From Eubacterium sp. UBA3279 (lineage in GTDB: Bacteria > Bacillota > Clostridia > Lachnospirales > Lachnospiraceae): 64,000 bases of DNA. The notes below the pieces were generated by a model, which saw nothing but the letters and a program-made list of their open reading frames with translations, did not search any database and was not told the DNA's origin. Shown piece by piece: positions 1 to 64,000 of the stretch; within the stretch, counting starts at the first letter, position 1; the number at the start of each line of letters is the position of its first letter. The stretch lies in the NCBI GenBank assembly GCA_002361775.1, contig DETV01000048.1, positions 2,186 through 66,185 of the forward strand, in the 5' to 3' direction. The translations under genes and the position numbers were made by a program.

Positions 1-176
1 TTATTCGCAGAAACAACTCTTTTCGTTATCCAAAAATAAATGAAGTCGGATATGATAACCGCAATGCCTGCAAGTATCCACCGACTTCTTTGTACTAATA
101 TTGTTTTTGTGGTACTTAGGGCATTGTCCGCAACCTTTGCTACGAACAACACCGCTAAATTTATCAAACTAATCAT
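1..176 (-). CDS. Membrane protein, DUF5698/UPF0316-like (partial, runs off window)
   Basis: Manual translation from ATG 176 after AAGGAGG: MISLINLAVLFVAKVADNALSTTKTILVQRSRWILAGIAVIISDFIYFW...; not in ORF track. Confidence 0.6.
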   Translation of the reverse strand, partial: MISLINLAVLFVAKVADNALSTTKTILVQRSRWILAGIAVIISDFIYFWITKRVVSAN

Positions 177-193
177 ACAAGGCTTATCCCTCC

Positions 194-961
194 TTACTCA
201 GCCACTTTCTTTGCCACGACAACCATTCTTCCGTTGTTACGGGAATACTCGCAGGTAGAAAGCGTAATCAATTTATCTCCATATTCTGCATTGACTCCTG
301 TATCATATATAGCAAGTTCCTTGCACTTAGCAATATACGCATTGAAATCATCTGCCGTATCTGCATTGACAAAATCATAGTATCTGAAGCTATTTGGACT
401 GTCTGTATATACTTCTGTCTTGAAAGCAACCACTACTTCGTATTTGCCTTTCTCGGTCAGCGTATCAAACTGAATGGTTTTATGCTTTTTCCAAAAAGAT
501 TTATCGACATACTTCATCAATCCGGCGAACATCGACTTGTCGTTCATATGATGACCGTAGATAACAAGGTTATCTGACGGAGCGTCCACATCGCAGTTTT
601 CCTGCACATACGGGCAACCATAAACTGTGTAGCCTTTATCAAATCCGTGTCTTAGATAGAAATTCGGATTGTCTTTTGACTGCATAACCGGATAGTTGAT
701 TTTTGTATCCTCAACTTTTATCCAACCGACCATATCGTTGTTCTGCATATACAGTTCCTGATAGTCCGGCAGAAAGTCCTTATCTTCGGAATAGGACATT
801 GCATCTTCCATATCATCTGTATCCTCGATGGCTTCAATCAAGTTATCATAGAGTTCTGCCTGTTTTTTTGAGTCGCAATAGTCTTTGACCAAGAAGCCAA
901 CACTCACAGCAAGTACAACGCTTAATAGCGATATAACCGCAATTCTTAATTTCTTATTCAT
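194..961 (-). CDS. srtB: Class B sortase
   Basis: N-terminal TM anchor, IYGHHM, TLSTC catalytic motif followed by NGRMVVVAK. Confidence 0.92.
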   Translation of the reverse strand: MNKKLRIAVISLLSVVLAVSVGFLVKDYCDSKKQAELYDNLIEAIEDTDDMEDAMSYSEDKDFLPDYQELYMQNNDMVGWIKVEDTKINYPVMQSKDNPNFYLRHGFDKGYTVYGCPYVQENCDVDAPSDNLVIYGHHMNDKSMFAGLMKYVDKSFWKKHKTIQFDTLTEKGKYEVVVAFKTEVYTDSPNSFRYYDFVNADTADDFNAYIAKCKELAIYDTGVNAEYGDKLITLSTCEYSRNNGRMVVVAKKVAE

Positions 962-973
962 CGTTTTATACCT

Positions 974-1375
974 TTACCTTTCCATATCTTTTCGTTTGGA
1001 CGGAGTCAAATCTCTACAATATTCTGGATACCTGAGTTTGATACCCTCCATAAAGTAGGGAGCATATCCGCAACAGAATAATTCATCCGGTGTGAAAAGG
1101 TTTTCTTTTCCCTCCTCCGTAAAACCGTTCCAAAGATTAAAGGCAAGGTGGCAGACCTTGACTGTTCCACTGGTCTGCCAGCCACCATACATCCCCTCCG
1201 GCACAATGCAATCGTTCTTAAAATCAAACATTTTTCCGATATTCATTCTGGTTTCTTCTGAAATGCCCATCACATAGAAAAACGCCTGATGATAGCAGTC
1301 ATTGTGTCTGCACTTTTCGAGATTTTCAAAGACGAAATCTCTGTGTGCTTTGTTTCTGAATTGAATTTTTGCCAT
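974..1375 (-). CDS. Conserved ICE hypothetical protein (DUF6075-like)
   Basis: AAGGAGG RBS before ATG 1375 (MAKIQF...); WQTSGT..V..LAFNLWNG motif. Confidence 0.6.
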   Translation of the reverse strand: MAKIQFRNKAHRDFVFENLEKCRHNDCYHQAFFYVMGISEETRMNIGKMFDFKNDCIVPEGMYGGWQTSGTVKVCHLAFNLWNGFTEEGKENLFTPDELFCCGYAPYFMEGIKLRYPEYCRDLTPSKRKDMER

Positions 1376-1388
1376 AGAAAACACCTCC

Positions 1389-3722
1389 TTATAAGCCTTC
1401 ACCGGGCTTCGTCGTCATCAAGCGGTACAACTTCGTATTCTTCGGGAACTTGTTTGCAAACGGTACAAGAGAACTGCCAACCTTGATAAGTCCGTGTCCT
1501 GCATCAACATTCGTGATATACGAAAGCTGAAGGTCGGAGATATTCAAAAGCTTTGCAAGTTCCAGTCTGTCGGTAGAAGCCTGATTGAGCATAATGATAA
1601 ACTCGCTGTTTGCAAGCATTGTTCTTGCGGTATGGCTCTGTAAGAGGTCGTCCACATTCTGCGTGATACCGGTTGCGTATGCACCGTACTTTCTTACACG
1701 CTTCCAGAGTGTAAAGAGGAAGTTTGCAGAATACTCGTGTTGGAACAAGAGGTAAATCTCATCAATGAAGATAAAGGTATGCTTACCCTTTGCTCGGTTC
1801 TGTGTGATTCGGTTCAAAATGCTATCGAGGACGACAAGCATACCGATTGGCATAAGCTGCTTACCAAGGTCGAGAATGTCATAACAGATAAGTCGATTGT
1901 GAGTGTCTACATTTGTCTGCTTTGCAAATGTGTTCAGCGAACCGTGGGTAAACAACTCAATAGCAAGAGCGATTTCCTTTGCTTCCGGCTCATCCTGTTT
2001 GAGAAGTTCATCTCTGAAATCCTGCAAGGTCGGAACCTGCCCGGTGTAATCATTCTGCTGATAGGTGCGGTAAACGCTTGCAGTGCAACGGTCAATAATG
2101 GACTTCTGCTTTGCTCCGAGATTTGTACCGCCGATAAGCTGTTCGCAAAGGGACATAATAAACTCGGATTTCAAGATAACAGGATTTGCTCCGTCGCCAT
2201 AGTCCTTGTTCATATCCATTGCATTGATATGGTTTTTCGATGTTGCGGAGATATTGATAATCTCTCCACCAAGTGCATTTACAAGGTGGGAATACTCCCT
2301 CTCAGGGTCGATGATGATTACATCGGCGTCGGAAGAAAGGATAATATTTTCAATCTCCCCCTTAGCCGCAAAGGACTTACCGCCACCAGATACACCGAGG
2401 ATAAAGGAATTACCGTTAAGAAGCTGTTTTCTGTCGGCAATTATCATATTTTTACTGATAACATTCTGACCGTAGTAAATACCGTTCTCGTGGTAAATAT
2501 CCTGAACTCTGAACGGAATAAACACTGCAAGGCTCTCGGTTGTAAGGGTTCTGAAGGTATCAATTTTCCTTGTACCGTATGGCATAACGGTATTGAGTCC
2601 GTCCATCTGCTGAAATTTAAGAACCGCAAACTGACAAAGATGCTTTCTCGCTGTTGTGAGCAACGCTTCTGTATCGTTATCGAGCTGTTCTTTGGTATCT
2701 GCGGTATGCACCATCGTAAGCACTGCGAACATCATTCTCTGGTCACGGGTGGTAAGGTCATCAAGAAACTCTTTCATTTCCTTTTTCTGCTGTTCCATAT
2801 CATAAGGAACGGTTGCCGAAAAGTTATTGTTCATATTCTGCTTTCTCTGCCAGTTCGTGATGTTGGTTTCTACACCGAGCAATCTGTTTTCGGCTTCTCT
2901 GACTGCTTCATCGGTAGGAACAGGTACAATATCAATGGACATCATCAGATTTCGGTTCATATCCGTAAGTTCCGCCACCATACTGTCCTTGATATAGGAC
3001 GCATATTCACGTAAAAAGATAACTCTGCCATAACGATTGCCGATTTTGAAATAATCACTTTCAAATTCTAAAGAGTCCGGGCAAATATAGTCCTTGAAAT
3101 CGTGTCCTTTCTTTCGGGTTTCCTTAACATCAAAGTGATACGAGGTTTCCTCTCCCACACGGAAGAAATCGTGAATAATGCGAAGTCGCTCATCTGTTTC
3201 AAGTTCCACGCACTTACTGCCAAGTCGTGAAAAGTGTGAAATCAAATCCGCACCCACACGGGCAAAATAAGTTCTTGCGTCGTCTACATTCTTTTTGTTG
3301 ATGGAGATGGTCACATACTTATCCTGCACCGTTGAATTTGCTCCCGTCGCCTTATCAAGAAGCATTTTATTGTATTCCTCTCGATACTCATCAAGTTCAT
3401 CTCCGGTTTCAGGAATAAGGATTGTTTTCTCAAAGTCCAAACGGTTCAGTCGTCTGTTGTTGATAGTGAGCTTTGTTGTTGCTCCACTGTCAAGAGAGTT
3501 AAGCAGTTCCGAATACTCAAGGAACATCGCTTCCTTATCTTCTCGACTGGCAACCGCATAGTTAATATCCGTAAACTTAAAAGATTTGGAATACTTATCT
3601 TTGCCCACTCTGAAAACACCGTCGTCATAGATGGCAGTAACCGGAATACAGTCCTGCACACCCTTCGGTACAACGAATTTTTCCTTATCCTGCTTAAAGA
3701 TGTTGTTTAATGTCTTAATCAT
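1389..3722 (-). CDS. virB4: VirB4-like conjugative ATPase
   Basis: Walker A GVSGGGKS, IIDPEREY, Walker B FIDEIY, RVRKYG; start moved to ATG 3722 (MIKTL) after AGGAGG. Confidence 0.93.
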   Translation of the reverse strand: MIKTLNNIFKQDKEKFVVPKGVQDCIPVTAIYDDGVFRVGKDKYSKSFKFTDINYAVASREDKEAMFLEYSELLNSLDSGATTKLTINNRRLNRLDFEKTILIPETGDELDEYREEYNKMLLDKATGANSTVQDKYVTISINKKNVDDARTYFARVGADLISHFSRLGSKCVELETDERLRIIHDFFRVGEETSYHFDVKETRKKGHDFKDYICPDSLEFESDYFKIGNRYGRVIFLREYASYIKDSMVAELTDMNRNLMMSIDIVPVPTDEAVREAENRLLGVETNITNWQRKQNMNNNFSATVPYDMEQQKKEMKEFLDDLTTRDQRMMFAVLTMVHTADTKEQLDNDTEALLTTARKHLCQFAVLKFQQMDGLNTVMPYGTRKIDTFRTLTTESLAVFIPFRVQDIYHENGIYYGQNVISKNMIIADRKQLLNGNSFILGVSGGGKSFAAKGEIENIILSSDADVIIIDPEREYSHLVNALGGEIINISATSKNHINAMDMNKDYGDGANPVILKSEFIMSLCEQLIGGTNLGAKQKSIIDRCTASVYRTYQQNDYTGQVPTLQDFRDELLKQDEPEAKEIALAIELFTHGSLNTFAKQTNVDTHNRLICYDILDLGKQLMPIGMLVVLDSILNRITQNRAKGKHTFIFIDEIYLLFQHEYSANFLFTLWKRVRKYGAYATGITQNVDDLLQSHTARTMLANSEFIIMLNQASTDRLELAKLLNISDLQLSYITNVDAGHGLIKVGSSLVPFANKFPKNTKLYRLMTTKPGEGL

Positions 3723-4080
3723 TATTCTTGTAAGCCTCCTTTGTCTTTTTCTCAATGCTCGGTTTCATCAGTTCTAAATAGGTGTTTGTGGAGTGAAATA
3801 CCAACTTCTTGGGCATAAGAAATTCAGACTTAATCCACGCCCATATAAATTTCTCCGCTGTCATTCCGTTGTATTTCACAAATCCGAGAGCCGCAAACGG
3901 TGCTGCTCCCAAAATACACACCCACGATACTGTTTCTGTTCCAAGATGCGGTTTGAGTAAGAAGTACAACCCTACTGCCACACCACACGCAAGGACAGAA
4001 AAAATGAACTGTCTGAGCGACAGCCCAAAGAACATTGATTCTGTGTAATTTCGTATTTCTCTGTTAATCTTCACTTCCAC
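3715..4080 (-). CDS. prgI: PrgI family protein (VirB3-like)
   Basis: MEVKINREIRNYTESMFFGLSLRQ, two TM segments, directly upstream of virB4. Confidence 0.85.
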   Translation of the reverse strand: MEVKINREIRNYTESMFFGLSLRQFIFSVLACGVAVGLYFLLKPHLGTETVSWVCILGAAPFAALGFVKYNGMTAEKFIWAWIKSEFLMPKKLVFHSTNTYLELMKPSIEKKTKEAYKNND

Positions 4081-4349
4081 AGTTCTTCACGCTCCTTAAC
4101 AAGCAAGTATTTGTTTCAAATCGGTCAGGTTCAGCATCAACTCTGACATCTCCGGTTGTAATATACGCAATATTCTTTTTCGGAATATAGCAAGAACCTA
4201 AGAGCAAATCGGTAATGAGAAAAATATCCTCATCATCTGCTCTTTGAAAAAGGCTGACGATTGTTTTCTTCCCTTTAAGTTCATAATCTTCAGCCGCCTG
4301 AACGACCTCGCCGGTAACGAGGTGTAAGTTATATCTGTACTGTTTTCAT
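4064..4349 (-). pseudogene. Small ICE gene with apparent +1 frameshift just after the start codon
   Basis: RBS GAAAGGA then ATGAAAACAG gives MKTVQI*; removing one A gives an open ~94-aa MKQYRYNLHLVTGEVVQAAEDYELKG...CGSED. Confidence 0.5.
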
Positions 4350-4516
4350 TTGTTTTTCCTTTCTCTGCGAATCGGTCGAATTTTAGAAGGCACGACACAA
4401 ATATCCGTAAGACAAATACGCTCGCCCCTTCTTTTACCGCCGTTATACACGCAGGCTTTACATCTACGGTCAGCAGAGAAATATTTCTGCCGACCTGTCC
4501 TGTTTCTGTTTTTCAT
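4346..4516 (-). CDS. Small basic Cys-containing hypothetical protein (56 aa)
   Basis: GGAGG RBS; MKNRNRTGRQKYFSADRRCKACVYNGGKRRGERICLTDICVVPSKIRPIRRERKNK; TGA overlaps next ATG. Confidence 0.5.
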   Translation of the reverse strand: MKNRNRTGRQKYFSADRRCKACVYNGGKRRGERICLTDICVVPSKIRPIRRERKNK

Positions 4517-4531
4517 TTTCTTGAACCTCCG

Positions 4532-5368
4532 TTATAAGCCCATCATTTCTCTGATAATACGGTCACTCATCTTTACTGCACCAACAAGAACAAGCATATT
4601 AAATACAAGTTCTCCGATATATGACCATACCTGTGTAACTGCCGCAGCGTCCGGGTTTACTACCGGCGGACTTGACGCAAACAGTGAGAAGATTATGCAG
4701 GCAAGCACGATTACTGCACCTTCAAGCAGTACCGCACAGTAACTTTTAATAAAACTCTTGCCCACATTCTGCGTTGGTTCTCCGGCAAAGGTAGATAGCG
4801 GTATCGGTGCTAATGCCGTATACATATACAGTTTGAAAAATCTGCCGTAAACCGTCATTATCAGAATGAATGACAACACCGTAATAAAAAGACCGCCTAT
4901 CAGAGTCACTGCCCATAGCGGAATGCTTTCAAAGAATCCGCAGTCCTCAATGGTTGTTACCATTTCGGATGGGAACGTCGTTTGATTCGGTGTTCCAAAT
5001 CCCGATGATGTCATAATGGTTGAAATGATACCTTGAACGATATTGAATAAAGCAAGCATAAGCTCCATACCGTAGGTTATGACACCTTTGGCAATGGCAA
5101 AGCGAACAAACAATTTCAATGCGTGTTCCGGCTTTTTCACATCGGTAAAGCTGCCACAGGTACGGACAACGCCTACCACAAAGAACAGTACTAATAGTGC
5201 AAGCCCGATTGCCTGAATTGCTCCGTTAATTGTTACCATCACATTCCATATGCTTCCGCCTTTGAAATTCTGCGGTGTTGTGGTTAAAAGCTGCCATATC
5301 TCGCTTAATTTATCGTTCCAAGTTTCAAGAGCGTTTTCGAGGTTTTGAACTACCCAGTTATCGCTCAT
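4532..5368 (-). CDS. VirB6-like conjugative membrane protein
   Basis: Multiple TM helices, VYGRFFKLYMYTALAPIPLSTFAGE motif, position between pilin-like gene and prgI. Confidence 0.8.
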   Translation of the reverse strand: MSDNWVVQNLENALETWNDKLSEIWQLLTTTPQNFKGGSIWNVMVTINGAIQAIGLALLVLFFVVGVVRTCGSFTDVKKPEHALKLFVRFAIAKGVITYGMELMLALFNIVQGIISTIMTSSGFGTPNQTTFPSEMVTTIEDCGFFESIPLWAVTLIGGLFITVLSFILIMTVYGRFFKLYMYTALAPIPLSTFAGEPTQNVGKSFIKSYCAVLLEGAVIVLACIIFSLFASSPPVVNPDAAAVTQVWSYIGELVFNMLVLVGAVKMSDRIIREMMGL

Positions 5369-5386
5369 TCATTCGCACCTCCTTGT

Positions 5387-5423
5387 AAAAATGGAGGCAT
5401 ACCCGTTTTGGCGAGTATGCCCC
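5387..5423 (-). terminator. Intra-operon intrinsic terminator-like hairpin
   Basis: Minus strand GGGGCATACTCG-CCAAAA-CGGGTATGCCTC then CATTTTT (12 bp incl. 2 G-U). Confidence 0.65.
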
Positions 5424-5440
5424 GTGATAACTGTTGCTTC

Positions 5441-5806
5441 TTAGCCTGTGATAAGAGTAAGGATTTCTTTTGCGAAAGTAATGATGATACCTCCGGCAAG
5501 AGTAAGAAAACCGTTTGCTCTCTGGGACGGGTCGTGGGACTTCAAAGAAAGTCCGACCTGCACGATACCGAAGCCGAGCAGGATAAGTCCAATTGCACGG
5601 ATAAGTCCGAAAATGAAATCGGACAGATTGTTTACTACCGTGATAGGGTCGTTTGCCGCAAATGCGGTTACACCTGTGCCGAGTACAATGGTCATTGCCA
5701 GTACCGCCACACAATATGCACGGTAGCCTTTCTTAACCTTTCCGGTCATAGGCAGTTTAGAGGTTGCTTTGTTTTCTGTGTTTCTCTTAAAAAATCTCAT
5801 TATCAT
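5441..5806 (-). CDS. VirB2/TrbC-like pilin precursor
   Basis: Leader ending in TAFAA, two hydrophobic helices, SLKSHDPSQRANG motif; downstream of virD4. Confidence 0.7.
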   Translation of the reverse strand: MIMRFFKRNTENKATSKLPMTGKVKKGYRAYCVAVLAMTIVLGTGVTAFAANDPITVVNNLSDFIFGLIRAIGLILLGFGIVQVGLSLKSHDPSQRANGFLTLAGGIIITFAKEILTLITG

Positions 5807-5818
5807 TTCCTCCTGTGA

Positions 5819-7609
5819 TTAAAAATTGTTATCTACTTCAAAATCCTCATCGGACAGAAGTTCATAAGTGGTTTCTCCGTAATTGCTTTCCTCAACCTCA
5901 TCAGGGTCAATGGCAAGAACGGAAATAGATGAGTGCGGTATCGTTACTTCTCCGTGCTTGTACGGTTTCTCTTTTCCGTCTGTGGTCAGTGCCACATTCG
6001 GGTGCTTCAAGATGTCGTACTTAAAATCCATAATCGGTCGCTCCCCTCGGATAAATAAAATCGCATATTGGTTATCCAGCATACGCACTTCATCCGGTGT
6101 AAGAAGTTCTCGACCACTTATCTGATAGTTGGTGGAGTAGTTACCGCTTCGACCGGAACTCTTACCGTAAGTGTTCGTGTCGATAGTTTCTTTGCCGAGT
6201 AGCTCCGACACATATTTGTGTGTACTTTGCTCGTTGCCGCCAAGATACAGAAATTCATCGCAGTTGCCCACGATACTTTCCCATTGTTTTTCAAACAAGG
6301 CTTTAAGCTGTGCCAAGTTCTGTAAGATGATACTGACCGACACACCTCTGGAACGCATTACCGAAAGTATCTTGTCAAAGTCATCCGGCAATGAAACATT
6401 GGCAAATTCGTCCATCAGAAAATGGACGGGAACGGGAAGCGAACCTCCGTGGATATGGTCGGCGGCATAGAATAACTGCTGAAACAGTTGGGTATATAAA
6501 ATCGACACCAGAAAATTGAAACTGGAGTCGTTATCGGGTATCAGGGCAAACAAGGCGACTTTCTTTTCTCCCATAGAGGGCAGGTCTAACTCGTCTGCCG
6601 AAGTTAATGAAGCAAGGCTTTCAAGATTGAATTTCTCAAGCCTTGCGGCAAGCGTTATCTGAATGGATTTCAGTGTCTTTGCCGAACCGGAATGATAGGA
6701 ACGGTAATACTTTAGAGCAATATGGTCGGGATTGTTCATCTCAAGCTCTGCAAATAATTCATCGAGAGGAGATGGTCTTGTATCCTCCTCGTCCTCAATC
6801 GAACCGGCTCTGAGCATTTCCATAACCATTGCAAAGTTCTGTTCTTCCTCCGGTGCTTCATAGCGTAAATAAAACACCAACGCCAAAAGGAGCATAGAAG
6901 CTGAAGTGTCCCAAAACGGGTCTTGGGACTGACTGCCCTTTGGTGTGGTGCTTTTGAATAAGTTAGTTACAAGTTTCTGCACATCGTTGTCGTTCTGAAG
7001 ATACACAAAAGGATTGTAACAGTGGCTCTTTTCCATAGAGATAAGGTCAAGAACTCTGACCTCATATCCTTTTTTCTCAAGAAGTTTTCCCGTATCCCTC
7101 AAGATTTCGCCTTTCGGGTCAAGGATTACAAAAGAGGTATTGCACTGCATAAGGTTGGGCTTACAGTAAAATCTTGTTTTACCTGCACCGGAACCGCCGC
7201 ATACCAGTGTATTCAGATTTCGTCTGTGCTTTTTCGCATTCAATCCGATACGGACATTCTGCGTCATCAGCTTATTATCGGAATACGGAGACTGTCTGTA
7301 CTTCTTATCCACGGCTCTTGCATTGCCCCATTTTGCAGAACCGTGTTCCTCCCGCCTGCGGTAGTTTCTCTGTGTGGAGAAATATATCCCGATACCCATT
7401 CCATAGCACAAAAGCAAAATGAGGACAGTTTTCACACTGTCCTCACAAACTTCTATATGAAACGGATTGTTAAATACATTCATCAGGCTCGGCAATATCT
7501 CCGGCAATCCGCCTTTAACTGACGGAGCTATGAGAAGTGCCAGCCACACAACCGGAACAATGCCGATGACAGAAAGAATCATCGCAGACTGTCTTTCGTT
7601 ATCTCGCAT
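5819..7609 (-). CDS. virD4: VirD4/TraG type IV coupling protein
   Basis: EEHGSAKWG, Walker A GGSGAGKT, DPKGE, Walker B LMDEFAN, ILQNLAQL. Confidence 0.93.
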   Translation of the reverse strand: MRDNERQSAMILSVIGIVPVVWLALLIAPSVKGGLPEILPSLMNVFNNPFHIEVCEDSVKTVLILLLCYGMGIGIYFSTQRNYRRREEHGSAKWGNARAVDKKYRQSPYSDNKLMTQNVRIGLNAKKHRRNLNTLVCGGSGAGKTRFYCKPNLMQCNTSFVILDPKGEILRDTGKLLEKKGYEVRVLDLISMEKSHCYNPFVYLQNDNDVQKLVTNLFKSTTPKGSQSQDPFWDTSASMLLLALVFYLRYEAPEEEQNFAMVMEMLRAGSIEDEEDTRPSPLDELFAELEMNNPDHIALKYYRSYHSGSAKTLKSIQITLAARLEKFNLESLASLTSADELDLPSMGEKKVALFALIPDNDSSFNFLVSILYTQLFQQLFYAADHIHGGSLPVPVHFLMDEFANVSLPDDFDKILSVMRSRGVSVSIILQNLAQLKALFEKQWESIVGNCDEFLYLGGNEQSTHKYVSELLGKETIDTNTYGKSSGRSGNYSTNYQISGRELLTPDEVRMLDNQYAILFIRGERPIMDFKYDILKHPNVALTTDGKEKPYKHGEVTIPHSSISVLAIDPDEVEESNYGETTYELLSDEDFEVDNNF

Positions 7610-7802
7610 CGCCAGAGCGTTCCTTTTCGATAACCTTGAATTTTTTCTTTGGGGCAGTCCCGACCTTGATAATCAGGTCGTCCACAGCGTCTGTTGATTT
7701 CCCTTCGTTCATTAAATCTGTTTTCTCATCATTAAGAGAACGGATAACGATACCGTGTTCATAATCATCCAACGCTATATGGTAAAGTTCTTCTTTTGCC
7801 AT
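7599..7802 (-). CDS. Small conserved ICE protein, paralogue of 29125..29298
   Basis: 67-aa ORF coupled to virD4; ungapped similarity to the 29125 ORF. Confidence 0.75.
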   Translation of the reverse strand: MAKEELYHIALDDYEHGIVIRSLNDEKTDLMNEGKSTDAVDDLIIKVGTAPKKKFKVIEKERSGDAR

Positions 7803-7813
7803 ATCAGTACCTC

Positions 7814-8698
7814 TTATCTTTCATAATCTTTTGAGCGTGTCTGCTTTTTCTTATACAGTTCATCGGACACACGGGAATGAACATCAGCCATCGCATTTCT
7901 CGTCTTGGATAGTTCAAAACGAATGTCCTTCGGCTCTTTGTTTGCCAGCTTATCCGGAATACGGTTGATGGCAAAATTCTGTGTATCAATCCCATACTTC
8001 TTGCAAAGCATATATCCGATACACACCGCCTGAAAGCCCGTATCAGAACGACTGTAACTGTCGCTGTTGATGGAAAGCTGTGCGTGTCCCAGTTCCTGTG
8101 CTACGCACTGTGCAACCGCTACGCTGTCTCCCACATCACGCTTTACATACAAGGTCTGTTCCTCATTATTGTAAAACGCCGCCATATTTGGATAGGGGAG
8201 GTCGTTTGTTGCTTCTACATTCACAGGAGAAGAATCAAGCATTGTGGTAATCAGTGCTTTCGGGTCACGATTAGCTGTCGGTGCAGGCGGTCGTTTCCCA
8301 TTGGTCTGTGCCACATCAAACACTTTCTTCACATTGTAGGAAATGCCTGTTGTTCCGTCACGCTTTGCATATTCCACCGGTTCAAGAATGGATATGCTCT
8401 TAGCACCTTTTGTAATTTTAATGTTGTCTTTGCTCCAGTCATCAAAATCTTTAAGCTGTACCGCCTGCGGATACTGCTTGTAAATCAAAAGTGCGTTGAC
8501 TGCCGAATATCTGTCAAGTCGGCTCTGTGTATCAAGGAACGCTTTGAATTTCTCCGGCGAAGATACAATCTCTTTCGCCGCTTCATCCGCAAGCTGATAC
8601 ACAGCGTCTTTCTCGGCTCGTTTCTTCTCAGCATATTCCTCTTTGGAAAGTCTCGGTCGCTGACCGCCTGCTTTTGCAGGAGTAAAATTTTCTGTCAT
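7814..8698 (-). CDS. ArdC-like ssDNA-binding / anti-restriction protein
   Basis: RYSAVNALLIYKQYPQA...FDDW...KGAKSISILEP N-terminal ArdC motif; C-terminal AQELGH (HEXXH-like, first His replaced). Confidence 0.7.
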   Translation of the reverse strand: MTENFTPAKAGGQRPRLSKEEYAEKKRAEKDAVYQLADEAAKEIVSSPEKFKAFLDTQSRLDRYSAVNALLIYKQYPQAVQLKDFDDWSKDNIKITKGAKSISILEPVEYAKRDGTTGISYNVKKVFDVAQTNGKRPPAPTANRDPKALITTMLDSSPVNVEATNDLPYPNMAAFYNNEEQTLYVKRDVGDSVAVAQCVAQELGHAQLSINSDSYSRSDTGFQAVCIGYMLCKKYGIDTQNFAINRIPDKLANKEPKDIRFELSKTRNAMADVHSRVSDELYKKKQTRSKDYER

Positions 8699-8703
8699 TG
8701 TAA

Positions 8704-9510
8704 TTACCTCTCTTTCGGTTTCTTGGATTTTGTTTTTGGCTGTTGGTGTACCGTCTGCTTCGGTACAGAAGGATGCTTTGCCTTATCTGTTTCCGGCTCT
8801 TTGCGTTCTGCTTCTTTCTGCTGTTTCGCCTGAGCCTTATAGCGGTCGAGCTTTTCCTTTACCGATGGCTTCTTCTGTCTGTCAACAACAGTACCCTTAT
8901 CAGTTTGCATATCTACCGGCTCTGAGTTTTGCCTTGACGGAGGGTTTTTGTCCGTTTTGGCGGTTGTGGGGTTTGACTGTGCGTTTTCCTCTTTCTGAAG
9001 TGGTTTTCGTACAGCTTCCTCCGTGATGATTTCATTCTTGGATTTTGTCGGCTTATCTTTTTCCACGGCTTCTCGTTTTTCAACCGCCTTCTGCGATTCT
9101 GTTACGATTGCCGCCTTATCCACCTTACCGAGTTCAAATCTCTCAACGATTCTCTGAATTTTAGAAGCGTCCTCCGCACGTGCGATAATATCAATCGGGA
9201 CATTATCTCCCCTTGTATTCTTATCTCGGAGAACACAATAGAGAACACCGTAGCGTTTTGCCTGTTCGGTGAATTTCTTCAAGTCCTTATTCGGAATAGA
9301 AAACACTTTCAATTCTTTGCCCGATTTAATCATATTGGTAAGACGGGCTTTTCCTCTGGTCTTGTTCGCCTGCGTTGCTTCCTGTTTTAATACGGAAGCA
9401 AGAAGAATTGCGATATTCTTTGCGGCTGAACCGGTAAGTCTTGCAGCAACTTCAAAGCCTTCAAGGGATAACCTGACGACCTGTTCGGCTGCGTCACCTG
9501 AATTTGTCAT
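8704..9510 (-). CDS. PcfB family (DUF3801) protein
   Basis: MTNSGDAAEQVVRLSLEG start after AAAGGAG; KRYGVLYCVLRD motif. Confidence 0.8.
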   Translation of the reverse strand: MTNSGDAAEQVVRLSLEGFEVAARLTGSAAKNIAILLASVLKQEATQANKTRGKARLTNMIKSGKELKVFSIPNKDLKKFTEQAKRYGVLYCVLRDKNTRGDNVPIDIIARAEDASKIQRIVERFELGKVDKAAIVTESQKAVEKREAVEKDKPTKSKNEIITEEAVRKPLQKEENAQSNPTTAKTDKNPPSRQNSEPVDMQTDKGTVVDRQKKPSVKEKLDRYKAQAKQQKEAERKEPETDKAKHPSVPKQTVHQQPKTKSKKPKER

Positions 9511-10858
9511 TTCGCTTTTGCTCCTTTCGCTGTTGTTTTTCTTCTTCGGCTCTGATTGTTTCAAGGTTCTGCTCCATAACCTTTGACCTCTCGGCAATGT
9601 CGTTACAGAGTCGAACCTCTTTGTTCAGTTCCCGAATTTTGTCGCTTACCGTCGAAATCTGTTCTTTGACCTTAGACAGCTCATCGTCACTCATCTTTGT
9701 TCTTGCTTTTTTTCGCAGGTGCGTTCTGTCGTCATTCAATGTTTTAATTTGACCTTTCAGCGACTCTTTATATGAGAAAAGCTGCTCGTCCGTAGAAATA
9801 TTTTCTCGTCCGAGCAGCCTTGTCTCTGCTGTGATTTTATCCAGCTTCAATAAATCCTCTTTCAAAAGATAGTGAAGCCTTGCTGTATTCTGTTTTTTAT
9901 ATTTTGGCAGATAACCGAGCCTGTAACAGTAATGCAGATACAAGCCATACAGTCCGCCCACTTTTTTGATTTTATTTTCTCTTGTAGGCAATCGGTACTG
10001 CCTGATAACCACCGTCTGCTTTGCAAACGGAACTATGCGTACTCTCTGATTTTCCATAAGCCTACGCCTGATTGCTTCCTCGGTATAATCTTCTCCGAGA
10101 TTTTTAAGTCGTATGGGTTTCGTGTACCCTTTCGGTACAATCGTCCAATATTTCCGGCTCTCGCTTAGACAATGCTCATATCCCATCTGCGTAAGTGCGT
10201 AGTCAAGACTTCTGATATTTGTGCTGTGGGCAATCGCTTCATCTATGGCTTCTCGCACCATAGAATATCTGGTCGGCATTCCCGCCTGTTCCTGCTTATA
10301 GTAGTAAGAGGATTGCTTACTGCGATTCGGATTCGGATTGTAATATAATCCATATTTCTCACAAATACGGTCGGCAACTTTTCTGAACTTAAACCACGAG
10401 GTATCTTGACATCGCTTGCCGTCTTTGAATGAAACAGAGTTAATTACATAGTGGCAATGCAGGTGTTTGGTGTTCAGGTGCGTTGTAACAACAACTTGAA
10501 ATCTTTCCCCCCACACTTCGTTTGCAAACTCCATTCCGATTTTTTGTGCAAGCTCCGGTGTGATATTTTGTTCCTTAAAACTCAAATATCCGTGATAGGC
10601 TTGTATGCCGTCCTCTTTCCCATATGCCTGCTTAACTGAAACAAATTGGTCACGGGCAGTGGTCGGATTACAGTTGATACCTTCCACGAAATATTCCCGT
10701 TCGGTTTTTTCTTCGTCCTTTGCATAGGAGAGAACATCTGCAAGTGCCTGATATTGTTCCTCGGTATAAATATCTGCCGCTGTCTTTTCAGGATTAGCGG
10801 CATAATCAATAACCTGACCAAGCCTTGAATTAACTGCCCACAACTTGCTTACTGCCAT
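9494..10858 (-). CDS. MOBP-type relaxase
   Basis: N-terminal VIDYAANPEKT, AYHGYLSF, 3H motif TTHLNTKHLHCHYVINSVS. Confidence 0.9.
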   Translation of the reverse strand: MAVSKLWAVNSRLGQVIDYAANPEKTAADIYTEEQYQALADVLSYAKDEEKTEREYFVEGINCNPTTARDQFVSVKQAYGKEDGIQAYHGYLSFKEQNITPELAQKIGMEFANEVWGERFQVVVTTHLNTKHLHCHYVINSVSFKDGKRCQDTSWFKFRKVADRICEKYGLYYNPNPNRSKQSSYYYKQEQAGMPTRYSMVREAIDEAIAHSTNIRSLDYALTQMGYEHCLSESRKYWTIVPKGYTKPIRLKNLGEDYTEEAIRRRLMENQRVRIVPFAKQTVVIRQYRLPTRENKIKKVGGLYGLYLHYCYRLGYLPKYKKQNTARLHYLLKEDLLKLDKITAETRLLGRENISTDEQLFSYKESLKGQIKTLNDDRTHLRKKARTKMSDDELSKVKEQISTVSDKIRELNKEVRLCNDIAERSKVMEQNLETIRAEEEKQQRKEQKRNDKFR

Positions 10859-11190
10859 TTCATTTCACTCTTATCGGGTCTTAAATAAGTACGCTCAATA
10901 TCTGCCTGAAACTTATGCCAACGCTCCGCTTCCTTTTTAAGCTGCGGTGCGTCAACAAAGCCAAGAGCGTTTGCTTTAACTGCAAGTTGATTGATGTTGT
11001 TGCCGATAGAAGAAAGCTCACGCATCACATCATAAAATCTTTCGTCCGGCTTTTCCCTCGGCTCATATCCTCGAAGAAGTAAACGGATAAGTCCCGCTTC
11101 ACTCAGGCAAGCCTTTTTTGCCTTCTTCTGCAAATCCTGTGCTTCGTCTCTACTGAACCTAACAATCTTCTGAATGTTTCTTTTCCTCAT
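10849..11190 (-). CDS. mobC: MobC relaxosome accessory protein
   Basis: RHH-like N-terminus, ELSSIGNNINQLA motif, overlaps relaxase start. Confidence 0.88.
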   Translation of the reverse strand: MRKRNIQKIVRFSRDEAQDLQKKAKKACLSEAGLIRLLLRGYEPREKPDERFYDVMRELSSIGNNINQLAVKANALGFVDAPQLKKEAERWHKFQADIERTYLRPDKSEMKWQ

Positions 11191-11317
11191 TTTCTGTGCC
11201 ATCCTTTCTTGTGATGATATAATGGCTGTCCTTATTTATCTGGAACAGACACATAAAAGTAACTCCTATAAAGCCGCCGGCAATTACACCGACGGCTACC
11301 AATGCTATCTCACGCAT
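11159..11317 (-). CDS. Small membrane protein, DUF3789-like (52 aa)
   Basis: AAGGAG RBS; MREIALVAVGVIAGGFIGVTFMCLFQINK...; missed by ORF track. Confidence 0.6.
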   Translation of the reverse strand: MREIALVAVGVIAGGFIGVTFMCLFQINKDSHYIITRKDGTENEEKKHSEDC

Positions 11318-11341
11318 AGCGTTCTCCTTTCTCTTGGGGTA

Positions 11342-11428
11342 TTAGGGGCAACCCCTAACGAGGTATTTGGTAGTGTGCTATCCAAATACACTGCTCGCTA
11401 AGAATATGCAGACTCTCCGGGTTGCCCC
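11342..11428. other. Candidate oriT
   Basis: Non-coding, upstream of mobC-relaxase; hairpins TTAGGGG-CAA-CCCCTAA and GTATTTGG...CCAAATAC; GGGGCAACCC/GGGTTGCCCC inverted pair. Confidence 0.6.
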
Positions 11429-11441
11429 ATCGTCTGTCTTT

Positions 11442-11846
11442 TTATCGCTCCATATCTTTTGAAATTGGTTTATATGCTTTCGCTTCAATGCCCTTGTCCG
11501 TCTGATAAAAACGCTCCGGATACCGGAACTTATCCTCATACTTTTTCATCAAATCCTTTGGCATACTGAGAAAACTCTCCGACTCAATCGGTGCATATGC
11601 GATAAAGAATTTGCCTGCAATAATGTCGAGGATTTCTTTATCATCGGAGTAAATTGCACGATTTAACTCAGCACCATTTATCTTCCCTTCCTCGTTACAT
11701 ACGATTGCAACCTCATCATCAAAAGGCATATATTCCTCAATATATCCGCCTACGGTTTCCTGCATTGCTTCCAGCGTATCCTCAATCTCAATCTGTTTCG
11801 GATACTTGCCCGGTTCAATGAGAAGTACATTTATTTTTTCGCTCAT
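11442..11846 (-). CDS. DUF3846 domain protein
   Basis: VLLIEPGKYP...LEAMQETVGGYIE...VCNEEGKING..LNR signature. Confidence 0.75.
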   Translation of the reverse strand: MSEKINVLLIEPGKYPKQIEIEDTLEAMQETVGGYIEEYMPFDDEVAIVCNEEGKINGAELNRAIYSDDKEILDIIAGKFFIAYAPIESESFLSMPKDLMKKYEDKFRYPERFYQTDKGIEAKAYKPISKDMER

Positions 11847-12799
11847 CTCTCAAAACTCCTTTCATTCTTCTTGGAAATTCCTAATTTGATACACAAAAAG
11901 TCGTTGACATCTTTCCCGCACTTGGGCGGATCGTCAACGACTTCGTATCTGTCTTTTAATTTAATTTTCAGTGCATTTGCCGCCTTTCTTCCGGCAATAT
12001 CATTATCAAAATGAAGCACGATTCTGTTAATCTTCTTGTTCTTTTCAAGCAGATTTTTCAGTGTAACAGGCACTTTGGATTTCTCTGTTTCTCTGTTAGG
12101 CGAATACACGCCGGATAGGGAAACAAGGTTTAATTTGTGCCAATCCCTGCCCTCCATCTTTGCTAATGTGGCATAGGATAACAGGTCAATGGCACATTCA
12201 AACAGGTGTACCTCTGTGCTTTCTTCATTTGTCAGCCTGAAAGAAAACTGCTTCTTACTACCAGTGCAGTCGCCCATAATACGACTGCTGTTTGTTGCCC
12301 GAAATGCAGCATACTTTGCTTCTTTTTTCTCGTCATAACCGATAAAAACAACATTGTGATATGGCAGTGATTCAATGATAAGTTCCTTATCAAGACAGTA
12401 GTTTATGATTTCATAATCAATCCCTCTACTGAAAAGATACTGCGTAACCACATCGTTACTCGGACTTTTTTGCGGTAAAAGAAGTGGCTGATTTTCATAA
12501 CTCCGGCTTTCTTTTTCATAGACCAGAGCAGAAACAGCACACTGTCCCATAATGGTTTCAACCGCTTCAACAAAATCAAGTCCTTTGACTTTGATAAGAT
12601 AGTCAAGGGCAGATTTGCCGCCGATACCTCTCGACCACCACATCCATTTCCCATTTGAAATCTTCAAACTGTCGTGTTCTCTGGTGCAGTAGGTGTTACC
12701 GCTGTAACGGACAAGTTCGCTCGGTTCATAGGTGCGAAGATAGGTCAGCAAATCCATTCTCTTTGCTTCGGTTATGACTTCCGGTGCTATATATGGCAT
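11843..12799 (-). CDS. DUF3991/toprim primase-like protein
   Basis: EHDSLKI, LFECAIDLLSY, LHFDNDIAGRKA, KDVNDFL toprim motifs; start at ATG 12799 after GAGGTG. Confidence 0.8.
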   Translation of the reverse strand: MPYIAPEVITEAKRMDLLTYLRTYEPSELVRYSGNTYCTREHDSLKISNGKWMWWSRGIGGKSALDYLIKVKGLDFVEAVETIMGQCAVSALVYEKESRSYENQPLLLPQKSPSNDVVTQYLFSRGIDYEIINYCLDKELIIESLPYHNVVFIGYDEKKEAKYAAFRATNSSRIMGDCTGSKKQFSFRLTNEESTEVHLFECAIDLLSYATLAKMEGRDWHKLNLVSLSGVYSPNRETEKSKVPVTLKNLLEKNKKINRIVLHFDNDIAGRKAANALKIKLKDRYEVVDDPPKCGKDVNDFLCIKLGISKKNERSFER

Positions 12800-12822
12800 A
12801 TTGACCACCTCACATTTCATTC

Positions 12823-15800
12823 TTATCTTTCATACGACTTCTCCTTTCGCTTCTCGGTCGATTCGCCCTCATCAGGCTCGCCGCCTACAATTTCATTTTC
12901 CTTTTTATCCATATTGAGCAAGATATTCAGCTCGTCCAAACGGGCAAGTTTTGACTTCAATTCTTCTTCCTGCACAAACGGTTTTTGCACTTCTTTCTGT
13001 GCGGTTTCAAACTGATTTTTCGTATCAGCAAGACTGTCCTTTGCTTTTTCAAGGTCGTCTGCAAAACGCTCAACCGCATTATCAATACGAGTGATATTAC
13101 CGAAAACATCATCGCCAAGCGACACCTGTTTGCCGGTTTCTCCCTTGACTGTCACGCAGTAAGAACGCTCTGTTGTGTCAAAAGACAGCTCCGTTTCAAA
13201 TCCTCTGTACTTACCGAGAGGAATAGGTGCAGGACTTGTCATTTCCTTGCAGGCTTCGATAATTGCTTTACCTGCGTCTGCCTTTTCGGAATAAAAAACA
13301 CCCTTAACCTCCATACCGACAAAGCGGTCATCTGTTGGTTTCGGGTGTTGTTTTGCAGTTTTCACATCTGCCGTCAAACCGTTAATTCGGTTTTCAAGAG
13401 AAGTGATACGCTGCGGATAATATTTAATTATCTTATCCTCAAGACTATACTTTTCAGATAGGAAATTGGATTTTAAGAGCTTCAATTTCTGTACCTGAAT
13501 GTCCAAATCCATCTTTTCCTTGATATATGGATTGCCTGTTGCAAGCATTTTAATCTCGGCATAAGATAGTGCGGTTTCATCAATATCTTCCGCACTTCTG
13601 ACGGGAGATTTGCTTGTCATAATCTGTGAAGCGAACTTCTGCTTTCCTTCGACAAGCTGATACAGATATGCGTCAAAGGTCTGCTTGGTAACATAACGAT
13701 AAATTTCCACCTTTGGATTAGAATTCCCCTGACGGATAATCCTACCACTACGTTGCTCCAAATCTGCCGGTCGCCAAGGACAATCAACATCGTGAAGTGC
13801 GATAAGTCTGTCCTGAACATTCGTACCGGCACCCATTTTTTGTGTTGAACCCATTAGCACTCTGACCTCACCTTTACGGACTTTCTGAAACAATTCTTTC
13901 TTCTTCACATCGGTTTCCGCTTCGTGGATAAATCGGACTTCGCTTTCGGGAACACCTCGCTCTATGAGCTTCTTTCTGATGTCGTTGTAAACGGAAAATG
14001 TTCCGTCGTTCTTTGGAGTAGATAAGTCGCAGAACACTAATTGTGCCGACTTTTTATCCTTGTTTTCTTCCCATATGCGATACACATTATCAACGCATGC
14101 ATTGATTTTACTGTTTTCAAAATCAGGCAGCATATCGTTTAACATACGCTGGTCAAGTGCAAGTTTTCTACCGTCGTTTGTTATCTTGAGCATATTATCT
14201 ACGCTTGAATCTACACCTCCGCCACGAACTTTCTCGGCTCGCTCTGCAAGGGAAGCAACCATTTCTTTCTGCATTTCGGACGGTTCAACTGACACATTAT
14301 GATACTCTGCTTCCGGCACAGGGAGGTTAAGCATATCGGCTGTTTTAATGTCTGCAACCTCTTTGAACATCGCCATAAGTTCGGGTAAGTTATAGAATTT
14401 AGCAAAGCGTGTTTTCGCTCTGTAACCCGTTCCCTCCGGCGTAAGTTCTATTGCTGTTACCGTTTCTCCAAATGTGGAAGCCCAAGCGTCGAAGTGCTGT
14501 AATCCGTTTTTCACAAGGGTATTATATTGCAAGTATCGCTGAATGGTGTAAAGTTCCACCATACTGTTTGAGATAGGCGTACCTGTCGCAAATACAGTTC
14601 CTCGTCCGCCGGTAATCTCATCAAGGTATCGGCACTTCATAAAGAGGTCGGAAGATTTCTGTGCTTCTGTCTGTGCAATACCGCCTACATTACGCATTTT
14701 TGTGTAAAGATAAAGGTTCTTGTAATAATGACTCTCATCAATAAAGAGCCTGTCCACACCTAATTCTTCGAAGGTTACAACATCATCCTTTCTGCTTTGG
14801 TCGTTGAGTTTTTGGAGCTTTTGCTTAACGGATTTTCTTGATTTTTCAAGCTGTTTGACAGAGAAGTTTTCTCCTCGGTTACGCTTTAGTTCTGCAATTC
14901 CTTCCGTCAATTCATTCAACTGCTGTTCAAGAATTGCCCTCTGCCTTTCAATCGACATCGGGATTTTCTCAAATTGAGAATGTCCGATGATAACTGCGTC
15001 ATAGTCGCCTGTTGCAATTCTACCACAGAACTTTTTACGGTTCTTTGTTTCAAAATCCTTCTTCGTCGCAACCAATATATTTGCTGACGGATAAAGCTGC
15101 AAGTATTCCGCCGCCCACTGTTCCGTCAGATGATTCGGTACAACAAACAGTGATTTATTACATAGTCCAAGCCTTTTCGACTCCTGCGATGCCGCTACCA
15201 TCTCGAACGTCTTGCCTGCCCCGACTGCGTGTGCAAGCAAGGTATTTCCACCGTAGAGAATGTGTGCAACCGCATTTCTCTGGTGTTCCCTTAATGTGAT
15301 TTCCGGATTCATGCCACTAAATGTGATGTGGCTTCCGTCATACTCACGAGGTCTGATACTGTTGAATTTTTCGTTATACATCTTCTTGAGTTTCTCTCTA
15401 CGGTCAGGGTCTGCCCATATCCAATCCTGAAAACCTTGTTTGATAAGTTCCTGCTTTGCCTGTGCGATTGCCGTTTCCTTTTTGTTGAGAACTGCCTTTT
15501 TCCTGCCCTCATCATCTTCGATATAATCAAAGATACGAACATCTTTCAGGTTCAGCGTTTCCTCAATTATTTTGTAGGCATTGATACGACCTGTTCCGTA
15601 TGTGCTGTACGCTTTGACATTGGAACGGTCATAACTTTTTCCCTCGATATTCCACTCGCCCGTATAGGGAGAGAAGTGAACTTTTATATTCCACTGTGCA
15701 TATCTCGGTGTATCAAGGAACTCAAACATAAACTGCTGGATTATCTCCTGTGGCAGCCAAGTAGCACCGAGCCTTACAGATATTTCGCTTGCAGTCAAGT

Positions 15801-18800
15801 CTTTCGGCTGAACCTTTTCCAGTGCTTCCACATTGATTTTGTAATCTTCAGGATAAAGTTCAGCCGACTTCTTTGCTGTGATAAGTTTCTCCCTGACATT
15901 GCCTGAGAGGTACTCATCTGCCATCAAATACTTTGCCTCAGTTACATTCCCGTACCCGTAAAGCGGATTTAAGAAGATAACGCCTTTCAAATCCTGATAG
16001 AGCGTCTCCTCACTTTTACCTGTGAGTTTTGACATATACTCCATATCAATCTCGGCTTTTTCTCCCATAGAAACAGCAAGTGCTTCACTGGCGGTATCTA
16101 CCTTTTCTACCGGCTTATGTGGCTTAATTGTACGCTTGAAGAACATATCCGCCTTGCGTTCCAGTTCTCCGTTTTCGTTAATGACTTCAAGTGCAGAAAG
16201 CAAGGCAAAGGAACTGTCATCACTGAAAGCAGAGATATTTGCTCTGCTGTTAATCAGTCCGTATTTCTTTGTGTAACTGTCATAAAGACTGTTGAGTTTT
16301 GACTGTTCGGCTTTGATTTCTTCATCCGGATAGTCCTCCGTTTGCAGTTCAATCAGGTTGCGAACGCTGTCACGAACAGCAACCATACCCTTGATTCTGT
16401 TTTCTGCGGTTGCCGATACCTCAACCGGAGTCATACGGGAATTTTCACGGAAATAGATTTTATCATCCACAACCGTGTAAGAAAAATTTCTCACATTCGG
16501 GTCTGCCGGAATAGAATTGTCTTCTTCCTCAAGTTCAGCTTCTACTTCATAATCGTTGATTTCTCCGTGTATATTTGCTACCGCTTCCGATAATAATTCT
16601 GATAAATCGGCATTTTCAAACGGTATACAAGTTACTTCTTCTCCAAAGCGTCCACTTACTGTTTTCATCTCGCCCAGTATCATTTCGGGATGTTCCACAA
16701 AGTACGAGTTCATCGTGATACCGTCATCGGTTGTGCCAAGTTGTACCCAATTAGGCTCTATATCTATGAGCCTGTCTCGCTTTTGCAAAAACAAAATATC
16801 CGATACAACTTCTGTACCGGCATTGCCCTTGAATGTGTCATTCGGAAGTCTGATTGCTCCCAAAAGGTCGGCTCTTTGAGCGATATATTTTCTGACCGAC
16901 GAATTCATTTTATCCATCGTGCCTTTGCTTGTCACAAGTGCCATCACACCGCCGGGTCTTAACTTATCCAAAGCTTTCGCAAAAAAATAATCGTGAATAA
17001 GGAAGTTATACTTATCGTACCTCTTATCAAGTACCTTGAAATCGCCAAACGGAACATTTCCCACAACTCCGTCAAAGAAGCTGTCCGGCACATTGACTTC
17101 TTCAAATCCCTGTGCTGCTATGGATGATTTCTGATAAAGTTGCTGAGCAATCCCTGCCGAAACAGTATCAAGTTCCACACCGTAAATCTTTGTATTTTTC
17201 ATTGACTCCGGCAACATACCGATAAAATTACCGATGCCGCAGGACGGCTCTAACAGATTGCCCTCCTTAAATCCCATCTGCTCCATTGCCTTGTATATAG
17301 CGTCTGTAACTTCTGGAGGAGTATAAAAGGCAGTCAGTGTGCTTTCTCTTGCGGTGGCATATTCTTCGGGAGAGAGTGCGGTATATAACTCAACAAATTC
17401 ATCTGCCCACGCCGAATTGTTCTCATCAAAGGCTTCTGGCAAACCTCCCCAGCCGACATATTTTGACAAAATAAACTGTTCTTCAGGTGTGGCAAATCTG
17501 TTTTCAAACTCACATTCCTTCAGAACCTTTATGGCTTCCATATTCCTGCGAAAGCGTTCTTTCTTGCCTGCCGGCTCTACCGGATTGGAACGCAAATCAA
17601 AAGTATTTCTCTCTGCCATCGGAATATCCGGGTGCAAATCAAAACTCTTGACCTTGCTCGTTTTATTCTCCCACTGCGGTTTTATCGGTTCAGTCTCTTT
17701 ATCATAGCCATTGCCGATACGAATGCCCTCGTTATACATCTCATCGTAGCTGTCAAAGCCATTCTGATTTGCAATGATTTCTCGGTAGTCCTCAATAGGT
17801 ACTTTACCAATATTGGTTGCTACCATATCGCTTCTTTCGGTATTTTCAATGAGTGCTCCCATTGTATCAGTCGTACATTCTGTAAAATCCGGTGTCTGCC
17901 TGAAAGCTGTATCTGCTTCTTCAAACCATTCTGTACCTACATCGGCAAGGGTTTGATTTGCGACACTGCCGAGGTAATCAAAGAACTCATCTGCCGATTT
18001 ATAGTTCTGTGCAGCATTTCTGATTTCATCAAAAGAAAGCGTATTTGTAACATACTGACCGCCGGCACTACTGTCTGGATTAAAGTACATCCAAGTAACG
18101 CTTTCCTGCTCTCTGTTAATGAAAAACGCATCCTCATAATCTGTTTTCTGTTCGGTTTCGGTATCACTATGCGTGATATTTTCGTCTGTATCGGCTTTTT
18201 CTGCGGCAGGTAATACCGTTACCCTCAAGTGGTCATTCAGCGGATTTTCCTGCACTTTGCGGTCAAATTCTCCCCTTGAAAACTCCTTGTTGAACAGTGG
18301 CATTTCTGTATCGTAAAGCATTACTCTCTCATCATCAAAAGATAAGATTTCATACTCCGAAGCACCGATATATACCGTGTCTCCAAGATGATATTCATAT
18401 CGGGTATCAGGTAATTGCTGTTCCTGTGTTTGCTCTGCAAGCAGACTGCGGACATAATCAATCTTCTCTACACGGTTAATCGGGAAACCTACGCTGTCCT
18501 CAAAAGTGACATCTCGCATAGAAACATCGCCGCTTATTTTACCGATACTTTCAATAACAAATCGGCGGGCATCAATCACAATTTCCTTGCCGATAATATC
18601 GTCATCATTTGCCTGCTCTGCTTCTTTCGGTGGTGCAGTAGAAAGAATTTCCCGATTTCTTTTCTGCTCCTCGATTTCTGCCCGTCTTGCTTCCTGCTTC
18701 TCAAGCCACTGCGGATACTGCTCCTTTTCCTTTGGATTTAAGTATCTGTCTGCACGGATAAGCTCCCCGATACGCTTTTCCACCTGTGTCCATTTAAGAT

Positions 18801-20664
18801 TGAGTTTCGGTGCGTCGTTTCCAAATCCTCTTGAAAGAGTTATGCCTTTCCCATCGTGGTTTTCATCAATACCTGCACCGATAATGACAGGATATGAACC
18901 TCCCCAACCGTATTCGTTTTTGAGAAAGTCTGCATTTTCTTTTGAAGATAAACTCTTTTGAAACTGCTCATAGATACGCATTTTACCTTCGTAAATACCG
19001 CTTCCACGAGTCAGAACTGCGTCGATAATCTCCTGAGAAAAAGTAAAGGCAGAGGTTTTGTTTTCCTCTGCCTGACCGTCTAATATGAAGCTCATCTGTC
19101 CGTCTACCGACGGTAGCGGTTTCATTCTATCATTTAATTCTCCCAAAAGACGCATTGCTTCAAAGTGCTGTGCAATCACACTCCAATTATAGAAACTCTG
19201 TGCAGTTCTGCTGTCATAATGACCTTCCCAAAGATGCAAAACATTCTGAAATGTCTTGTAACCTACGGTTCTCCCATCCTCTAATGTGAGTTCGGTATAG
19301 TCGTTATTGAAGATACTCTTGATATATTCGGTACGGGTATCGCTATCGGTATTTCTCTCATAGAGGTCTTTAATATCTTCAAGAGAAGCCGATAAATGCG
19401 GTGTAGTACCGAGTATCTCTCGGATAGTATCATCCCCACCGAAAAACGGCAGGCTCTTATCCTCGTTGCTTCTGTCGTAATACTCTAAACGAATATTACC
19501 TGTGCTTTCACGATTTCCTGTGCCGAGTTCCTGATGTTGTTCATCAAGCGAATCCAATTCATCATATCGTCCGCTTTCATCTGCTCCGTCAGCCCCTCTT
19601 GCTGTGCCATCTGCCTGATAAGCGTTTCTTCCAGTTTGGTCGCCCTCTGCTGTACTTCTGACAGATGACTGCTCAGTATCCCTTTCGTCAGGAGATTGTA
19701 ATACTGAACCTTGTGGTGTTCTTTCAGATAAGTTCTCCTCATCTGCGACCATTTGCCCTGAATGACCTCCGGCTGTTCGGGCAGAGTCAGGTTCGGAAGA
19801 TTGTAATCCCCGACCATCGTGTATGTTATCTCGTTCATAATCGCTACTCCTTTCGTCTTTGATGTCTTTATTGTATTCCGGTTGCCTGTTTGCTTCAATT
19901 ATGCGATTTTGACGGTTCAGTGCCATCACTGTTTTTGAGATTTCCGAAAGTCCCATCTCTGCAATATCGCTTGTGGCAAATCCCAGAGCGTTCATCGTAT
20001 CCTGCGTATTGAAATTTGTAACATCTCGAAAATCATCTACTTCAAAGTATTCGCTGGTATCAATTCCAAGCCTTGTCATAATCATATATGCCACGCTGTT
20101 TGTGACAACCTTTTTATACAGACTTGCAATCATCGTTTCGTCAAGTCCTTCTAAGAAACTGTCCTCGGAAGCATATATGAGGTCATTAAGATAATCCGGC
20201 AAATTATCTTCGGCGGCATTTTGTGCGGCACTCATAACTGCTTCGCCCAAAGTGACTTTGTTATCCAGTTCTCCGAATGTGCTTTCAAGCGTTTCAATAA
20301 CATCGTCTGTGTATTCGTTCCTCATATTCCAAAGTGGAACAGGACGGGAATATCTGCTCTCGTGAGTATCGGAAATATCGAAGTAGTGGATAAGTCTTTG
20401 TCTTGCTCTGTTTTCATCGGCAAATACCGCAATACCTCTTGCCCCTCTATTTACCCAACGTCCAAAACTCCTGTTCCAACGCTCGATTTCAAGAACTGCC
20501 GTAGCGTCCGGTCGCTGTGCATATATAAGCAACTGCTCATCGTATCTTAGCTTATAATTCCTACACGCAGACTGCAAGAAATTCCGCCAGTTCTGCGGAT
20601 TGGAAACAACCGTCTTGCAGGTTCTGTCATAGAGTTCGGATATGAGTTCGTATTTTCTTGACAC
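12823..20664 (-). CDS. Giant ArdC-N / N6-adenine methyltransferase / SNF2 helicase fusion (DarB-like)
   Basis: LLEPSCGIGNF and GNVPF MTase motifs; AHAVGAGKT, FIDESH, ATGTPISNS, QRSGRIIRQGN helicase motifs; ArdC-like N-terminus. Confidence 0.88.
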   Translation of the reverse strand: MSRKYELISELYDRTCKTVVSNPQNWRNFLQSACRNYKLRYDEQLLIYAQRPDATAVLEIERWNRSFGRWVNRGARGIAVFADENRARQRLIHYFDISDTHESRYSRPVPLWNMRNEYTDDVIETLESTFGELDNKVTLGEAVMSAAQNAAEDNLPDYLNDLIYASEDSFLEGLDETMIASLYKKVVTNSVAYMIMTRLGIDTSEYFEVDDFRDVTNFNTQDTMNALGFATSDIAEMGLSEISKTVMALNRQNRIIEANRQPEYNKDIKDERSSDYERDNIHDGRGLQSSEPDSARTAGGHSGQMVADEENLSERTPQGSVLQSPDERDTEQSSVRSTAEGDQTGRNAYQADGTARGADGADESGRYDELDSLDEQHQELGTGNRESTGNIRLEYYDRSNEDKSLPFFGGDDTIREILGTTPHLSASLEDIKDLYERNTDSDTRTEYIKSIFNNDYTELTLEDGRTVGYKTFQNVLHLWEGHYDSRTAQSFYNWSVIAQHFEAMRLLGELNDRMKPLPSVDGQMSFILDGQAEENKTSAFTFSQEIIDAVLTRGSGIYEGKMRIYEQFQKSLSSKENADFLKNEYGWGGSYPVIIGAGIDENHDGKGITLSRGFGNDAPKLNLKWTQVEKRIGELIRADRYLNPKEKEQYPQWLEKQEARRAEIEEQKRNREILSTAPPKEAEQANDDDIIGKEIVIDARRFVIESIGKISGDVSMRDVTFEDSVGFPINRVEKIDYVRSLLAEQTQEQQLPDTRYEYHLGDTVYIGASEYEILSFDDERVMLYDTEMPLFNKEFSRGEFDRKVQENPLNDHLRVTVLPAAEKADTDENITHSDTETEQKTDYEDAFFINREQESVTWMYFNPDSSAGGQYVTNTLSFDEIRNAAQNYKSADEFFDYLGSVANQTLADVGTEWFEEADTAFRQTPDFTECTTDTMGALIENTERSDMVATNIGKVPIEDYREIIANQNGFDSYDEMYNEGIRIGNGYDKETEPIKPQWENKTSKVKSFDLHPDIPMAERNTFDLRSNPVEPAGKKERFRRNMEAIKVLKECEFENRFATPEEQFILSKYVGWGGLPEAFDENNSAWADEFVELYTALSPEEYATARESTLTAFYTPPEVTDAIYKAMEQMGFKEGNLLEPSCGIGNFIGMLPESMKNTKIYGVELDTVSAGIAQQLYQKSSIAAQGFEEVNVPDSFFDGVVGNVPFGDFKVLDKRYDKYNFLIHDYFFAKALDKLRPGGVMALVTSKGTMDKMNSSVRKYIAQRADLLGAIRLPNDTFKGNAGTEVVSDILFLQKRDRLIDIEPNWVQLGTTDDGITMNSYFVEHPEMILGEMKTVSGRFGEEVTCIPFENADLSELLSEAVANIHGEINDYEVEAELEEEDNSIPADPNVRNFSYTVVDDKIYFRENSRMTPVEVSATAENRIKGMVAVRDSVRNLIELQTEDYPDEEIKAEQSKLNSLYDSYTKKYGLINSRANISAFSDDSSFALLSALEVINENGELERKADMFFKRTIKPHKPVEKVDTASEALAVSMGEKAEIDMEYMSKLTGKSEETLYQDLKGVIFLNPLYGYGNVTEAKYLMADEYLSGNVREKLITAKKSAELYPEDYKINVEALEKVQPKDLTASEISVRLGATWLPQEIIQQFMFEFLDTPRYAQWNIKVHFSPYTGEWNIEGKSYDRSNVKAYSTYGTGRINAYKIIEETLNLKDVRIFDYIEDDEGRKKAVLNKKETAIAQAKQELIKQGFQDWIWADPDRREKLKKMYNEKFNSIRPREYDGSHITFSGMNPEITLREHQRNAVAHILYGGNTLLAHAVGAGKTFEMVAASQESKRLGLCNKSLFVVPNHLTEQWAAEYLQLYPSANILVATKKDFETKNRKKFCGRIATGDYDAVIIGHSQFEKIPMSIERQRAILEQQLNELTEGIAELKRNRGENFSVKQLEKSRKSVKQKLQKLNDQSRKDDVVTFEELGVDRLFIDESHYYKNLYLYTKMRNVGGIAQTEAQKSSDLFMKCRYLDEITGGRGTVFATGTPISNSMVELYTIQRYLQYNTLVKNGLQHFDAWASTFGETVTAIELTPEGTGYRAKTRFAKFYNLPELMAMFKEVADIKTADMLNLPVPEAEYHNVSVEPSEMQKEMVASLAERAEKVRGGGVDSSVDNMLKITNDGRKLALDQRMLNDMLPDFENSKINACVDNVYRIWEENKDKKSAQLVFCDLSTPKNDGTFSVYNDIRKKLIERGVPESEVRFIHEAETDVKKKELFQKVRKGEVRVLMGSTQKMGAGTNVQDRLIALHDVDCPWRPADLEQRSGRIIRQGNSNPKVEIYRYVTKQTFDAYLYQLVEGKQKFASQIMTSKSPVRSAEDIDETALSYAEIKMLATGNPYIKEKMDLDIQVQKLKLLKSNFLSEKYSLEDKIIKYYPQRITSLENRINGLTADVKTAKQHPKPTDDRFVGMEVKGVFYSEKADAGKAIIEACKEMTSPAPIPLGKYRGFETELSFDTTERSYCVTVKGETGKQVSLGDDVFGNITRIDNAVERFADDLEKAKDSLADTKNQFETAQKEVQKPFVQEEELKSKLARLDELNILLNMDKKENEIVGGEPDEGESTEKRKEKSYER
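19485..19838 (-). CDS. TnpV family protein, nested in alternative frame of the giant helicase gene
   Basis: GAAAGGAG RBS 8 nt before ATG; MNEITYTMVGDYNLPNLTLPE..GKW..MRRTYLKEHH..YYNLL..G.L..HL..EQMKADDMMNWIRLMNNIRNSAQEIV is the TnpV pattern. Confidence 0.8.
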   Translation of the reverse strand: MNEITYTMVGDYNLPNLTLPEQPEVIQGKWSQMRRTYLKEHHKVQYYNLLTKGILSSHLSEVQQRATKLEETLIRQMAQQEGLTEQMKADDMMNWIRLMNNIRNSAQEIVKAQVIFV

Positions 20665-20679
20665 TGCTTTTGCACCTCC

Positions 20680-20961
20680 TTATCGTTCTTTTTCTTTGCT
20701 TTTTGTCGGTTTTGTCTTTTCCTTTCCGGCTGGTTCAACGGTATGACCGTTTCTTTCACACAGCTCTGCAAATTCACAGATATGAAAAACATCCGAACCG
20801 ATTTGTGTATGATAATCGTCGATATACTTACACTCACGCTCCAGTGTTGTTCCGTTTCTTGTGTGAATCAGGATTTTATCTCCGTCATTTACACGAAATT
20901 TCTCGTTGTATCCACTGTCAATAAAGCGGATACTGTTTTCCTTATGTTCCTGACTGCTCAT
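20680..20961 (-). CDS. Small ICE hypothetical protein
   Basis: GGAGGTG RBS; IRFIDSGYN...CKYIDDYH..IG...FHICEFAE module typical of Clostridiales ICE proteins. Confidence 0.7.
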   Translation of the reverse strand: MSSQEHKENSIRFIDSGYNEKFRVNDGDKILIHTRNGTTLERECKYIDDYHTQIGSDVFHICEFAELCERNGHTVEPAGKEKTKPTKSKEKER

Positions 20962-21169
20962 CCGTTCCACCTCCCAAATATGAGAACAACTTGTTGGCTT
21001 TGGTTTCTTTCTGAAGTTCGATGATGAGTGCCATATCCGGTATCGTAATACCCGGAATCTTCAAAATACTCTCCATATCAAGTTGTTGTAATTTCTTTTC
21101 CGTATTACAACCGGAATCAAACAGCTTCGCCATTAATTTTGTTTTCTGTTGAAATGTCGGTTTGCTCAT
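20942..21169 (-). CDS. Hypothetical protein
   Basis: GGAGG RBS, overlaps next gene. Confidence 0.65.
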   Translation of the reverse strand: MSKPTFQQKTKLMAKLFDSGCNTEKKLQQLDMESILKIPGITIPDMALIIELQKETKANKLFSYLGGGTDEQSGT

Positions 21170-21181
21170 CTTGCGTCCTCC

Positions 21182-21472
21182 TTATTCAATTTCTATGACT
21201 ACACGAATACTGCTGTCGCAGCCACTGCACTGTCTGGAAAGTTCCGGGAACAAAGATTGCACCCTCTGTCTTGACCTGCGGATAGTTTCAAAGCACGGTA
21301 AACCGTAGCCCTTGTAGTTGTTGACTATATCCTCAAGAGATAAGTCGCCGACTTTCAAATAACTGTATCGGTTGTAATAGCAGAGGATAAGCTGCATATC
21401 GTCATACCTTGTTTCAGGGCATTCTCTGAGGATTGCAAGCACCTTGCTGTCAACCGTTCTCTGCTTATTCAT
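21182..21472 (-). CDS. Hypothetical protein, possible helical DNA-binding fold
   Basis: GGAGGTG RBS before ATG 21472; VLAILRECPETRYDD...ETIRRSRQRVQ. Confidence 0.6.
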   Translation of the reverse strand: MNKQRTVDSKVLAILRECPETRYDDMQLILCYYNRYSYLKVGDLSLEDIVNNYKGYGLPCFETIRRSRQRVQSLFPELSRQCSGCDSSIRVVIEIE

Positions 21473-21485
21473 AAAGCACCTCCAT

Positions 21486-21519
21486 AAAGTAAATGGACGG
21501 AGTTTTTTCGCTCCGCCCA
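21486..21519 (-). terminator. Intra-operon intrinsic terminator-like hairpin
   Basis: Minus TGGGCGGAG-CGAAAAAA-CTCCGTCCA then TTTACTTT. Confidence 0.6.
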
Positions 21520-21531
21520 CCATTTTGTTTC

Positions 21532-21621
21532 TTATTTCTTTCTGTTTTTAATCTGTAAAAAGATAAAGCCGCCGATAATAAAGGCGACCAAAACAACTGC
21601 TACGATTGTCTTTGCGTCCAT
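21532..21621 (-). CDS. 29-aa single-TM peptide
   Basis: MDAKTIVAVVLVAFIIGGFIFLQIKNRKK; TAATG overlap with adhesin stop, AAGGAGG upstream. Confidence 0.6.
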   Translation of the reverse strand: MDAKTIVAVVLVAFIIGGFIFLQIKNRKK

Positions 21622-24600
21622 TATTCATTGCCCTCCTTTTTCTTCTTTCTCTTGGAAGCAACAACCGTTGCAACGATACCGAGTGCAGAAGCACCTGCAA
21701 GTGCTACCCAAAGACTGGTCTTTCTGTCATCGCCGGTTTTCGGTGTATCACGAAGTTTATTGTACATCTCGATTTCTACCGTTTCGCCGACCTTTACAGT
21801 CACTTTCTTATCGGCAGGTAAAATATATCCAGCAGATACATTGTCGCTGACCTCGGACACTGTGTATTCGCCGATACGAAGCCCATCTACGGAGATTTCG
21901 CCATTCTTATCGGTTGTAAAGGTGCTGTCATAACCGTTGACACCTGTTACTCTGAAAGTGAAGCCTTCCACCTTACCGTCGGAAGATGTCTTTTTAATTT
22001 TCAGGTTTCCTTTCATTGCTTCGTTGATAAAGCCGACTCCCGCTTTGTTTTCTACCTTGTAGGTAGTTTCATCTTTTTCAATGAATACGGAGTAAACGCC
22101 CTTATCAAGCACAAAGCCCTCCGGTGCTTTGGTTTCTCGTACAAGATATTTACCGTAGAGAAGTTCTTTCATCTCATAGATACCGGTTGCGGTTTCTTCA
22201 AGATTTCCGATAAGTTCATCGCCATCGTCCAGTTTACCGTCGCCATTAACATCCTTATATACTTCAAAAGTTGCACCCGTCAGTTTGTTATCTGGATAAT
22301 CAGCATCCACTTTGGTAAGTTCAATATTACCGTGAATATACTCGTCGGTAATTTCCACTTCGATGACCTGCTCATTCTCCCCGATGTTTACTTCGTAGGA
22401 AGTATCATCAAGCACAAAGCCTTCTGGAGCTTCGATTTCTCTTACAATCCACTTTCCATAAGGAACTTTTGCAAAAGAAAAACTGCCGTCCTTTTCAGAT
22501 GTGGCAGTCATAATAGCGTGTTCTTTTGTAAATTCGGTTTCATCTGCTTTGAAAATGCCGATTAAAGCACCGCCCAGTGCTTCTCCGTTCTCGTCAATCT
22601 TCTTACCGGATACAGAACCGTAAATAAGTTTGTTTTCAATCGGCTTACCGTCATTTACCTTGATTTCAACCGTTTCGGTATCCTGCCCGGCATACTCGAA
22701 TGTGAACGGATACTGTGTGTCGGAGAGAATATAATGCTCATCTGTGGCAATTTCCTTGATATAGTAACTGCCAAACGGAAGGTCTGTATTTGCAGTCGCT
22801 GCTCCGTTTTCATCAAGCGTGATAATCTCAATCAATCCGTCAGCCGGAATAACTGTGCCGCTTGAAGATACAACATCTTCTTTTGCATAAAGACCGAAGC
22901 TGATGTTTTTGATTTCATCGTTCTTGCCGATACCAAAGGTTTCATTCTGTTCTAAGATTTTTTCAAGAGAAATCTTCACTTTCTGTCGCTCGTTTACGAA
23001 GCTGGTTGCAGTTTCAGTTACCGCTACATCCTGTCCGGCATAAGTGAGTTCCACCGAATGCTTTTCTTTGTTGATGACCATACCTGTCGGTGCTTTGGTT
23101 TCTACTACCGTATATTTACCGAGATAGAGTTCCTTACTCTTAGCTGTTCCGTCCTCATCGGTTGTTACAGTATCTACTACATCGCCCTTGTGATAACGAA
23201 GTGTACCATCCGGTGTGATAACATCTTCATCGGCTGTGATTTCATAAACCGCACCTGCAAGTCCTTTGACTTTATACACCGGCTGATAAATCACATCTTT
23301 ATCTTCCTCGCCGGATACATTGACACCAAAGAATACTTCGCCGGTTTTCTCAACGGAAATCGTACCTTTCTGTGCCATATTCGGCTTATCCACCCTAATC
23401 AATGTGATACCACCTTCCTGTGTGGAATTTTCTTCTGTTACATCAAAGGAAACAGGTGTGCTGTCGAGTACATATCCATACGGAGCCTGAACCTCAACAA
23501 GAGAATATCCCTTGCCATAGTCCAATTTTTCAGGTGTAACAAGCTGACCGTCTGCATCAGTATAGAATGTGTCAATGGTTGTCGGTGTCGGATAAGTAAA
23601 TGTCATACTTACCTTGTTGCCGTCAGGGTCATAAATCTGGAAGCCTGCACCTGCATATGGAATCGTCTTGCCTGTTTCAACATCTTTCTTTACCACCTTG
23701 ATATATGACTCAAAGTTGGCATTGTTGATGAGATAACGGTAGGTCTGTCCGTCCTGAGAAATGAAAACATCAAAGTCTTTCATAAACTCACGACCTTCCC
23801 AACCTTTGGTCTGATGAACGGTATATACGCCGTATGGCATATCCTTTGTCTGAGCAAATCCGTTTTCATCGCAAACTATGGTATCTCTTTCATCCTTGTC
23901 GGCTTTTTCAAATGAGCCGGAAGATTTCAGATACACTTCAAATTCAGCACCGTTTTCCGGTGTCTCAATCTTGGTTTCCCCATCATCGGTGTGTTTGATG
24001 ATAGCAATATTTCCTTTCATAACCTGCTCTGTCACGTCGTTTGCCACAAGATTGTGTTCAATCGTAAAGAGTTTTGGCTCTGCACCTACCTTGTGGATTG
24101 TCTTATCAAGGAGATAACCCTCACTCGGTGTGATTTCTCTGATTGTCCAATCACTGTCGCAGACATATTCCTTAGTTGTGAACTGTCCGTCGCTGTCTGT
24201 CACATACTTATCCACAAGTGTGTCGCCTTTATAAATTCCGTAAACAGCACCGGAGAGTTTTGCGTCGCCCTGAGCAGTGCCTTCTTCTCGGTCGCTCTTT
24301 GTTACAGTTACGCTGAACTTCTTCAAGATATTTGTGAAATCACGGTTTGTAACCCCTTTCCACTGAATCGGTGCAGTCTGTTTTTCGGGAACGACATAGC
24401 GGATTGCTGTATCCACTTCTTCGAGCGTATATGGTGTGCTTCCGCTGATAAGAACATCTTTGAATGTTGCAACACCGTTTTTATCGGTAACTGCATATTC
24501 ATCAACTGCAATGCCTGCAAGGGAAGTACCGTAAAGGTGGAATTTCATACCCTCAACAAGATTATCTTCCGATGATTTAATGACCTGAAGATTACCTCTC

Positions 24601-25871
24601 TTGAGAACATTGTTGAAGTTTACGGTTGCCACCTGACCGGCTACAACAGTTACTCTGTGAACTTCCTGCGGTACATATTTGTCAATAGACTGTTCTGTTA
24701 CGGTATATACACCGGGCATAAGGTTGTCAAGCTGGAACTTACCGCCGTTTGCTGTGGTAACTGTCTGATTTACTCCGTTACCTGAAATAGTGAAATTGAT
24801 ACCGTCAACCTTTCCGTCCTCAGATGTTTTCACAATCTGACAAGAACCATAGCTGACTTTCATCTTCACATATCCGGTTACAGGGTCGCTGACTTCCTGT
24901 GCGTAAGTAACAACATCCTGCACGCTTGAATTTTGACTGTGCTTACCCTCAGACCATACGACAACACCTCTGCGGACACCGTTTTTCTTACTTGCGGTAA
25001 TAGTAAATTCCTTACTCGGTGCTTTATCCATTGACACCGTAAGTTTGTTTCCGTTTGTAGAAAATGTTACACCACTGATACTCGCCTTAAAATTATAATT
25101 GGCAAGTACACCGTTTGAGTCTGTAAGGGTTGCAACATATTTGCTTCCGTTCCATTCAAGCTCTTTTACTTTTGCAGAACCGCTTGATTTAGTACAGAAG
25201 CTCGGCACAACTGTGTGATTCTGCACACTGCTGACCATACTGTTGTAGTAACTCATAATCTTACTGCGAAGCGGATGTTTGGCATTGATAACATCTTTTA
25301 CATTACTGCAACCACTGGCTGCTTTGTGATTAAAGTTTGCGTCACGCTCACCTACGACAGTTTCCCAAATAAGAAGCTGTGTTGCATAAGCGTGAGCAAT
25401 ACTGTTTGCCGCACTTTCGTTCTGCGACCTCCAGCTTGTTGAAATCGTTCCTCGATAGCCGTACTGCAAGATACGACCGATAAAGAGTCTGATTTCATCG
25501 CCGGAGATAACTCCGTTTGCTGTGATATTGTTAAAATAATTTTCATCGTATTTGTTCATACTCTGACCTGAGCTAAGTGAAACACCCGGCTCGATACAAT
25601 AGGCAATATTACCGGAATATGAACCGATTGCCTTTAAGTTGGTATGGGTGGAACTGCCGGTATGCCAACCGTTCTTCAAAGTAAGGTTACTGTGTCCCCA
25701 CACACCGTCGTAATTTGCGTCGCCGTCACGAGGGAAATCAACCATATACACTTTGGTCTTTTCTCCGCTTGCGGCAAACGCTGTGCTTGTCCCAATACTC
25801 ATAAATGCACTGAGACTGAGAACCGTCACCATAACAAACGATACGGCTCTCTTGATTTTCGACTTTGCCAT
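21621..25871 (-). CDS. Sortase-anchored adhesin with thioester (TED) domain and SpaA/CnaB-type repeats
   Basis: Signal peptide; AYCIEPG and ATQLLIWE TED motifs; repeated G.Y.V.E..AP.GY domains; TPKTGD + TM + basic tail. Confidence 0.88.
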   Translation of the reverse strand: MAKSKIKRAVSFVMVTVLSLSAFMSIGTSTAFAASGEKTKVYMVDFPRDGDANYDGVWGHSNLTLKNGWHTGSSTHTNLKAIGSYSGNIAYCIEPGVSLSSGQSMNKYDENYFNNITANGVISGDEIRLFIGRILQYGYRGTISTSWRSQNESAANSIAHAYATQLLIWETVVGERDANFNHKAASGCSNVKDVINAKHPLRSKIMSYYNSMVSSVQNHTVVPSFCTKSSGSAKVKELEWNGSKYVATLTDSNGVLANYNFKASISGVTFSTNGNKLTVSMDKAPSKEFTITASKKNGVRRGVVVWSEGKHSQNSSVQDVVTYAQEVSDPVTGYVKMKVSYGSCQIVKTSEDGKVDGINFTISGNGVNQTVTTANGGKFQLDNLMPGVYTVTEQSIDKYVPQEVHRVTVVAGQVATVNFNNVLKRGNLQVIKSSEDNLVEGMKFHLYGTSLAGIAVDEYAVTDKNGVATFKDVLISGSTPYTLEEVDTAIRYVVPEKQTAPIQWKGVTNRDFTNILKKFSVTVTKSDREEGTAQGDAKLSGAVYGIYKGDTLVDKYVTDSDGQFTTKEYVCDSDWTIREITPSEGYLLDKTIHKVGAEPKLFTIEHNLVANDVTEQVMKGNIAIIKHTDDGETKIETPENGAEFEVYLKSSGSFEKADKDERDTIVCDENGFAQTKDMPYGVYTVHQTKGWEGREFMKDFDVFISQDGQTYRYLINNANFESYIKVVKKDVETGKTIPYAGAGFQIYDPDGNKVSMTFTYPTPTTIDTFYTDADGQLVTPEKLDYGKGYSLVEVQAPYGYVLDSTPVSFDVTEENSTQEGGITLIRVDKPNMAQKGTISVEKTGEVFFGVNVSGEEDKDVIYQPVYKVKGLAGAVYEITADEDVITPDGTLRYHKGDVVDTVTTDEDGTAKSKELYLGKYTVVETKAPTGMVINKEKHSVELTYAGQDVAVTETATSFVNERQKVKISLEKILEQNETFGIGKNDEIKNISFGLYAKEDVVSSSGTVIPADGLIEIITLDENGAATANTDLPFGSYYIKEIATDEHYILSDTQYPFTFEYAGQDTETVEIKVNDGKPIENKLIYGSVSGKKIDENGEALGGALIGIFKADETEFTKEHAIMTATSEKDGSFSFAKVPYGKWIVREIEAPEGFVLDDTSYEVNIGENEQVIEVEITDEYIHGNIELTKVDADYPDNKLTGATFEVYKDVNGDGKLDDGDELIGNLEETATGIYEMKELLYGKYLVRETKAPEGFVLDKGVYSVFIEKDETTYKVENKAGVGFINEAMKGNLKIKKTSSDGKVEGFTFRVTGVNGYDSTFTTDKNGEISVDGLRIGEYTVSEVSDNVSAGYILPADKKVTVKVGETVEIEMYNKLRDTPKTGDDRKTSLWVALAGASALGIVATVVASKRKKKKEGNE

Positions 25872-25887
25872 CTAATTTTCCTCCTTA

Positions 25888-25921
25888 AAATGAAAGAACG
25901 CACCGATTATCTCAGTGCGTC
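25888..25921 (-). terminator. Intra-operon intrinsic terminator-like hairpin
   Basis: Minus GACGCACTGA-GATAA-TCGGTGCGTT then CTTTCATTTT. Confidence 0.6.
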
Positions 25922-25945
25922 CGATACTGTATTTTATTTTGTTTT

Positions 25946-26626
25946 TTAGCAGTAGCCGATATAGATTTCATATTCCGTATCGGATACCTTTTCTGCCCAT
26001 ACCCATACTGCGGTAAATCCTTCCACATTTTTGTATCTGTTCAGCCTGCTTTGAATATCGTCCTTAATGCCTGTGCGTTTGGCATTGGCAGTGATAGGAT
26101 TATCCCAACAATCCGTAGCAGTACTGTCCAACTCCAAACCGATACTTTGAGCATAATTCTTAGCATAACTCACATAAGGATTAACATCAAAGCTCGGCTT
26201 TACTTCTTCCGTCGGTTTTGACTGCGTGGGTTTCACTTCTTCCTTAACCGTCGGTGTTTCCGGCTTTGACTGCGGTTGTTGCTGTGGCTGCTCCTGTTCT
26301 TGAATACTGTCAGGCTTTTTCGTTACTTGAACGGATTCATAGCTTTTTGCAGTTTCCGCCCTACTACCTGCCGTAGAAGAAACACCCGACTTTTCCTGCT
26401 GATTCGGCTCTGTTGCTGCTTCACTTGATACCGGTTGCTCCGTCTCGGGAACATCACTTGTATCATCTGCTTTTTCTGTTTCGGTCGTTGTTTCGGTATT
26501 ACCTGCCGTAGAAGAAATCCTTTTATCCGTGTCATTTCGTGCGGTTTCTTTGGCTGTGTTACCGTTACATCCAGCAAGCAAAATCATCAAGCAGGCAATC
26601 ATACAAACCATCCATTTCTTTTTCAT
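25946..26626 (-). CDS. Lipoprotein of unknown function
   Basis: Lipobox LLAGC, low-complexity T/E/Q/P linker, compact C-terminal domain. Confidence 0.8.
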   Translation of the reverse strand: MKKKWMVCMIACLMILLAGCNGNTAKETARNDTDKRISSTAGNTETTTETEKADDTSDVPETEQPVSSEAATEPNQQEKSGVSSTAGSRAETAKSYESVQVTKKPDSIQEQEQPQQQPQSKPETPTVKEEVKPTQSKPTEEVKPSFDVNPYVSYAKNYAQSIGLELDSTATDCWDNPITANAKRTGIKDDIQSRLNRYKNVEGFTAVWVWAEKVSDTEYEIYIGYC

Positions 26627-26866
26627 AAGCTATCATTCCTTTCGCCTTAATCGTAATCAATCGGGCGAAAAACAGCAAAGGTGCGAATATCCAAACTTTT
26701 AATCGTATCAGACATTTTATTTGCACTTCAAATGTGCGAACCCTTTATTAGACAGCTATAAGTTATGAGAGATAGTTATATTCAAGTGAGATAGAATATA
26801 TATTTTCAGCACGTAAACAGTAGGTATTAGGGGGTAGAGTGTGAGAAGGGGGAGTAACAAAATCGG

Positions 26867-27799
26867 CTATCTGCTGTCACGGTCTGCCCGTTGCCTGAGA
26901 TACTTGTTATAATGCTCCAATGCCTTGCACACGAAATCCTCCGTTTGGCTGATTGGAATATTCTTCGGGATGAGTTGTCGCACTCTGTCTCCCCTTAACA
27001 CAATCTTCTCTTTCTGGTTCGGCTTTTCCTCCGACATAATGGCTTGGATAGCTTCAGTTGTGAGTTTGCCCTCATCGAAAAACTTACGCATACGAATAGT
27101 CTGGTCGTGAGAGGGAGTTGCGTCGTTCATATCAATCTCGTCAACTACATCACGCTGACAATCTTCGTCAAGATACGAAAGCTCCACCGCCGGTCGCATT
27201 TTAATTCGCCCCTCATCAACAAATTCAAGCAGTTCGGGAACAAGGTTTGTAAGGCGAACATAACGCTGGATTTGCGTTTTACTATCAGCAGAATTTTCTG
27301 CAATTTGTTCCACCGAGAACTTCTGACCCACTGGGGCAGAAGTTAAATCAGAACGAAATCCTTGCCTTTTCATAGCGTCCAAACGCATTTTGTAGGCATA
27401 GGCTTTTTCAGAGGGAAGTATCTGTGACCTTTGGAAATTACTTTCCACCATTAGAATTGTGGCTTCATCTCTATTAAGGTCAACAACCTCACATCTTAGC
27501 GTTTCAAAACCGGCAAGTTCGCTTGCTCGTTTTCGTCTGTGACCGGATACGAGTTCATATCTTCCGTCCTCTTTCTGCCTTACCGTTGCCGGAGTAATCA
27601 CTCCACGCTCCTTGATACTCTCGACAAGCTGTTGCATATCTTCATCGTCCCTGACCTTGAACGGGTGATCTGGGAAATCGTCAATCAGCTCTAATGGAAT
27701 ATCTCGGATTTTAGAAAGTCTTTCTTCCTCTCTCTGTGCCTGCGTTGTAAAAAGGTCATCGAGTCTCGTGAGAGTGAAGTCGCTCTTTCTTCCTGCCAT
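26867..27799 (-). CDS. parB: ParB/RepB/Spo0J partition protein
   Basis: FPDHPFKV, YELVSGHRRKRA arginine patch, HTH region. Confidence 0.9.
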   Translation of the reverse strand: MAGRKSDFTLTRLDDLFTTQAQREEERLSKIRDIPLELIDDFPDHPFKVRDDEDMQQLVESIKERGVITPATVRQKEDGRYELVSGHRRKRASELAGFETLRCEVVDLNRDEATILMVESNFQRSQILPSEKAYAYKMRLDAMKRQGFRSDLTSAPVGQKFSVEQIAENSADSKTQIQRYVRLTNLVPELLEFVDEGRIKMRPAVELSYLDEDCQRDVVDEIDMNDATPSHDQTIRMRKFFDEGKLTTEAIQAIMSEEKPNQKEKIVLRGDRVRQLIPKNIPISQTEDFVCKALEHYNKYLRQRADRDSR

Positions 27800-28580
27800 C
27801 GGCTAACACCTCCTTCGTAAATTCGGTGTATGCCTTTGACACCGTACTGTTTGGCTCATAAGCAAAAATGCTCTTTCCTTTGGAAGAAGTTTCTGCGGCT
27901 TTTACAGCAATCGGAATAGATGTGCGATACAGCTTAATCTGATTTCCGAAATTCTCCCGCAATGCTTCCACCGTACTTTTGGCGAGGTTTGTGCGGTTAT
28001 CCACCAAAGTGAGAAGCATACCGTCTATCTTAATGTCCTGATTGATATACTTCTTGACTTTTGAAATGGTCTGCACAAGCTGGGTCATACCCTTAGCCGG
28101 CAAATACTGTGCCTGCACCGGAACAATCACGCTGTCTGCCGCAGATAGAGCATTAAGTGTTACCATACTCAGTGAGGGCATACAGTCAATCAGAACAAAA
28201 TCATATCTGTCTTTGACCTGACTTAAATAATTCCTCAAAGTGGTTTCTCTGCTCATAGCGTTCATCAGGTTATATTCCATCGCCGAAAGTTCAAGGTTTG
28301 CCGGTAAAAGGTCAACGCCTTCCTCGTGGTGTAGAATACCGTCTGTCGGGTCATTCATCGTTTCACTAATCACATCTGTAAGTTTCGTTGCAAGCGTGAT
28401 ACCCAAATTGTCTGTATCTCTCCAACCGAGACAGGTGGTTAAATCTCCCTGTGGGTCTGCGTCAATGAGCAAGACTTTCTTACCCTGCATTGCAAGCCCA
28501 ACACCAAGATTAACCGTTGTCGTTGTCTTTCCGACTCCGCCTTTTTGATTGCATATGGCAATCGTTTTGCAGTTTGACAC
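27756..28580 (-). CDS. parA: ParA/Soj ATPase
   Basis: NQKGGVGKTTT deviant Walker A, IDADPQG, LIDCMPSL. Confidence 0.92.
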   Translation of the reverse strand: MSNCKTIAICNQKGGVGKTTTTVNLGVGLAMQGKKVLLIDADPQGDLTTCLGWRDTDNLGITLATKLTDVISETMNDPTDGILHHEEGVDLLPANLELSAMEYNLMNAMSRETTLRNYLSQVKDRYDFVLIDCMPSLSMVTLNALSAADSVIVPVQAQYLPAKGMTQLVQTISKVKKYINQDIKIDGMLLTLVDNRTNLAKSTVEALRENFGNQIKLYRTSIPIAVKAAETSSKGKSIFAYEPNSTVSKAYTEFTKEVLADGRKKERLHSHETR

Positions 28581-28599
28581 TTCTTGCCTCCTCCTTTCA

Positions 28600-28955
28600 A
28601 TTTATTCATAGCCAATAAAAACGGCTATGTACTTGACCGTTTCATTTCCTAAACGGTCGTGGCAATATTTATTCTCAATATCCCTTGCCAAGCATATCGC
28701 TTTCGGGAAGTCGTTAAGGAACAGGCTGCTTATCTGTATCATAGGAATCTAACCTCTGCCGGGTACTCCGCCAGCTCCGTAGAGAAGTATCATTATCTTT
28801 CTGACCGTCATCGCCATATCGGTTGCAATCCGATACTCATAGCAGGAGTTCTCGCTGTTCTGAAATTTCAGAAGTTTCGGCGTACCTACTAAAGTGGCTA
28901 TCATCAGAATTAAAGTCTTAACGACCTGTGTATTCAGTTGTCAAAGAACAAGTGA
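28600..28955 (-). ncRNA. Candidate structured 5' leader RNA of the parA-to-transfer operon
   Basis: Stems at 28607-29, 28635-58, 28660-90, 28817-35, 28858-73; long-range 28710-18/28917-25; G-U extensions favour the minus strand. Confidence 0.45.
28932..28951 (-). promoter_or_regulatory. boxA-like antitermination element
   Basis: Minus TTGTTCTTTGACAACTGAAT resembles rrn boxA (E. coli TGCTCTTTAACAA; Firmicutes GTTCTTTGAAAAC). Confidence 0.55.
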
Positions 28956-28986
28956 AAAGGCTTCCGTTTTCATTATCAGGAATTAA

Positions 28987-29026
28987 CCCCTTCACTCATT
29001 GCACAAAAGGCTTCATTTTGGACACC
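28987..29026 (-). promoter_or_regulatory. Candidate alternative-sigma promoter
   Basis: Minus GGTGTCC...GTGAAGGGG preceded by A/T tracts, directly downstream of a terminator; inference only. Confidence 0.3.
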
Positions 29027-29073
29027 CAAAATCGCTTCTTTTCCGAAAAAAATTTCAAAAAATTTTTGACAAC

Positions 29074-29110
29074 AAAAAAAGCCGCCTGTTTCGGTTAAAA
29101 AACAGACGGC
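29074..29110 (-). terminator. Intrinsic terminator
   Basis: GCCGTCTGTTT-loop-AAACAGGCGGC then T7. Confidence 0.85.
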
Positions 29111-29124
29111 ATAAATGCTTGAAA

Positions 29125-29298
29125 TTATTTGATTTTCAGTTTCTTTTTCCTTGCGGACAGCACTTTCAGAAGAACTTCATCTACTGCGTCGGTGTATCTT
29201 CCTTGTACTATGAGGTTGTTTTTCAGATTGATAAGCGACTGTATCACTCTGCTTTGCTCATCATCGGTTAGATAAATGTGATATTTCTTTTCTCTCAT
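29125..29298 (-). CDS. Small conserved ICE protein (57 aa), paralogue of 7599..7802
   Basis: MREKKYHIYLTDDEQSRVIQSLINLKNNLIVQGRYTDAVDEVLLKVLSARKKKLKIK; GGAGG RBS, ATGA overlap; missed by ORF track. Confidence 0.75.
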   Translation of the reverse strand: MREKKYHIYLTDDEQSRVIQSLINLKNNLIVQGRYTDAVDEVLLKVLSARKKKLKIK

Positions 29299-30683
29299 CG
29301 GCTGTTCCTCCAGTTCTTAAATATTTTCCTGATTATCTTAACATCTTCTTCTGTATCGGAAGATATAAATATATGTACGCTCTGAAATGCTGCTTTGATA
29401 CGCTGTGCATATTCGGGTTCCGCTTCGTTTGGCTTCATCGGCAACTTAATGAGTTTGATTCCACGTTGTTTACAGAGATGTTCCTTTAGTATATCTATCT
29501 TCTCCGAGTCCGTATTCACTTGAATGGCAACCTGCTCCAGTGGAATATATACATCAAGTGGAATGCCGAATAACCTATCAGAGCCAAGTTCCACTTTCAA
29601 GCCTTTCAAATTGGCATAATAACTGATTGCAAGAGCCGGGAACAACGACAGATACTCCTGCTCACATATTCTGCACCCTTTTCCGAGAGCAGTACGCTCG
29701 TTTATCTTCATACTCCAAGAATGACCGTATCTGCATTGCCACCATGCTCTCTTTGCCGAATTTCTTGAAACTTCTGTCGGTTTTAACTTGTTTAATTCAT
29801 AATCCCACTCAACAAGCAGTTCTCTATCAGTTGTTGCAAGGTCATTGTATCCTGCAAGCACTTCTCGCTCTGCACAGACAGGGCAAACCGTTCCTTTCAC
29901 ACGAGCATTTATAACTGATTTCCACTCGTTTCCACATTTTCTGCAATGCCACCATACATTTTTCCTCGACTTTGCATTGACTTCATCCGGTTGCAGAGGA
30001 TAGTTTTTCTCTGACCATTCTTTGCCTATCTGTGGGTGTGTACTTTTTAGGTCATTCTTGCCTTTTATAAATGTATAGCCACTGCAACAGGGACATTTAC
30101 TGCCACCTGAGCGTGTAGAGATAAGCGTATTCCATTCATAACCGCAGGTATTGCACTTCCACCAAGCCTTGCTGTTTGCAAACGCCATAACTTCGGTAGG
30201 CTTCTTTTCATTCTTATCAGACCATTCGTCTGCAACTTCCGGGAACAGGGTTGCAAGGTCGTTAAATCCTGCAAGCACTTTGTTATGGGAGCAGTACGGG
30301 CAACCTGTTTTGTTGATGGTTCTACTCTTTACAGTGGCTATCCATTCGTGTCCTAATTTACACTTCCATATCACTTTCTTGTGTGAGCCGATAGATACAT
30401 CTGTCGGCTTGATTTCATTTTTCTCTGACCACTCCGAAGCCAATTCCGGCTTCAATGTACTTAAATCGTTAATTCCCTCAATCACTCTCGCACCGGAGCA
30501 TATGGGGCATTTCTCGCCACTGGAACGAGCCTTTATACTTGTTTCCCATTCGTGACCGCAAGCACCTTTCCACCATACTTTCTTATTCGAGCCGAAAGTC
30601 ACACTGTCTGGTGTCAGCGGTAAATTCCTGTCCGACCATTCTGCAATCAGTTCGGGATGTACTGCCGCTAAACTGTTACTCAT
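29295..30683 (-). CDS. Tandem treble-clef zinc-ribbon repeat protein (DUF4379-like) with degenerate nuclease-like C-terminus
   Basis: Five ~65-aa repeats P....EW...N...P..V...S..K.WW.C..GHEW......R.....CP.C. Confidence 0.8.
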   Translation of the reverse strand: MSNSLAAVHPELIAEWSDRNLPLTPDSVTFGSNKKVWWKGACGHEWETSIKARSSGEKCPICSGARVIEGINDLSTLKPELASEWSEKNEIKPTDVSIGSHKKVIWKCKLGHEWIATVKSRTINKTGCPYCSHNKVLAGFNDLATLFPEVADEWSDKNEKKPTEVMAFANSKAWWKCNTCGYEWNTLISTRSGGSKCPCCSGYTFIKGKNDLKSTHPQIGKEWSEKNYPLQPDEVNAKSRKNVWWHCRKCGNEWKSVINARVKGTVCPVCAEREVLAGYNDLATTDRELLVEWDYELNKLKPTEVSRNSAKRAWWQCRYGHSWSMKINERTALGKGCRICEQEYLSLFPALAISYYANLKGLKVELGSDRLFGIPLDVYIPLEQVAIQVNTDSEKIDILKEHLCKQRGIKLIKLPMKPNEAEPEYAQRIKAAFQSVHIFISSDTEEDVKIIRKIFKNWRNSR

Positions 30684-30762
30684 ATCAAAACCTCCACTTC
30701 CTCTGTGATTAAAGTATATGAAGTTTCGGATTTTTCTTGTAGTTTGCGAATGTAGGTAAAAT

Positions 30763-30807
30763 TAAAAAAGCCCTTTGAGAAAAGATTTCTCCTCGCTCAA
30801 AGGGCTT
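30763..30807 (-). terminator. Intrinsic terminator
   Basis: AAGCCCTTTGAG/CTCAAAGGGCTT 12-bp stem, T-run on minus strand. Confidence 0.85.
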
Positions 30808-30850
30808 GATAAATTGGAAGTTGTCACTTTCCTGTACTTATAATTTTTCA

Positions 30851-31303
30851 TCAAAGTGGTTGCATCATCTCAAGAATGATTCCATCCGGGTCTCTGAAAT
30901 AAAAAGCTCTGCTTTCCCCAAATCCATCTGCCCTAAAGTCGAAATACTGCGGTTCAGACAAGCACTCCACATGATTTTCGATAAGGGTTTTGTAAACAGA
31001 ATCAATGTCATCCGTGTAAAAGCATACTTCTGAGATAGATGTCGTAAACAAGTCTGATTGTTCTTTATGGATTTTGCTGTCTACAAACTGAATCAATTCA
31101 ATCGGTGGTGCTTCAAGAGCCTTCGAACCATTCAAATATGCAACCCTTGCTTTACAATTTTCCTTACGGAACATTTTATCTGTCTCTTCGCCTTCCATAA
31201 AGATTTCGCCCTGAAATTCAAGCCCAAGAATATCTCTGTAGAAAGCAATCGAGCGATCCAAATCAGAAACGGTTAATCCAACGTGATAAATTCTTCCAAC
31301 CAT
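30851..31303 (-). CDS. VOC / glyoxalase family protein
   Basis: YHVGLTVSDLDRSIAFYRDILGL; FYFRDPDGIILEM. Confidence 0.88.
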   Translation of the reverse strand: MVGRIYHVGLTVSDLDRSIAFYRDILGLEFQGEIFMEGEETDKMFRKENCKARVAYLNGSKALEAPPIELIQFVDSKIHKEQSDLFTTSISEVCFYTDDIDSVYKTLIENHVECLSEPQYFDFRADGFGESRAFYFRDPDGIILEMMQPL

Positions 31304-31344
31304 ATATACTCCTCCTGTAAATTTCGATATGTATTTTTGTTTGT

Positions 31345-31380
31345 TTTAAAAGTGGGCAATCCCGATTGGAATTGCCCACT
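31345..31380 (-). terminator. Terminator-like hairpin downstream of lysS
   Basis: AGTGGGCAAT/ATTGCCCACT 10-bp stem then TTTAAAA. Confidence 0.6.
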
Positions 31381-31429
31381 CATTGCACTAATTATGCGAT
31401 TTTTAAGGCTCTGCACCGTTTCAAGCACC

Positions 31430-31458
31430 ATTTGGTGTAAATTTGGTGTATTTGTGTA
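31430..31458. repeat. Tandem ATTTGGTGTA direct repeats (integrase arm-site-like)
   Basis: Copies at 31430-39, 31441-50, partial 31451-58; another exact copy at 31911-20. Confidence 0.6.
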
Positions 31459-31517
31459 TTTTCAGAGCTTTTTCACAAATGAAGTACATCCCGTTTTATA
31501 GGGTAAAACGGTACTTC

Positions 31518-33449
31518 TTAGTAGAGCTTTGCACCTGCCGGGATTCTGTCATCTACCATCAGAAGGTTCAGTCCTTCGTGACCGTCTTCCTCGTGTACGG
31601 CTGAAATCAGCATACCCTCAGAGTCAATGCCCATCATCTTTCTCGGTGGCAGGTTCACGATAGCGATTGCTGTCTTACCAACCAGTTCTTCCGGCTCATA
31701 ATAGTCGTGAATACCGCTTAAAATCACACGGTCTTTGCGTTCTCCGTCATCTAATGTAAACTTCAGAAGCTTCTTTGACTTCGGTACTGCTTCACAAGCT
31801 AAAATCTTAACTGCTCTGAAATCAGACTTACTGAATGTATCGAAATCTACCATTTCTTCAAAGATTGGCTCAATCTTCACATTAGAGAAATCAATTTTTT
31901 CTGGCTCTGAATTTGGTGTAGAAACCTCTTTAGAACTTACACCATTTTCGGATTTTACAGCACCGATGGTCTTCATTGTCGGGAACGCCAGAACGTCACG
32001 GATTGCTGCAGAATCTGTCAACAGCATTACCATACGGTCAATACCGAATCCAATTCCACCTGTAGGCGGCATACCGATCTCCAGCGCATTCAGGAAATCT
32101 TCATCTGTAGTATTGGCTTCTTCGTCTCCCTGAGCAAGCAGTTCTTCCTGTGCTTTAAAACGGGCTCTCTGGTCAATCGGATCATTCAGCTCGGAATAAG
32201 CATTTGCCATCTCCCATCCGTTCATGAAGAACTCAAAACGCTCTGTATATTCAGGATTTTCCGGTTTTTTCTTTGTCAGAGGAGAAATCTCAATCGGGTG
32301 ATCCATAACAAAGGTAGGCTGAATCAGATGTTCTTCTGCAAATTCTTCAAAGAACAGGGCAAGAATATCGCCTTTTTTATGACGTTCTTCATACTCTACA
32401 TTATGTTCTTTTGCTGCAGCTCTTGCTTCTTTCAGAGTGTGAATTTCATTGAAATCAACACCTGCATATTTCTTAACTGCATCTACCATAGTGATTCTTT
32501 CAAATGGTTTTCCCAGATCCATTTCAATTCCGTTATATACGATCTTAGTTGTTCCCAGAACTTCCTGAGCCACATAACGATACAGATTTTCTGTAAGATC
32601 CATCATTCCATTATAGTCTGTATAAGCCTGGTACAGCTCCATCAGTGTAAATTCCGGATTATGTCTTGTATCAAGTCCTTCGTTACGGAATACACGGCCA
32701 ATCTCATAAACTCTTTCCAGACCTCCTACGATCAGTCTCTTCAGATATAATTCCAGAGAAATACGCAGTTTCAGATCTTCATTCAATGCGTTAAAATGTG
32801 TTTCAAATGGTCTTGCTGCTGCACCGCCGGCATTTGCTACCAACATAGGAGTTTCCACTTCCATAAATCCCTGAGTATCCAGGTATTTACGGATAGCGCT
32901 GATAATTTTGGAACGTTTGATAAAGGTATCTTTAACTTCCGGATTCATAATCAGATCCACATATCTTTGACGATAACGGATATCTGTATTCGTCAGTCCG
33001 TGGAACTTCTCAGGAAGTACCTGCAGACTCTTGGAAAGCAGAGTCACAGCAGATGCATGAATGGAAATTTCTCCGGTTTTGGTTTTGAAAACTTCTCCGG
33101 TAATACCAACAATATCGCCAATATCCATTTTCTTAAATGCTTTGTATTCCTCTTCTCCAATGCTGTCTCTTGCCACATAAGACTGAATATTTCCCTTCAG
33201 ATCCTGCACATTGCAGAAAGAAGCTTTACCCATCACACGTTTGGACATCATACGGCCTGCGATAGAAACGCTTTTACCCTCATAAGCCTCAAAATCATCT
33301 TTCAATTCTGTGCTGTGATTGGTAACATCATATTTTGTAATTTGAAACGGGTCTTTTCCGTTTTCCTGGAGTTCTGCCAGTTTCTCCCGGCGCACCTTCA
33401 ATAACTGATTAATATCCTGTTCCTGAACCTGCTTCTTCTGTTCTGCCAC
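31518..33449 (-). CDS. lysS: Lysyl-tRNA synthetase (class II) with C-terminal tRNA-binding (Trbp111/MetG-C-like) domain
   Basis: OB-fold, [39 protein letters not shown]; tail SGIHDYY..LVGK...[10 protein letters not shown]; GTG 33449 after AAGGAG. Confidence 0.97.
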
Positions 33450-33472
33450 CTTTTTCACTCCTTATCTTTAAA

Positions 33473-33958
33473 TTAAATATTTCTCTCAATTTTCAGTACT
33501 TTATACTGCATCACATCACCGTCAGCCATTTCCACATCTACCACGTCTCCCTGTTTTGCGCCGATGAGTGCTTTTCCCACAGGAGATTCATTGGAAATTT
33601 TACCCTGGAGACTGTTGGCTTCTGTAGAACCTACCAACTGGAATTCCATTTCTTCGTCATATTCCATATCCAGAACTTTAACTTTACATCCCACATTGAT
33701 TTTTTCATAATCTACTTCGTCTTCTACAACAACTTCTGCATTTTTCAAAATCTTTTCGATTTCTTCGATACGCGCCTCGATATCTCTCTGTTCATCTTTC
33801 GCTGCATCATACTCTGCATTCTCAGACAGGTCACCCTGTTCTCTTGCTTCTTTAATTTTATCTGCAACTTCTTTTCTTTTTACTACCTTCAAGTCATGCA
33901 GTTCATCTTCCAGTTTTTTCAGACCTGCATATGTGAGAATATTTTTCTTAGCTTCCAT
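33473..33958 (-). CDS. greA: Transcription elongation factor GreA
   Basis: GDLSENAEYDAAK, ISNESPVGKALIG. Confidence 0.97.
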   Translation of the reverse strand: MEAKKNILTYAGLKKLEDELHDLKVVKRKEVADKIKEAREQGDLSENAEYDAAKDEQRDIEARIEEIEKILKNAEVVVEDEVDYEKINVGCKVKVLDMEYDEEMEFQLVGSTEANSLQGKISNESPVGKALIGAKQGDVVDVEMADGDVMQYKVLKIERNI

Positions 33959-34045
33959 TTTTGCTCCATCCCTTTCTGAATATCTCTCTATATTATCATC
34001 CTGTGTATAAAAATTCTGCTGTATTTATGTCATAACAATCACTGT

Positions 34046-34074
34046 ATTATAAAGGAAACCCCCGAAAATGTCAA
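34046..34074 (-). promoter_or_regulatory. Sigma-A promoter of greA-lysS
   Basis: Perfect TTGACA-N17-TATAAT. Confidence 0.85.
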
Positions 34075-34120
34075 CCATTCCAGCGGTTTCCTCTGTTTTT
34101 TTTAATAGTTTTTTATTGCT

Positions 34121-35083
34121 TTAAACTTCCCAGTGTTCCAGCAGATCAAACAACTGTTTCATGGTTTCAATCTCATTGACAGCTCCTCTCAGCCGGGCTG
34201 AATGGGGGAAGCCTGCCGTATACCAGGCCACGTGTTTCCGCATCTCCCGCATCCCGGTATATTCTCCTTTATAGTGAAGCTGAAGCTCTGCATGACGGCG
34301 AATCATCTTCTTTACTTCTTCCAGCGTGGGACGGGGAAGTAATTCCCCTGTTTCCAGATAATGAGGGATTTCGTGGAATATCCAGGGATTTCCCTGAGCA
34401 GCTCTTCCCACCATAATTCCATCACATCCGGTCTCTTCCACCAGTTTTTGAGCCTTACGGGGCGAATCCACATCTCCATTTCCTATCACAGGAATTGATA
34501 CTGCTTCTTTTACCTGACGGATAATATCCCAATCTGCCTTTCCGGAATAATACTGTTCCCTCGTCCTTCCATGAACGGCTATTGCGGCAGCGCCGCTGTC
34601 TTCTATAATCCTGGCTATTTCTACCGCATTAACAGAATCTTCTGTAAATCCTTTCCGGATTTTTACTGTCAACGGCTTTTTTATGGCCTTAGATACGGCT
34701 GTGACAATCTCCCGCACCAATTTGGGATTTTTCATCAGCGCAGAGCCTTCCTGGTTATTTACCACTTTAGGAACGGGACATCCCATATTGATATCCAGAA
34801 TATCAAACGGTTTTTCTTCGATTCTTTTCGCCATTTCACTCATGATCACCGGATCCGATCCAAAAAGCTGAAGAGATACGGGACGTTCTTCCGGCTCTAT
34901 CTTCATCAGGGTTTCAGTATTTTTATTGTTATAATAAATTGCTTTTGCACTGACCATCTCCATGCACAGCAATCCTGCTCCCTGTTCTTTACAAAGCAGA
35001 CGAAATGGCAGGTCGGTTACTCCTGCCATCGGCGCCAGAATCACATTGTTTGGTAAAATCACATTTCCGATCTGAAGCTTCAT
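34121..35083 (-). CDS. dusB: tRNA-dihydrouridine synthase B
   Basis: LAPMAGVTD, DINMGCP, AVHGRTREQYYSG, IGNGD. Confidence 0.93.
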   Translation of the reverse strand: MKLQIGNVILPNNVILAPMAGVTDLPFRLLCKEQGAGLLCMEMVSAKAIYYNNKNTETLMKIEPEERPVSLQLFGSDPVIMSEMAKRIEEKPFDILDINMGCPVPKVVNNQEGSALMKNPKLVREIVTAVSKAIKKPLTVKIRKGFTEDSVNAVEIARIIEDSGAAAIAVHGRTREQYYSGKADWDIIRQVKEAVSIPVIGNGDVDSPRKAQKLVEETGCDGIMVGRAAQGNPWIFHEIPHYLETGELLPRPTLEEVKKMIRRHAELQLHYKGEYTGMREMRKHVAWYTAGFPHSARLRGAVNEIETMKQLFDLLEHWEV

Positions 35084-35427
35084 TCTTCTGCTCCCTCTTC
35101 AATCTCTTCTCCCAGAAAAAACACTTTATAATATAATTCCAGTGCCTCCAGCAGTTCTGTTTTCGTTTTCTGAAGTTCCTTGATACGCAGCACACTTCCT
35201 ATATCATCATACATGGCGTCTGCTTCCAAAGCTTCTGTTTTAAACTGCAGACTGCCCTCCTCATCAAATTCCAGTGTGAGAATACCCCCAATTTCCTCCG
35301 TATACATCACACACATGATCTGAAGTTCTTCCTTCACCTGTTCCGGCAGAGCCGAAAAATCCTGATTAAAATAATATTTCTGTTCGTAAGCGCTGGCTCC
35401 GCAAAGTACAATTTTATCTGAATACAT
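35080..35427 (-). CDS. DUF6145-like conserved Clostridia protein
   Basis: VLCGASAYEQKYYFN; usual position between birA and dusB. Confidence 0.65.
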   Translation of the reverse strand: MYSDKIVLCGASAYEQKYYFNQDFSALPEQVKEELQIMCVMYTEEIGGILTLEFDEEGSLQFKTEALEADAMYDDIGSVLRIKELQKTKTELLEALELYYKVFFLGEEIEEGAEE

Positions 35428-35442
35428 GAATTCTCCCTTTCT

Positions 35443-36447
35443 TTAGACGTAACTGTAAAGTCCACGGACAGATACTTCTCCGGCATAGACCTGCTCTATC
35501 CTGTGATCTTCTCGTTCTACCAGAAGTTCGCCCATCTTATTGATTCCTCTTGCTATTCCCGTATATTCTTTTCCCGGTTCTAATACTTTTACCGGCTGTT
35601 GACAATTTGCCGACACTGCCTCGTACTCTTCTAACAACCCGGATAAATCCTGTGTTTTTTCAAAAATAGCATAATTATCCTCAAATCTTTTCATAATCTG
35701 CGCAATCAATTCTGCCCGGTTTACGGAATGACCAAGCTCTGCCTGAAGTGAAGTTGCTTTATCCTGCAATTCTTCCGGAAATTCTCCGGTATTGACATTG
35801 ATTCCCACACCGATTACCAGATATTCTATATAATCGATTTGAGCGCTCATTTCTGTAAGTATTCCCACCAGTTTTTTTCGATTCAACACCACATCATTAG
35901 GCCACTTGATCTGTACCTTCTGCGTACATTTTTCAGAATCCAGAATTTTTTGAACAGCCTGTGCCACCGACAATCCCATTACCAGTGTAAGCATGGAAGC
36001 TCTCTGAGGAAGGATGTCCGGGCGCATCAAAAGGGTCATATAAACCGATGAGCCTTTTGGCGATTCCCATACTCTTCCCCGTCTTCCTTTTCCCTTCTTC
36101 TGACAGTCTGCAACCACCAGGGTACCGGAAACAGCTCCTTCCTCCGCCAGCTTTTTCGCCTGTGTATTAGTGGAATCTGTTTCTTCCTGAAAATATACTT
36201 CCTTTCCTGCCCACTTCGTGGTCAGGCGGCTTTTTATCTCACTTTCTCCCAGCACATCCGGCACATCAACCAGGCAGTATCCCTTATTCTGTACTGCCTG
36301 AATCTGATATCCTTCTTCTTTTAGCTGTTTCATATATTTCCACACAGCGGTACGGGAAACACCCAGTTTTTCACACAACTCCTGCCCCGACAAATAGCCT
36401 TTTTCGCTGCGCAAAAGCTTTAAAATTTTTGTTTTTGTAGATTCCAT
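35443..36447 (-). CDS. birA: Bifunctional biotin ligase / repressor
   Basis: N-terminal HTH, QKKGKGRRGRVW, KWPND, GIGINV. Confidence 0.95.
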   Translation of the reverse strand: MESTKTKILKLLRSEKGYLSGQELCEKLGVSRTAVWKYMKQLKEEGYQIQAVQNKGYCLVDVPDVLGESEIKSRLTTKWAGKEVYFQEETDSTNTQAKKLAEEGAVSGTLVVADCQKKGKGRRGRVWESPKGSSVYMTLLMRPDILPQRASMLTLVMGLSVAQAVQKILDSEKCTQKVQIKWPNDVVLNRKKLVGILTEMSAQIDYIEYLVIGVGINVNTGEFPEELQDKATSLQAELGHSVNRAELIAQIMKRFEDNYAIFEKTQDLSGLLEEYEAVSANCQQPVKVLEPGKEYTGIARGINKMGELLVEREDHRIEQVYAGEVSVRGLYSYV

Positions 36448-36450
36448 GAA

Positions 36451-37440
36451 TCATGCTCCTAAAGTGGCTGCCATCACTGCTTTAATCGTATGCATTCTGT
36501 TCTCCGCTTCTTCAAACACCTTCGACTGAGCAGAACGAAATACCTCATCTGTTACTTCCATCTCTGTCAGATGAAATTTTTCTCCTATTTCTTTTCCAAT
36601 TTCTGTTTTCAGATCATGGAAAGAGGGGAGACAATGAAGGAAGATTGCCTGGCTGCCTGCTTGTTTCATCACCTCTCCGGTTACTTTGTAGGGACTTAAT
36701 TCCCGGATTCTTTCTTCCCAGATCTCATCCGGTTCTCCCATAGATACCCACACATCTGTGCAGATCACATCTGCTCCCTTTACCGCCTCGGCAACATTTT
36801 CTGTCAAAGTAATCGTTGCTCCTGATTCTTTCCCAAATTCTTCACATTCTTTCACCAATTCCTGATCAGGAAAATACTTTTTCGGCGCGCAGGCCACAAA
36901 ATTCATTCCCATTTTTGTACAGGCAATCATGTAAGAATTTCCCATATTGTAACGGGCATCTCCCATATAGACCAGCTTGATCCCCTTAATTCTTCCAAAG
37001 TTTTCTTTGATCGTCAGCATATCCGCCAGCATCTGTGTAGGATGGTATTCATTTGTCAGTCCATTCCACACGGGAACATCTGCATATTTAGCCAGTTCTT
37101 CCACAATCTCCTGTCCAAATCCACGATACTCGATCCCGTCAAACATACTTCCTAAAACCCTTGCACTGTCTTCAATACTCTCTTTCTTTCCAAACTGAGA
37201 GCTTTTAGGATCCAGATAAGTAGTTCCCATGCCCAGATCATGAGCTGCAATTTCAAAAGAACATCTTGTACGGGTACTTGTCTTTTCAAAAATCAAAGCA
37301 ACATTTTTTCCCCGCAGGGTGTCTACCAGAATTCCTTTTTTCTTTTTTTCTTTCAATTGAGCCGCCAGCTCCAGAAGATAAGTAATTTCCTCTGTGGTAT
37401 AATCTTTCAATGTCAGAAAATCTCTTCCTTTTAAGTTCAT
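36451..37440 (-). CDS. argF: Ornithine carbamoyltransferase
   Basis: STRTR, HPTQ, DVWVSMG, HCLP. Confidence 0.95.
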
Positions 37441-37484
37441 TTTTTCATTCCTCCTCCTGGTTCTTTATGGGTTCATATGGAAAT

Positions 37485-38651
37485 TCATGCCAAAAACCAT
37501 ACAAATACCGGTAACTCCTCACTTTTCTCAGGACTCATCCTGAGTAATCGGTTTTTGACTTCTTCCCTGAGTTCCTCCACCGTATATACACGATATTTGG
37601 GAACACGGCAAATCTTTGCAGTTGCCTCCAATATTGCCAGATATAACTCTTTATAGGTCCATTCTCTGGAAAGTTTCAACTCCATGGCAACTCCTGGCAG
37701 TACTTTTTCCACAAAAGCCCTGATCCTGCCCTCTTCTTTTTCCCAGGTGTGGTACCATTCCAACAGTCTGTCTCTGGCCTCTTCCGGTATTTGCAACAAT
37801 TTTCTTAAATAATAGCACTCTTCCTCATTTTCTTCAATATAATATATTTTTCCTTTTAAACCATAAATCATCCTTTGCGCGTCATAATACCCTATTTTCA
37901 TATTACGTCTGCTTTTTTCAGGATTAAAATCAATGATATTCCCCAGATTGACTCTTGGTTCTATAGTGAAAATCTGTGTACCCTCCGGAATTTTTACTCT
38001 TTTTTCTCTTCCGATCCCAAAAATCCGGATCATAATAATATCCTGATATCCCCGGTCTACTAATGAATCCAGCGGTACATTGTTAATGGCGCCTCCATCG
38101 ATATATTTCCTTCCATGAAGTTTTTCATTTTTAAATAATGGATAGATATACGCGCTTGCCAAAAGAAGATCTTTCATATACCCTGGCTCTACCCTTCTCA
38201 AATCAATATCCAGTTCCTTCAGCTCGTCCACACTGAACGTTTTAATATACAGTTCTACAGGAGAATTCCGGATTTTTTCTTCATCCACCACTTCCAGAAT
38301 CAGATTTTTTAACGGGGTAATATCCAATCCCCCTTCTCCCATTTTCTTTGCCACATCACTGAGAGCCTCCCAAAAAGGCGTATCCCCTTCCAACAGCCGC
38401 TCCATTTTCTGGTCTTCCACATCCATCACCTGAGAATAAGTCAGATGACTCCAGACTCTTTCTGCTCTCTCCAGATCATCCATGCACATCATGGCTCCAT
38501 TTAAGGCTCCCACGCTTGTTCCTGCAATCCCTTTTATCTTTATTCCCGCTTCTTTCAGAGCCTGCCAGGCGCCTACCTGATATGCGCCTTTGGCTCCTCC
38601 GCCCTCCAATACAATCCCATATTCTTTATCCAAATCAATTATCGGCTGCAT
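37485..38651 (-). CDS. Patatin-like phospholipase
   Basis: GGGAKG, GTSVG, DGG. Confidence 0.9.
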   Translation of the reverse strand: MQPIIDLDKEYGIVLEGGGAKGAYQVGAWQALKEAGIKIKGIAGTSVGALNGAMMCMDDLERAERVWSHLTYSQVMDVEDQKMERLLEGDTPFWEALSDVAKKMGEGGLDITPLKNLILEVVDEEKIRNSPVELYIKTFSVDELKELDIDLRRVEPGYMKDLLLASAYIYPLFKNEKLHGRKYIDGGAINNVPLDSLVDRGYQDIIMIRIFGIGREKRVKIPEGTQIFTIEPRVNLGNIIDFNPEKSRRNMKIGYYDAQRMIYGLKGKIYYIEENEEECYYLRKLLQIPEEARDRLLEWYHTWEKEEGRIRAFVEKVLPGVAMELKLSREWTYKELYLAILEATAKICRVPKYRVYTVEELREEVKNRLLRMSPEKSEELPVFVWFLA

Positions 38652-38705
38652 ATTTTCTCCTCTCTGCTTTCTTCTATCCTATGTCCTTTTCCTTATACTT
38701 ATGTC

Positions 38706-38749
38706 AAAACAGGGCTGCGGAAACATATTCACCCTGTTTCCCGCAGCCC
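38706..38749 (-). terminator. Terminator-like hairpin after nfeD-SPFH
   Basis: GGGCTGCGG+AAACA stem, GTTTT tail on minus strand. Confidence 0.6.
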
Positions 38750-38765
38750 CCTTGCAGCTTTCTCT

Positions 38766-39692
38766 TTAATTTTTATCAGTCATAATCTCTTTCAATGATG
38801 TGGCCAGACTTGCCAGACCCTGAATATCTGACGGAACAATAATCTTAGTGGCTTTTCCTTCTGCCATCTGGCCCAGCGCTTCCAGACTCTTCAATGTCAG
38901 TACGGCTTCATCTGCTCCCGCTTCTTTCAGGAAACGAATACCGTCTGCATTTGCCTGCTGCACTTTCAGGATAGCTTCCGCTTCACCTTCTGCTTCTTTG
39001 ATCATCTTTTCTTTTTCAGCTTCTGCCCGAAGAATGGCAGCCTGTTTCTCAGCTTCTGCGTCCAGAATAGCAGAAGCTTTTTTACCTTCCGCCACCAGGA
39101 TAGTAGATTTCTTCTCTCCTTCTGCGATCAGAATAGATTCCCGTCGTTCTCTCTCTGCTTTCATCTGCTTCTCCATGGCTTCCTGAATTGCTGCCGGAGG
39201 CATGATGTTTTTCAATTCTACTCGGTTCACCTTAATTCCCCATGGATCTGTGGCAATATCCAGCGCCGCTCTCATCTTGGTATTAATGATCTCACGGGAT
39301 GTAAGCGTTTCATCCAGTTCCATATCACCGATAATATTACGCAGAGTAGTTGCTGTCAGATTCTCTATTGCCATGATAGGATTTTCCACACCGTAGGCAA
39401 ATAACTTCGGATCTGTAATCTGAAAAAATACAACTGTATCAATCCGCATGGTTACATTATCTTTTGTGATAACCGGCTGAGGCGGAAAATCCACAACCTG
39501 CTCTTTCATATTTACTCTCTTGGCAACCCGGTCAATAAACGGCATTTTAAAATGAATACCCGTATCCCATGTTTCCTGATAAGCTCCCAGTCGTTCCACA
39601 ACAAAAGCCTTCGCCTGAGGAACCACTTTGATACAGGAAAAAACGACCAATATCAATAAAACAAACAGTAATCCCAAAATAACCCAAATCAT
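38766..39692 (-). CDS. SPFH/band 7 (stomatin/QmcA-like) protein
   Basis: VVERLG.Y, QPVITKDNV, DPWGIKVNRVE, QMKAERERR. Confidence 0.92.
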   Translation of the reverse strand: MIWVILGLLFVLLILVVFSCIKVVPQAKAFVVERLGAYQETWDTGIHFKMPFIDRVAKRVNMKEQVVDFPPQPVITKDNVTMRIDTVVFFQITDPKLFAYGVENPIMAIENLTATTLRNIIGDMELDETLTSREIINTKMRAALDIATDPWGIKVNRVELKNIMPPAAIQEAMEKQMKAERERRESILIAEGEKKSTILVAEGKKASAILDAEAEKQAAILRAEAEKEKMIKEAEGEAEAILKVQQANADGIRFLKEAGADEAVLTLKSLEALGQMAEGKATKIIVPSDIQGLASLATSLKEIMTDKN

Positions 39693-39695
39693 ACG

Positions 39696-40130
39696 CTACC
39701 CTTCCTTTCTCCTCACAATAAGTTTTACACCATCAATTTTTTCTACCACCACAACAGTTCCTTTTTCTATATTGGTATGATTATCCATTGCTCTGGCTGT
39801 CCATTCCAGTCCATTGAGCTGCACCTGACCCCGGGCGCTGAGATTATCTATATTCTCAGAAACCACCGCTTCCTTTCCTACCAGACTTTCCACATTCGTT
39901 TTAGTCCGGTTCTTGTTCATAAAACGCATCGCCACAGGTCTGGTAAATATTAAAAGCAAAACAGAAACACCTAAAAACAGAAGCACCTGCACCAATATGC
40001 TGGCATGGAACAAGGCTGCTATACACGCTATCAGGGCTCCTCCGGCAAACCAGATAGTTGTCAGACCCAAAGTTACAATTTCAAAAATCACCAACAAAAT
40101 CACTACTCCCAGCCAGAAAATCGCTTCCAT
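39696..40130 (-). CDS. NfeD-like (YbbJ) membrane protein
   Basis: TM N-terminus, C-terminal OB-fold G.V.L.G..W.A; adjacent to SPFH gene. Confidence 0.88.
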   Translation of the reverse strand: MEAIFWLGVVILLVIFEIVTLGLTTIWFAGGALIACIAALFHASILVQVLLFLGVSVLLLIFTRPVAMRFMNKNRTKTNVESLVGKEAVVSENIDNLSARGQVQLNGLEWTARAMDNHTNIEKGTVVVVEKIDGVKLIVRRKEG

Positions 40131-40261
40131 TATTCTCCCTCCTTTGCTCTGGATTCAAAATATTTGTGATTAATTTATCATACACCATTTTTTCTGAAAA
40201 TACAATATTTTATATGAAAATGTCCTTTCAGTTTTCTTACATTTTCTTTTTATTTTGTAAC

Positions 40262-40320
40262 AAAAACAGGAAGATTATACGAACGGGAATTTCATTCCTG
40301 TCTGTATAATCTTCCTGTTT
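40262..40320 (-). terminator. Long hairpin terminator
   Basis: AAACAGGAAGATTATAC/GTATAATCTTCCTGTTT 17-bp stem. Confidence 0.75.
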
Positions 40321-40403
40321 TCTTTGCATATCTGCTTACTCCGAAAGCTGATTTTCTGAGTTTCCTGCAGTTATACATCTTTTATATACAATACTCCACA
40401 CTC

Positions 40404-41360
40404 TTAATAAAAATGCTGGTTTCCAATCTGAATTCCTCTTCCGCTTCCACTGTTAAAGTAAAGCGCTCCTCCAATAGGATTGGAACCATTCAAAGCTTCC
40501 TGAGCTGCCTGATAACAGTCGCTTCTTGCGCCCTGGCTTAATACAGAAGCTAAAATACCGCTGGCTACCGGCGAAAACTGTCCGCTCTGGTAAACCACAT
40601 CCGTAATCGTATTCGGGAATCTTCCGTCTCTTACACGATTCATGATTACTGCTCCTACAGCAACCTTTCCTGTATGACTTTCTCCTCCTGCTTCGCACTG
40701 AATGATCGCAGCCAGAAGATCCATTTCACCGCTTCCTGCATTTACAACTGCGCCTGTTGCCTGCTGCTCCTTATATTCCTCCATCGTAATGGCGGTTGCT
40801 TCCCCTATTTCAATATATTCTGCCGCCACATACGCTTCATTGTTTCCGTGATGAATCCGATACCAGTCTCCCTCCTGGCTGAGGATTTCTACAGTACTTC
40901 CTTTCTTTTTGGAACCAATCTGATTTCCCTCCAGAGAAGGAGTATTTCTTACCCGAAGAGAACTTGCCGTTACGGTTCCCTGATTACCGTACGTTTCTTC
41001 GTAAATATTTTTAGCTTCTTCAGCAAAAGCCAACAATTCTGTTTTCACGTAACCTTCTACTTCGCCGGAAGAAACTTTTGTCCATTCTCCTTCCTGCTCT
41101 ACAACTTCTGCTGCCGCTCCCTTAGGCATAACTCCGGTTTTCTCCGAATCTTCAGAAGCTTCTTCTCTAACATTTGCATAGGTATTAACATTTGCCGCTG
41201 CCCTGGTCTCCCAGGCGCTTGCTTCCAGAACGGAATCAGCAGAATTATCATTCGTAATTTCTGTGGATGTTTCATCTGCCCGTACCAGTGTTCCTGTACC
41301 TGCTGATATTGCCAACACGCCTCCCAGGATACCTGCTACTTTCCAAGTTCTATTTTTCAT
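40404..41360 (-). CDS. SH3b-domain cell wall hydrolase (Hydrolase_2/SleB-like)
   Basis: Signal peptide, two SH3b repeats, LLAAIIQCEAGGE...VGAVIMNRV...YQSGQFSP. Confidence 0.88.
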   Translation of the reverse strand: MKNRTWKVAGILGGVLAISAGTGTLVRADETSTEITNDNSADSVLEASAWETRAAANVNTYANVREEASEDSEKTGVMPKGAAAEVVEQEGEWTKVSSGEVEGYVKTELLAFAEEAKNIYEETYGNQGTVTASSLRVRNTPSLEGNQIGSKKKGSTVEILSQEGDWYRIHHGNNEAYVAAEYIEIGEATAITMEEYKEQQATGAVVNAGSGEMDLLAAIIQCEAGGESHTGKVAVGAVIMNRVRDGRFPNTITDVVYQSGQFSPVASGILASVLSQGARSDCYQAAQEALNGSNPIGGALYFNSGSGRGIQIGNQHFY

Positions 41361-41385
41361 GACTACCTCCTAACATTTTCGTTCT

Positions 41386-41457
41386 CGTTACGATTTGTTA
41401 CATAATTGTTAAATTATGTTACGAATGCATTGTAACAGAATTACGTTTCCCTGTCAA
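41386..41457 (-). promoter_or_regulatory. Sigma-A promoter plus four phased TGTTAC-like repeats (WalR-box-like)
   Basis: TTGACA-N17-TACAAT at 41457-41429; TGTTAC-N5-TGTTAA at 41396-41412 with flanking copies. Confidence 0.6.
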
Positions 41458-41577
41458 CAAATACTTTTCGCCAAAAAATCTCAAAATAAAACTGTTTTTA
41501 TTTTATGTAAACTAAATTGCAAACTGCCATAATACCTATGCTTTCCCGGGTAAAGCCTTTTTTCTTACATTTTTTTC

Positions 41578-41607
41578 AAAAAAAGAAGCCATCACCTGGA
41601 TAGCTCC
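41578..41607 (-). terminator. Intrinsic terminator
   Basis: Minus GGAGCTATC-CAGGT-GATGGCTTC then T-run. Confidence 0.7.
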
Positions 41608-41630
41608 TTTTTGAGATTCAAATATGAACT

Positions 41631-43118
41631 TTATAAAGAAGGTACATCTGTCCTCTTTGGATCCAGAATCTGTGTTGCATCAAATAAATCACTGGTTCTG
41701 TTCTTTTCTCCATGCACATCATTCCACAGGCGATATCCATCCAGATTTCTTCTTCCCTGTCTCACATAATTGTCCCGTATCTGAAGGAAATACTGGGTGG
41801 AATCCACATTACAGTAGAAATGGTATCCCTGTCCTTTCAGGTACTGGAATTTTTCATTATCTCCACTATAATCATGCCAGTCGGATAAATCCTGACCATG
41901 GGCAAAAATAATTGTATCGGTAGCTCCCACCAGAGGTTCTACATAGCTTTTCCACTTGTCTGTATCTGTCTGGATTCTCTCTAAAGAAGCATCTCCGATT
42001 CGGATATGTCCCCATGTATGGCTGGCAAATTCCCAACCATCCGCTTTGATGGCTTCAGCAACTTTTTTTGCTTCCTCACACTCCGTATCCCAATTAAAAT
42101 CAGGATGAGCATCCAGCCATGCCTGCTGATCTGCTGTCAGATTTTCTTTCGTTTTATAGGCAATATCTGTACGATATCCCAAAATGCCGTTGTATCCGGT
42201 CAATGCGATCATTCCTTTTGCTCCTTTATAAGAAGCATCCGGATGTTCTGCAATAAACTGATCCAGTAATGGTACGCAGTCATATGCTCCCGTCACTGTT
42301 GTTCCATCTGCCTGCACATATTCACAGGTTGGTTTTCCATTTTCATCCAGAACAACTTTGCTGGCAATTCCTCTTCCATCATAGCTGTGATAATAACTGA
42401 GGTCATCCAGAGACATGACAAAAGCCTTTTTCCCCTGTGGAAGCTTCAGTTCTGTATTTGGTGTAAAATGCACTGTTCCATCTTCATCTGTTATCTGAAT
42501 AACCAGATCTCTAAGACGTACCAGCACATATCCGTTATCATACATGGCCTGGGTAATCTTATTGAATTCGTCCACTGTTGTCATCCACTGCTTAAATCCT
42601 GCAGATAAACTGTCGTCTCCGGCAAATCCCCGATCAGGATCCACCACCAGAGAGTGGTAGAAAATATGTGTGACTTCATTCATATTCACCGGCACGCAAC
42701 TGTCTTTTGCCGCCTGATATTCTGCCACCTTCGCTGCAATCTCCGAATCTTCCGCTGCTCCCTCCAGACTGTTTAATTTTTCAATTGCCCCATCATAATC
42801 ATAAGTGGCTGCCAGATACGCCGCTTCTTCCATAGCTGCTGTTCTATCCGTTCCCGGCTGTGCTGCCGTATCCTCCGCCGGCTCTGTCTCCTCTTCCGGC
42901 GCTGCTTCCGGTGTCACTTCCGGCGTTACCTCTGTCTGAATATCTTCTTTTTTATCAGATGACTGTGATTCCTGATCTTTTTTCAGAGTGCGTACCAGGA
43001 AAAACACACAGACTCCCAACACCACCAGCAAAAGCACCAGAACCACTGTCTTAATCATCAGGGTACGTTTTTTCTTTTTTTGTTTTAACTCTTTTTTACT
43101 GAGAGATTCCTTACCCAT
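41631..43118 (-). CDS. Membrane-anchored polysaccharide deacetylase family protein
   Basis: N-terminal TM, HIFYHSL, MSLDD, SHTWGH. Confidence 0.8.
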   Translation of the reverse strand: MGKESLSKKELKQKKKKRTLMIKTVVLVLLLVVLGVCVFFLVRTLKKDQESQSSDKKEDIQTEVTPEVTPEAAPEEETEPAEDTAAQPGTDRTAAMEEAAYLAATYDYDGAIEKLNSLEGAAEDSEIAAKVAEYQAAKDSCVPVNMNEVTHIFYHSLVVDPDRGFAGDDSLSAGFKQWMTTVDEFNKITQAMYDNGYVLVRLRDLVIQITDEDGTVHFTPNTELKLPQGKKAFVMSLDDLSYYHSYDGRGIASKVVLDENGKPTCEYVQADGTTVTGAYDCVPLLDQFIAEHPDASYKGAKGMIALTGYNGILGYRTDIAYKTKENLTADQQAWLDAHPDFNWDTECEEAKKVAEAIKADGWEFASHTWGHIRIGDASLERIQTDTDKWKSYVEPLVGATDTIIFAHGQDLSDWHDYSGDNEKFQYLKGQGYHFYCNVDSTQYFLQIRDNYVRQGRRNLDGYRLWNDVHGEKNRTSDLFDATQILDPKRTDVPSL

Positions 43119-43211
43119 CCTTTATACTCCTTTCCTTAAACATCAAAATACATTTTTCTTCTATAGATTGTAGCAAATCCTTTCCGGAATGTCGACATCT
43201 TTCCCGGTTCT

Positions 43212-44003
43212 TTATAATTTTGTAAGACTTCTCCTCTGCCGAAATGCTTCATACATAAGAACTGCTGCCGCCACTCCTGCATTCAGAGACTCCAACTGTC
43301 CTTCCATGGGAATTTTGATCCATTTTGACGCCATTTGCGACAAATGTTCCGACAGCCCATTTCCTTCATTTCCAATAAGAAATGCGCTTCCACCCCGATA
43401 ATCTTCTTCGTCATAATATTTTTTCCCCTGCAAATGAGCCGCATAAGAAATAATTCCCTGGGATGCAAACCACCCCATGGCTTCTTCGGTATCTTCTACG
43501 CATACGAAAGGCATCCGGTAAATTGAGCCCATTGTAGAACGTATCGTTTTGGGATTGTAAATATCCACACATTTTTTCGTCATAATAATACCGGTAACAC
43601 CGGCTCCCTCCGCCGTACGAAAAATTGTTCCCACGTTTCCCGGATCCTGCAAATCTTCCAGCAAAAGAAAAAGAGGAGAGTCACTGAGATTTTTCCATTG
43701 TTCCAGGGTATGCTCCTGCTGCTTTACCACTGTAAGGATTCCCTGAGGAGTCAGTGTATCGCTCATCTGTGTAAAAACAGCATCTTTTACCACCTCATAA
43801 GAAATCCCCTGCAATATCTCCCGGTGGTCTTCTGTCTCCAGAAAGCTTTCCGCCACATACGTTTTCACCAGACGATCTTTGGGAGCTTCACTGAACATCT
43901 TCAACCCTTCCACCAGGAATACTCCCTGTTTTTTCCGTTCTCTGGACTTTTTATTTAACTGTATGATCTGCTTGACCTGCGAGTTCGAAGCACTGGTAAT
44001 CAT
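43212..44003 (-). CDS. TrmH/SpoU RNA methyltransferase
   Basis: Start MITSASN at 44003; LQDPGNVGTIFRTA, GNEGNG, ESLNAGVAA. Confidence 0.92.
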   Translation of the reverse strand: MITSASNSQVKQIIQLNKKSRERKKQGVFLVEGLKMFSEAPKDRLVKTYVAESFLETEDHREILQGISYEVVKDAVFTQMSDTLTPQGILTVVKQQEHTLEQWKNLSDSPLFLLLEDLQDPGNVGTIFRTAEGAGVTGIIMTKKCVDIYNPKTIRSTMGSIYRMPFVCVEDTEEAMGWFASQGIISYAAHLQGKKYYDEEDYRGGSAFLIGNEGNGLSEHLSQMASKWIKIPMEGQLESLNAGVAAAVLMYEAFRQRRSLTKL

Positions 44004-44155
44004 AGTATTTCCGCCTTTCTTATTTTCATTCTGTGTACTGTATACTCTGGATTTATGTCTGAGATAAAAACAGCGGCATACCACATATCCGGCACACCGC
44101 TGACTGTTTTTCTGGGTAACTATTCTTTTGTTTCCAGGCAATTACAGCCCTGTCT

Positions 44156-45142
44156 TTATTTTTTGTAGTTTGCAGAAAGAGATTTTGCAACTTCATACTG
44201 ATACTCCGGAATCTCTTTGTGCATAGCCAGAGCTTCATTGATATCGAAGTCCACGTATTCTCCGTTCTTATAACCTACTACTCTCTTTGTTTTTCCTGCC
44301 AGAAGCAGATCCACTGCATAAGCTCCCATAATAGAAGCATATACTCTGTCCTTACAAGTAGGGCTTCCACCACGCTGCATATGGCCAAGAATCGTTGCTC
44401 TTGTTTCAATACCTGTGGCAGCTTCAATTCTTTTTGCCATGCTTCCGGAATGTCCAATACCTTCCGCATTAATAATGATATGGTGTTTTTTGCCACGTTT
44501 TCTGTTATCAATAATATTGTTGATGATCTTCTGCTCATCATAATCATATTTTTCCGGAAGAAGAATATCTTCTGCTCCATTGGCAATACCACACCACAAA
44601 GCAATATATCCTGCATTTCTTCCCATAACTTCAATGATACTACATCTTTCATGAGAAGTAGAAGTATCACGAACTTTGTCAATTGCTTCCATCGCAGTAT
44701 TTACTGCTGTATCAAAACCAATTGTATATTCTGTACATGCAATATCCAGGTCAATTGTTCCCGGAACACCTACGGTGTTAATTCCCAGATTTGCCAGTTT
44801 CTGTGCTCCGGCAAAGGATCCGTCACCACCGATAACAACCAGACCGTCAATTCCATACTTTTTACAAATATCTGCTGCCTGCTTCTGACCTTCTTCGGTT
44901 CTCATCTCTGCGCAACGTGCTGTATACAGAATCGTACCGCCACGTGATATCGTATCCGATACATCTCTTGCTGTCATGTCAATAATCTCTTCATTCAGCA
45001 GTCCATCATATCCTTTCTGGATACCTTTCATCTTCACGCCTTTAATCAGACCCCGGCGAACAACCGCACGGATTGCAGCATTCATGCCCGGAGCATCTCC
45101 TCCACTTGTCAATACACCAATGGTCTTGATTTCCTTAGCCAT
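44156..45142 (-). CDS. pfkA: ATP-dependent 6-phosphofructokinase
   Basis: TSGGDAPGMNA, GGDGS, TIDLD, EVMGR, GHMQRGG. Confidence 0.96.
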   Translation of the reverse strand: MAKEIKTIGVLTSGGDAPGMNAAIRAVVRRGLIKGVKMKGIQKGYDGLLNEEIIDMTARDVSDTISRGGTILYTARCAEMRTEEGQKQAADICKKYGIDGLVVIGGDGSFAGAQKLANLGINTVGVPGTIDLDIACTEYTIGFDTAVNTAMEAIDKVRDTSTSHERCSIIEVMGRNAGYIALWCGIANGAEDILLPEKYDYDEQKIINNIIDNRKRGKKHHIIINAEGIGHSGSMAKRIEAATGIETRATILGHMQRGGSPTCKDRVYASIMGAYAVDLLLAGKTKRVVGYKNGEYVDFDINEALAMHKEIPEYQYEVAKSLSANYKK

Positions 45143-45203
45143 AACCTTTCCCTCCATGTTGTTTATCTAAATTCAAATCACTTGTCATATTATCGTTCTT
45201 ATT

Positions 45204-48200
45204 TTAATGCATCTTGCTCTGTTTTTCAATACTCTTTTCTACAACTTTCACGTTTTCTGTGCCGTATTCTCTCGTCAACATTTCCACAAGACTGTTATTG
45301 ATCAGCACACTCCTGGATGCAGGAAGCCGTTTCATCATTCTTTCCTTCTTCAAAAACACCACCACCTGATCATTTCCGTCAGAATTGGCAAGAAGTTCAT
45401 AGAGATGATGAACCTGCTGTTCATACTCTGTTTTTCCTTCAAATTGTACCCAGATTTCTTTCGGAATCGACTCAAAAGAAGATATCTTTTCGCAGATCAG
45501 CTTGCTGGGTTTATCATCTTCCGCCGACACTCTTCCCTGGATAAATACCTTTGCATCCACTTCCATCATATGGGCATTTTTCTCATAATCCCTTGGAAAT
45601 ACTACTATTTCCATTGTTCCCACCAGATCTTCCAGTGTAAGAAAAGCCATAATCTTGTTATTTCTTGTATACTTGATGGTCTTTTCTGTGATCATTCCTC
45701 CCACGATCTGTTTTGATCCATCCAGCACATGAGGCTGCCCCGTTTCTTCATCCGGGTAAAAATCGGAAGTAACCGCCGATATATTTTTTCTCCAGCTCTG
45801 TTCATATTCTTCCAGAGGATGTCCGCTGATATACACTCCCAGAACTTCTTTTTCGAAGGCCAGTTTTGTTTCTCTTGAATATTCTCCCACATCCGGCAAT
45901 TTTATCTCAAAGCTTTTTCTTTCTTCCTCTCCCATAATATCAAACAGGCTCATCTGGCCACTCATGGAAGACTTTTTCTCCTGGTTTACAGAATCCAGAA
46001 TCTGAATATAAATCATCATAAACTGTTTTCTTGTTCCTCCCAGACCGTCAAAAGCTCCTGATTTAATAAAATTCTCTATGGTTCTTTTATTCACTTCTTT
46101 TCCCGTTAAGCGCTGACAAAAATCCTTCAGGGATATAAAATCACCGGCCAGTTCTCTCTCTGCCACAATAGCATCCATCACCGGTTTTCCAATACCTTTT
46201 ACCGCTGACAACCCATAGCGGATACCGCCTTCTTCTACAGAAAAATTTCCCACACTTCTATTAATATCCGGAGGGAGGATTTTAATTCCCATCTGTCGGC
46301 AGGTAAGGATATATTCAGAAACTTTTGAAGGATTTTCTATACAGGACGTCATAAGCGCCGCCATAAATTCCACCGGATAATAATACTTCAGCCATGCCGT
46401 CTGATAAGATACCACCGCATATGCCGCCGCATGAGATTTATTAAAAGCATATTTGGCAAAATCTGTCATATCATCGTAAATTTTATTGGCCACTTTCTCT
46501 TCAATTCCTCTGGAAATACAGCCGGGAACCCCTTCATCCGGATTACCGTACACAAAGTTCTGTCTTTCTTTTGCCATTACCGCCGCTTTTTTCTTTGACA
46601 TGGCGCGGCGCACCAGATCGCTTCGTCCCAGCGTATATCCCGCCAGATCACGCACGATCTGCATTACCTGCTCCTGATAGACGATACATCCGTAGGTAGG
46701 CTCCAAAATCGGCTCCAACTGGGGACAATCATACGTAATCTCTTCCGGATGGTTTTTTCCTTTGATATACTGGGGGATAAAGTCCATCGGACCTGGACGA
46801 TACAAAGAAATACCTGCAATAATATCTTCCAGACTCTGAGGTTTTAATTCTTTCATAAAGTTCTTCATCCCGGCGCTTTCCAACTGAAACACACCTTCAC
46901 ATTTTCCACTGCCGATCATCCGCAGCACTGCCGGATCATTATAGTCAATCTTATCCATATCCAGCGCTGTTCCCGTACTTCTCTCCACCAGCTTCACTGC
47001 ATTTTGAATCACCGTCAACGTACGAAGTCCCAGAAAATCCATTTTCAGCAGTCCCAGTTCTTCCAGTGTAGTCATGGTAAACTGGGTGGTAATAGAACCG
47101 TCCGAAGCTCTGGATAAGGGCACATACTCATCCACATCTTTCTGACTGATCACCACTCCCGCCGCGTGCATAGACGTATGCCGGGGAAGTCCCTCCAGAC
47201 GTCTGGACATATCGATCAAATATTTAATCTGCGAATCTTCCTCGTATTTTTTCTTTAATTCCGGATTCATATCCAGCGCTTTATTTATGGTAATATTCAG
47301 TTCATTGGGAATCATTTTCGCAATGGTGTCCACCTGGGCATAAGGTAGATCCAACACTCTTCCCACATCTCGGATCACACCTCTGGCAGCCAGTGTTCCA
47401 AAAGTTACAATCTGCACCACCCGGTCTTTTCCATACTTTCTCACCACGTAATCAATAACTTCCTGTCTTCTTTCAAAACAGAAATCAATATCGATATCCG
47501 GCATGGATACACGTTCCGGATTAAGAAAACGCTCAAAAAGAAGTTGGTAACGAATCGGATCCAATTTGGTAATTCCCAGCGTATATGCCACCAGACTTCC
47601 CGCTGCAGAACCTCGTCCCGGTCCTACCATAATTTCGTGATCTCTGGCATATTTGATAAAATCCCACACAATAAGGAAATAATCCACATATCCCATCGTT
47701 TGGATCGTATCCAATTCATATTTTAATCGCTCCCGCAATTCCTCTGTTACAGGATGGTATCTTTCTTCCAGCCCTTCATAACAAAGCTTATTCAGATATT
47801 CCCAGGATGTATAACCTTCAGGAACATCAAATTTGGGAAGTTTCGTCACTCCAAACTCTATATCCACATGACACCGATCTGCAATTTTCTGAGTATTTTC
47901 CAGCGCTTCCGGCGCATAAGGGAACAGTTGAGCCATTTCCTGGGGGGACTTTACATAATACTGCCCCCCTTCATATCTCATTCTGTCCTCATCTTCCACT
48001 TTCTTTCCGGTCTGAATACACAACAAAATATCATGAGCCGCCGCATCCTCAGCATAAGTATAATGTATGTCATTGGTGCAGACCAAACCAATTCCCGTCT
48101 CCCGGTTCATACGGATCAACTGCTGGTTCACCATCTGCTGTTGGGGAATTCCATGGTCCTGAAGTTCCAGAAAGAAATTATTCTTTCCGAAAATTTCTTC

Positions 48201-48692
48201 ATATTTTAATGCTGCCCGTTTTCCTTCCTCATAAAGACCTTTCGAAAGATACCGAGCCACTTCCCCTGCCAGACAGGCGCTAAGCGCAATTACCCCTTCG
48301 TGATATTTTTTCAGCACATCTATGTCTACTCTCGGCTTATAATAATAGCCTTCCACAAAACCTGCCGAAACAATTTTCATCAGGTTACTATATCCCTGAT
48401 TATTTTCTGCCAGAAGTACCAGATGATAATATCTGTCCTCTCCGGTCTGAGTCTCTTTATCAAACCGGGAACCAGGCGCCACGTAGACCTCACACCCCAG
48501 AATGGGATTGATCTCCGCTTCTTTTGCAGCGCGGTAAAAATCAATAACCCCAAACATAACTCCATGGTCTGTGATTGCAGCGCTGTTCATCCCTAATTCT
48601 TTCACTCTGGCCACATATTCTTTAATTTTATTGGAACCATCCAAAAGGCTGTATTCCGTATGCACATGTAAATGAGAAAAATTCACTTTCAC
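45204..48692 (-). CDS. dnaE: DNA polymerase III alpha subunit
   Basis: PHP HLHVHTEYSLLDG, GRGSAAGS, MPDIDIDF, YAFNKSH. Confidence 0.97.
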   Translation of the reverse strand: MKVNFSHLHVHTEYSLLDGSNKIKEYVARVKELGMNSAAITDHGVMFGVIDFYRAAKEAEINPILGCEVYVAPGSRFDKETQTGEDRYYHLVLLAENNQGYSNLMKIVSAGFVEGYYYKPRVDIDVLKKYHEGVIALSACLAGEVARYLSKGLYEEGKRAALKYEEIFGKNNFFLELQDHGIPQQQMVNQQLIRMNRETGIGLVCTNDIHYTYAEDAAAHDILLCIQTGKKVEDEDRMRYEGGQYYVKSPQEMAQLFPYAPEALENTQKIADRCHVDIEFGVTKLPKFDVPEGYTSWEYLNKLCYEGLEERYHPVTEELRERLKYELDTIQTMGYVDYFLIVWDFIKYARDHEIMVGPGRGSAAGSLVAYTLGITKLDPIRYQLLFERFLNPERVSMPDIDIDFCFERRQEVIDYVVRKYGKDRVVQIVTFGTLAARGVIRDVGRVLDLPYAQVDTIAKMIPNELNITINKALDMNPELKKKYEEDSQIKYLIDMSRRLEGLPRHTSMHAAGVVISQKDVDEYVPLSRASDGSITTQFTMTTLEELGLLKMDFLGLRTLTVIQNAVKLVERSTGTALDMDKIDYNDPAVLRMIGSGKCEGVFQLESAGMKNFMKELKPQSLEDIIAGISLYRPGPMDFIPQYIKGKNHPEEITYDCPQLEPILEPTYGCIVYQEQVMQIVRDLAGYTLGRSDLVRRAMSKKKAAVMAKERQNFVYGNPDEGVPGCISRGIEEKVANKIYDDMTDFAKYAFNKSHAAAYAVVSYQTAWLKYYYPVEFMAALMTSCIENPSKVSEYILTCRQMGIKILPPDINRSVGNFSVEEGGIRYGLSAVKGIGKPVMDAIVAERELAGDFISLKDFCQRLTGKEVNKRTIENFIKSGAFDGLGGTRKQFMMIYIQILDSVNQEKKSSMSGQMSLFDIMGEEERKSFEIKLPDVGEYSRETKLAFEKEVLGVYISGHPLEEYEQSWRKNISAVTSDFYPDEETGQPHVLDGSKQIVGGMITEKTIKYTRNNKIMAFLTLEDLVGTMEIVVFPRDYEKNAHMMEVDAKVFIQGRVSAEDDKPSKLICEKISSFESIPKEIWVQFEGKTEYEQQVHHLYELLANSDGNDQVVVFLKKERMMKRLPASRSVLINNSLVEMLTREYGTENVKVVEKSIEKQSKMH

Positions 48693-48810
48693 ACCTCTTA
48701 ATCTCAGACATAAAAAAGCTGCCTTTCAAAAACATCCACGGGAATTCCCTCTTCCAGACACTATCTGCAATAAGGAAATCCCCCCTGAGAATGTTCTATT
48801 CCGACAGCCT

Positions 48811-49407
48811 TTATCTTTCTACTTCAGTTTTTTTAGCTAAAACATTCAGCCACTGTCCGTCCGTTTTTCCTGAACGGGCATCCTGGGTTGTCCAAATATT
48901 GATCAGCTCCAGTTCCGGAAATTCTTCCATCAATCCGCTCAGCTCTTTTTTCGAGTAATCCCGAAAATAACGTCCGTTATATATTCCATCCCGATTTCCC
49001 TTATGCACGGAGAAATACAGAATGCCATCCGTCTTCAGTGCAAGCACCAGTTTTTTCATCACATCCCGCATCTCTTCATCTGTAAGATGCACCAGAGACG
49101 CACAGGCCCAGATTCCATCAAAAACATTATCGAATTCCATCTCTTCATATGTCATCTGAAGCACTTCCTGATCCGTGTTCACCTCTGCCAGTTTACACAT
49201 CTCCTCAGATCCATCCATGGCAGTGACATAGAAGCCTCTTTCTTCTAATGTAATTGTATCTCTTCCTGAACCGCACCCCAGATCCAGCACTTCTGCATTT
49301 TCCGGTAACAGTTCCATAAATGGCTCTATAACCTCAGTCATATCCACATCTACTGTTTCTTCATAATACGGTACCGCATATCGGTTATAATAGTCTATCG
49401 AGTCCAA
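48811..49407 (-). CDS. Class I SAM-dependent methyltransferase
   Basis: VLDLGCGSGRD, DGIWACASLVH. Confidence 0.88.
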   Translation of the reverse strand: MDSIDYYNRYAVPYYEETVDVDMTEVIEPFMELLPENAEVLDLGCGSGRDTITLEERGFYVTAMDGSEEMCKLAEVNTDQEVLQMTYEEMEFDNVFDGIWACASLVHLTDEEMRDVMKKLVLALKTDGILYFSVHKGNRDGIYNGRYFRDYSKKELSGLMEEFPELELINIWTTQDARSGKTDGQWLNVLAKKTEVER

Positions 49408-49559
49408 CGAAAATCCTCCTTTTATTTTTCACGATGCCAGGATCAAAAGGCCATAAATCACATTGTGCTTGCAGATAAATAGTCTTATACTTTTATGACC
49501 AACCCCTCACGGCAATATCAAATTTAGTATAGCAATAATATCAAAAAAAATCAACATTT

Positions 49560-50399
49560 CTACAGTCGGAAAATCCTTTTATCTTTAATCTCCACCTTTT
49601 TGTCTTTTAAGAGATGGCCTACTGCCCGCTTAAAAGCAGCCTTACTCAATCCAAATTCTCTTCTTATCACTTCCGGAGAAACCTTATCATCAAAAGGAAG
49701 TACCCCGGCAAATTCGTCCAGCACTTTCATTATCAGTTCTGCATCATCATCAATCTGTTCATAGGCCTTTTTTCTCGGTGACAGATTCAGCTTGCCGTCT
49801 TCTCTCACACTGGTAACACGGCATCGCAACTGTTCTCCCGGACGATAATCCCCCTGTGCTTCTTTCTTTGGTATCAGACCGGAATACTGATCATCCACCG
49901 CCACAAATACTCCGAAATTATCGCTGACTTCGTATACCCGTCCTTCCACTTCATCTCCCAGTACATACGGGGAATTCTGTTTCAGATAAGGATATACTTT
50001 CATAGTAGCGCAAAGACGGGAACTTTTGTCAATATAAAGCCCTACAAGCACCTGCTGTCCTGCCTGAACCCGTCTTGTCTGTTCTCTGAAGGGAAGAAGC
50101 AGATCTTTTTCCAGTCCCCAGTTCAAAAATGCGCCGATTTTCCCCACTTCTGCCACCGTAAGAACAGCCGTCTGGTGTAAGGTAATAAGCGGCACTCTGG
50201 TAGTGGCAATCATTCTGTCAGCAGAATCTTTGTAAATAAACACTTCCAGGCGATCTCCCATTCCTGTTCCTTCCGGTACCTGTTTTCCCGGAAGCAGTAC
50301 CTTTTCTTTTTCACTATTTTCGCCTTCTTCTCCCAGATACACTCCAAATTCTACTTTTTTCACTACCTGAAGTGTCTGTCTTTTCCCCAATTCAATCAT
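49560..50399 (-). CDS. CvfB-like S1 RNA-binding protein
   Basis: GAFLNWGLEKDLLLPF, SKAAFKRAVGHLLK. Confidence 0.88.
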   Translation of the reverse strand: MIELGKRQTLQVVKKVEFGVYLGEEGENSEKEKVLLPGKQVPEGTGMGDRLEVFIYKDSADRMIATTRVPLITLHQTAVLTVAEVGKIGAFLNWGLEKDLLLPFREQTRRVQAGQQVLVGLYIDKSSRLCATMKVYPYLKQNSPYVLGDEVEGRVYEVSDNFGVFVAVDDQYSGLIPKKEAQGDYRPGEQLRCRVTSVREDGKLNLSPRKKAYEQIDDDAELIMKVLDEFAGVLPFDDKVSPEVIRREFGLSKAAFKRAVGHLLKDKKVEIKDKRIFRL

Positions 50400-50482
50400 G
50401 CAATTTTCTCCTTTTCTTATCTAAACCTTCGCACATTTCAAATACGTTCTGGCGGATACCTAAACAACATACCGCTAACTAC

Positions 50483-51184
50483 TCACTCAAATTCTATTAT
50501 GGCATAAGGATTTTTCTTTTCATCACACAGGGACACTATCCATTTTTCCTGATCATAAGATACTTCCGGGACGATCACATCTCCCAGCACCGCCTGTTTT
50601 TTATACTCCGCTCTCATCTGATGAACAGGAAAATCTTCCGGAATATAATCCTGAGCCATTCTGACATACTGCCCGTTATTCACATGATGGTTTGTGTCCA
50701 GATGATGATGTTTCACCGTAAAAGCTTCCTTTTTTTCTCCCTGTTCCAAAATTACTATTTTTCTCGGAGCATACTCCATATCTAATTTTTCTTCTATTTT
50801 ATATGCATCCTTTTCTTCTGGCAATATCCGACAGGGAATTCCTTTTTCCAAATCAAGAAAACTCCACAGAGAATTGGCATAAGCCAGAATTTCCCCTTCT
50901 TCTGTTTTCAAAAGAAAGTTACGTCCTCCGTAAAATCCCTTAAATTCATAAGGCCAGGTACAGGCTACAATTTTTTCACCCAGCGAGGGATAACGATTCA
51001 CACAAATCTGCCATCCTGACAACACCCATATTTTCCTGATCTGTTCCAAAACTTCCATTCCTCTTCCCACAGACTGGGAGTGAAATGTAGTACAATCCTG
51101 AAAATAATTCAAAATGCTGTTTAAGGTTATTTTTTTATCTTCTCCAATTTCACTGTATCTTACGCGGCTCTCAAAAGTATACAT
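50483..51184 (-). CDS. Acyl-ACP thioesterase
   Basis: RVRYSE, LDTNHHVNNGQY. Confidence 0.88.
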   Translation of the reverse strand: MYTFESRVRYSEIGEDKKITLNSILNYFQDCTTFHSQSVGRGMEVLEQIRKIWVLSGWQICVNRYPSLGEKIVACTWPYEFKGFYGGRNFLLKTEEGEILAYANSLWSFLDLEKGIPCRILPEEKDAYKIEEKLDMEYAPRKIVILEQGEKKEAFTVKHHHLDTNHHVNNGQYVRMAQDYIPEDFPVHQMRAEYKKQAVLGDVIVPEVSYDQEKWIVSLCDEKKNPYAIIEFE

Positions 51185-51257
51185 ATTTCCTCCTGAAAAT
51201 CAAGATTCACTGCCGATGACAGGAAACGACTTCCCGTCTTTTACATCACTATATGCT

Positions 51258-51290
51258 AAAAAAAGCTCTGGATAAATCTATCCAGAGCTT
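51258..51290 (-). terminator. tRNA terminator
   Basis: AAGCTCTGGATA-loop-TATCCAGAGCTT then T-run. Confidence 0.85.
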
Positions 51291-51294
51291 CAAG

Positions 51295-51366
51295 CTGGGC
51301 TACAAGGATTCGAACCTTGAAATGACGGAGTCAGAGTCCGTTGCCTTACCATTTGGCGATAGCCCA
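51295..51366 (-). tRNA. tRNA-Gln(CTG)
   Basis: TGGGCTA acceptor stem, ACGGA-CTCTGAC-TCCGT anticodon arm, GTTCGAATC T-loop; CCA not encoded. Confidence 0.95.
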
Positions 51367-51403
51367 TCATCATCTTGTCGTCTGTACCTCAGCGACAAGA
51401 TGT

Positions 51404-51432
51404 ATTATATCTTACCTCTCAAAAAAATGCAA
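51404..51432 (-). promoter_or_regulatory. Sigma-A promoter of tRNA-Gln
   Basis: TTGCAT-N17-TATAAT. Confidence 0.7.
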
Positions 51433-51474
51433 GTACTTTTTTTAATTTTTTTAAATTTTTTTATTTTGTGATTT

Positions 51475-52647
51475 TTACCCCAAATAACTGGTATCTACCG
51501 TAATGACACACACATACCGGGGATCCAGACGCTTCATTTCCATGGCGATGGTTTTCTTCAGATAATTCTGCTGTTCCCGGTCATAAGAAAAGGGAACCAG
51601 AATATCAAAAATCAGATTAATCTGCTTCTCACCCTGAACGAGACGGAAATCATGAAAGGTTACCTGTTCGTCAATATTCTTCAGAACCTGTTCCACTTCT
51701 TCTCTTACTTTCAAAACTCTCTGGTCCCTGGTTTCTACCGGGTCCATATGAATCACCAGGAATACCCCTGTTTTTTTACTCACTTCCCGTTCAATTCTGT
51801 CTATAATCTCATGGGACACCTCTATATCCGTATCCCGGGGGACTTCTGCATGAATAGACGCCATACTCCGATTGGGACCATAATTATGAATGATCAAATC
51901 ATGAGTTCCCACAATTCCCTCATAGTTTTCCACCTGTTCACGGATTTCCCTGGCCAATTCCGGATCTGCCGCCTGCCCGATCAGAGGCTCCAATGTATCT
52001 CTGGCAATTCCGATACCCGCCCACACAACCAGAAGGGATACGATCAGTCCTGCCACCGCATCAATATTTACGCTGGTAAACCGGAAAATAAGTATAGAAA
52101 GTATTGTGGCGCTGGTGGTTACCACATCGCCCATGGAATCGGCAGCTACTGCCAACATTACTTTAGAATCAATCCGTTTTCCCAGTTTTTTGTTAAATAA
52201 CCCCATCCACAGCTTTACTCCCACAGACAGTACCAGAATTAAAAATGGTATCAGATTAAACACCATCTCTTCCGGATTGCGTAATTTTCCAATACTGGAT
52301 TTAAAAAGGCTGAAGCCCACCTGGATAACCAGGAAAGATACCACCAATGCAGATATATACTCGATTCTTCCATGGCCGAAAGGATGTTCCTCGTCCGCCG
52401 GTTTTTCTGCCATCTTTACTCCTATAAAACTGATAATGGAAGAGGCAGCATCGGAAAGATTATTAAACGCGTCTGCCATAACCGCTATACTGTGCATCAG
52501 CACACCGATCACCAGTTTTACCAGAAACAGCAAAACGTTGCAGAAAATCCCCACCTGGCTGGAAAGTATCCCGTAGGCGCTGCGTACCTTTGTATCGTCT
52601 GTCTGATCTGGATTTTTGATAAACTTTTTCACTAAAAATTCTGTCAT
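51475..52647 (-). CDS. Cation diffusion facilitator transporter
   Basis: ADAFNNLSD, HPFGHGRIEY, HDLIIHNYG, IHMDP. Confidence 0.92.
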   Translation of the reverse strand: MTEFLVKKFIKNPDQTDDTKVRSAYGILSSQVGIFCNVLLFLVKLVIGVLMHSIAVMADAFNNLSDAASSIISFIGVKMAEKPADEEHPFGHGRIEYISALVVSFLVIQVGFSLFKSSIGKLRNPEEMVFNLIPFLILVLSVGVKLWMGLFNKKLGKRIDSKVMLAVAADSMGDVVTTSATILSILIFRFTSVNIDAVAGLIVSLLVVWAGIGIARDTLEPLIGQAADPELAREIREQVENYEGIVGTHDLIIHNYGPNRSMASIHAEVPRDTDIEVSHEIIDRIEREVSKKTGVFLVIHMDPVETRDQRVLKVREEVEQVLKNIDEQVTFHDFRLVQGEKQINLIFDILVPFSYDREQQNYLKKTIAMEMKRLDPRYVCVITVDTSYLG

Positions 52648-52683
52648 TATTACCTCACCTTCATTCCCCTTCTCTTCTCTTCT

Positions 52684-52765
52684 ATCCTAATCACTGCTTC
52701 TGTGTTCGTCAAGTATAACCTTTTGCCCCGGTATCATTTACATTGTTTTTACAAAATGATATAAT
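52684..52765. promoter_or_regulatory. Divergent sigma-A promoters (CDF minus, pncB plus)
   Basis: Minus TTGACG-N17-TAGGAT (52712-52684); plus TTTACA-N17-TATAAT with TG (52737-52765). Confidence 0.55.
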
Positions 52766-52806
52766 GAGGAAAATTTAGATTGTTCTGTCTGAAACGGAGG
52801 AATATC

Positions 52807-54276
52807 ATGAGAGCATTAGATTTAACATTACTGACTGATTTATATGAACTGACTATGATGCAGGGATATTTTAAAAATCCCACAAATCAAATCGTAGTTT
52901 TCGATGCATTTTACAGAAAAAATCCCTGTGACGGCGGTTATGCCATTGCTGCCGGACTGGAACAGATTGTGGAATATATCCGGGATCTGCACTTTACGCC
53001 GGATGATGTGGATTATCTGAGAAGTCTTAATATTTTTGATGAAGATTTTCTGGAATACCTGAGAGGATTTCATTTTACAGGAGATATTTATGCTATTCCG
53101 GAAGGAACAGTTGTATTTCCCCGGGAACCTCTCTTAAAAGTGATCGCTCCTATGATGGAAGCTCAGTTGGTGGAAACCGCCATTTTGAACATTATTAATC
53201 ATCAAAGTCTGATCGCCACAAAAGCCGCCCGGGTAGTGTACGCCGCAAAGGGTGACGGTATTATGGAATTTGGTCTGCGCCGCGCCCAGGGACCGGATGC
53301 GGGAATCTACGGAGCAAGAGCTGCCATGATCGGCGGCTGTATTGGTACTTCCAATGTACTGACCGGAAAAATGTTTTCCGTTCCTGTAAAGGGAACTCAC
53401 GCCCACAGTTGGATCATGAGTTTTCCTGACGAATATACGGCGTTTAAAACTTATGCCCAGATGTATCCCTCTGCCTGTATTCTGCTGGTAGATACTTATG
53501 ATGTACTGGATTCCGGCGTTCCCAATGCCATCCGTGTATTCAGGGAAATGAAAGAGCAGTATCCTGACTTCAAAAATTACGGTATCCGTATCGACAGCGG
53601 AGACTTGGCTTATCTGTCCAAAGAAGCATATAAGATGTTGGATGAAGCCGGATTTGGAGACGCTATTATTTCCGCCTCCAGCGATCTGGACGAATATCTT
53701 ATCGACAGCCTGAAAGCCCAGGGTGCAAAGATTAATTCCTGGGGTGTGGGAACTAATCTGATCACCTCAAAAGACTGCCCGGCTTTTGGCGGCGTATACA
53801 AACTGGCTGCCATCAAAGACAACCCTGAGGAAGATTTTGTTCCCAAGATTAAGCTTTCCGAAAACACAGAAAAAATCACAAATCCGGGAAATAAAACTAT
53901 TTATCGTATTTATGACAAAAAAACCGGGAAAATCCGCGCTGATCTGATTTGTCTTGCAGATGAGATTTTTGATGAAACAAAAGATATGATTATTTTTGAT
54001 CCTGTAGAAACCTGGAAAAAGACAAAAATCAAAGGCGGCTCCTACACCCTCCGGGAACTTCTGGTTCCTGTTTTCCAGAAAGGACTTTGTGTCTATACCT
54101 CTCCCTCCGTTATGGAGATGCGGGAAATCTGTCAGAAAGAACAGAATACTCTGTGGCCGGAAACACGTCGTCTGGTAAATCCCCATGAGGTTTATGTGGA
54201 TCTTTCAGACAGGCTTTACAAAATGAAATCTGAACTTTTAGAAGAAATGAGTCTGAAATCTCTTCAACTCCAATAA
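52807..54276 (+). CDS. pncB: Nicotinate phosphoribosyltransferase
   Basis: LLTDLYELTM, EFGLRRAQG, GTHAHSW, RIDSGDL; GGAGG RBS before ATG 52807. Confidence 0.95.
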   Translation: MRALDLTLLTDLYELTMMQGYFKNPTNQIVVFDAFYRKNPCDGGYAIAAGLEQIVEYIRDLHFTPDDVDYLRSLNIFDEDFLEYLRGFHFTGDIYAIPEGTVVFPREPLLKVIAPMMEAQLVETAILNIINHQSLIATKAARVVYAAKGDGIMEFGLRRAQGPDAGIYGARAAMIGGCIGTSNVLTGKMFSVPVKGTHAHSWIMSFPDEYTAFKTYAQMYPSACILLVDTYDVLDSGVPNAIRVFREMKEQYPDFKNYGIRIDSGDLAYLSKEAYKMLDEAGFGDAIISASSDLDEYLIDSLKAQGAKINSWGVGTNLITSKDCPAFGGVYKLAAIKDNPEEDFVPKIKLSENTEKITNPGNKTIYRIYDKKTGKIRADLICLADEIFDETKDMIIFDPVETWKKTKIKGGSYTLRELLVPVFQKGLCVYTSPSVMEMREICQKEQNTLWPETRRLVNPHEVYVDLSDRLYKMKSELLEEMSLKSLQLQ

Positions 54277-54282
54277 TCATTC

Positions 54283-54324
54283 ATATAGCCATCCAAAGCG
54301 CTGACTTCGGATGGCTATATTTTT
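54283..54324. terminator. Terminator between convergent pncB and spoVT
   Basis: ATATAGCCATCC/GGATGGCTATAT 12-bp stem. Confidence 0.75.
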
Positions 54325-54357
54325 ATACTCTCCCTATAAGTTATCTTCTGCAATTAT

Positions 54358-54906
54358 TTAATCTTCCATCTGACGTCCCAAAAATCCTGCCGCAATCTGA
54401 GTCACTTTTCTTTCTGTTTCCGTCATAACGCTTCCTTCTTTTTTATTGAGAACAATCACTCCTCCTATGACATCTCCTGCTGCAATGATCGGATATATGA
54501 TCCTAAATCCCGTCTTGTCCCTCTCATCTTCTGTGATGGGAATCCATTGTTTTTCTTTCTCACCGGCACAGACAACTTCTCTGTTTTTCAACACCTCTTC
54601 CAATTCCCTGCTTATGGCTTTTCCCTGATATTCCTGCTGTCGGGAACCTCCTGCCGCCACAATCTGATCATAATCAGAAATACATACCGTACCTCCCATA
54701 GCCTGGGACATGGCCTGAACAAATCCCCGCACTGTATTCCCCAAATCCTCCATGGGAGAGTATTTTTTCAGCACAATTTCTCCTTCTCTCCCTGTAAATA
54801 TCTCCATAGGCTCGCCTTCTCTTATATGAAGCGTTCTCCGAATTTCTTTTGGGATCACAACCCGGCCCAAATCATCTATACGACGGACAATTCCTGTTGC
54901 TTTCAT
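54358..54906 (-). CDS. spoVT: Stage V sporulation protein T
   Basis: MKATGIVRRIDDLGRVVIPKEIRRT AbrB domain plus GAF-like C-terminus ending FLGRQME. Confidence 0.92.
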   Translation of the reverse strand: MKATGIVRRIDDLGRVVIPKEIRRTLHIREGEPMEIFTGREGEIVLKKYSPMEDLGNTVRGFVQAMSQAMGGTVCISDYDQIVAAGGSRQQEYQGKAISRELEEVLKNREVVCAGEKEKQWIPITEDERDKTGFRIIYPIIAAGDVIGGVIVLNKKEGSVMTETERKVTQIAAGFLGRQMED

Positions 54907-55133
54907 CTTCTCTTCTCCTTATTCTGATTTCTATTAATAACAATCTGCTGTTAGTATCACACATTTTTTAGAAATTATGAGTTTATTTACCAGTTTTCAG
55001 AGAAGTTTACACTACTTACATTTTTAAGTACAGATTTCCTCACTATTCAAAGTCAAAATAACTGTACTGATTTTTCCTGTCTTGACAAACACTTTTCTTT
55101 AAAATATCCTATCTATAAAAAGAGGTGAATCGT

Positions 55134-55664
55134 ATGGAATATCGCACATTAAAGGAAGAAGAAATTACATTAGAACTTTTTTCCCATTTTCAGAGACATC
55201 AGACTGTGGGAAAATGCTGGCGTCGGGATAAAGACGGATTCTGGTGTATTAAAGAAGATCCCTTTATTGATGACTGGAGCAAAGAGGATTACATTTTTCT
55301 GGTAGACTGTCTGCAAAACACCATCCGCACAGACGGGATTGTCATAGGGGCTTTTTATCAGAATAAATTAAAAGGATTTGTTTCTGTAGAATCTGATTTT
55401 ATAGGAGAAAAGAAAGAATATCTGGATCTTACCAGTATCCATGTATCAGAAGATATGAGAGGAAAAGGAATCGGAAAAGAATTATTTTCCCGCGCCGCCT
55501 GTTGGGCAAAAGCACGCGGAGGGAAAAAACTATATATTTCTGCCCATTCTGCCGTGGAAACTCAATCTTTCTACCGTAATCTGGGATGCACTGACGCTGC
55601 AGAATATCAAAAATCTCATGTGGAGCAAGAGCCATATGACGTACAGATGGAGTTCATACTATGA
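55134..55664 (+). CDS. GNAT acetyltransferase
   Basis: IHVSEDMRGKGIGKELF, LYISAHSAVETQSFY. Confidence 0.88.
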   Translation: MEYRTLKEEEITLELFSHFQRHQTVGKCWRRDKDGFWCIKEDPFIDDWSKEDYIFLVDCLQNTIRTDGIVIGAFYQNKLKGFVSVESDFIGEKKEYLDLTSIHVSEDMRGKGIGKELFSRAACWAKARGGKKLYISAHSAVETQSFYRNLGCTDAAEYQKSHVEQEPYDVQMEFIL

Positions 55665-56269
55665 GAGATAATTATAAAATTCAGACAGAATATGCCAGAA
55701 ACATTTTCCTCCGATATGATCAGGAAACTCTGATTCAAAACTTTTCTCTGGAGCATAATAAAGATTTTCTTTTCCTCAATTTTGTTCACCATCCTTACAG
55801 AATCCACAGAACATCCGGTCTGGTGGAATATCTGGATGCTCAACACCTTTGGAGGGAAGGCGGATTTAATGAAGTGCTTTCTATCTATGATATGATCTGC
55901 AATCCCAAAGGAAGGCCTGTACTGTCCGGGGAGTGGAGTCCTGTAGGTAATCTGGGCGGTATGAAAAATGCCTCAGAGGCTGTGGGCGAAAGTGGACTGA
56001 ATACATATGGAAAATATTTTGCAGGCAAAACCGCTGTATTGACAGATGCCTGTCAACGCCTGGGCGGTACTCCCGCGCCTATGGGAGATGTTGCATTCTA
56101 TCTCCCTGTCTTTGATTTTTTCCCTGTATACCTGCGTTTTTATGATGAAGATGAGGAATTTCCCGCTCAGCTTCAACTTCTCTGGGATAAAAATACCTGT
56201 CTTTACATTCACTATGAAACCACTTTTTATATTGCCGGACATTTATTCCACACATTATTAGGGGAGTGA
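55661..56269 (+). CDS. DUF3786-like protein
   Basis: FYDEDEEFPAQLQLLWDKN..YIHYE motif. Confidence 0.7.
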   Translation: MRDNYKIQTEYARNIFLRYDQETLIQNFSLEHNKDFLFLNFVHHPYRIHRTSGLVEYLDAQHLWREGGFNEVLSIYDMICNPKGRPVLSGEWSPVGNLGGMKNASEAVGESGLNTYGKYFAGKTAVLTDACQRLGGTPAPMGDVAFYLPVFDFFPVYLRFYDEDEEFPAQLQLLWDKNTCLYIHYETTFYIAGHLFHTLLGE

Positions 56270-56270
56270 A

Positions 56271-56927
56271 TCAACCCTCCCCTAATAATGTGTCCAAAGC
56301 CTTTATCAAAGCTTCCTTTTCTATAAGCCCGGGGGCATACGCCGCCACCCTTCCTTCTTTATCCAATAACATTGTAGTCGGCAGAGAATTTACCGAATAA
56401 GTATAGACCGCATTCATATCCTCGTCATAAAATGCGGGAATCGTATATCCCTGCTCCTGAAGATAGGTTTCTGCCTTTTCTCTGGTTTCCCGGGAACCAT
56501 CTGTGGAATTAATAAAAAGAAATTCTACTTTATCCTTATATTCCTCATAAACCTCCTGAAAATCAGGCATTTCCTGTTTACAGTAACCGCACCAGGTAGC
56601 CCAGAAATTCATTACTACAGGCTTCCCGTAATAATCAGAAAGTTTTACTGCTTTTCCTTCGCTGTCATAAAAAGTTACGTCTATGGCTTCCTGCCGTTTA
56701 GCTCCCGGATCACCTGATGTCTCCTCCTCTTCCGGCTTGGATTCCTCTTTCTCAGCATTTTCTGTTACTTCCTCTCCCTTTTTCTCCTCTGTTTCCGAAT
56801 TTTTCACTTTTTCTTCCAGAGAGGGAATATTCGCTTCAGCCTGCAATTTTTGATAGGCAAATATCGCCACCCCAAGGATTGCAGCCAAAACCACTGCCAT
56901 CCCTATTAATTTTCCATATTTTTTCAT
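56271..56927 (-). CDS. TlpA-like thiol:disulfide oxidoreductase
   Basis: NFWATWCGYC, SLPTT; start MKKYGK at 56927 after GGAGG. Confidence 0.9.
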   Translation of the reverse strand: MKKYGKLIGMAVVLAAILGVAIFAYQKLQAEANIPSLEEKVKNSETEEKKGEEVTENAEKEESKPEEEETSGDPGAKRQEAIDVTFYDSEGKAVKLSDYYGKPVVMNFWATWCGYCKQEMPDFQEVYEEYKDKVEFLFINSTDGSRETREKAETYLQEQGYTIPAFYDEDMNAVYTYSVNSLPTTMLLDKEGRVAAYAPGLIEKEALIKALDTLLGEG

Positions 56928-56941
56928 TCCGGCCTCCTTTT

Positions 56942-57613
56942 TTATGACAGCATTCCCAAAACTCTGCTCATCAATCCTGTCATCATCAAAATACCAATCC
57001 CCACCAGCAGAGCGCCGCACACCCGGTTAATCACCTGATAATGAGTCTTAATAAACTGGAAAGTTCCTTTCAGCTTATCAATCAACAGGGCGCTCACAAG
57101 AAACGGAATTCCCAGTCCCAGAGAATATAAAAAAAGCATAACAATCCCCTGCAGTACCGATCCTTGCTGAGAAGCCATCAATAAAGCCGAACCCAGAAAA
57201 GTTCCCACACAGGGAGTCCACCCGATAGAAAAAATAATTCCAAAAACCACTGCCGAAAAAAATCCCAGTTCCTTTACCTCTTTTTGAATTTTATGGGTTC
57301 CATTCAGCAGTCCGATATTTAAAATCCCCATAAAATTTAATCCAAAAATAATCACCACCGCTCCGGTGATCAGATTTACCACTGTCTGGTATCGCTGCAA
57401 AAGACTTCCCAGCCCTGCCATAAATGCTCCCAGAGCCACAAACACCAACGTAAATCCTAATACAAATCCCAAAGCATTCACCAAGGTTTTTCTGCTTTTT
57501 CCCTCTTCCGCTTTTCCTCCTGTAAAATAAAGAACATATACGGGAAGCATAGGCAGCAGACAAGGGGAAATAAACGTGATGATTCCTTCCAGAAAAGATA
57601 ATACGTATGTCAT
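56942..57613 (-). CDS. ccdA: CcdA-type cytochrome c biogenesis / DsbD TM protein
   Basis: FISPCLLP and GWTPCVG conserved Cys motifs. Confidence 0.9.
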   Translation of the reverse strand: MTYVLSFLEGIITFISPCLLPMLPVYVLYFTGGKAEEGKSRKTLVNALGFVLGFTLVFVALGAFMAGLGSLLQRYQTVVNLITGAVVIIFGLNFMGILNIGLLNGTHKIQKEVKELGFFSAVVFGIIFSIGWTPCVGTFLGSALLMASQQGSVLQGIVMLFLYSLGLGIPFLVSALLIDKLKGTFQFIKTHYQVINRVCGALLVGIGILMMTGLMSRVLGMLS

Positions 57614-57759
57614 TCTTTCTCTCCTTATCGTCTATCAATGATGTTAAAATCTGATGCTATTATAGCGTGTTTCCTCTCTTTTGACTGTAACCTGATCACA
57701 CAAATTTTCTTGCTTGTCAGGAATATTTCATTCTGGAAAGCAACTTGCAATCATTCCTT

Positions 57760-58293
57760 TCATTTATCCTTGTCTAAAAACACTTTTGAACCTGTTGCGC
57801 CTCTTTGCCCCTGATATTTTCCTCTATATGGATTCAATGCCGTATCGTCAAGCTGTGCAAATACTAATTGTCCAACTCGTCGTCCTGCCCTCAACTCAAT
57901 AGCACATCTATTCGCATTAAACAATTCCAATGTTATTTCACCCTTAAATCCAGGATCAACCCAACCTGCGTTTTGAATAAATAATCCCATTCTTCCCAAA
58001 GAGCTGCGTCCTTCAACAAATGCGGTAAGATTATCAGGCAATTCGAAATATTCCATTGTTGTAGCCAGTACAAATTGTCCCGGAAGCAATATATATTTTT
58101 CTGCGGTAATTTGTTTATATACTATTTCACCATTTAAATCAATTATACCGGAGGACGAATCCTCCACAACACTGTATGTATTCCCAATGCGAATATCAAT
58201 GCTCGCCGGTTGTATTTGTTCAATTTTCAAGGGTTCGACAACAAGTGTTTGCTCTTTAATCATTTTCATTAATGTTTTATCTGAAAGTATCAT
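57760..58293 (-). CDS. dcd: dCTP deaminase
   Basis: IQPASIDIR, GRSSLGRMGL, DPGFKGEITLEL, GKYQGQ. Confidence 0.93.
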   Translation of the reverse strand: MILSDKTLMKMIKEQTLVVEPLKIEQIQPASIDIRIGNTYSVVEDSSSGIIDLNGEIVYKQITAEKYILLPGQFVLATTMEYFELPDNLTAFVEGRSSLGRMGLFIQNAGWVDPGFKGEITLELFNANRCAIELRAGRRVGQLVFAQLDDTALNPYRGKYQGQRGATGSKVFLDKDK

Positions 58294-58337
58294 TCTCTTC
58301 TCCTTTGCAATTTCTCATTTATATAACTCTTTTCACC

Positions 58338-58490
58338 TTAACAAACTGGAAATTTTATACTTCCTTCATATGTACAGTTGAAGAAAATTCGGTTCCCTAT
58401 TATCATCATAACAGGATAAAATACAAGAACAGCCACAGCAGTGCAAACTACCGTGGCTGTTAACTGTCTTATAAATACCGCACTTTCCAT
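58338..58490 (-). CDS. Short hydrophobic ORF, possible transporter remnant
   Basis: MESAVFIRQLTATVVCTAVAVLVFYPVMMIIGNRIFF...; weak RBS. Confidence 0.3.
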   Translation of the reverse strand: MESAVFIRQLTATVVCTAVAVLVFYPVMMIIGNRIFFNCTYEGSIKFPVC

Positions 58491-58519
58491 ACGGGACGTT
58501 TTCTTTCTATGTATCTATA

Positions 58520-59806
58520 TTAGTTCAATTCTACCTTGATCGCTCCCTGTGGACGGATATGCATAACATACGCAGATCCCTCTCCCAGAGCTTTATCAAT
58601 ATACTGTGTAAAGCCTTCTGTATATTCTTTTGGAAGAAATGCTGCGATAACTCCGGCAAATCCGCCTCCATGTACACGGCATACGCCATGACCGATCTTA
58701 TCCAGATACAATTTGGTCAGCGCCAGCGCCACTGTAATAGACTGTTCCTCAGGAGTCTCATTGCAATAGCAGTTCTGCAGCCATTTCCAGGAAGAATCTC
58801 CAGATTCTGTGATTTTTCTCAGGAATGTATCAAAATCTTTTGCTTCCAAAGCTTCTACTTCTGCATCCACTCTCTTATTTTCTTCAAAGAAATGGAACGC
58901 ACGAAGTACTCCCCGGTCTCCGGCAAATTCACGAATCGCCCGTACATTTTCAATAACTGCCTCTTCGTCAACCTGCTGCAACACTTCTTTTCCAAAATAT
59001 TCAGCAACCTTCTTCATTTCATTCGGCACTGCAGAATATTCCGCGCTCAGGTCTGCATGACCCTTTCCTGTATTGATAATAACCAGATCGTGACCCATTT
59101 CATCAAAATTACACTGAATCTCACGAATTTTCGGATTTTCAATATCCGCAAAATCTATAGTTATCATACCGCCAACTGCACAAGCCAACTGATCCAGAAG
59201 ACCGGAACCCTTCAGCCAATATTTATTTTCCGCATACTGACCTGCTTTTGCATAAGCCACCACACCGATTTTTCCATCGTTAAACAGATAATCCACGATA
59301 ACACAAACTAACATTTCAAAAGAAGCAGAAGAACTTACCCCTGCGCCTCCAATAACATTAGAAGTCACATAAGCATCAAAACCGTCTACTTTAAAACCTT
59401 TCTCCAGAAGACCTGCAAAAATACCTTTCAACAACGGCTCTGTACCTGTGGTCTTCTCTGTAGGAGCCAGATTGTCCAGATCAATCACCAGACGCTGGTT
59501 ATAAGTTTCGCTGATCAGCGTAACTGTATGAGTTCCATTGGCAGAAGCAGCCGCTACACAGTCCAGATGTACGCTTCCTGCCAGAACCTTTCCATGGTTA
59601 TGGTCCGTATGATTACCGCCGATTTCTGTTCTTCCCGGCGCGGTAAAGAATTCAAATTCTCTGTCTCCAAACTCTTTTGCAAAACCCTCTGCTACCATTT
59701 CATACCGTTTTGCATTCTCTTCCACTCTGTTTTCGCCATACATCTGTTTGAAAAGGCTGACTGCTTTTTCACTTTTTACAACCTCTGCTACATTTGCTGC
59801 TTTCAT
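58520..59806 (-). CDS. Galactokinase-family GHMP sugar kinase
   Basis: APGRTEIGGNHTDH, GAGVSSSA, RVHGGGFAG. Confidence 0.85.
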   Translation of the reverse strand: MKAANVAEVVKSEKAVSLFKQMYGENRVEENAKRYEMVAEGFAKEFGDREFEFFTAPGRTEIGGNHTDHNHGKVLAGSVHLDCVAAASANGTHTVTLISETYNQRLVIDLDNLAPTEKTTGTEPLLKGIFAGLLEKGFKVDGFDAYVTSNVIGGAGVSSSASFEMLVCVIVDYLFNDGKIGVVAYAKAGQYAENKYWLKGSGLLDQLACAVGGMITIDFADIENPKIREIQCNFDEMGHDLVIINTGKGHADLSAEYSAVPNEMKKVAEYFGKEVLQQVDEEAVIENVRAIREFAGDRGVLRAFHFFEENKRVDAEVEALEAKDFDTFLRKITESGDSSWKWLQNCYCNETPEEQSITVALALTKLYLDKIGHGVCRVHGGGFAGVIAAFLPKEYTEGFTQYIDKALGEGSAYVMHIRPQGAIKVELN

Positions 59807-59930
59807 ATTCCCTCTCCTTTATAGAAATTTGTAACTGTTTCACACCTTCACTCTGAACAGTTGCCTGCCACTTATCATTATAAAGAGAAATTCCCAATAA
59901 TACAACAACTATATTGATAATTCTTTGTAT

Positions 59931-60596
59931 TCACATATAGGTTTTTTTCCTGATTTCTTCCCAAAAACTACGTCCCTGGAAAATAATCAGCCCCGCCAGA
60001 ATCAAAATGGACACAGTTCCACATAAAATCACCGGAATTTTCATTTGCACAAGACCGGTTACCCAGAAAATCATCTGTAAAATACCTGCCAGACAAGTCA
60101 TAATATAATAAATCATATAATAAACGGAAGGCAGATGAAGAATCTTCACTATCATAGTCAAAACAGGAAATACCAGAAGAATAGTGATAGGAATTCCATA
60201 TTCCAGCGACCATCCCCGATAACCTGTGAGAAAATCCCATAATACGCAGATTCCACACAGCAACACCATTTCCCAGAGTGTATTTTTCAGCAAATTTTTC
60301 CGTTTATAAATTGCCACTGCCGTAAGCACCCATACGCACACCACTGCCGCAGAAGAAAATCCTGCCCAAAATACCCTGACGGGGATCATCAGATTGATTG
60401 CAAAGCTTAATACAACCACTGCGATGCAGGAAAACGTAAATATTCTCATAAAGAGTGTAATGACTGATTTTTCCCGGGTCATATCAGGAAATAATTGTCC
60501 CTCCTTCTCCGGTTTCCCTTCCAGTTTTCCCTGACATAAGGGACATCGATTTGAAGGACACAGCACCTGAACCTTACATCTTTCACAATATTGCAT
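59931..60596 (-). CDS. DUF6320-like membrane protein with N-terminal zinc ribbon
   Basis: MQYCERC...RCPLCQ then about 6 TM helices; RBS GAAAGGGG before ATG 60596. Confidence 0.7.
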   Translation of the reverse strand: MQYCERCKVQVLCPSNRCPLCQGKLEGKPEKEGQLFPDMTREKSVITLFMRIFTFSCIAVVVLSFAINLMIPVRVFWAGFSSAAVVCVWVLTAVAIYKRKNLLKNTLWEMVLLCGICVLWDFLTGYRGWSLEYGIPITILLVFPVLTMIVKILHLPSVYYMIYYIMTCLAGILQMIFWVTGLVQMKIPVILCGTVSILILAGLIIFQGRSFWEEIRKKTYM

Positions 60597-60597
60597 C

Positions 60598-61872
60598 CTA
60601 CAACTCCCCTTTCTCATCATTCCAGGAAATAATCTTTACGCCAGCTCCCGTTGCCGTCAGCATACGGAAAAAATTTTTCTCCACCACACTCTCCGCAAAA
60701 CAGGAAGTAAAACTGATGGTCAGATTATCTTCATAGGAACACATACAGATTTCCATCTTGGGAGTGGTGGTATAAAAATCAAACCAGTCTATATATTCTT
60801 TGCACTCTTCTGGCATTTCTATTTTTCCAATATTCGAAAAAACCGCCGTTCCGCTGGAAGAAGAAAACATAGCTCCCGCCTGCATCCCCCATAATTTCAC
60901 CGGTAAGGGTAATATTCTCATAAAAGGATTTTTCTCCAGTCTGATCAGTCCGTTCATTCTGGCAGCTATCCGCCGGGGAGTCAGTTCCTCTTTGAAGAAA
61001 CGGGAAGTAAATTCTATCACATCCTCCAGTTTTTTGCTTTGTTTGGAAAAATCATAGCCGATATCAATCCATCCGAAAAAATTTCTCACCGAATCAGAGG
61101 GAAAATAATTTCTCAAATTCACCGGAATCATCAATGCCACCGGTTTTTTCTTTTGTCGTTCACTCATTTCCTCTGCTATAGCGCAAAGATACACCGCCGT
61201 CAGATAAACGGTAAGGGTAGTTCCATAGGATCTGGCCGTTTCCAGCATTTCCTTTACAGATAAAATCCCTTCCGTCAAATGAAGCTGATGATATTCCGTC
61301 TTGCGAAATTTCATTTGATGGGCTTTATATTTAGGAATATTTTCTCCTTTTCCCTGATCGGAATAATATTTTTCAAAACTATCTTCTGACATTTCATTTT
61401 CTGTGGCGTCGATCTGCACCTGCCGGGGAGAACCGGTGATCCATTTTGGGTACCGTTCTTTTAAATAATAAAATATCAGCGTTTTTACAAACTGCATCGC
61501 CCCTGTTCCATCTGTCAGGGCATGATACGTTTCAAAATTGATCCGTTTTTTATAATATGTGACTTCAAAAAGAAGATTTTTCTGATCCCTCACATAAATC
61601 TGACTGCAGGGAGGACGATATTCTTCCCGGACTGCGGGACGTAAATGGGATTCTTCCAGATAATTCCAAAACAACCCTCCCCGCAGCACGCACAAAAACA
61701 TAGGATAATCCTCCATGCACAGATCTAAGGCCTTCTGCAGTTTTGCCGGATCTACTTCTTCCCTTAGCTGACAGGATATACGAAACACTCTTTCATCCTT
61801 TTTTCCGCTGGTTGCCGGAAAAATTTTTGCTGTATTTTCCAGTAACCGCCACTTCTTTCTTCCGGAACTCAA
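60598..61872 (-). CDS. Alcohol acetyltransferase / condensation-fold acyltransferase
   Basis: YHALTDG (HxxxDG), PVNLR, FSNIG. Confidence 0.8.
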   Translation of the reverse strand: MSSGRKKWRLLENTAKIFPATSGKKDERVFRISCQLREEVDPAKLQKALDLCMEDYPMFLCVLRGGLFWNYLEESHLRPAVREEYRPPCSQIYVRDQKNLLFEVTYYKKRINFETYHALTDGTGAMQFVKTLIFYYLKERYPKWITGSPRQVQIDATENEMSEDSFEKYYSDQGKGENIPKYKAHQMKFRKTEYHQLHLTEGILSVKEMLETARSYGTTLTVYLTAVYLCAIAEEMSERQKKKPVALMIPVNLRNYFPSDSVRNFFGWIDIGYDFSKQSKKLEDVIEFTSRFFKEELTPRRIAARMNGLIRLEKNPFMRILPLPVKLWGMQAGAMFSSSSGTAVFSNIGKIEMPEECKEYIDWFDFYTTTPKMEICMCSYEDNLTISFTSCFAESVVEKNFFRMLTATGAGVKIISWNDEKGEL

Positions 61873-61875
61873 GTT

Positions 61876-62871
61876 TTACTTCATCTCCTTTTCCTCATTC
61901 TGCAAAAATTCATTGATATACCCATAGGTTTCCCGTACCGGAGTATAAAAAGGTTCCAAGAGGAAAAAGCCGTGAATCCCCTCTTCAATTCTGTGATGCT
62001 CCACTTTATTACCGGCTTCTTTTAATTTCCGGGCAAATGTTTCCCCTTCATCCCGCAAAGGATCAAATTTACCCGTAATAATCAGTGTATCGGGTAAATT
62101 TTTCAAATTCTCCTCCAGTAAAGGGGCAAAATAAGGATTACTTTTATCTTCTTCCGAACTTTGATAGTATTCCAGATAATCCGCCATATTCTGCCGGGTA
62201 AGAAGATAATCCTGCCCGTTTTCCATCACAGACGGGAAACCGTTGTTTTCTTCATAATTATTATTCAGACAAGGATAAATTAAAATCTGTCTTGCAACGG
62301 TAAATTCTCCCCGGTCCCGCGCCATCAAAGACACTGCAGCCGTAATATTTCCTCCGGCGCTGTCTCCCATCAGTGTAATCTGCTCCGGTTCCACATTCAG
62401 GATACTCCTGTCCGTCAGCACCGCTCTGGCTACAGCATAACAATCTTCTATCTGCCGGGGAAACCGATGTTCCGGCGCCAACGGATAATCTATAGAAACC
62501 ACCACATGACCGGTATGTTTTGCCAGATTCCAACACACCCGATTATAAGATTCCACGCTTTCTGTAACAAAGCCGCCTCCGTGAATATACAAAATCACCG
62601 GGCAGGTATTGTCCCCCATATTGCCGCTGTAATTCTTTTCATTTCTCTGCAATTCCTCAATATCAACTGTATCATAAGATTCCTCGTTGGGAAAATAAAT
62701 CCGTATGGGAACTTCATGTTTTCCATGATAAATCTTTGTATCCAACGTTCTGTAAAACCCCTTAAAGGGATCTATGGTTTTCAGGTTCATCAACCGCCGG
62801 GATTTCTGTACATCCAGCTTTGTCTCGGGATCTGACAGAGCTTTTAAAAAAAGATGCATTGCTTTATTCAT
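61876..62871 (-). CDS. HSL-family alpha/beta hydrolase (esterase/lipase)
   Basis: HGGGF, GDSAGG, DPLRDEG, HGF. Confidence 0.92.
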   Translation of the reverse strand: MNKAMHLFLKALSDPETKLDVQKSRRLMNLKTIDPFKGFYRTLDTKIYHGKHEVPIRIYFPNEESYDTVDIEELQRNEKNYSGNMGDNTCPVILYIHGGGFVTESVESYNRVCWNLAKHTGHVVVSIDYPLAPEHRFPRQIEDCYAVARAVLTDRSILNVEPEQITLMGDSAGGNITAAVSLMARDRGEFTVARQILIYPCLNNNYEENNGFPSVMENGQDYLLTRQNMADYLEYYQSSEEDKSNPYFAPLLEENLKNLPDTLIITGKFDPLRDEGETFARKLKEAGNKVEHHRIEEGIHGFFLLEPFYTPVRETYGYINEFLQNEEKEMK

Positions 62872-62889
62872 ATTTGAAACTCCCTTTTA

Positions 62890-64000
62890 TCACTTCGAGA
62901 TCAATTCCAATATTTCTTCTCTTGTAAAACTTCCGCTTCCCATATCCTCTCCAGACAGGATCTGATCTGCAAGAGCATATTTTTTCTCCTGAAGTTTTAC
63001 GATGTTTTCTTCTATAGTATCTTTCGTAATCAATTTATATACATTGACCGTATTTTTCTGTCCAATTCGATGCGCTCTGTCAGTCGCCTGATTTTGTACT
63101 GCCAGATTCCACCAGGGATCATAATGAATCACAATATCTGCTGCTGTAAGATTCAGACCTGTCCCTCCGGCTTTCAGAGAAATGCAAAATACCGGAACTT
63201 CATCCTGATTAAAGTCTTCCACCATTTTTGCCCGTTTTTCTTTTCCTGTAGATCCAGTCAGCATATAGTAATTTATCCCTTCTTTATCCAGTCGTTTTGC
63301 AAGACGATCCAGCATGGTAGTAAACTGAGAAAACACAAGAATCTTATGACCACCCTCTACCGCATTACAGATCATATCCACACACATCTCTAGTTTTGCT
63401 GATTCTCCCTTATATTCTTCGAAAAGCAGCGCTGGATCGCAGCAAATCTGTCTTAGTTTTGTCAATTCTGACAAAATGACAATCTTGGAAGTATTGAATT
63501 CTTCTTCCGTTTGTTTGTCCAGCAAAAGTCTCATCCGTTTTACATGAGCGTCGTATAATTTCTGCTGTTCTCCTTCCAGACAGGTATATCTGTTTTCTTC
63601 TACTTTTTCCGGAAGGTCCTGCAATACATCTTTTTTCAGCCTTCTCAACACAAAAGGACGAATCATCTTCCGCAGACGTTCCCTCGCCTCTTCACTGTCA
63701 TGCTGTACAATCGGCTGTTCCAGTTCTGTCCGAAATCGGGTATAACTGTAGAGAAAACCCGGCATCAGATAATCGAAAATACTCCAAAGTTCACTCAGTC
63801 TGTTCTCCACCGGTGTCCCCGTAAGGGCAAAACGGGTATCTGCCTGTATTTTCTTTACCGCCTTTGCCACCTGTGTGCTGTGATTTTTGATATACTGTCC
63901 TTCATCAATAATCTGATGTTGGAAATGATATTTTTTGTAATGCTCCACATCTCTGCGCAAAAGATCGTAGGAAGTGATCAGAATATCTTTTTCATTCGCC
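62890..64000 (-). CDS. SNF2-family helicase (partial, begins beyond window)
   Basis: ILITSYDLLRRD continues to window edge; IIDEGQ, LTGTPVEN, QATDRAHRIGQ. Confidence 0.92.
   Translation of the reverse strand, partial: ANEKDILITSYDLLRRDVEHYKKYHFQHQIIDEGQYIKNHSTQVAKAVKKIQADTRFALTGTPVENRLSELWSIFDYLMPGFLYSYTRFRTELEQPIVQHDSEEARERLRKMIRPFVLRRLKKDVLQDLPEKVEENRYTCLEGEQQKLYDAHVKRMRLLLDKQTEEEFNTSKIVILSELTKLRQICCDPALLFEEYKGESAKLEMCVDMICNAVEGGHKILVFSQFTTMLDRLAKRLDKEGINYYMLTGSTGKEKRAKMVEDFNQDEVPVFCISLKAGGTGLNLTAADIVIHYDPWWNLAVQNQATDRAHRIGQKNTVNVYKLITKDTIEENIVKLQEKKYALADQILSGEDMGSGSFTREEILELISK

Follow-up and report, generated by a model that had tools for sequence, protein, structure and literature searches.

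A Tn916-type integrative element within lysS very probably supplies the tRNA-binding domain of its host's lysyl-tRNA synthetase

The window analysed here, a stretch of 64,000 nucleotides from Eubacterium sp. UBA3279 (Lachnospiraceae), carries on its minus strand an open reading frame (33458..31518) whose 646-amino-acid translation identifies it as lysS, the gene for lysyl-tRNA synthetase (LysRS). The core of the protein comprises an anticodon-binding domain (Pfam tRNA_anti-codon, PF01336, amino acids 64–141) and a class II catalytic domain (tRNA-synt_2, PF00152, amino acids 158–495). Amino acids 16–497 correspond to the canonical bacterial class IIb enzyme, with whole-protein matches over the curated cutoffs (NCBIfam PRK00484 (NF001756), 716 bits, cutoff 468; TIGR00499, 665 bits, cutoff 428). 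The core is followed by a C-terminal tail, here called tail A, in which amino acids 548–643 form a tRNA_bind OB fold (PF01588, E = 6.5e-24, 84.3 bits, cutoff 27) that matches solved structures over the entire fold, the best being the Aquifex MetRS-beta/Trbp111 proteins (1PYB, E = 5.9e-22; 8VTZ, E = 4.8e-22). Tail A thus resembles Trbp111, the C-terminal domain of MetRS and EMAPII-like domains in its OB fold and in its C-terminal position on a synthetase. The Entamoeba LysRS (4UP7) also has a C-terminal tRNA_bind domain. In all these proteins the domain is a fixed part of the gene, whereas the copy in the window appears to be mobile. The motif FPTMK (amino acids 492–496; 31971–31985) marks the point at which the two parts meet.

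Positions 1..31517 (minus strand) are occupied by the body of an integrative and conjugative element (ICE), assigned by Pfam domains, synteny with a related element and GC skew, which is about −0.12 in the element versus about −0.27 in the host part above 33 kb. The ICE continues past the edge of the window to the end of the contig, 2185 nt away. Its Pfam-annotated genes, read away from lysS, encode a glyoxalase (30851–31303), a DUF4379 protein (29295–30683), ParA (27756–28580), ParB (26867–27799), a TED/SpaA adhesin (21621–25871), a giant SNF2/methylase protein of 2613 amino acids (12823–20664), a primase (11843–12820), a MobA-type relaxase (PF03432, 9494–10858), a type IV coupling protein (T4CP, PF02534, 5819–7609), a VirB4-like ATPase (TraG P-loop/AAA_10, 1389–3755) and a sortase (194–961). 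Relaxase, coupling protein and VirB4-type ATPase together make up a conjugation module. No van genes were found in the visible part of the ICE.

The 3′ end of lysS is a known integration target. Streptococcal ICEs at this site (for example, ICE_SsuGZ1_lysS) are flanked by direct repeats of 13–17 bp and resemble the window ICE in their tyrosine integrase, their repeats at the lysS end and the minimal damage to the target; the streptococcal gene, however, stops at the repeat or shortly beyond it, the elements bear no domain and their conjugation modules differ from that of the window ICE (PMC4701971). The enterococcal VanD islands Tn6711, Tn6712 and Tn6713 lie in lysS with a 13-bp repeat, TTCCCGACAATGA, that is 17 bp from the stop, so that only a few codons are replaced in Enterococcus; circular forms of Tn6711 and Tn6713 were obtained by PCR, and an origin of these islands in Blautia or other Clostridiales has been proposed (PMC8301612). 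Related islands have been reported in Blautia coccoides YL58, B. producta SCSK, Lachnospiraceae M18-1 and Ruthenibacterium (PMC8725431). The VanD islands have in common with the window ICE the lysS target, the core repeat TTCCCNACAATGA, a Clostridial gut source and a tyrosine integrase encoded at the end distal to lysS.

In the window, the putative attL core and overlap is the 18-nt sequence CGTTCCCGACAATGAAGA (31970..31987, minus strand), which encodes (A)FPTMK, contains TTCCCGACAATGA and places the insertion at TTCCCNACAATGA. An identical 18-mer, the candidate attR, lies at 31005–31022 of C108, a separate contig of the same genome (G000). Searching that genome with the 155-amino-acid tail as query returned a second tail, tail B, at C108:30529–31022 (minus strand), as the preliminary description had anticipated for a displaced host tail at the other end of the ICE. 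Over the search match (C108:30532–31020) tail B is 75% identical to tail A; the amino acid difference between the two tails (26%) falls mostly in the linker. When the DNA of both tail regions is aligned locally, similarity sets in abruptly at the 18-mer. On its upstream side lies the lysS core in the window but unrelated, non-lysS element DNA on C108. On C108 the core sits between intact tail B and a Tn916-type int/xis pair encoded directly upstream on the same strand. The integrase gene (C108:31518–32531) combines a PF02920 Tn916 arm-binding domain (1.9e-17) with PF00589, the gene at C108:32809–33144 encodes a Tn916-Xis excisionase (PF09035), and a PemK/MazF toxin gene also lies upstream of tail B. 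A T run (C108, about 31518–31521) frameshifts the integrase gene and puts the catalytic C-terminal part (HSLRHTF...LGH...Y) in another frame. The shift could be genuine, leaving a pseudogene that would lock the element, or it could stem from an error of assembly.

Tail B starts exactly where the 18-nt core does, on the FPTMK codons, and lacks a start-codon context of its own. An in-frame ATG lies 10 codons upstream, where no convincing Shine–Dalgarno sequence was found. Some sister elements have GGAG 12 nt before the M of PTMK, which is too weak to be claimed as an expression signal. The 3′ side of tail B retains what appears to be the host terminator, as the hairpin just past its stop is 96% identical to that of the closest relative of the window's genome (G001). 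The C108 host flank beyond it, which encodes a 232-amino-acid metallophosphoesterase, had no matches downstream of lysS in relatives; because the terminator directly after tail B is all that is common to G001, full empty-site synteny is absent.

Recombinase arm-type repeats flank the core on both contigs. On the upstream side of the core, C108 has TACACCA three times, at distances of 115–160 nt. In the window it occurs at 31433–39, 31444–50 and 31914–20 on the minus strand and at 31938–44 on the plus strand, with degenerate copies at 31452–58 and 31956–62. The extended motif TACACCAWW matches 8 times in the 64 kb, where 1.9 matches would be expected; one 520-bp stretch at the lysS tail accounts for four of them. 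The arm-like repeats that the preliminary description had noted after FPTMK are real, and they form two groups. Past the tail A stop, the putative P′ arm consists of direct repeats (TACACAA, TACACCA, TACACCA) with 11-nt spacing (31433..31458, minus strand), homologous to the arm block of a sister ICE in the same genus. Within the linker codons, arm-type sites identified by repeat comparison span 31914..31962: a direct TACACCAAAT (TACACCA, 31914–20, minus strand), an inverted AATGGTGTAAG (31938–44, plus strand) and a degenerate inverted copy read as GCTGTAA (TACAGCA, 31956–62, plus strand).

The linker sites recur. Sister elements with TACACCA or TACATCA arms after the stop carry, at the same offsets past the core, two inverted linker copies (TGGTGTAA or TGATGTAA) spaced 18 nt apart, both of them within the first 50 nt that follow the core. 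In every TACACCA-arm element both copies are TGGTGTAA, and 9 of the 11 TACATCA-arm elements scored have TGATGTAA at the second position, so that the linker copies tend to match the post-stop arm type of their own element. The sites encode recurrent G-V-N/D-V-N motifs (SLDGVNKKNDVNN...). Their absence from the host-type tails (tail B, G001, G003, G004 and B. producta) provides independent evidence that the DNA just 3′ of the core in the window is attP-derived. These linker codons would thus be coding DNA that doubles as putative recombinase-binding DNA. At least six arm-repeat types follow tails.

Two hairpins lie between tail A and the glyoxalase gene. The one just past the tail A stop (31476..31517, minus strand; −12.6 kcal/mol, z −2.0) is a weak terminator candidate that is kept in sister tail cassettes. 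The second, a GGGCA...TGCCC hairpin of the element end (31352..31379, minus strand), follows many element tails and aligns between the window, G012 and G005. The block GTACCGTTTTA...TAAAACGGGATGTACTTCATTT found after tail A also follows the tails at six other loci (L045, L059, L067, L073, L077 and L081).

Comparison with relatives indicates which tail belongs to the host. The LysRS core of G001 is 99.0% identical in amino acid sequence to that of the window, and its lysS DNA is 91–99% identical in every 90-nt window from 33471 to about 32038. Identity then falls to 80% in the 90-nt window spanning the att core and to 51–80% through tail A, whereas the OB part of tail B is 84–96% identical to G001 at the DNA level. 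At the amino acid level, tail B is closer to the G001 tail (82.8% identity) than tail A is (70.7%). The host part of lysS, with its anticodon-binding domain and class II catalytic core, would accordingly extend up to the att core (31988..33458, minus strand; Pfam, NCBIfam and DNA identity to G001). Tail A, comprising a linker, the Trbp111-type OB fold and a stop codon in frame with the host core (31518..31969, minus strand), appears to be borne by the element, as indicated by the domain and structure matches, the drop in DNA identity, DNA phylogeny and dN/dS.

Phylogenies of the tails agree in part. In a protein tree of 97 tails and 150 columns, tail B forms a clade with G001 and G003 (SH-aLRT 98), and tail A falls in a 24-row clade composed mostly of tails that are followed by arm repeats, in hosts of several families. 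A DNA tree of 26 rows groups tail B with G001 (support 100/98) and places tail A in a clade (96/97) with tails of Eubacterium aggregans, Ruthenibacterium and Lachnospiraceae M18-1. A topology with tail A constrained to the host clade was rejected with the DNA alignment (26 rows, AU p = 0.0002) but not with the protein alignment (97 tails, AU p = 0.35). The group for the DNA test was named after the first tree had been seen, and it matches the grouping with host-lineage lysS that the preliminary description had stated beforehand as the outcome that would count against a foreign tail. Among 80 loci from species-representative genomes, the cores attached to tails 72–92% identical to tail A are only 49–92% identical to the window core, and the two identities do not correlate (Spearman −0.15). 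An example is Holdemanella hominis, in which the core is 55% identical and the OB domain, judged by eye, near-identical to tail A.

These data bear on another reading of the locus, in which tail A is the native 3′ end of lysS, the ICE lies downstream of the stop and tail B is an unrelated paralogue or free-standing Trbp-like gene. Such an arrangement would account for the post-stop arm repeats and the ICE genes, which start only past the stop codon, and a free-standing tail relative with its own ATG does exist in the genus (G016:C298). Yet the identity to G001 collapses at FPTMK rather than at the stop, so that the junction lies 450 nt upstream of the lysS stop and not downstream of it; tail B starts exactly at the 18-nt core without a start context; arm-type sites lie within the tail A linker; and the DNA AU test rejects tail A from the host clade. 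We regard a native tail A as extremely improbable.

A second alternative is that lysS became a mosaic when its 3′ part was replaced from another bacterium through homologous recombination or gene conversion, with the ICE adjacent by chance. Tails in the genus (64–83% identical) are indeed far more divergent than cores (92–99%), even where no recognisable ICE DNA lies downstream, and because tail B is 83% but the cores 99% identical to G001, native tails in the genus may themselves have been exchanged earlier. A chance association is nevertheless highly unlikely: the breakpoint coincides to the nucleotide with a known integrase core, the displaced tail adjoins int, tail A bears the arm-type sites of its own element, and the whole arrangement is repeated in G005, G022 and Holdemanella. 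The geometry of the locus is, at the level of sequence, as expected for site-specific recombination at a core O: the 18-nt core at both ends and TACACCA arms on both sides, with the ends on separate contigs, and a recombination module composed of a Tn916-type arm-binding tyrosine recombinase (frameshifted) and a Tn916-type excisionase. On this model attL would read lysS core–O–tail (element)–P′ arm, and attR int–P arm–O–tail (host)–host DNA.

The preliminary description had also reported a change in lysine codon usage at FPTMK. Its hand count proved exact on recount (11 AAG to 4 AAA between the K of TMK, inclusive, and the stop, versus 3:9 over 32000–32700), and the entire core has 12:26 (Fisher p = 0.012). 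The ratio is 328:378 in ICE genes overall and 137:337 in host genes. As proof of foreign origin the change was rejected, because the ratio in native tail B is skewed still further towards AAG (8:1) and the change therefore marks the tail domain generally, not the element. Pairwise dN/dS values of tails (0.05–0.35) indicate purifying selection; the element tail copies are therefore maintained as coding sequence, which suggests that they are functional.

A complete example of the proposed arrangement is found in G005, a genome of the same genus assembled in five contigs. Here lysS and its tail (C1:3276245–3278011) and a second tail on the same strand (3221871–3222341) enclose a 54-kb ICE that is syntenic gene for gene with the window ICE (64–92% amino acid identity). 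Its integrase is intact (404 amino acids, 76% identical to that of C108) and adjoins the displaced tail. In G000, the end of C108 and the start of contig C81 lie about 16 kb apart on the G005 ICE map without overlap; these roughly 16 kb of the map have no counterpart in G000 and are presumably variable cargo. From this synteny we infer that both ICE ends are physically linked in G000.

Because the two ends lie on different contigs, the possibility of an assembly or binning artefact has to be weighed, in which C108 comes from a co-occurring strain, perhaps with another lysS element, and tail B is not the displaced tail. The G000 assembly is fragmented (113 contigs, 91.6% complete), tandem elements occupy the site in G005, G022, G024 and M18-1, and many lysS contigs of relatives break at or near the tail, which shows that the locus is hard to assemble. 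However, the estimated contamination of G000 is 0, and the element part of C108 (besides Int, a PemK 77% and one neighbour 57% identical to their G005 counterparts in amino acid sequence) and the start of C81 abut on the G005 map. An artefact is thus very unlikely, and even then tail A would be element DNA, because that assignment is based on the breakpoint, the arm sites and phylogeny.

Taken together, these observations make it very probable that a Tn916-integrase-type ICE sits inside lysS and that its own tRNA-binding domain of about 150 residues replaces that of the host. The chimeric LysRS with an element-supplied Trbp111-like domain, as originally proposed, is supported by the breakpoint, tail B, the DNA tree and the arm sites, and its scale is that of a domain rather than the usual repair of a few codons, in that some 150 codons, a whole OB-fold domain, are replaced. 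In the mechanism we propose, site-specific recombination would insert the ICE at the conserved core TTCCCGACAATGAAG, which encodes FPTMK at the end of the catalytic domain. Since LysRS of the host lineage continues past FPTMK into a Trbp111-like tRNA-binding domain of about 150 amino acids, insertion here would sever that domain. Between core and P′ arm sites, however, the ICE appears to carry a linker, an OB-fold domain, a stop codon and a hairpin, so that the host core would read straight into the element tail to give a chimeric full-length synthetase. The native tail and native terminator would be left promoterless beside int/xis at attR (C108). The tail cassette would in this way restore the target gene and keep the LysRS architecture in tail-bearing hosts. 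Precise excision would restore the native gene; the suggestion that the domain swap makes the element harder to lose is thus unsupported, because excision would rejoin the core to intact tail B.

Sister elements indicate that the tail behaves as a unit separable from the rest of the ICE. In G012, of the same genus, an ICE with ParA, ParB and DUF4379 proteins 82%, 79% and 64% identical in amino acid sequence to those of the window ICE leaves a LysRS that ends FPTMKSLPSDK-stop. Only about 75 nt separate the core from its arms and conserved block (GTGCAG...AAAAATCGCATAA...TGGGCA...GATTGCCCA), compared with about 540 nt in the window and G005, which makes the tail an indel of about 480 nt between core and arms. 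Short LysRS ends (FPTMKSLDK-stop or FPTMKSIDK-stop) also occur in G009, G024 and G018. No LysRS-type tail was found anywhere in G009, G012, G018, G020 or G021 (G009, G012, G018 and G021 being 99–100% complete), and the search for a displaced tail in the G009 and G012 genomes returned only MetRS-type matches. That sister elements truncate LysRS in this way suggests that some backgrounds, at least, can do without the domain. As for the origin of the cassette, our guess, by analogy, is that it was captured by a short-ended ancestor rather than lost from a long-ended one, because the streptococcal and enterococcal lysS targets are short; the donor may have been a Lachnospiraceae lysS.

Displaced tails adjacent to int and followed by arm repeats are common (G005, G022, G024, M18-1 and others). 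One identical tail is attached to lysS in G005 and displaced in G022 and G024, which implies that elements have accreted in tandem and taken tails with them. One and the same core also serves integrases that are only about 40% identical. At L045, in Lachnospiraceae M18-1, the int–core–tail junction involves an integrase that shares only 42% identity with the N-terminal part of its C108 counterpart, so that more than one integrase lineage uses the lysS site. Of 59 genomes in the family of Holdemanella, about 45 encode a tail-less LysRS, among them those whose cores are closest to that of H. hominis (89% and 84%). H. hominis, by contrast, carries two tails, separated by 14 kb, a pattern that would fit a gain of the domain through an element.

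Elements that carry a substitute gene end are familiar from phage 21 and e14 in E. coli icd, SXT in the 5′ end of prfC, and dusA-specific islands. Such elements provide a diverged replacement beyond the crossover that keeps the gene functional, and leave a displaced pseudo-end at the other junction. The icd replacement comprises about 165 bp (about 55 codons) within the same domain. The window ICE differs in that about 450 bp are exchanged, encoding a complete, separately folding appended domain rather than part of one domain; given that sister elements omit the tail, a domain can be retained, exchanged or deleted on integration. In the parts available, the reports on VanD islands call lysS the insertion site, or 'disrupted', with no mention of a replacement domain, whereas the window ICE swaps about 150 codons (PMC8301612, PMC8725431). 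Our literature search found no description of a domain swap at lysS or of a synthetase domain borne by an ICE, and absence there is not proof. The element type, the lysS target and the core are already known; the domain-scale replacement appears to be undescribed.

More broadly, the Trbp111-like domain of LysRS in gut Firmicutes may be a mobile cassette, a proposal to which we give an even chance. The resident element would then set the architecture of the enzyme by swap (the window and G005), deletion (G009, G012, G018 and G024, with ends of the FPTMKSLDK-stop kind) or addition (Holdemanella and other Erysipelotrichaceae, Oscillospiraceae and Christensenellales), and the linker would double as integrase arm-binding DNA. 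What stands out at this known site of gene-end restoration is the domain scale, the series of addition, swap and deletion among sister elements, and the dual-use linker. Within a single genus, nearly the same core occurs with tail A, with tail B and without a tail, which constitutes a natural experiment on the function of the domain. As the clinically watched VanD islands share the site and the core, reports of lysS 'disruption', length variation and contig breaks need rereading. Elements that integrate at gene ends are usually viewed as preserving their target by replacing a few codons; here it would be a whole, independently folding tRNA-binding domain of an essential translation enzyme. Sister elements at this site lack the domain, and near-identical tails are attached to LysRS cores of different bacterial families. 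The domain architecture of a housekeeping protein may, on this evidence, be reshaped by mobile elements through swap, loss and probably gain. If the cassette proposal is true, lineages natively without the tail would gain a LysRS domain from lysS-targeting ICEs and islands.

The window shows a clean break in composition at lysS: over the ICE (1–31000) the GC skew is close to −0.12, whereas over the host genes (33000–64000) it is close to −0.27, and the ICE and host genes compared all lie on one coding strand. A glyoxalase/bleomycin-resistance-family gene (30851–31303, minus strand) sits between DUF4379 and the tail cassette, which encodes the tRNA-binding (OB) domain that follows FPTMK in LysRS. 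It had no tblastn matches among the relatives' loci searched, which included the loci of the sister ICEs in G005, G022 and G012, and is probably cargo particular to the window ICE. In Lactonifactor sp. BIOML-A5 (L098, 1–10459), DUF4379–ParA–ParB–adhesin genes with 71–90% amino-acid identity to those of the window ICE directly abut a junction of att core and tail, with the integrase missing in between; the locus thus looks like what is left of an ICE of this family that an internal deletion has immobilised.

Arm-type repeats follow the displaced tails next to integrases at L024 (G005), L027 (G022), L028/L029 (G024), L045 (Lachnospiraceae M18-1), L050, L065 and L078. Moreover, one identical tail (SLDGVNKKNDVNNTASEAPEKN...) is attached to LysRS in G005 and displaced in G022 and G024. 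These arrangements indicate that elements accrete in tandem at lysS and that tails travel between genera. In Holdemanella hominis L34 (Erysipelotrichaceae; L071, G041 contig C1), the LysRS carrying a tail (37644–39554) has a core, the part before FPTMK, that is 55% identical to that of the window LysRS, and an OB domain that by eye is near-identical to tail A, the ICE-supplied tail of the window. At a distance of 14 kb there is a second tail (23159–23641), which shares 94% identity with the one on LysRS. In most genomes of this family, even those whose cores are closest, LysRS is tail-less. Free-standing OB-domain genes, which start at an ATG of their own and encode an acidic leader at the N-terminus, are found at L041 (G016:C298:~300–693) and L065 (482–847); their OB domains are 72–73% identical to the LysRS tail, and these genes could be either the source of the tail cassette or its product.

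In G001, the closest relative, an insert of about 90 nt lies between the lysS stop codon and the shared host terminator (L005, 240–326). It includes TTTGACAACAAATTTG, which is similar to TTGACAAC, an arm type that other elements at lysS carry, and may be the scar of a past element. Such a scar would agree with the divergence of the 'native' tails across the genus, which are just 64–83% identical whereas the LysRS cores are 92–99% identical.

Same-core elements at L016/L031 (G012), L017 (G009), L022 (G024) and L023 (G018) supply only a few codons, and LysRS at these loci ends in FPTMKSLDK*, FPTMKSIDK* or FPTMKSLPSDK*. Because no LysRS-type tail was found anywhere in the 99–100% complete genomes of G009, G012 and G018, some members of the genus seem able to do without the tRNA-binding domain of LysRS.

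The ICE integrase lies outside the window on C108, another contig of the same genome (31300–32531, minus strand), and is frame-broken relative to the intact, 404-aa integrase of G005: its first frame ends ...NCNDKQF*, and the catalytic part (LPHFSCHSLRHTF...LGH...Y) is in a different frame. By sequence comparison the two differ apparently by one base within a T run, a break that would represent either a true pseudogene or an assembly error. If the integrase is truly a pseudogene, the ICE would be locked in place.
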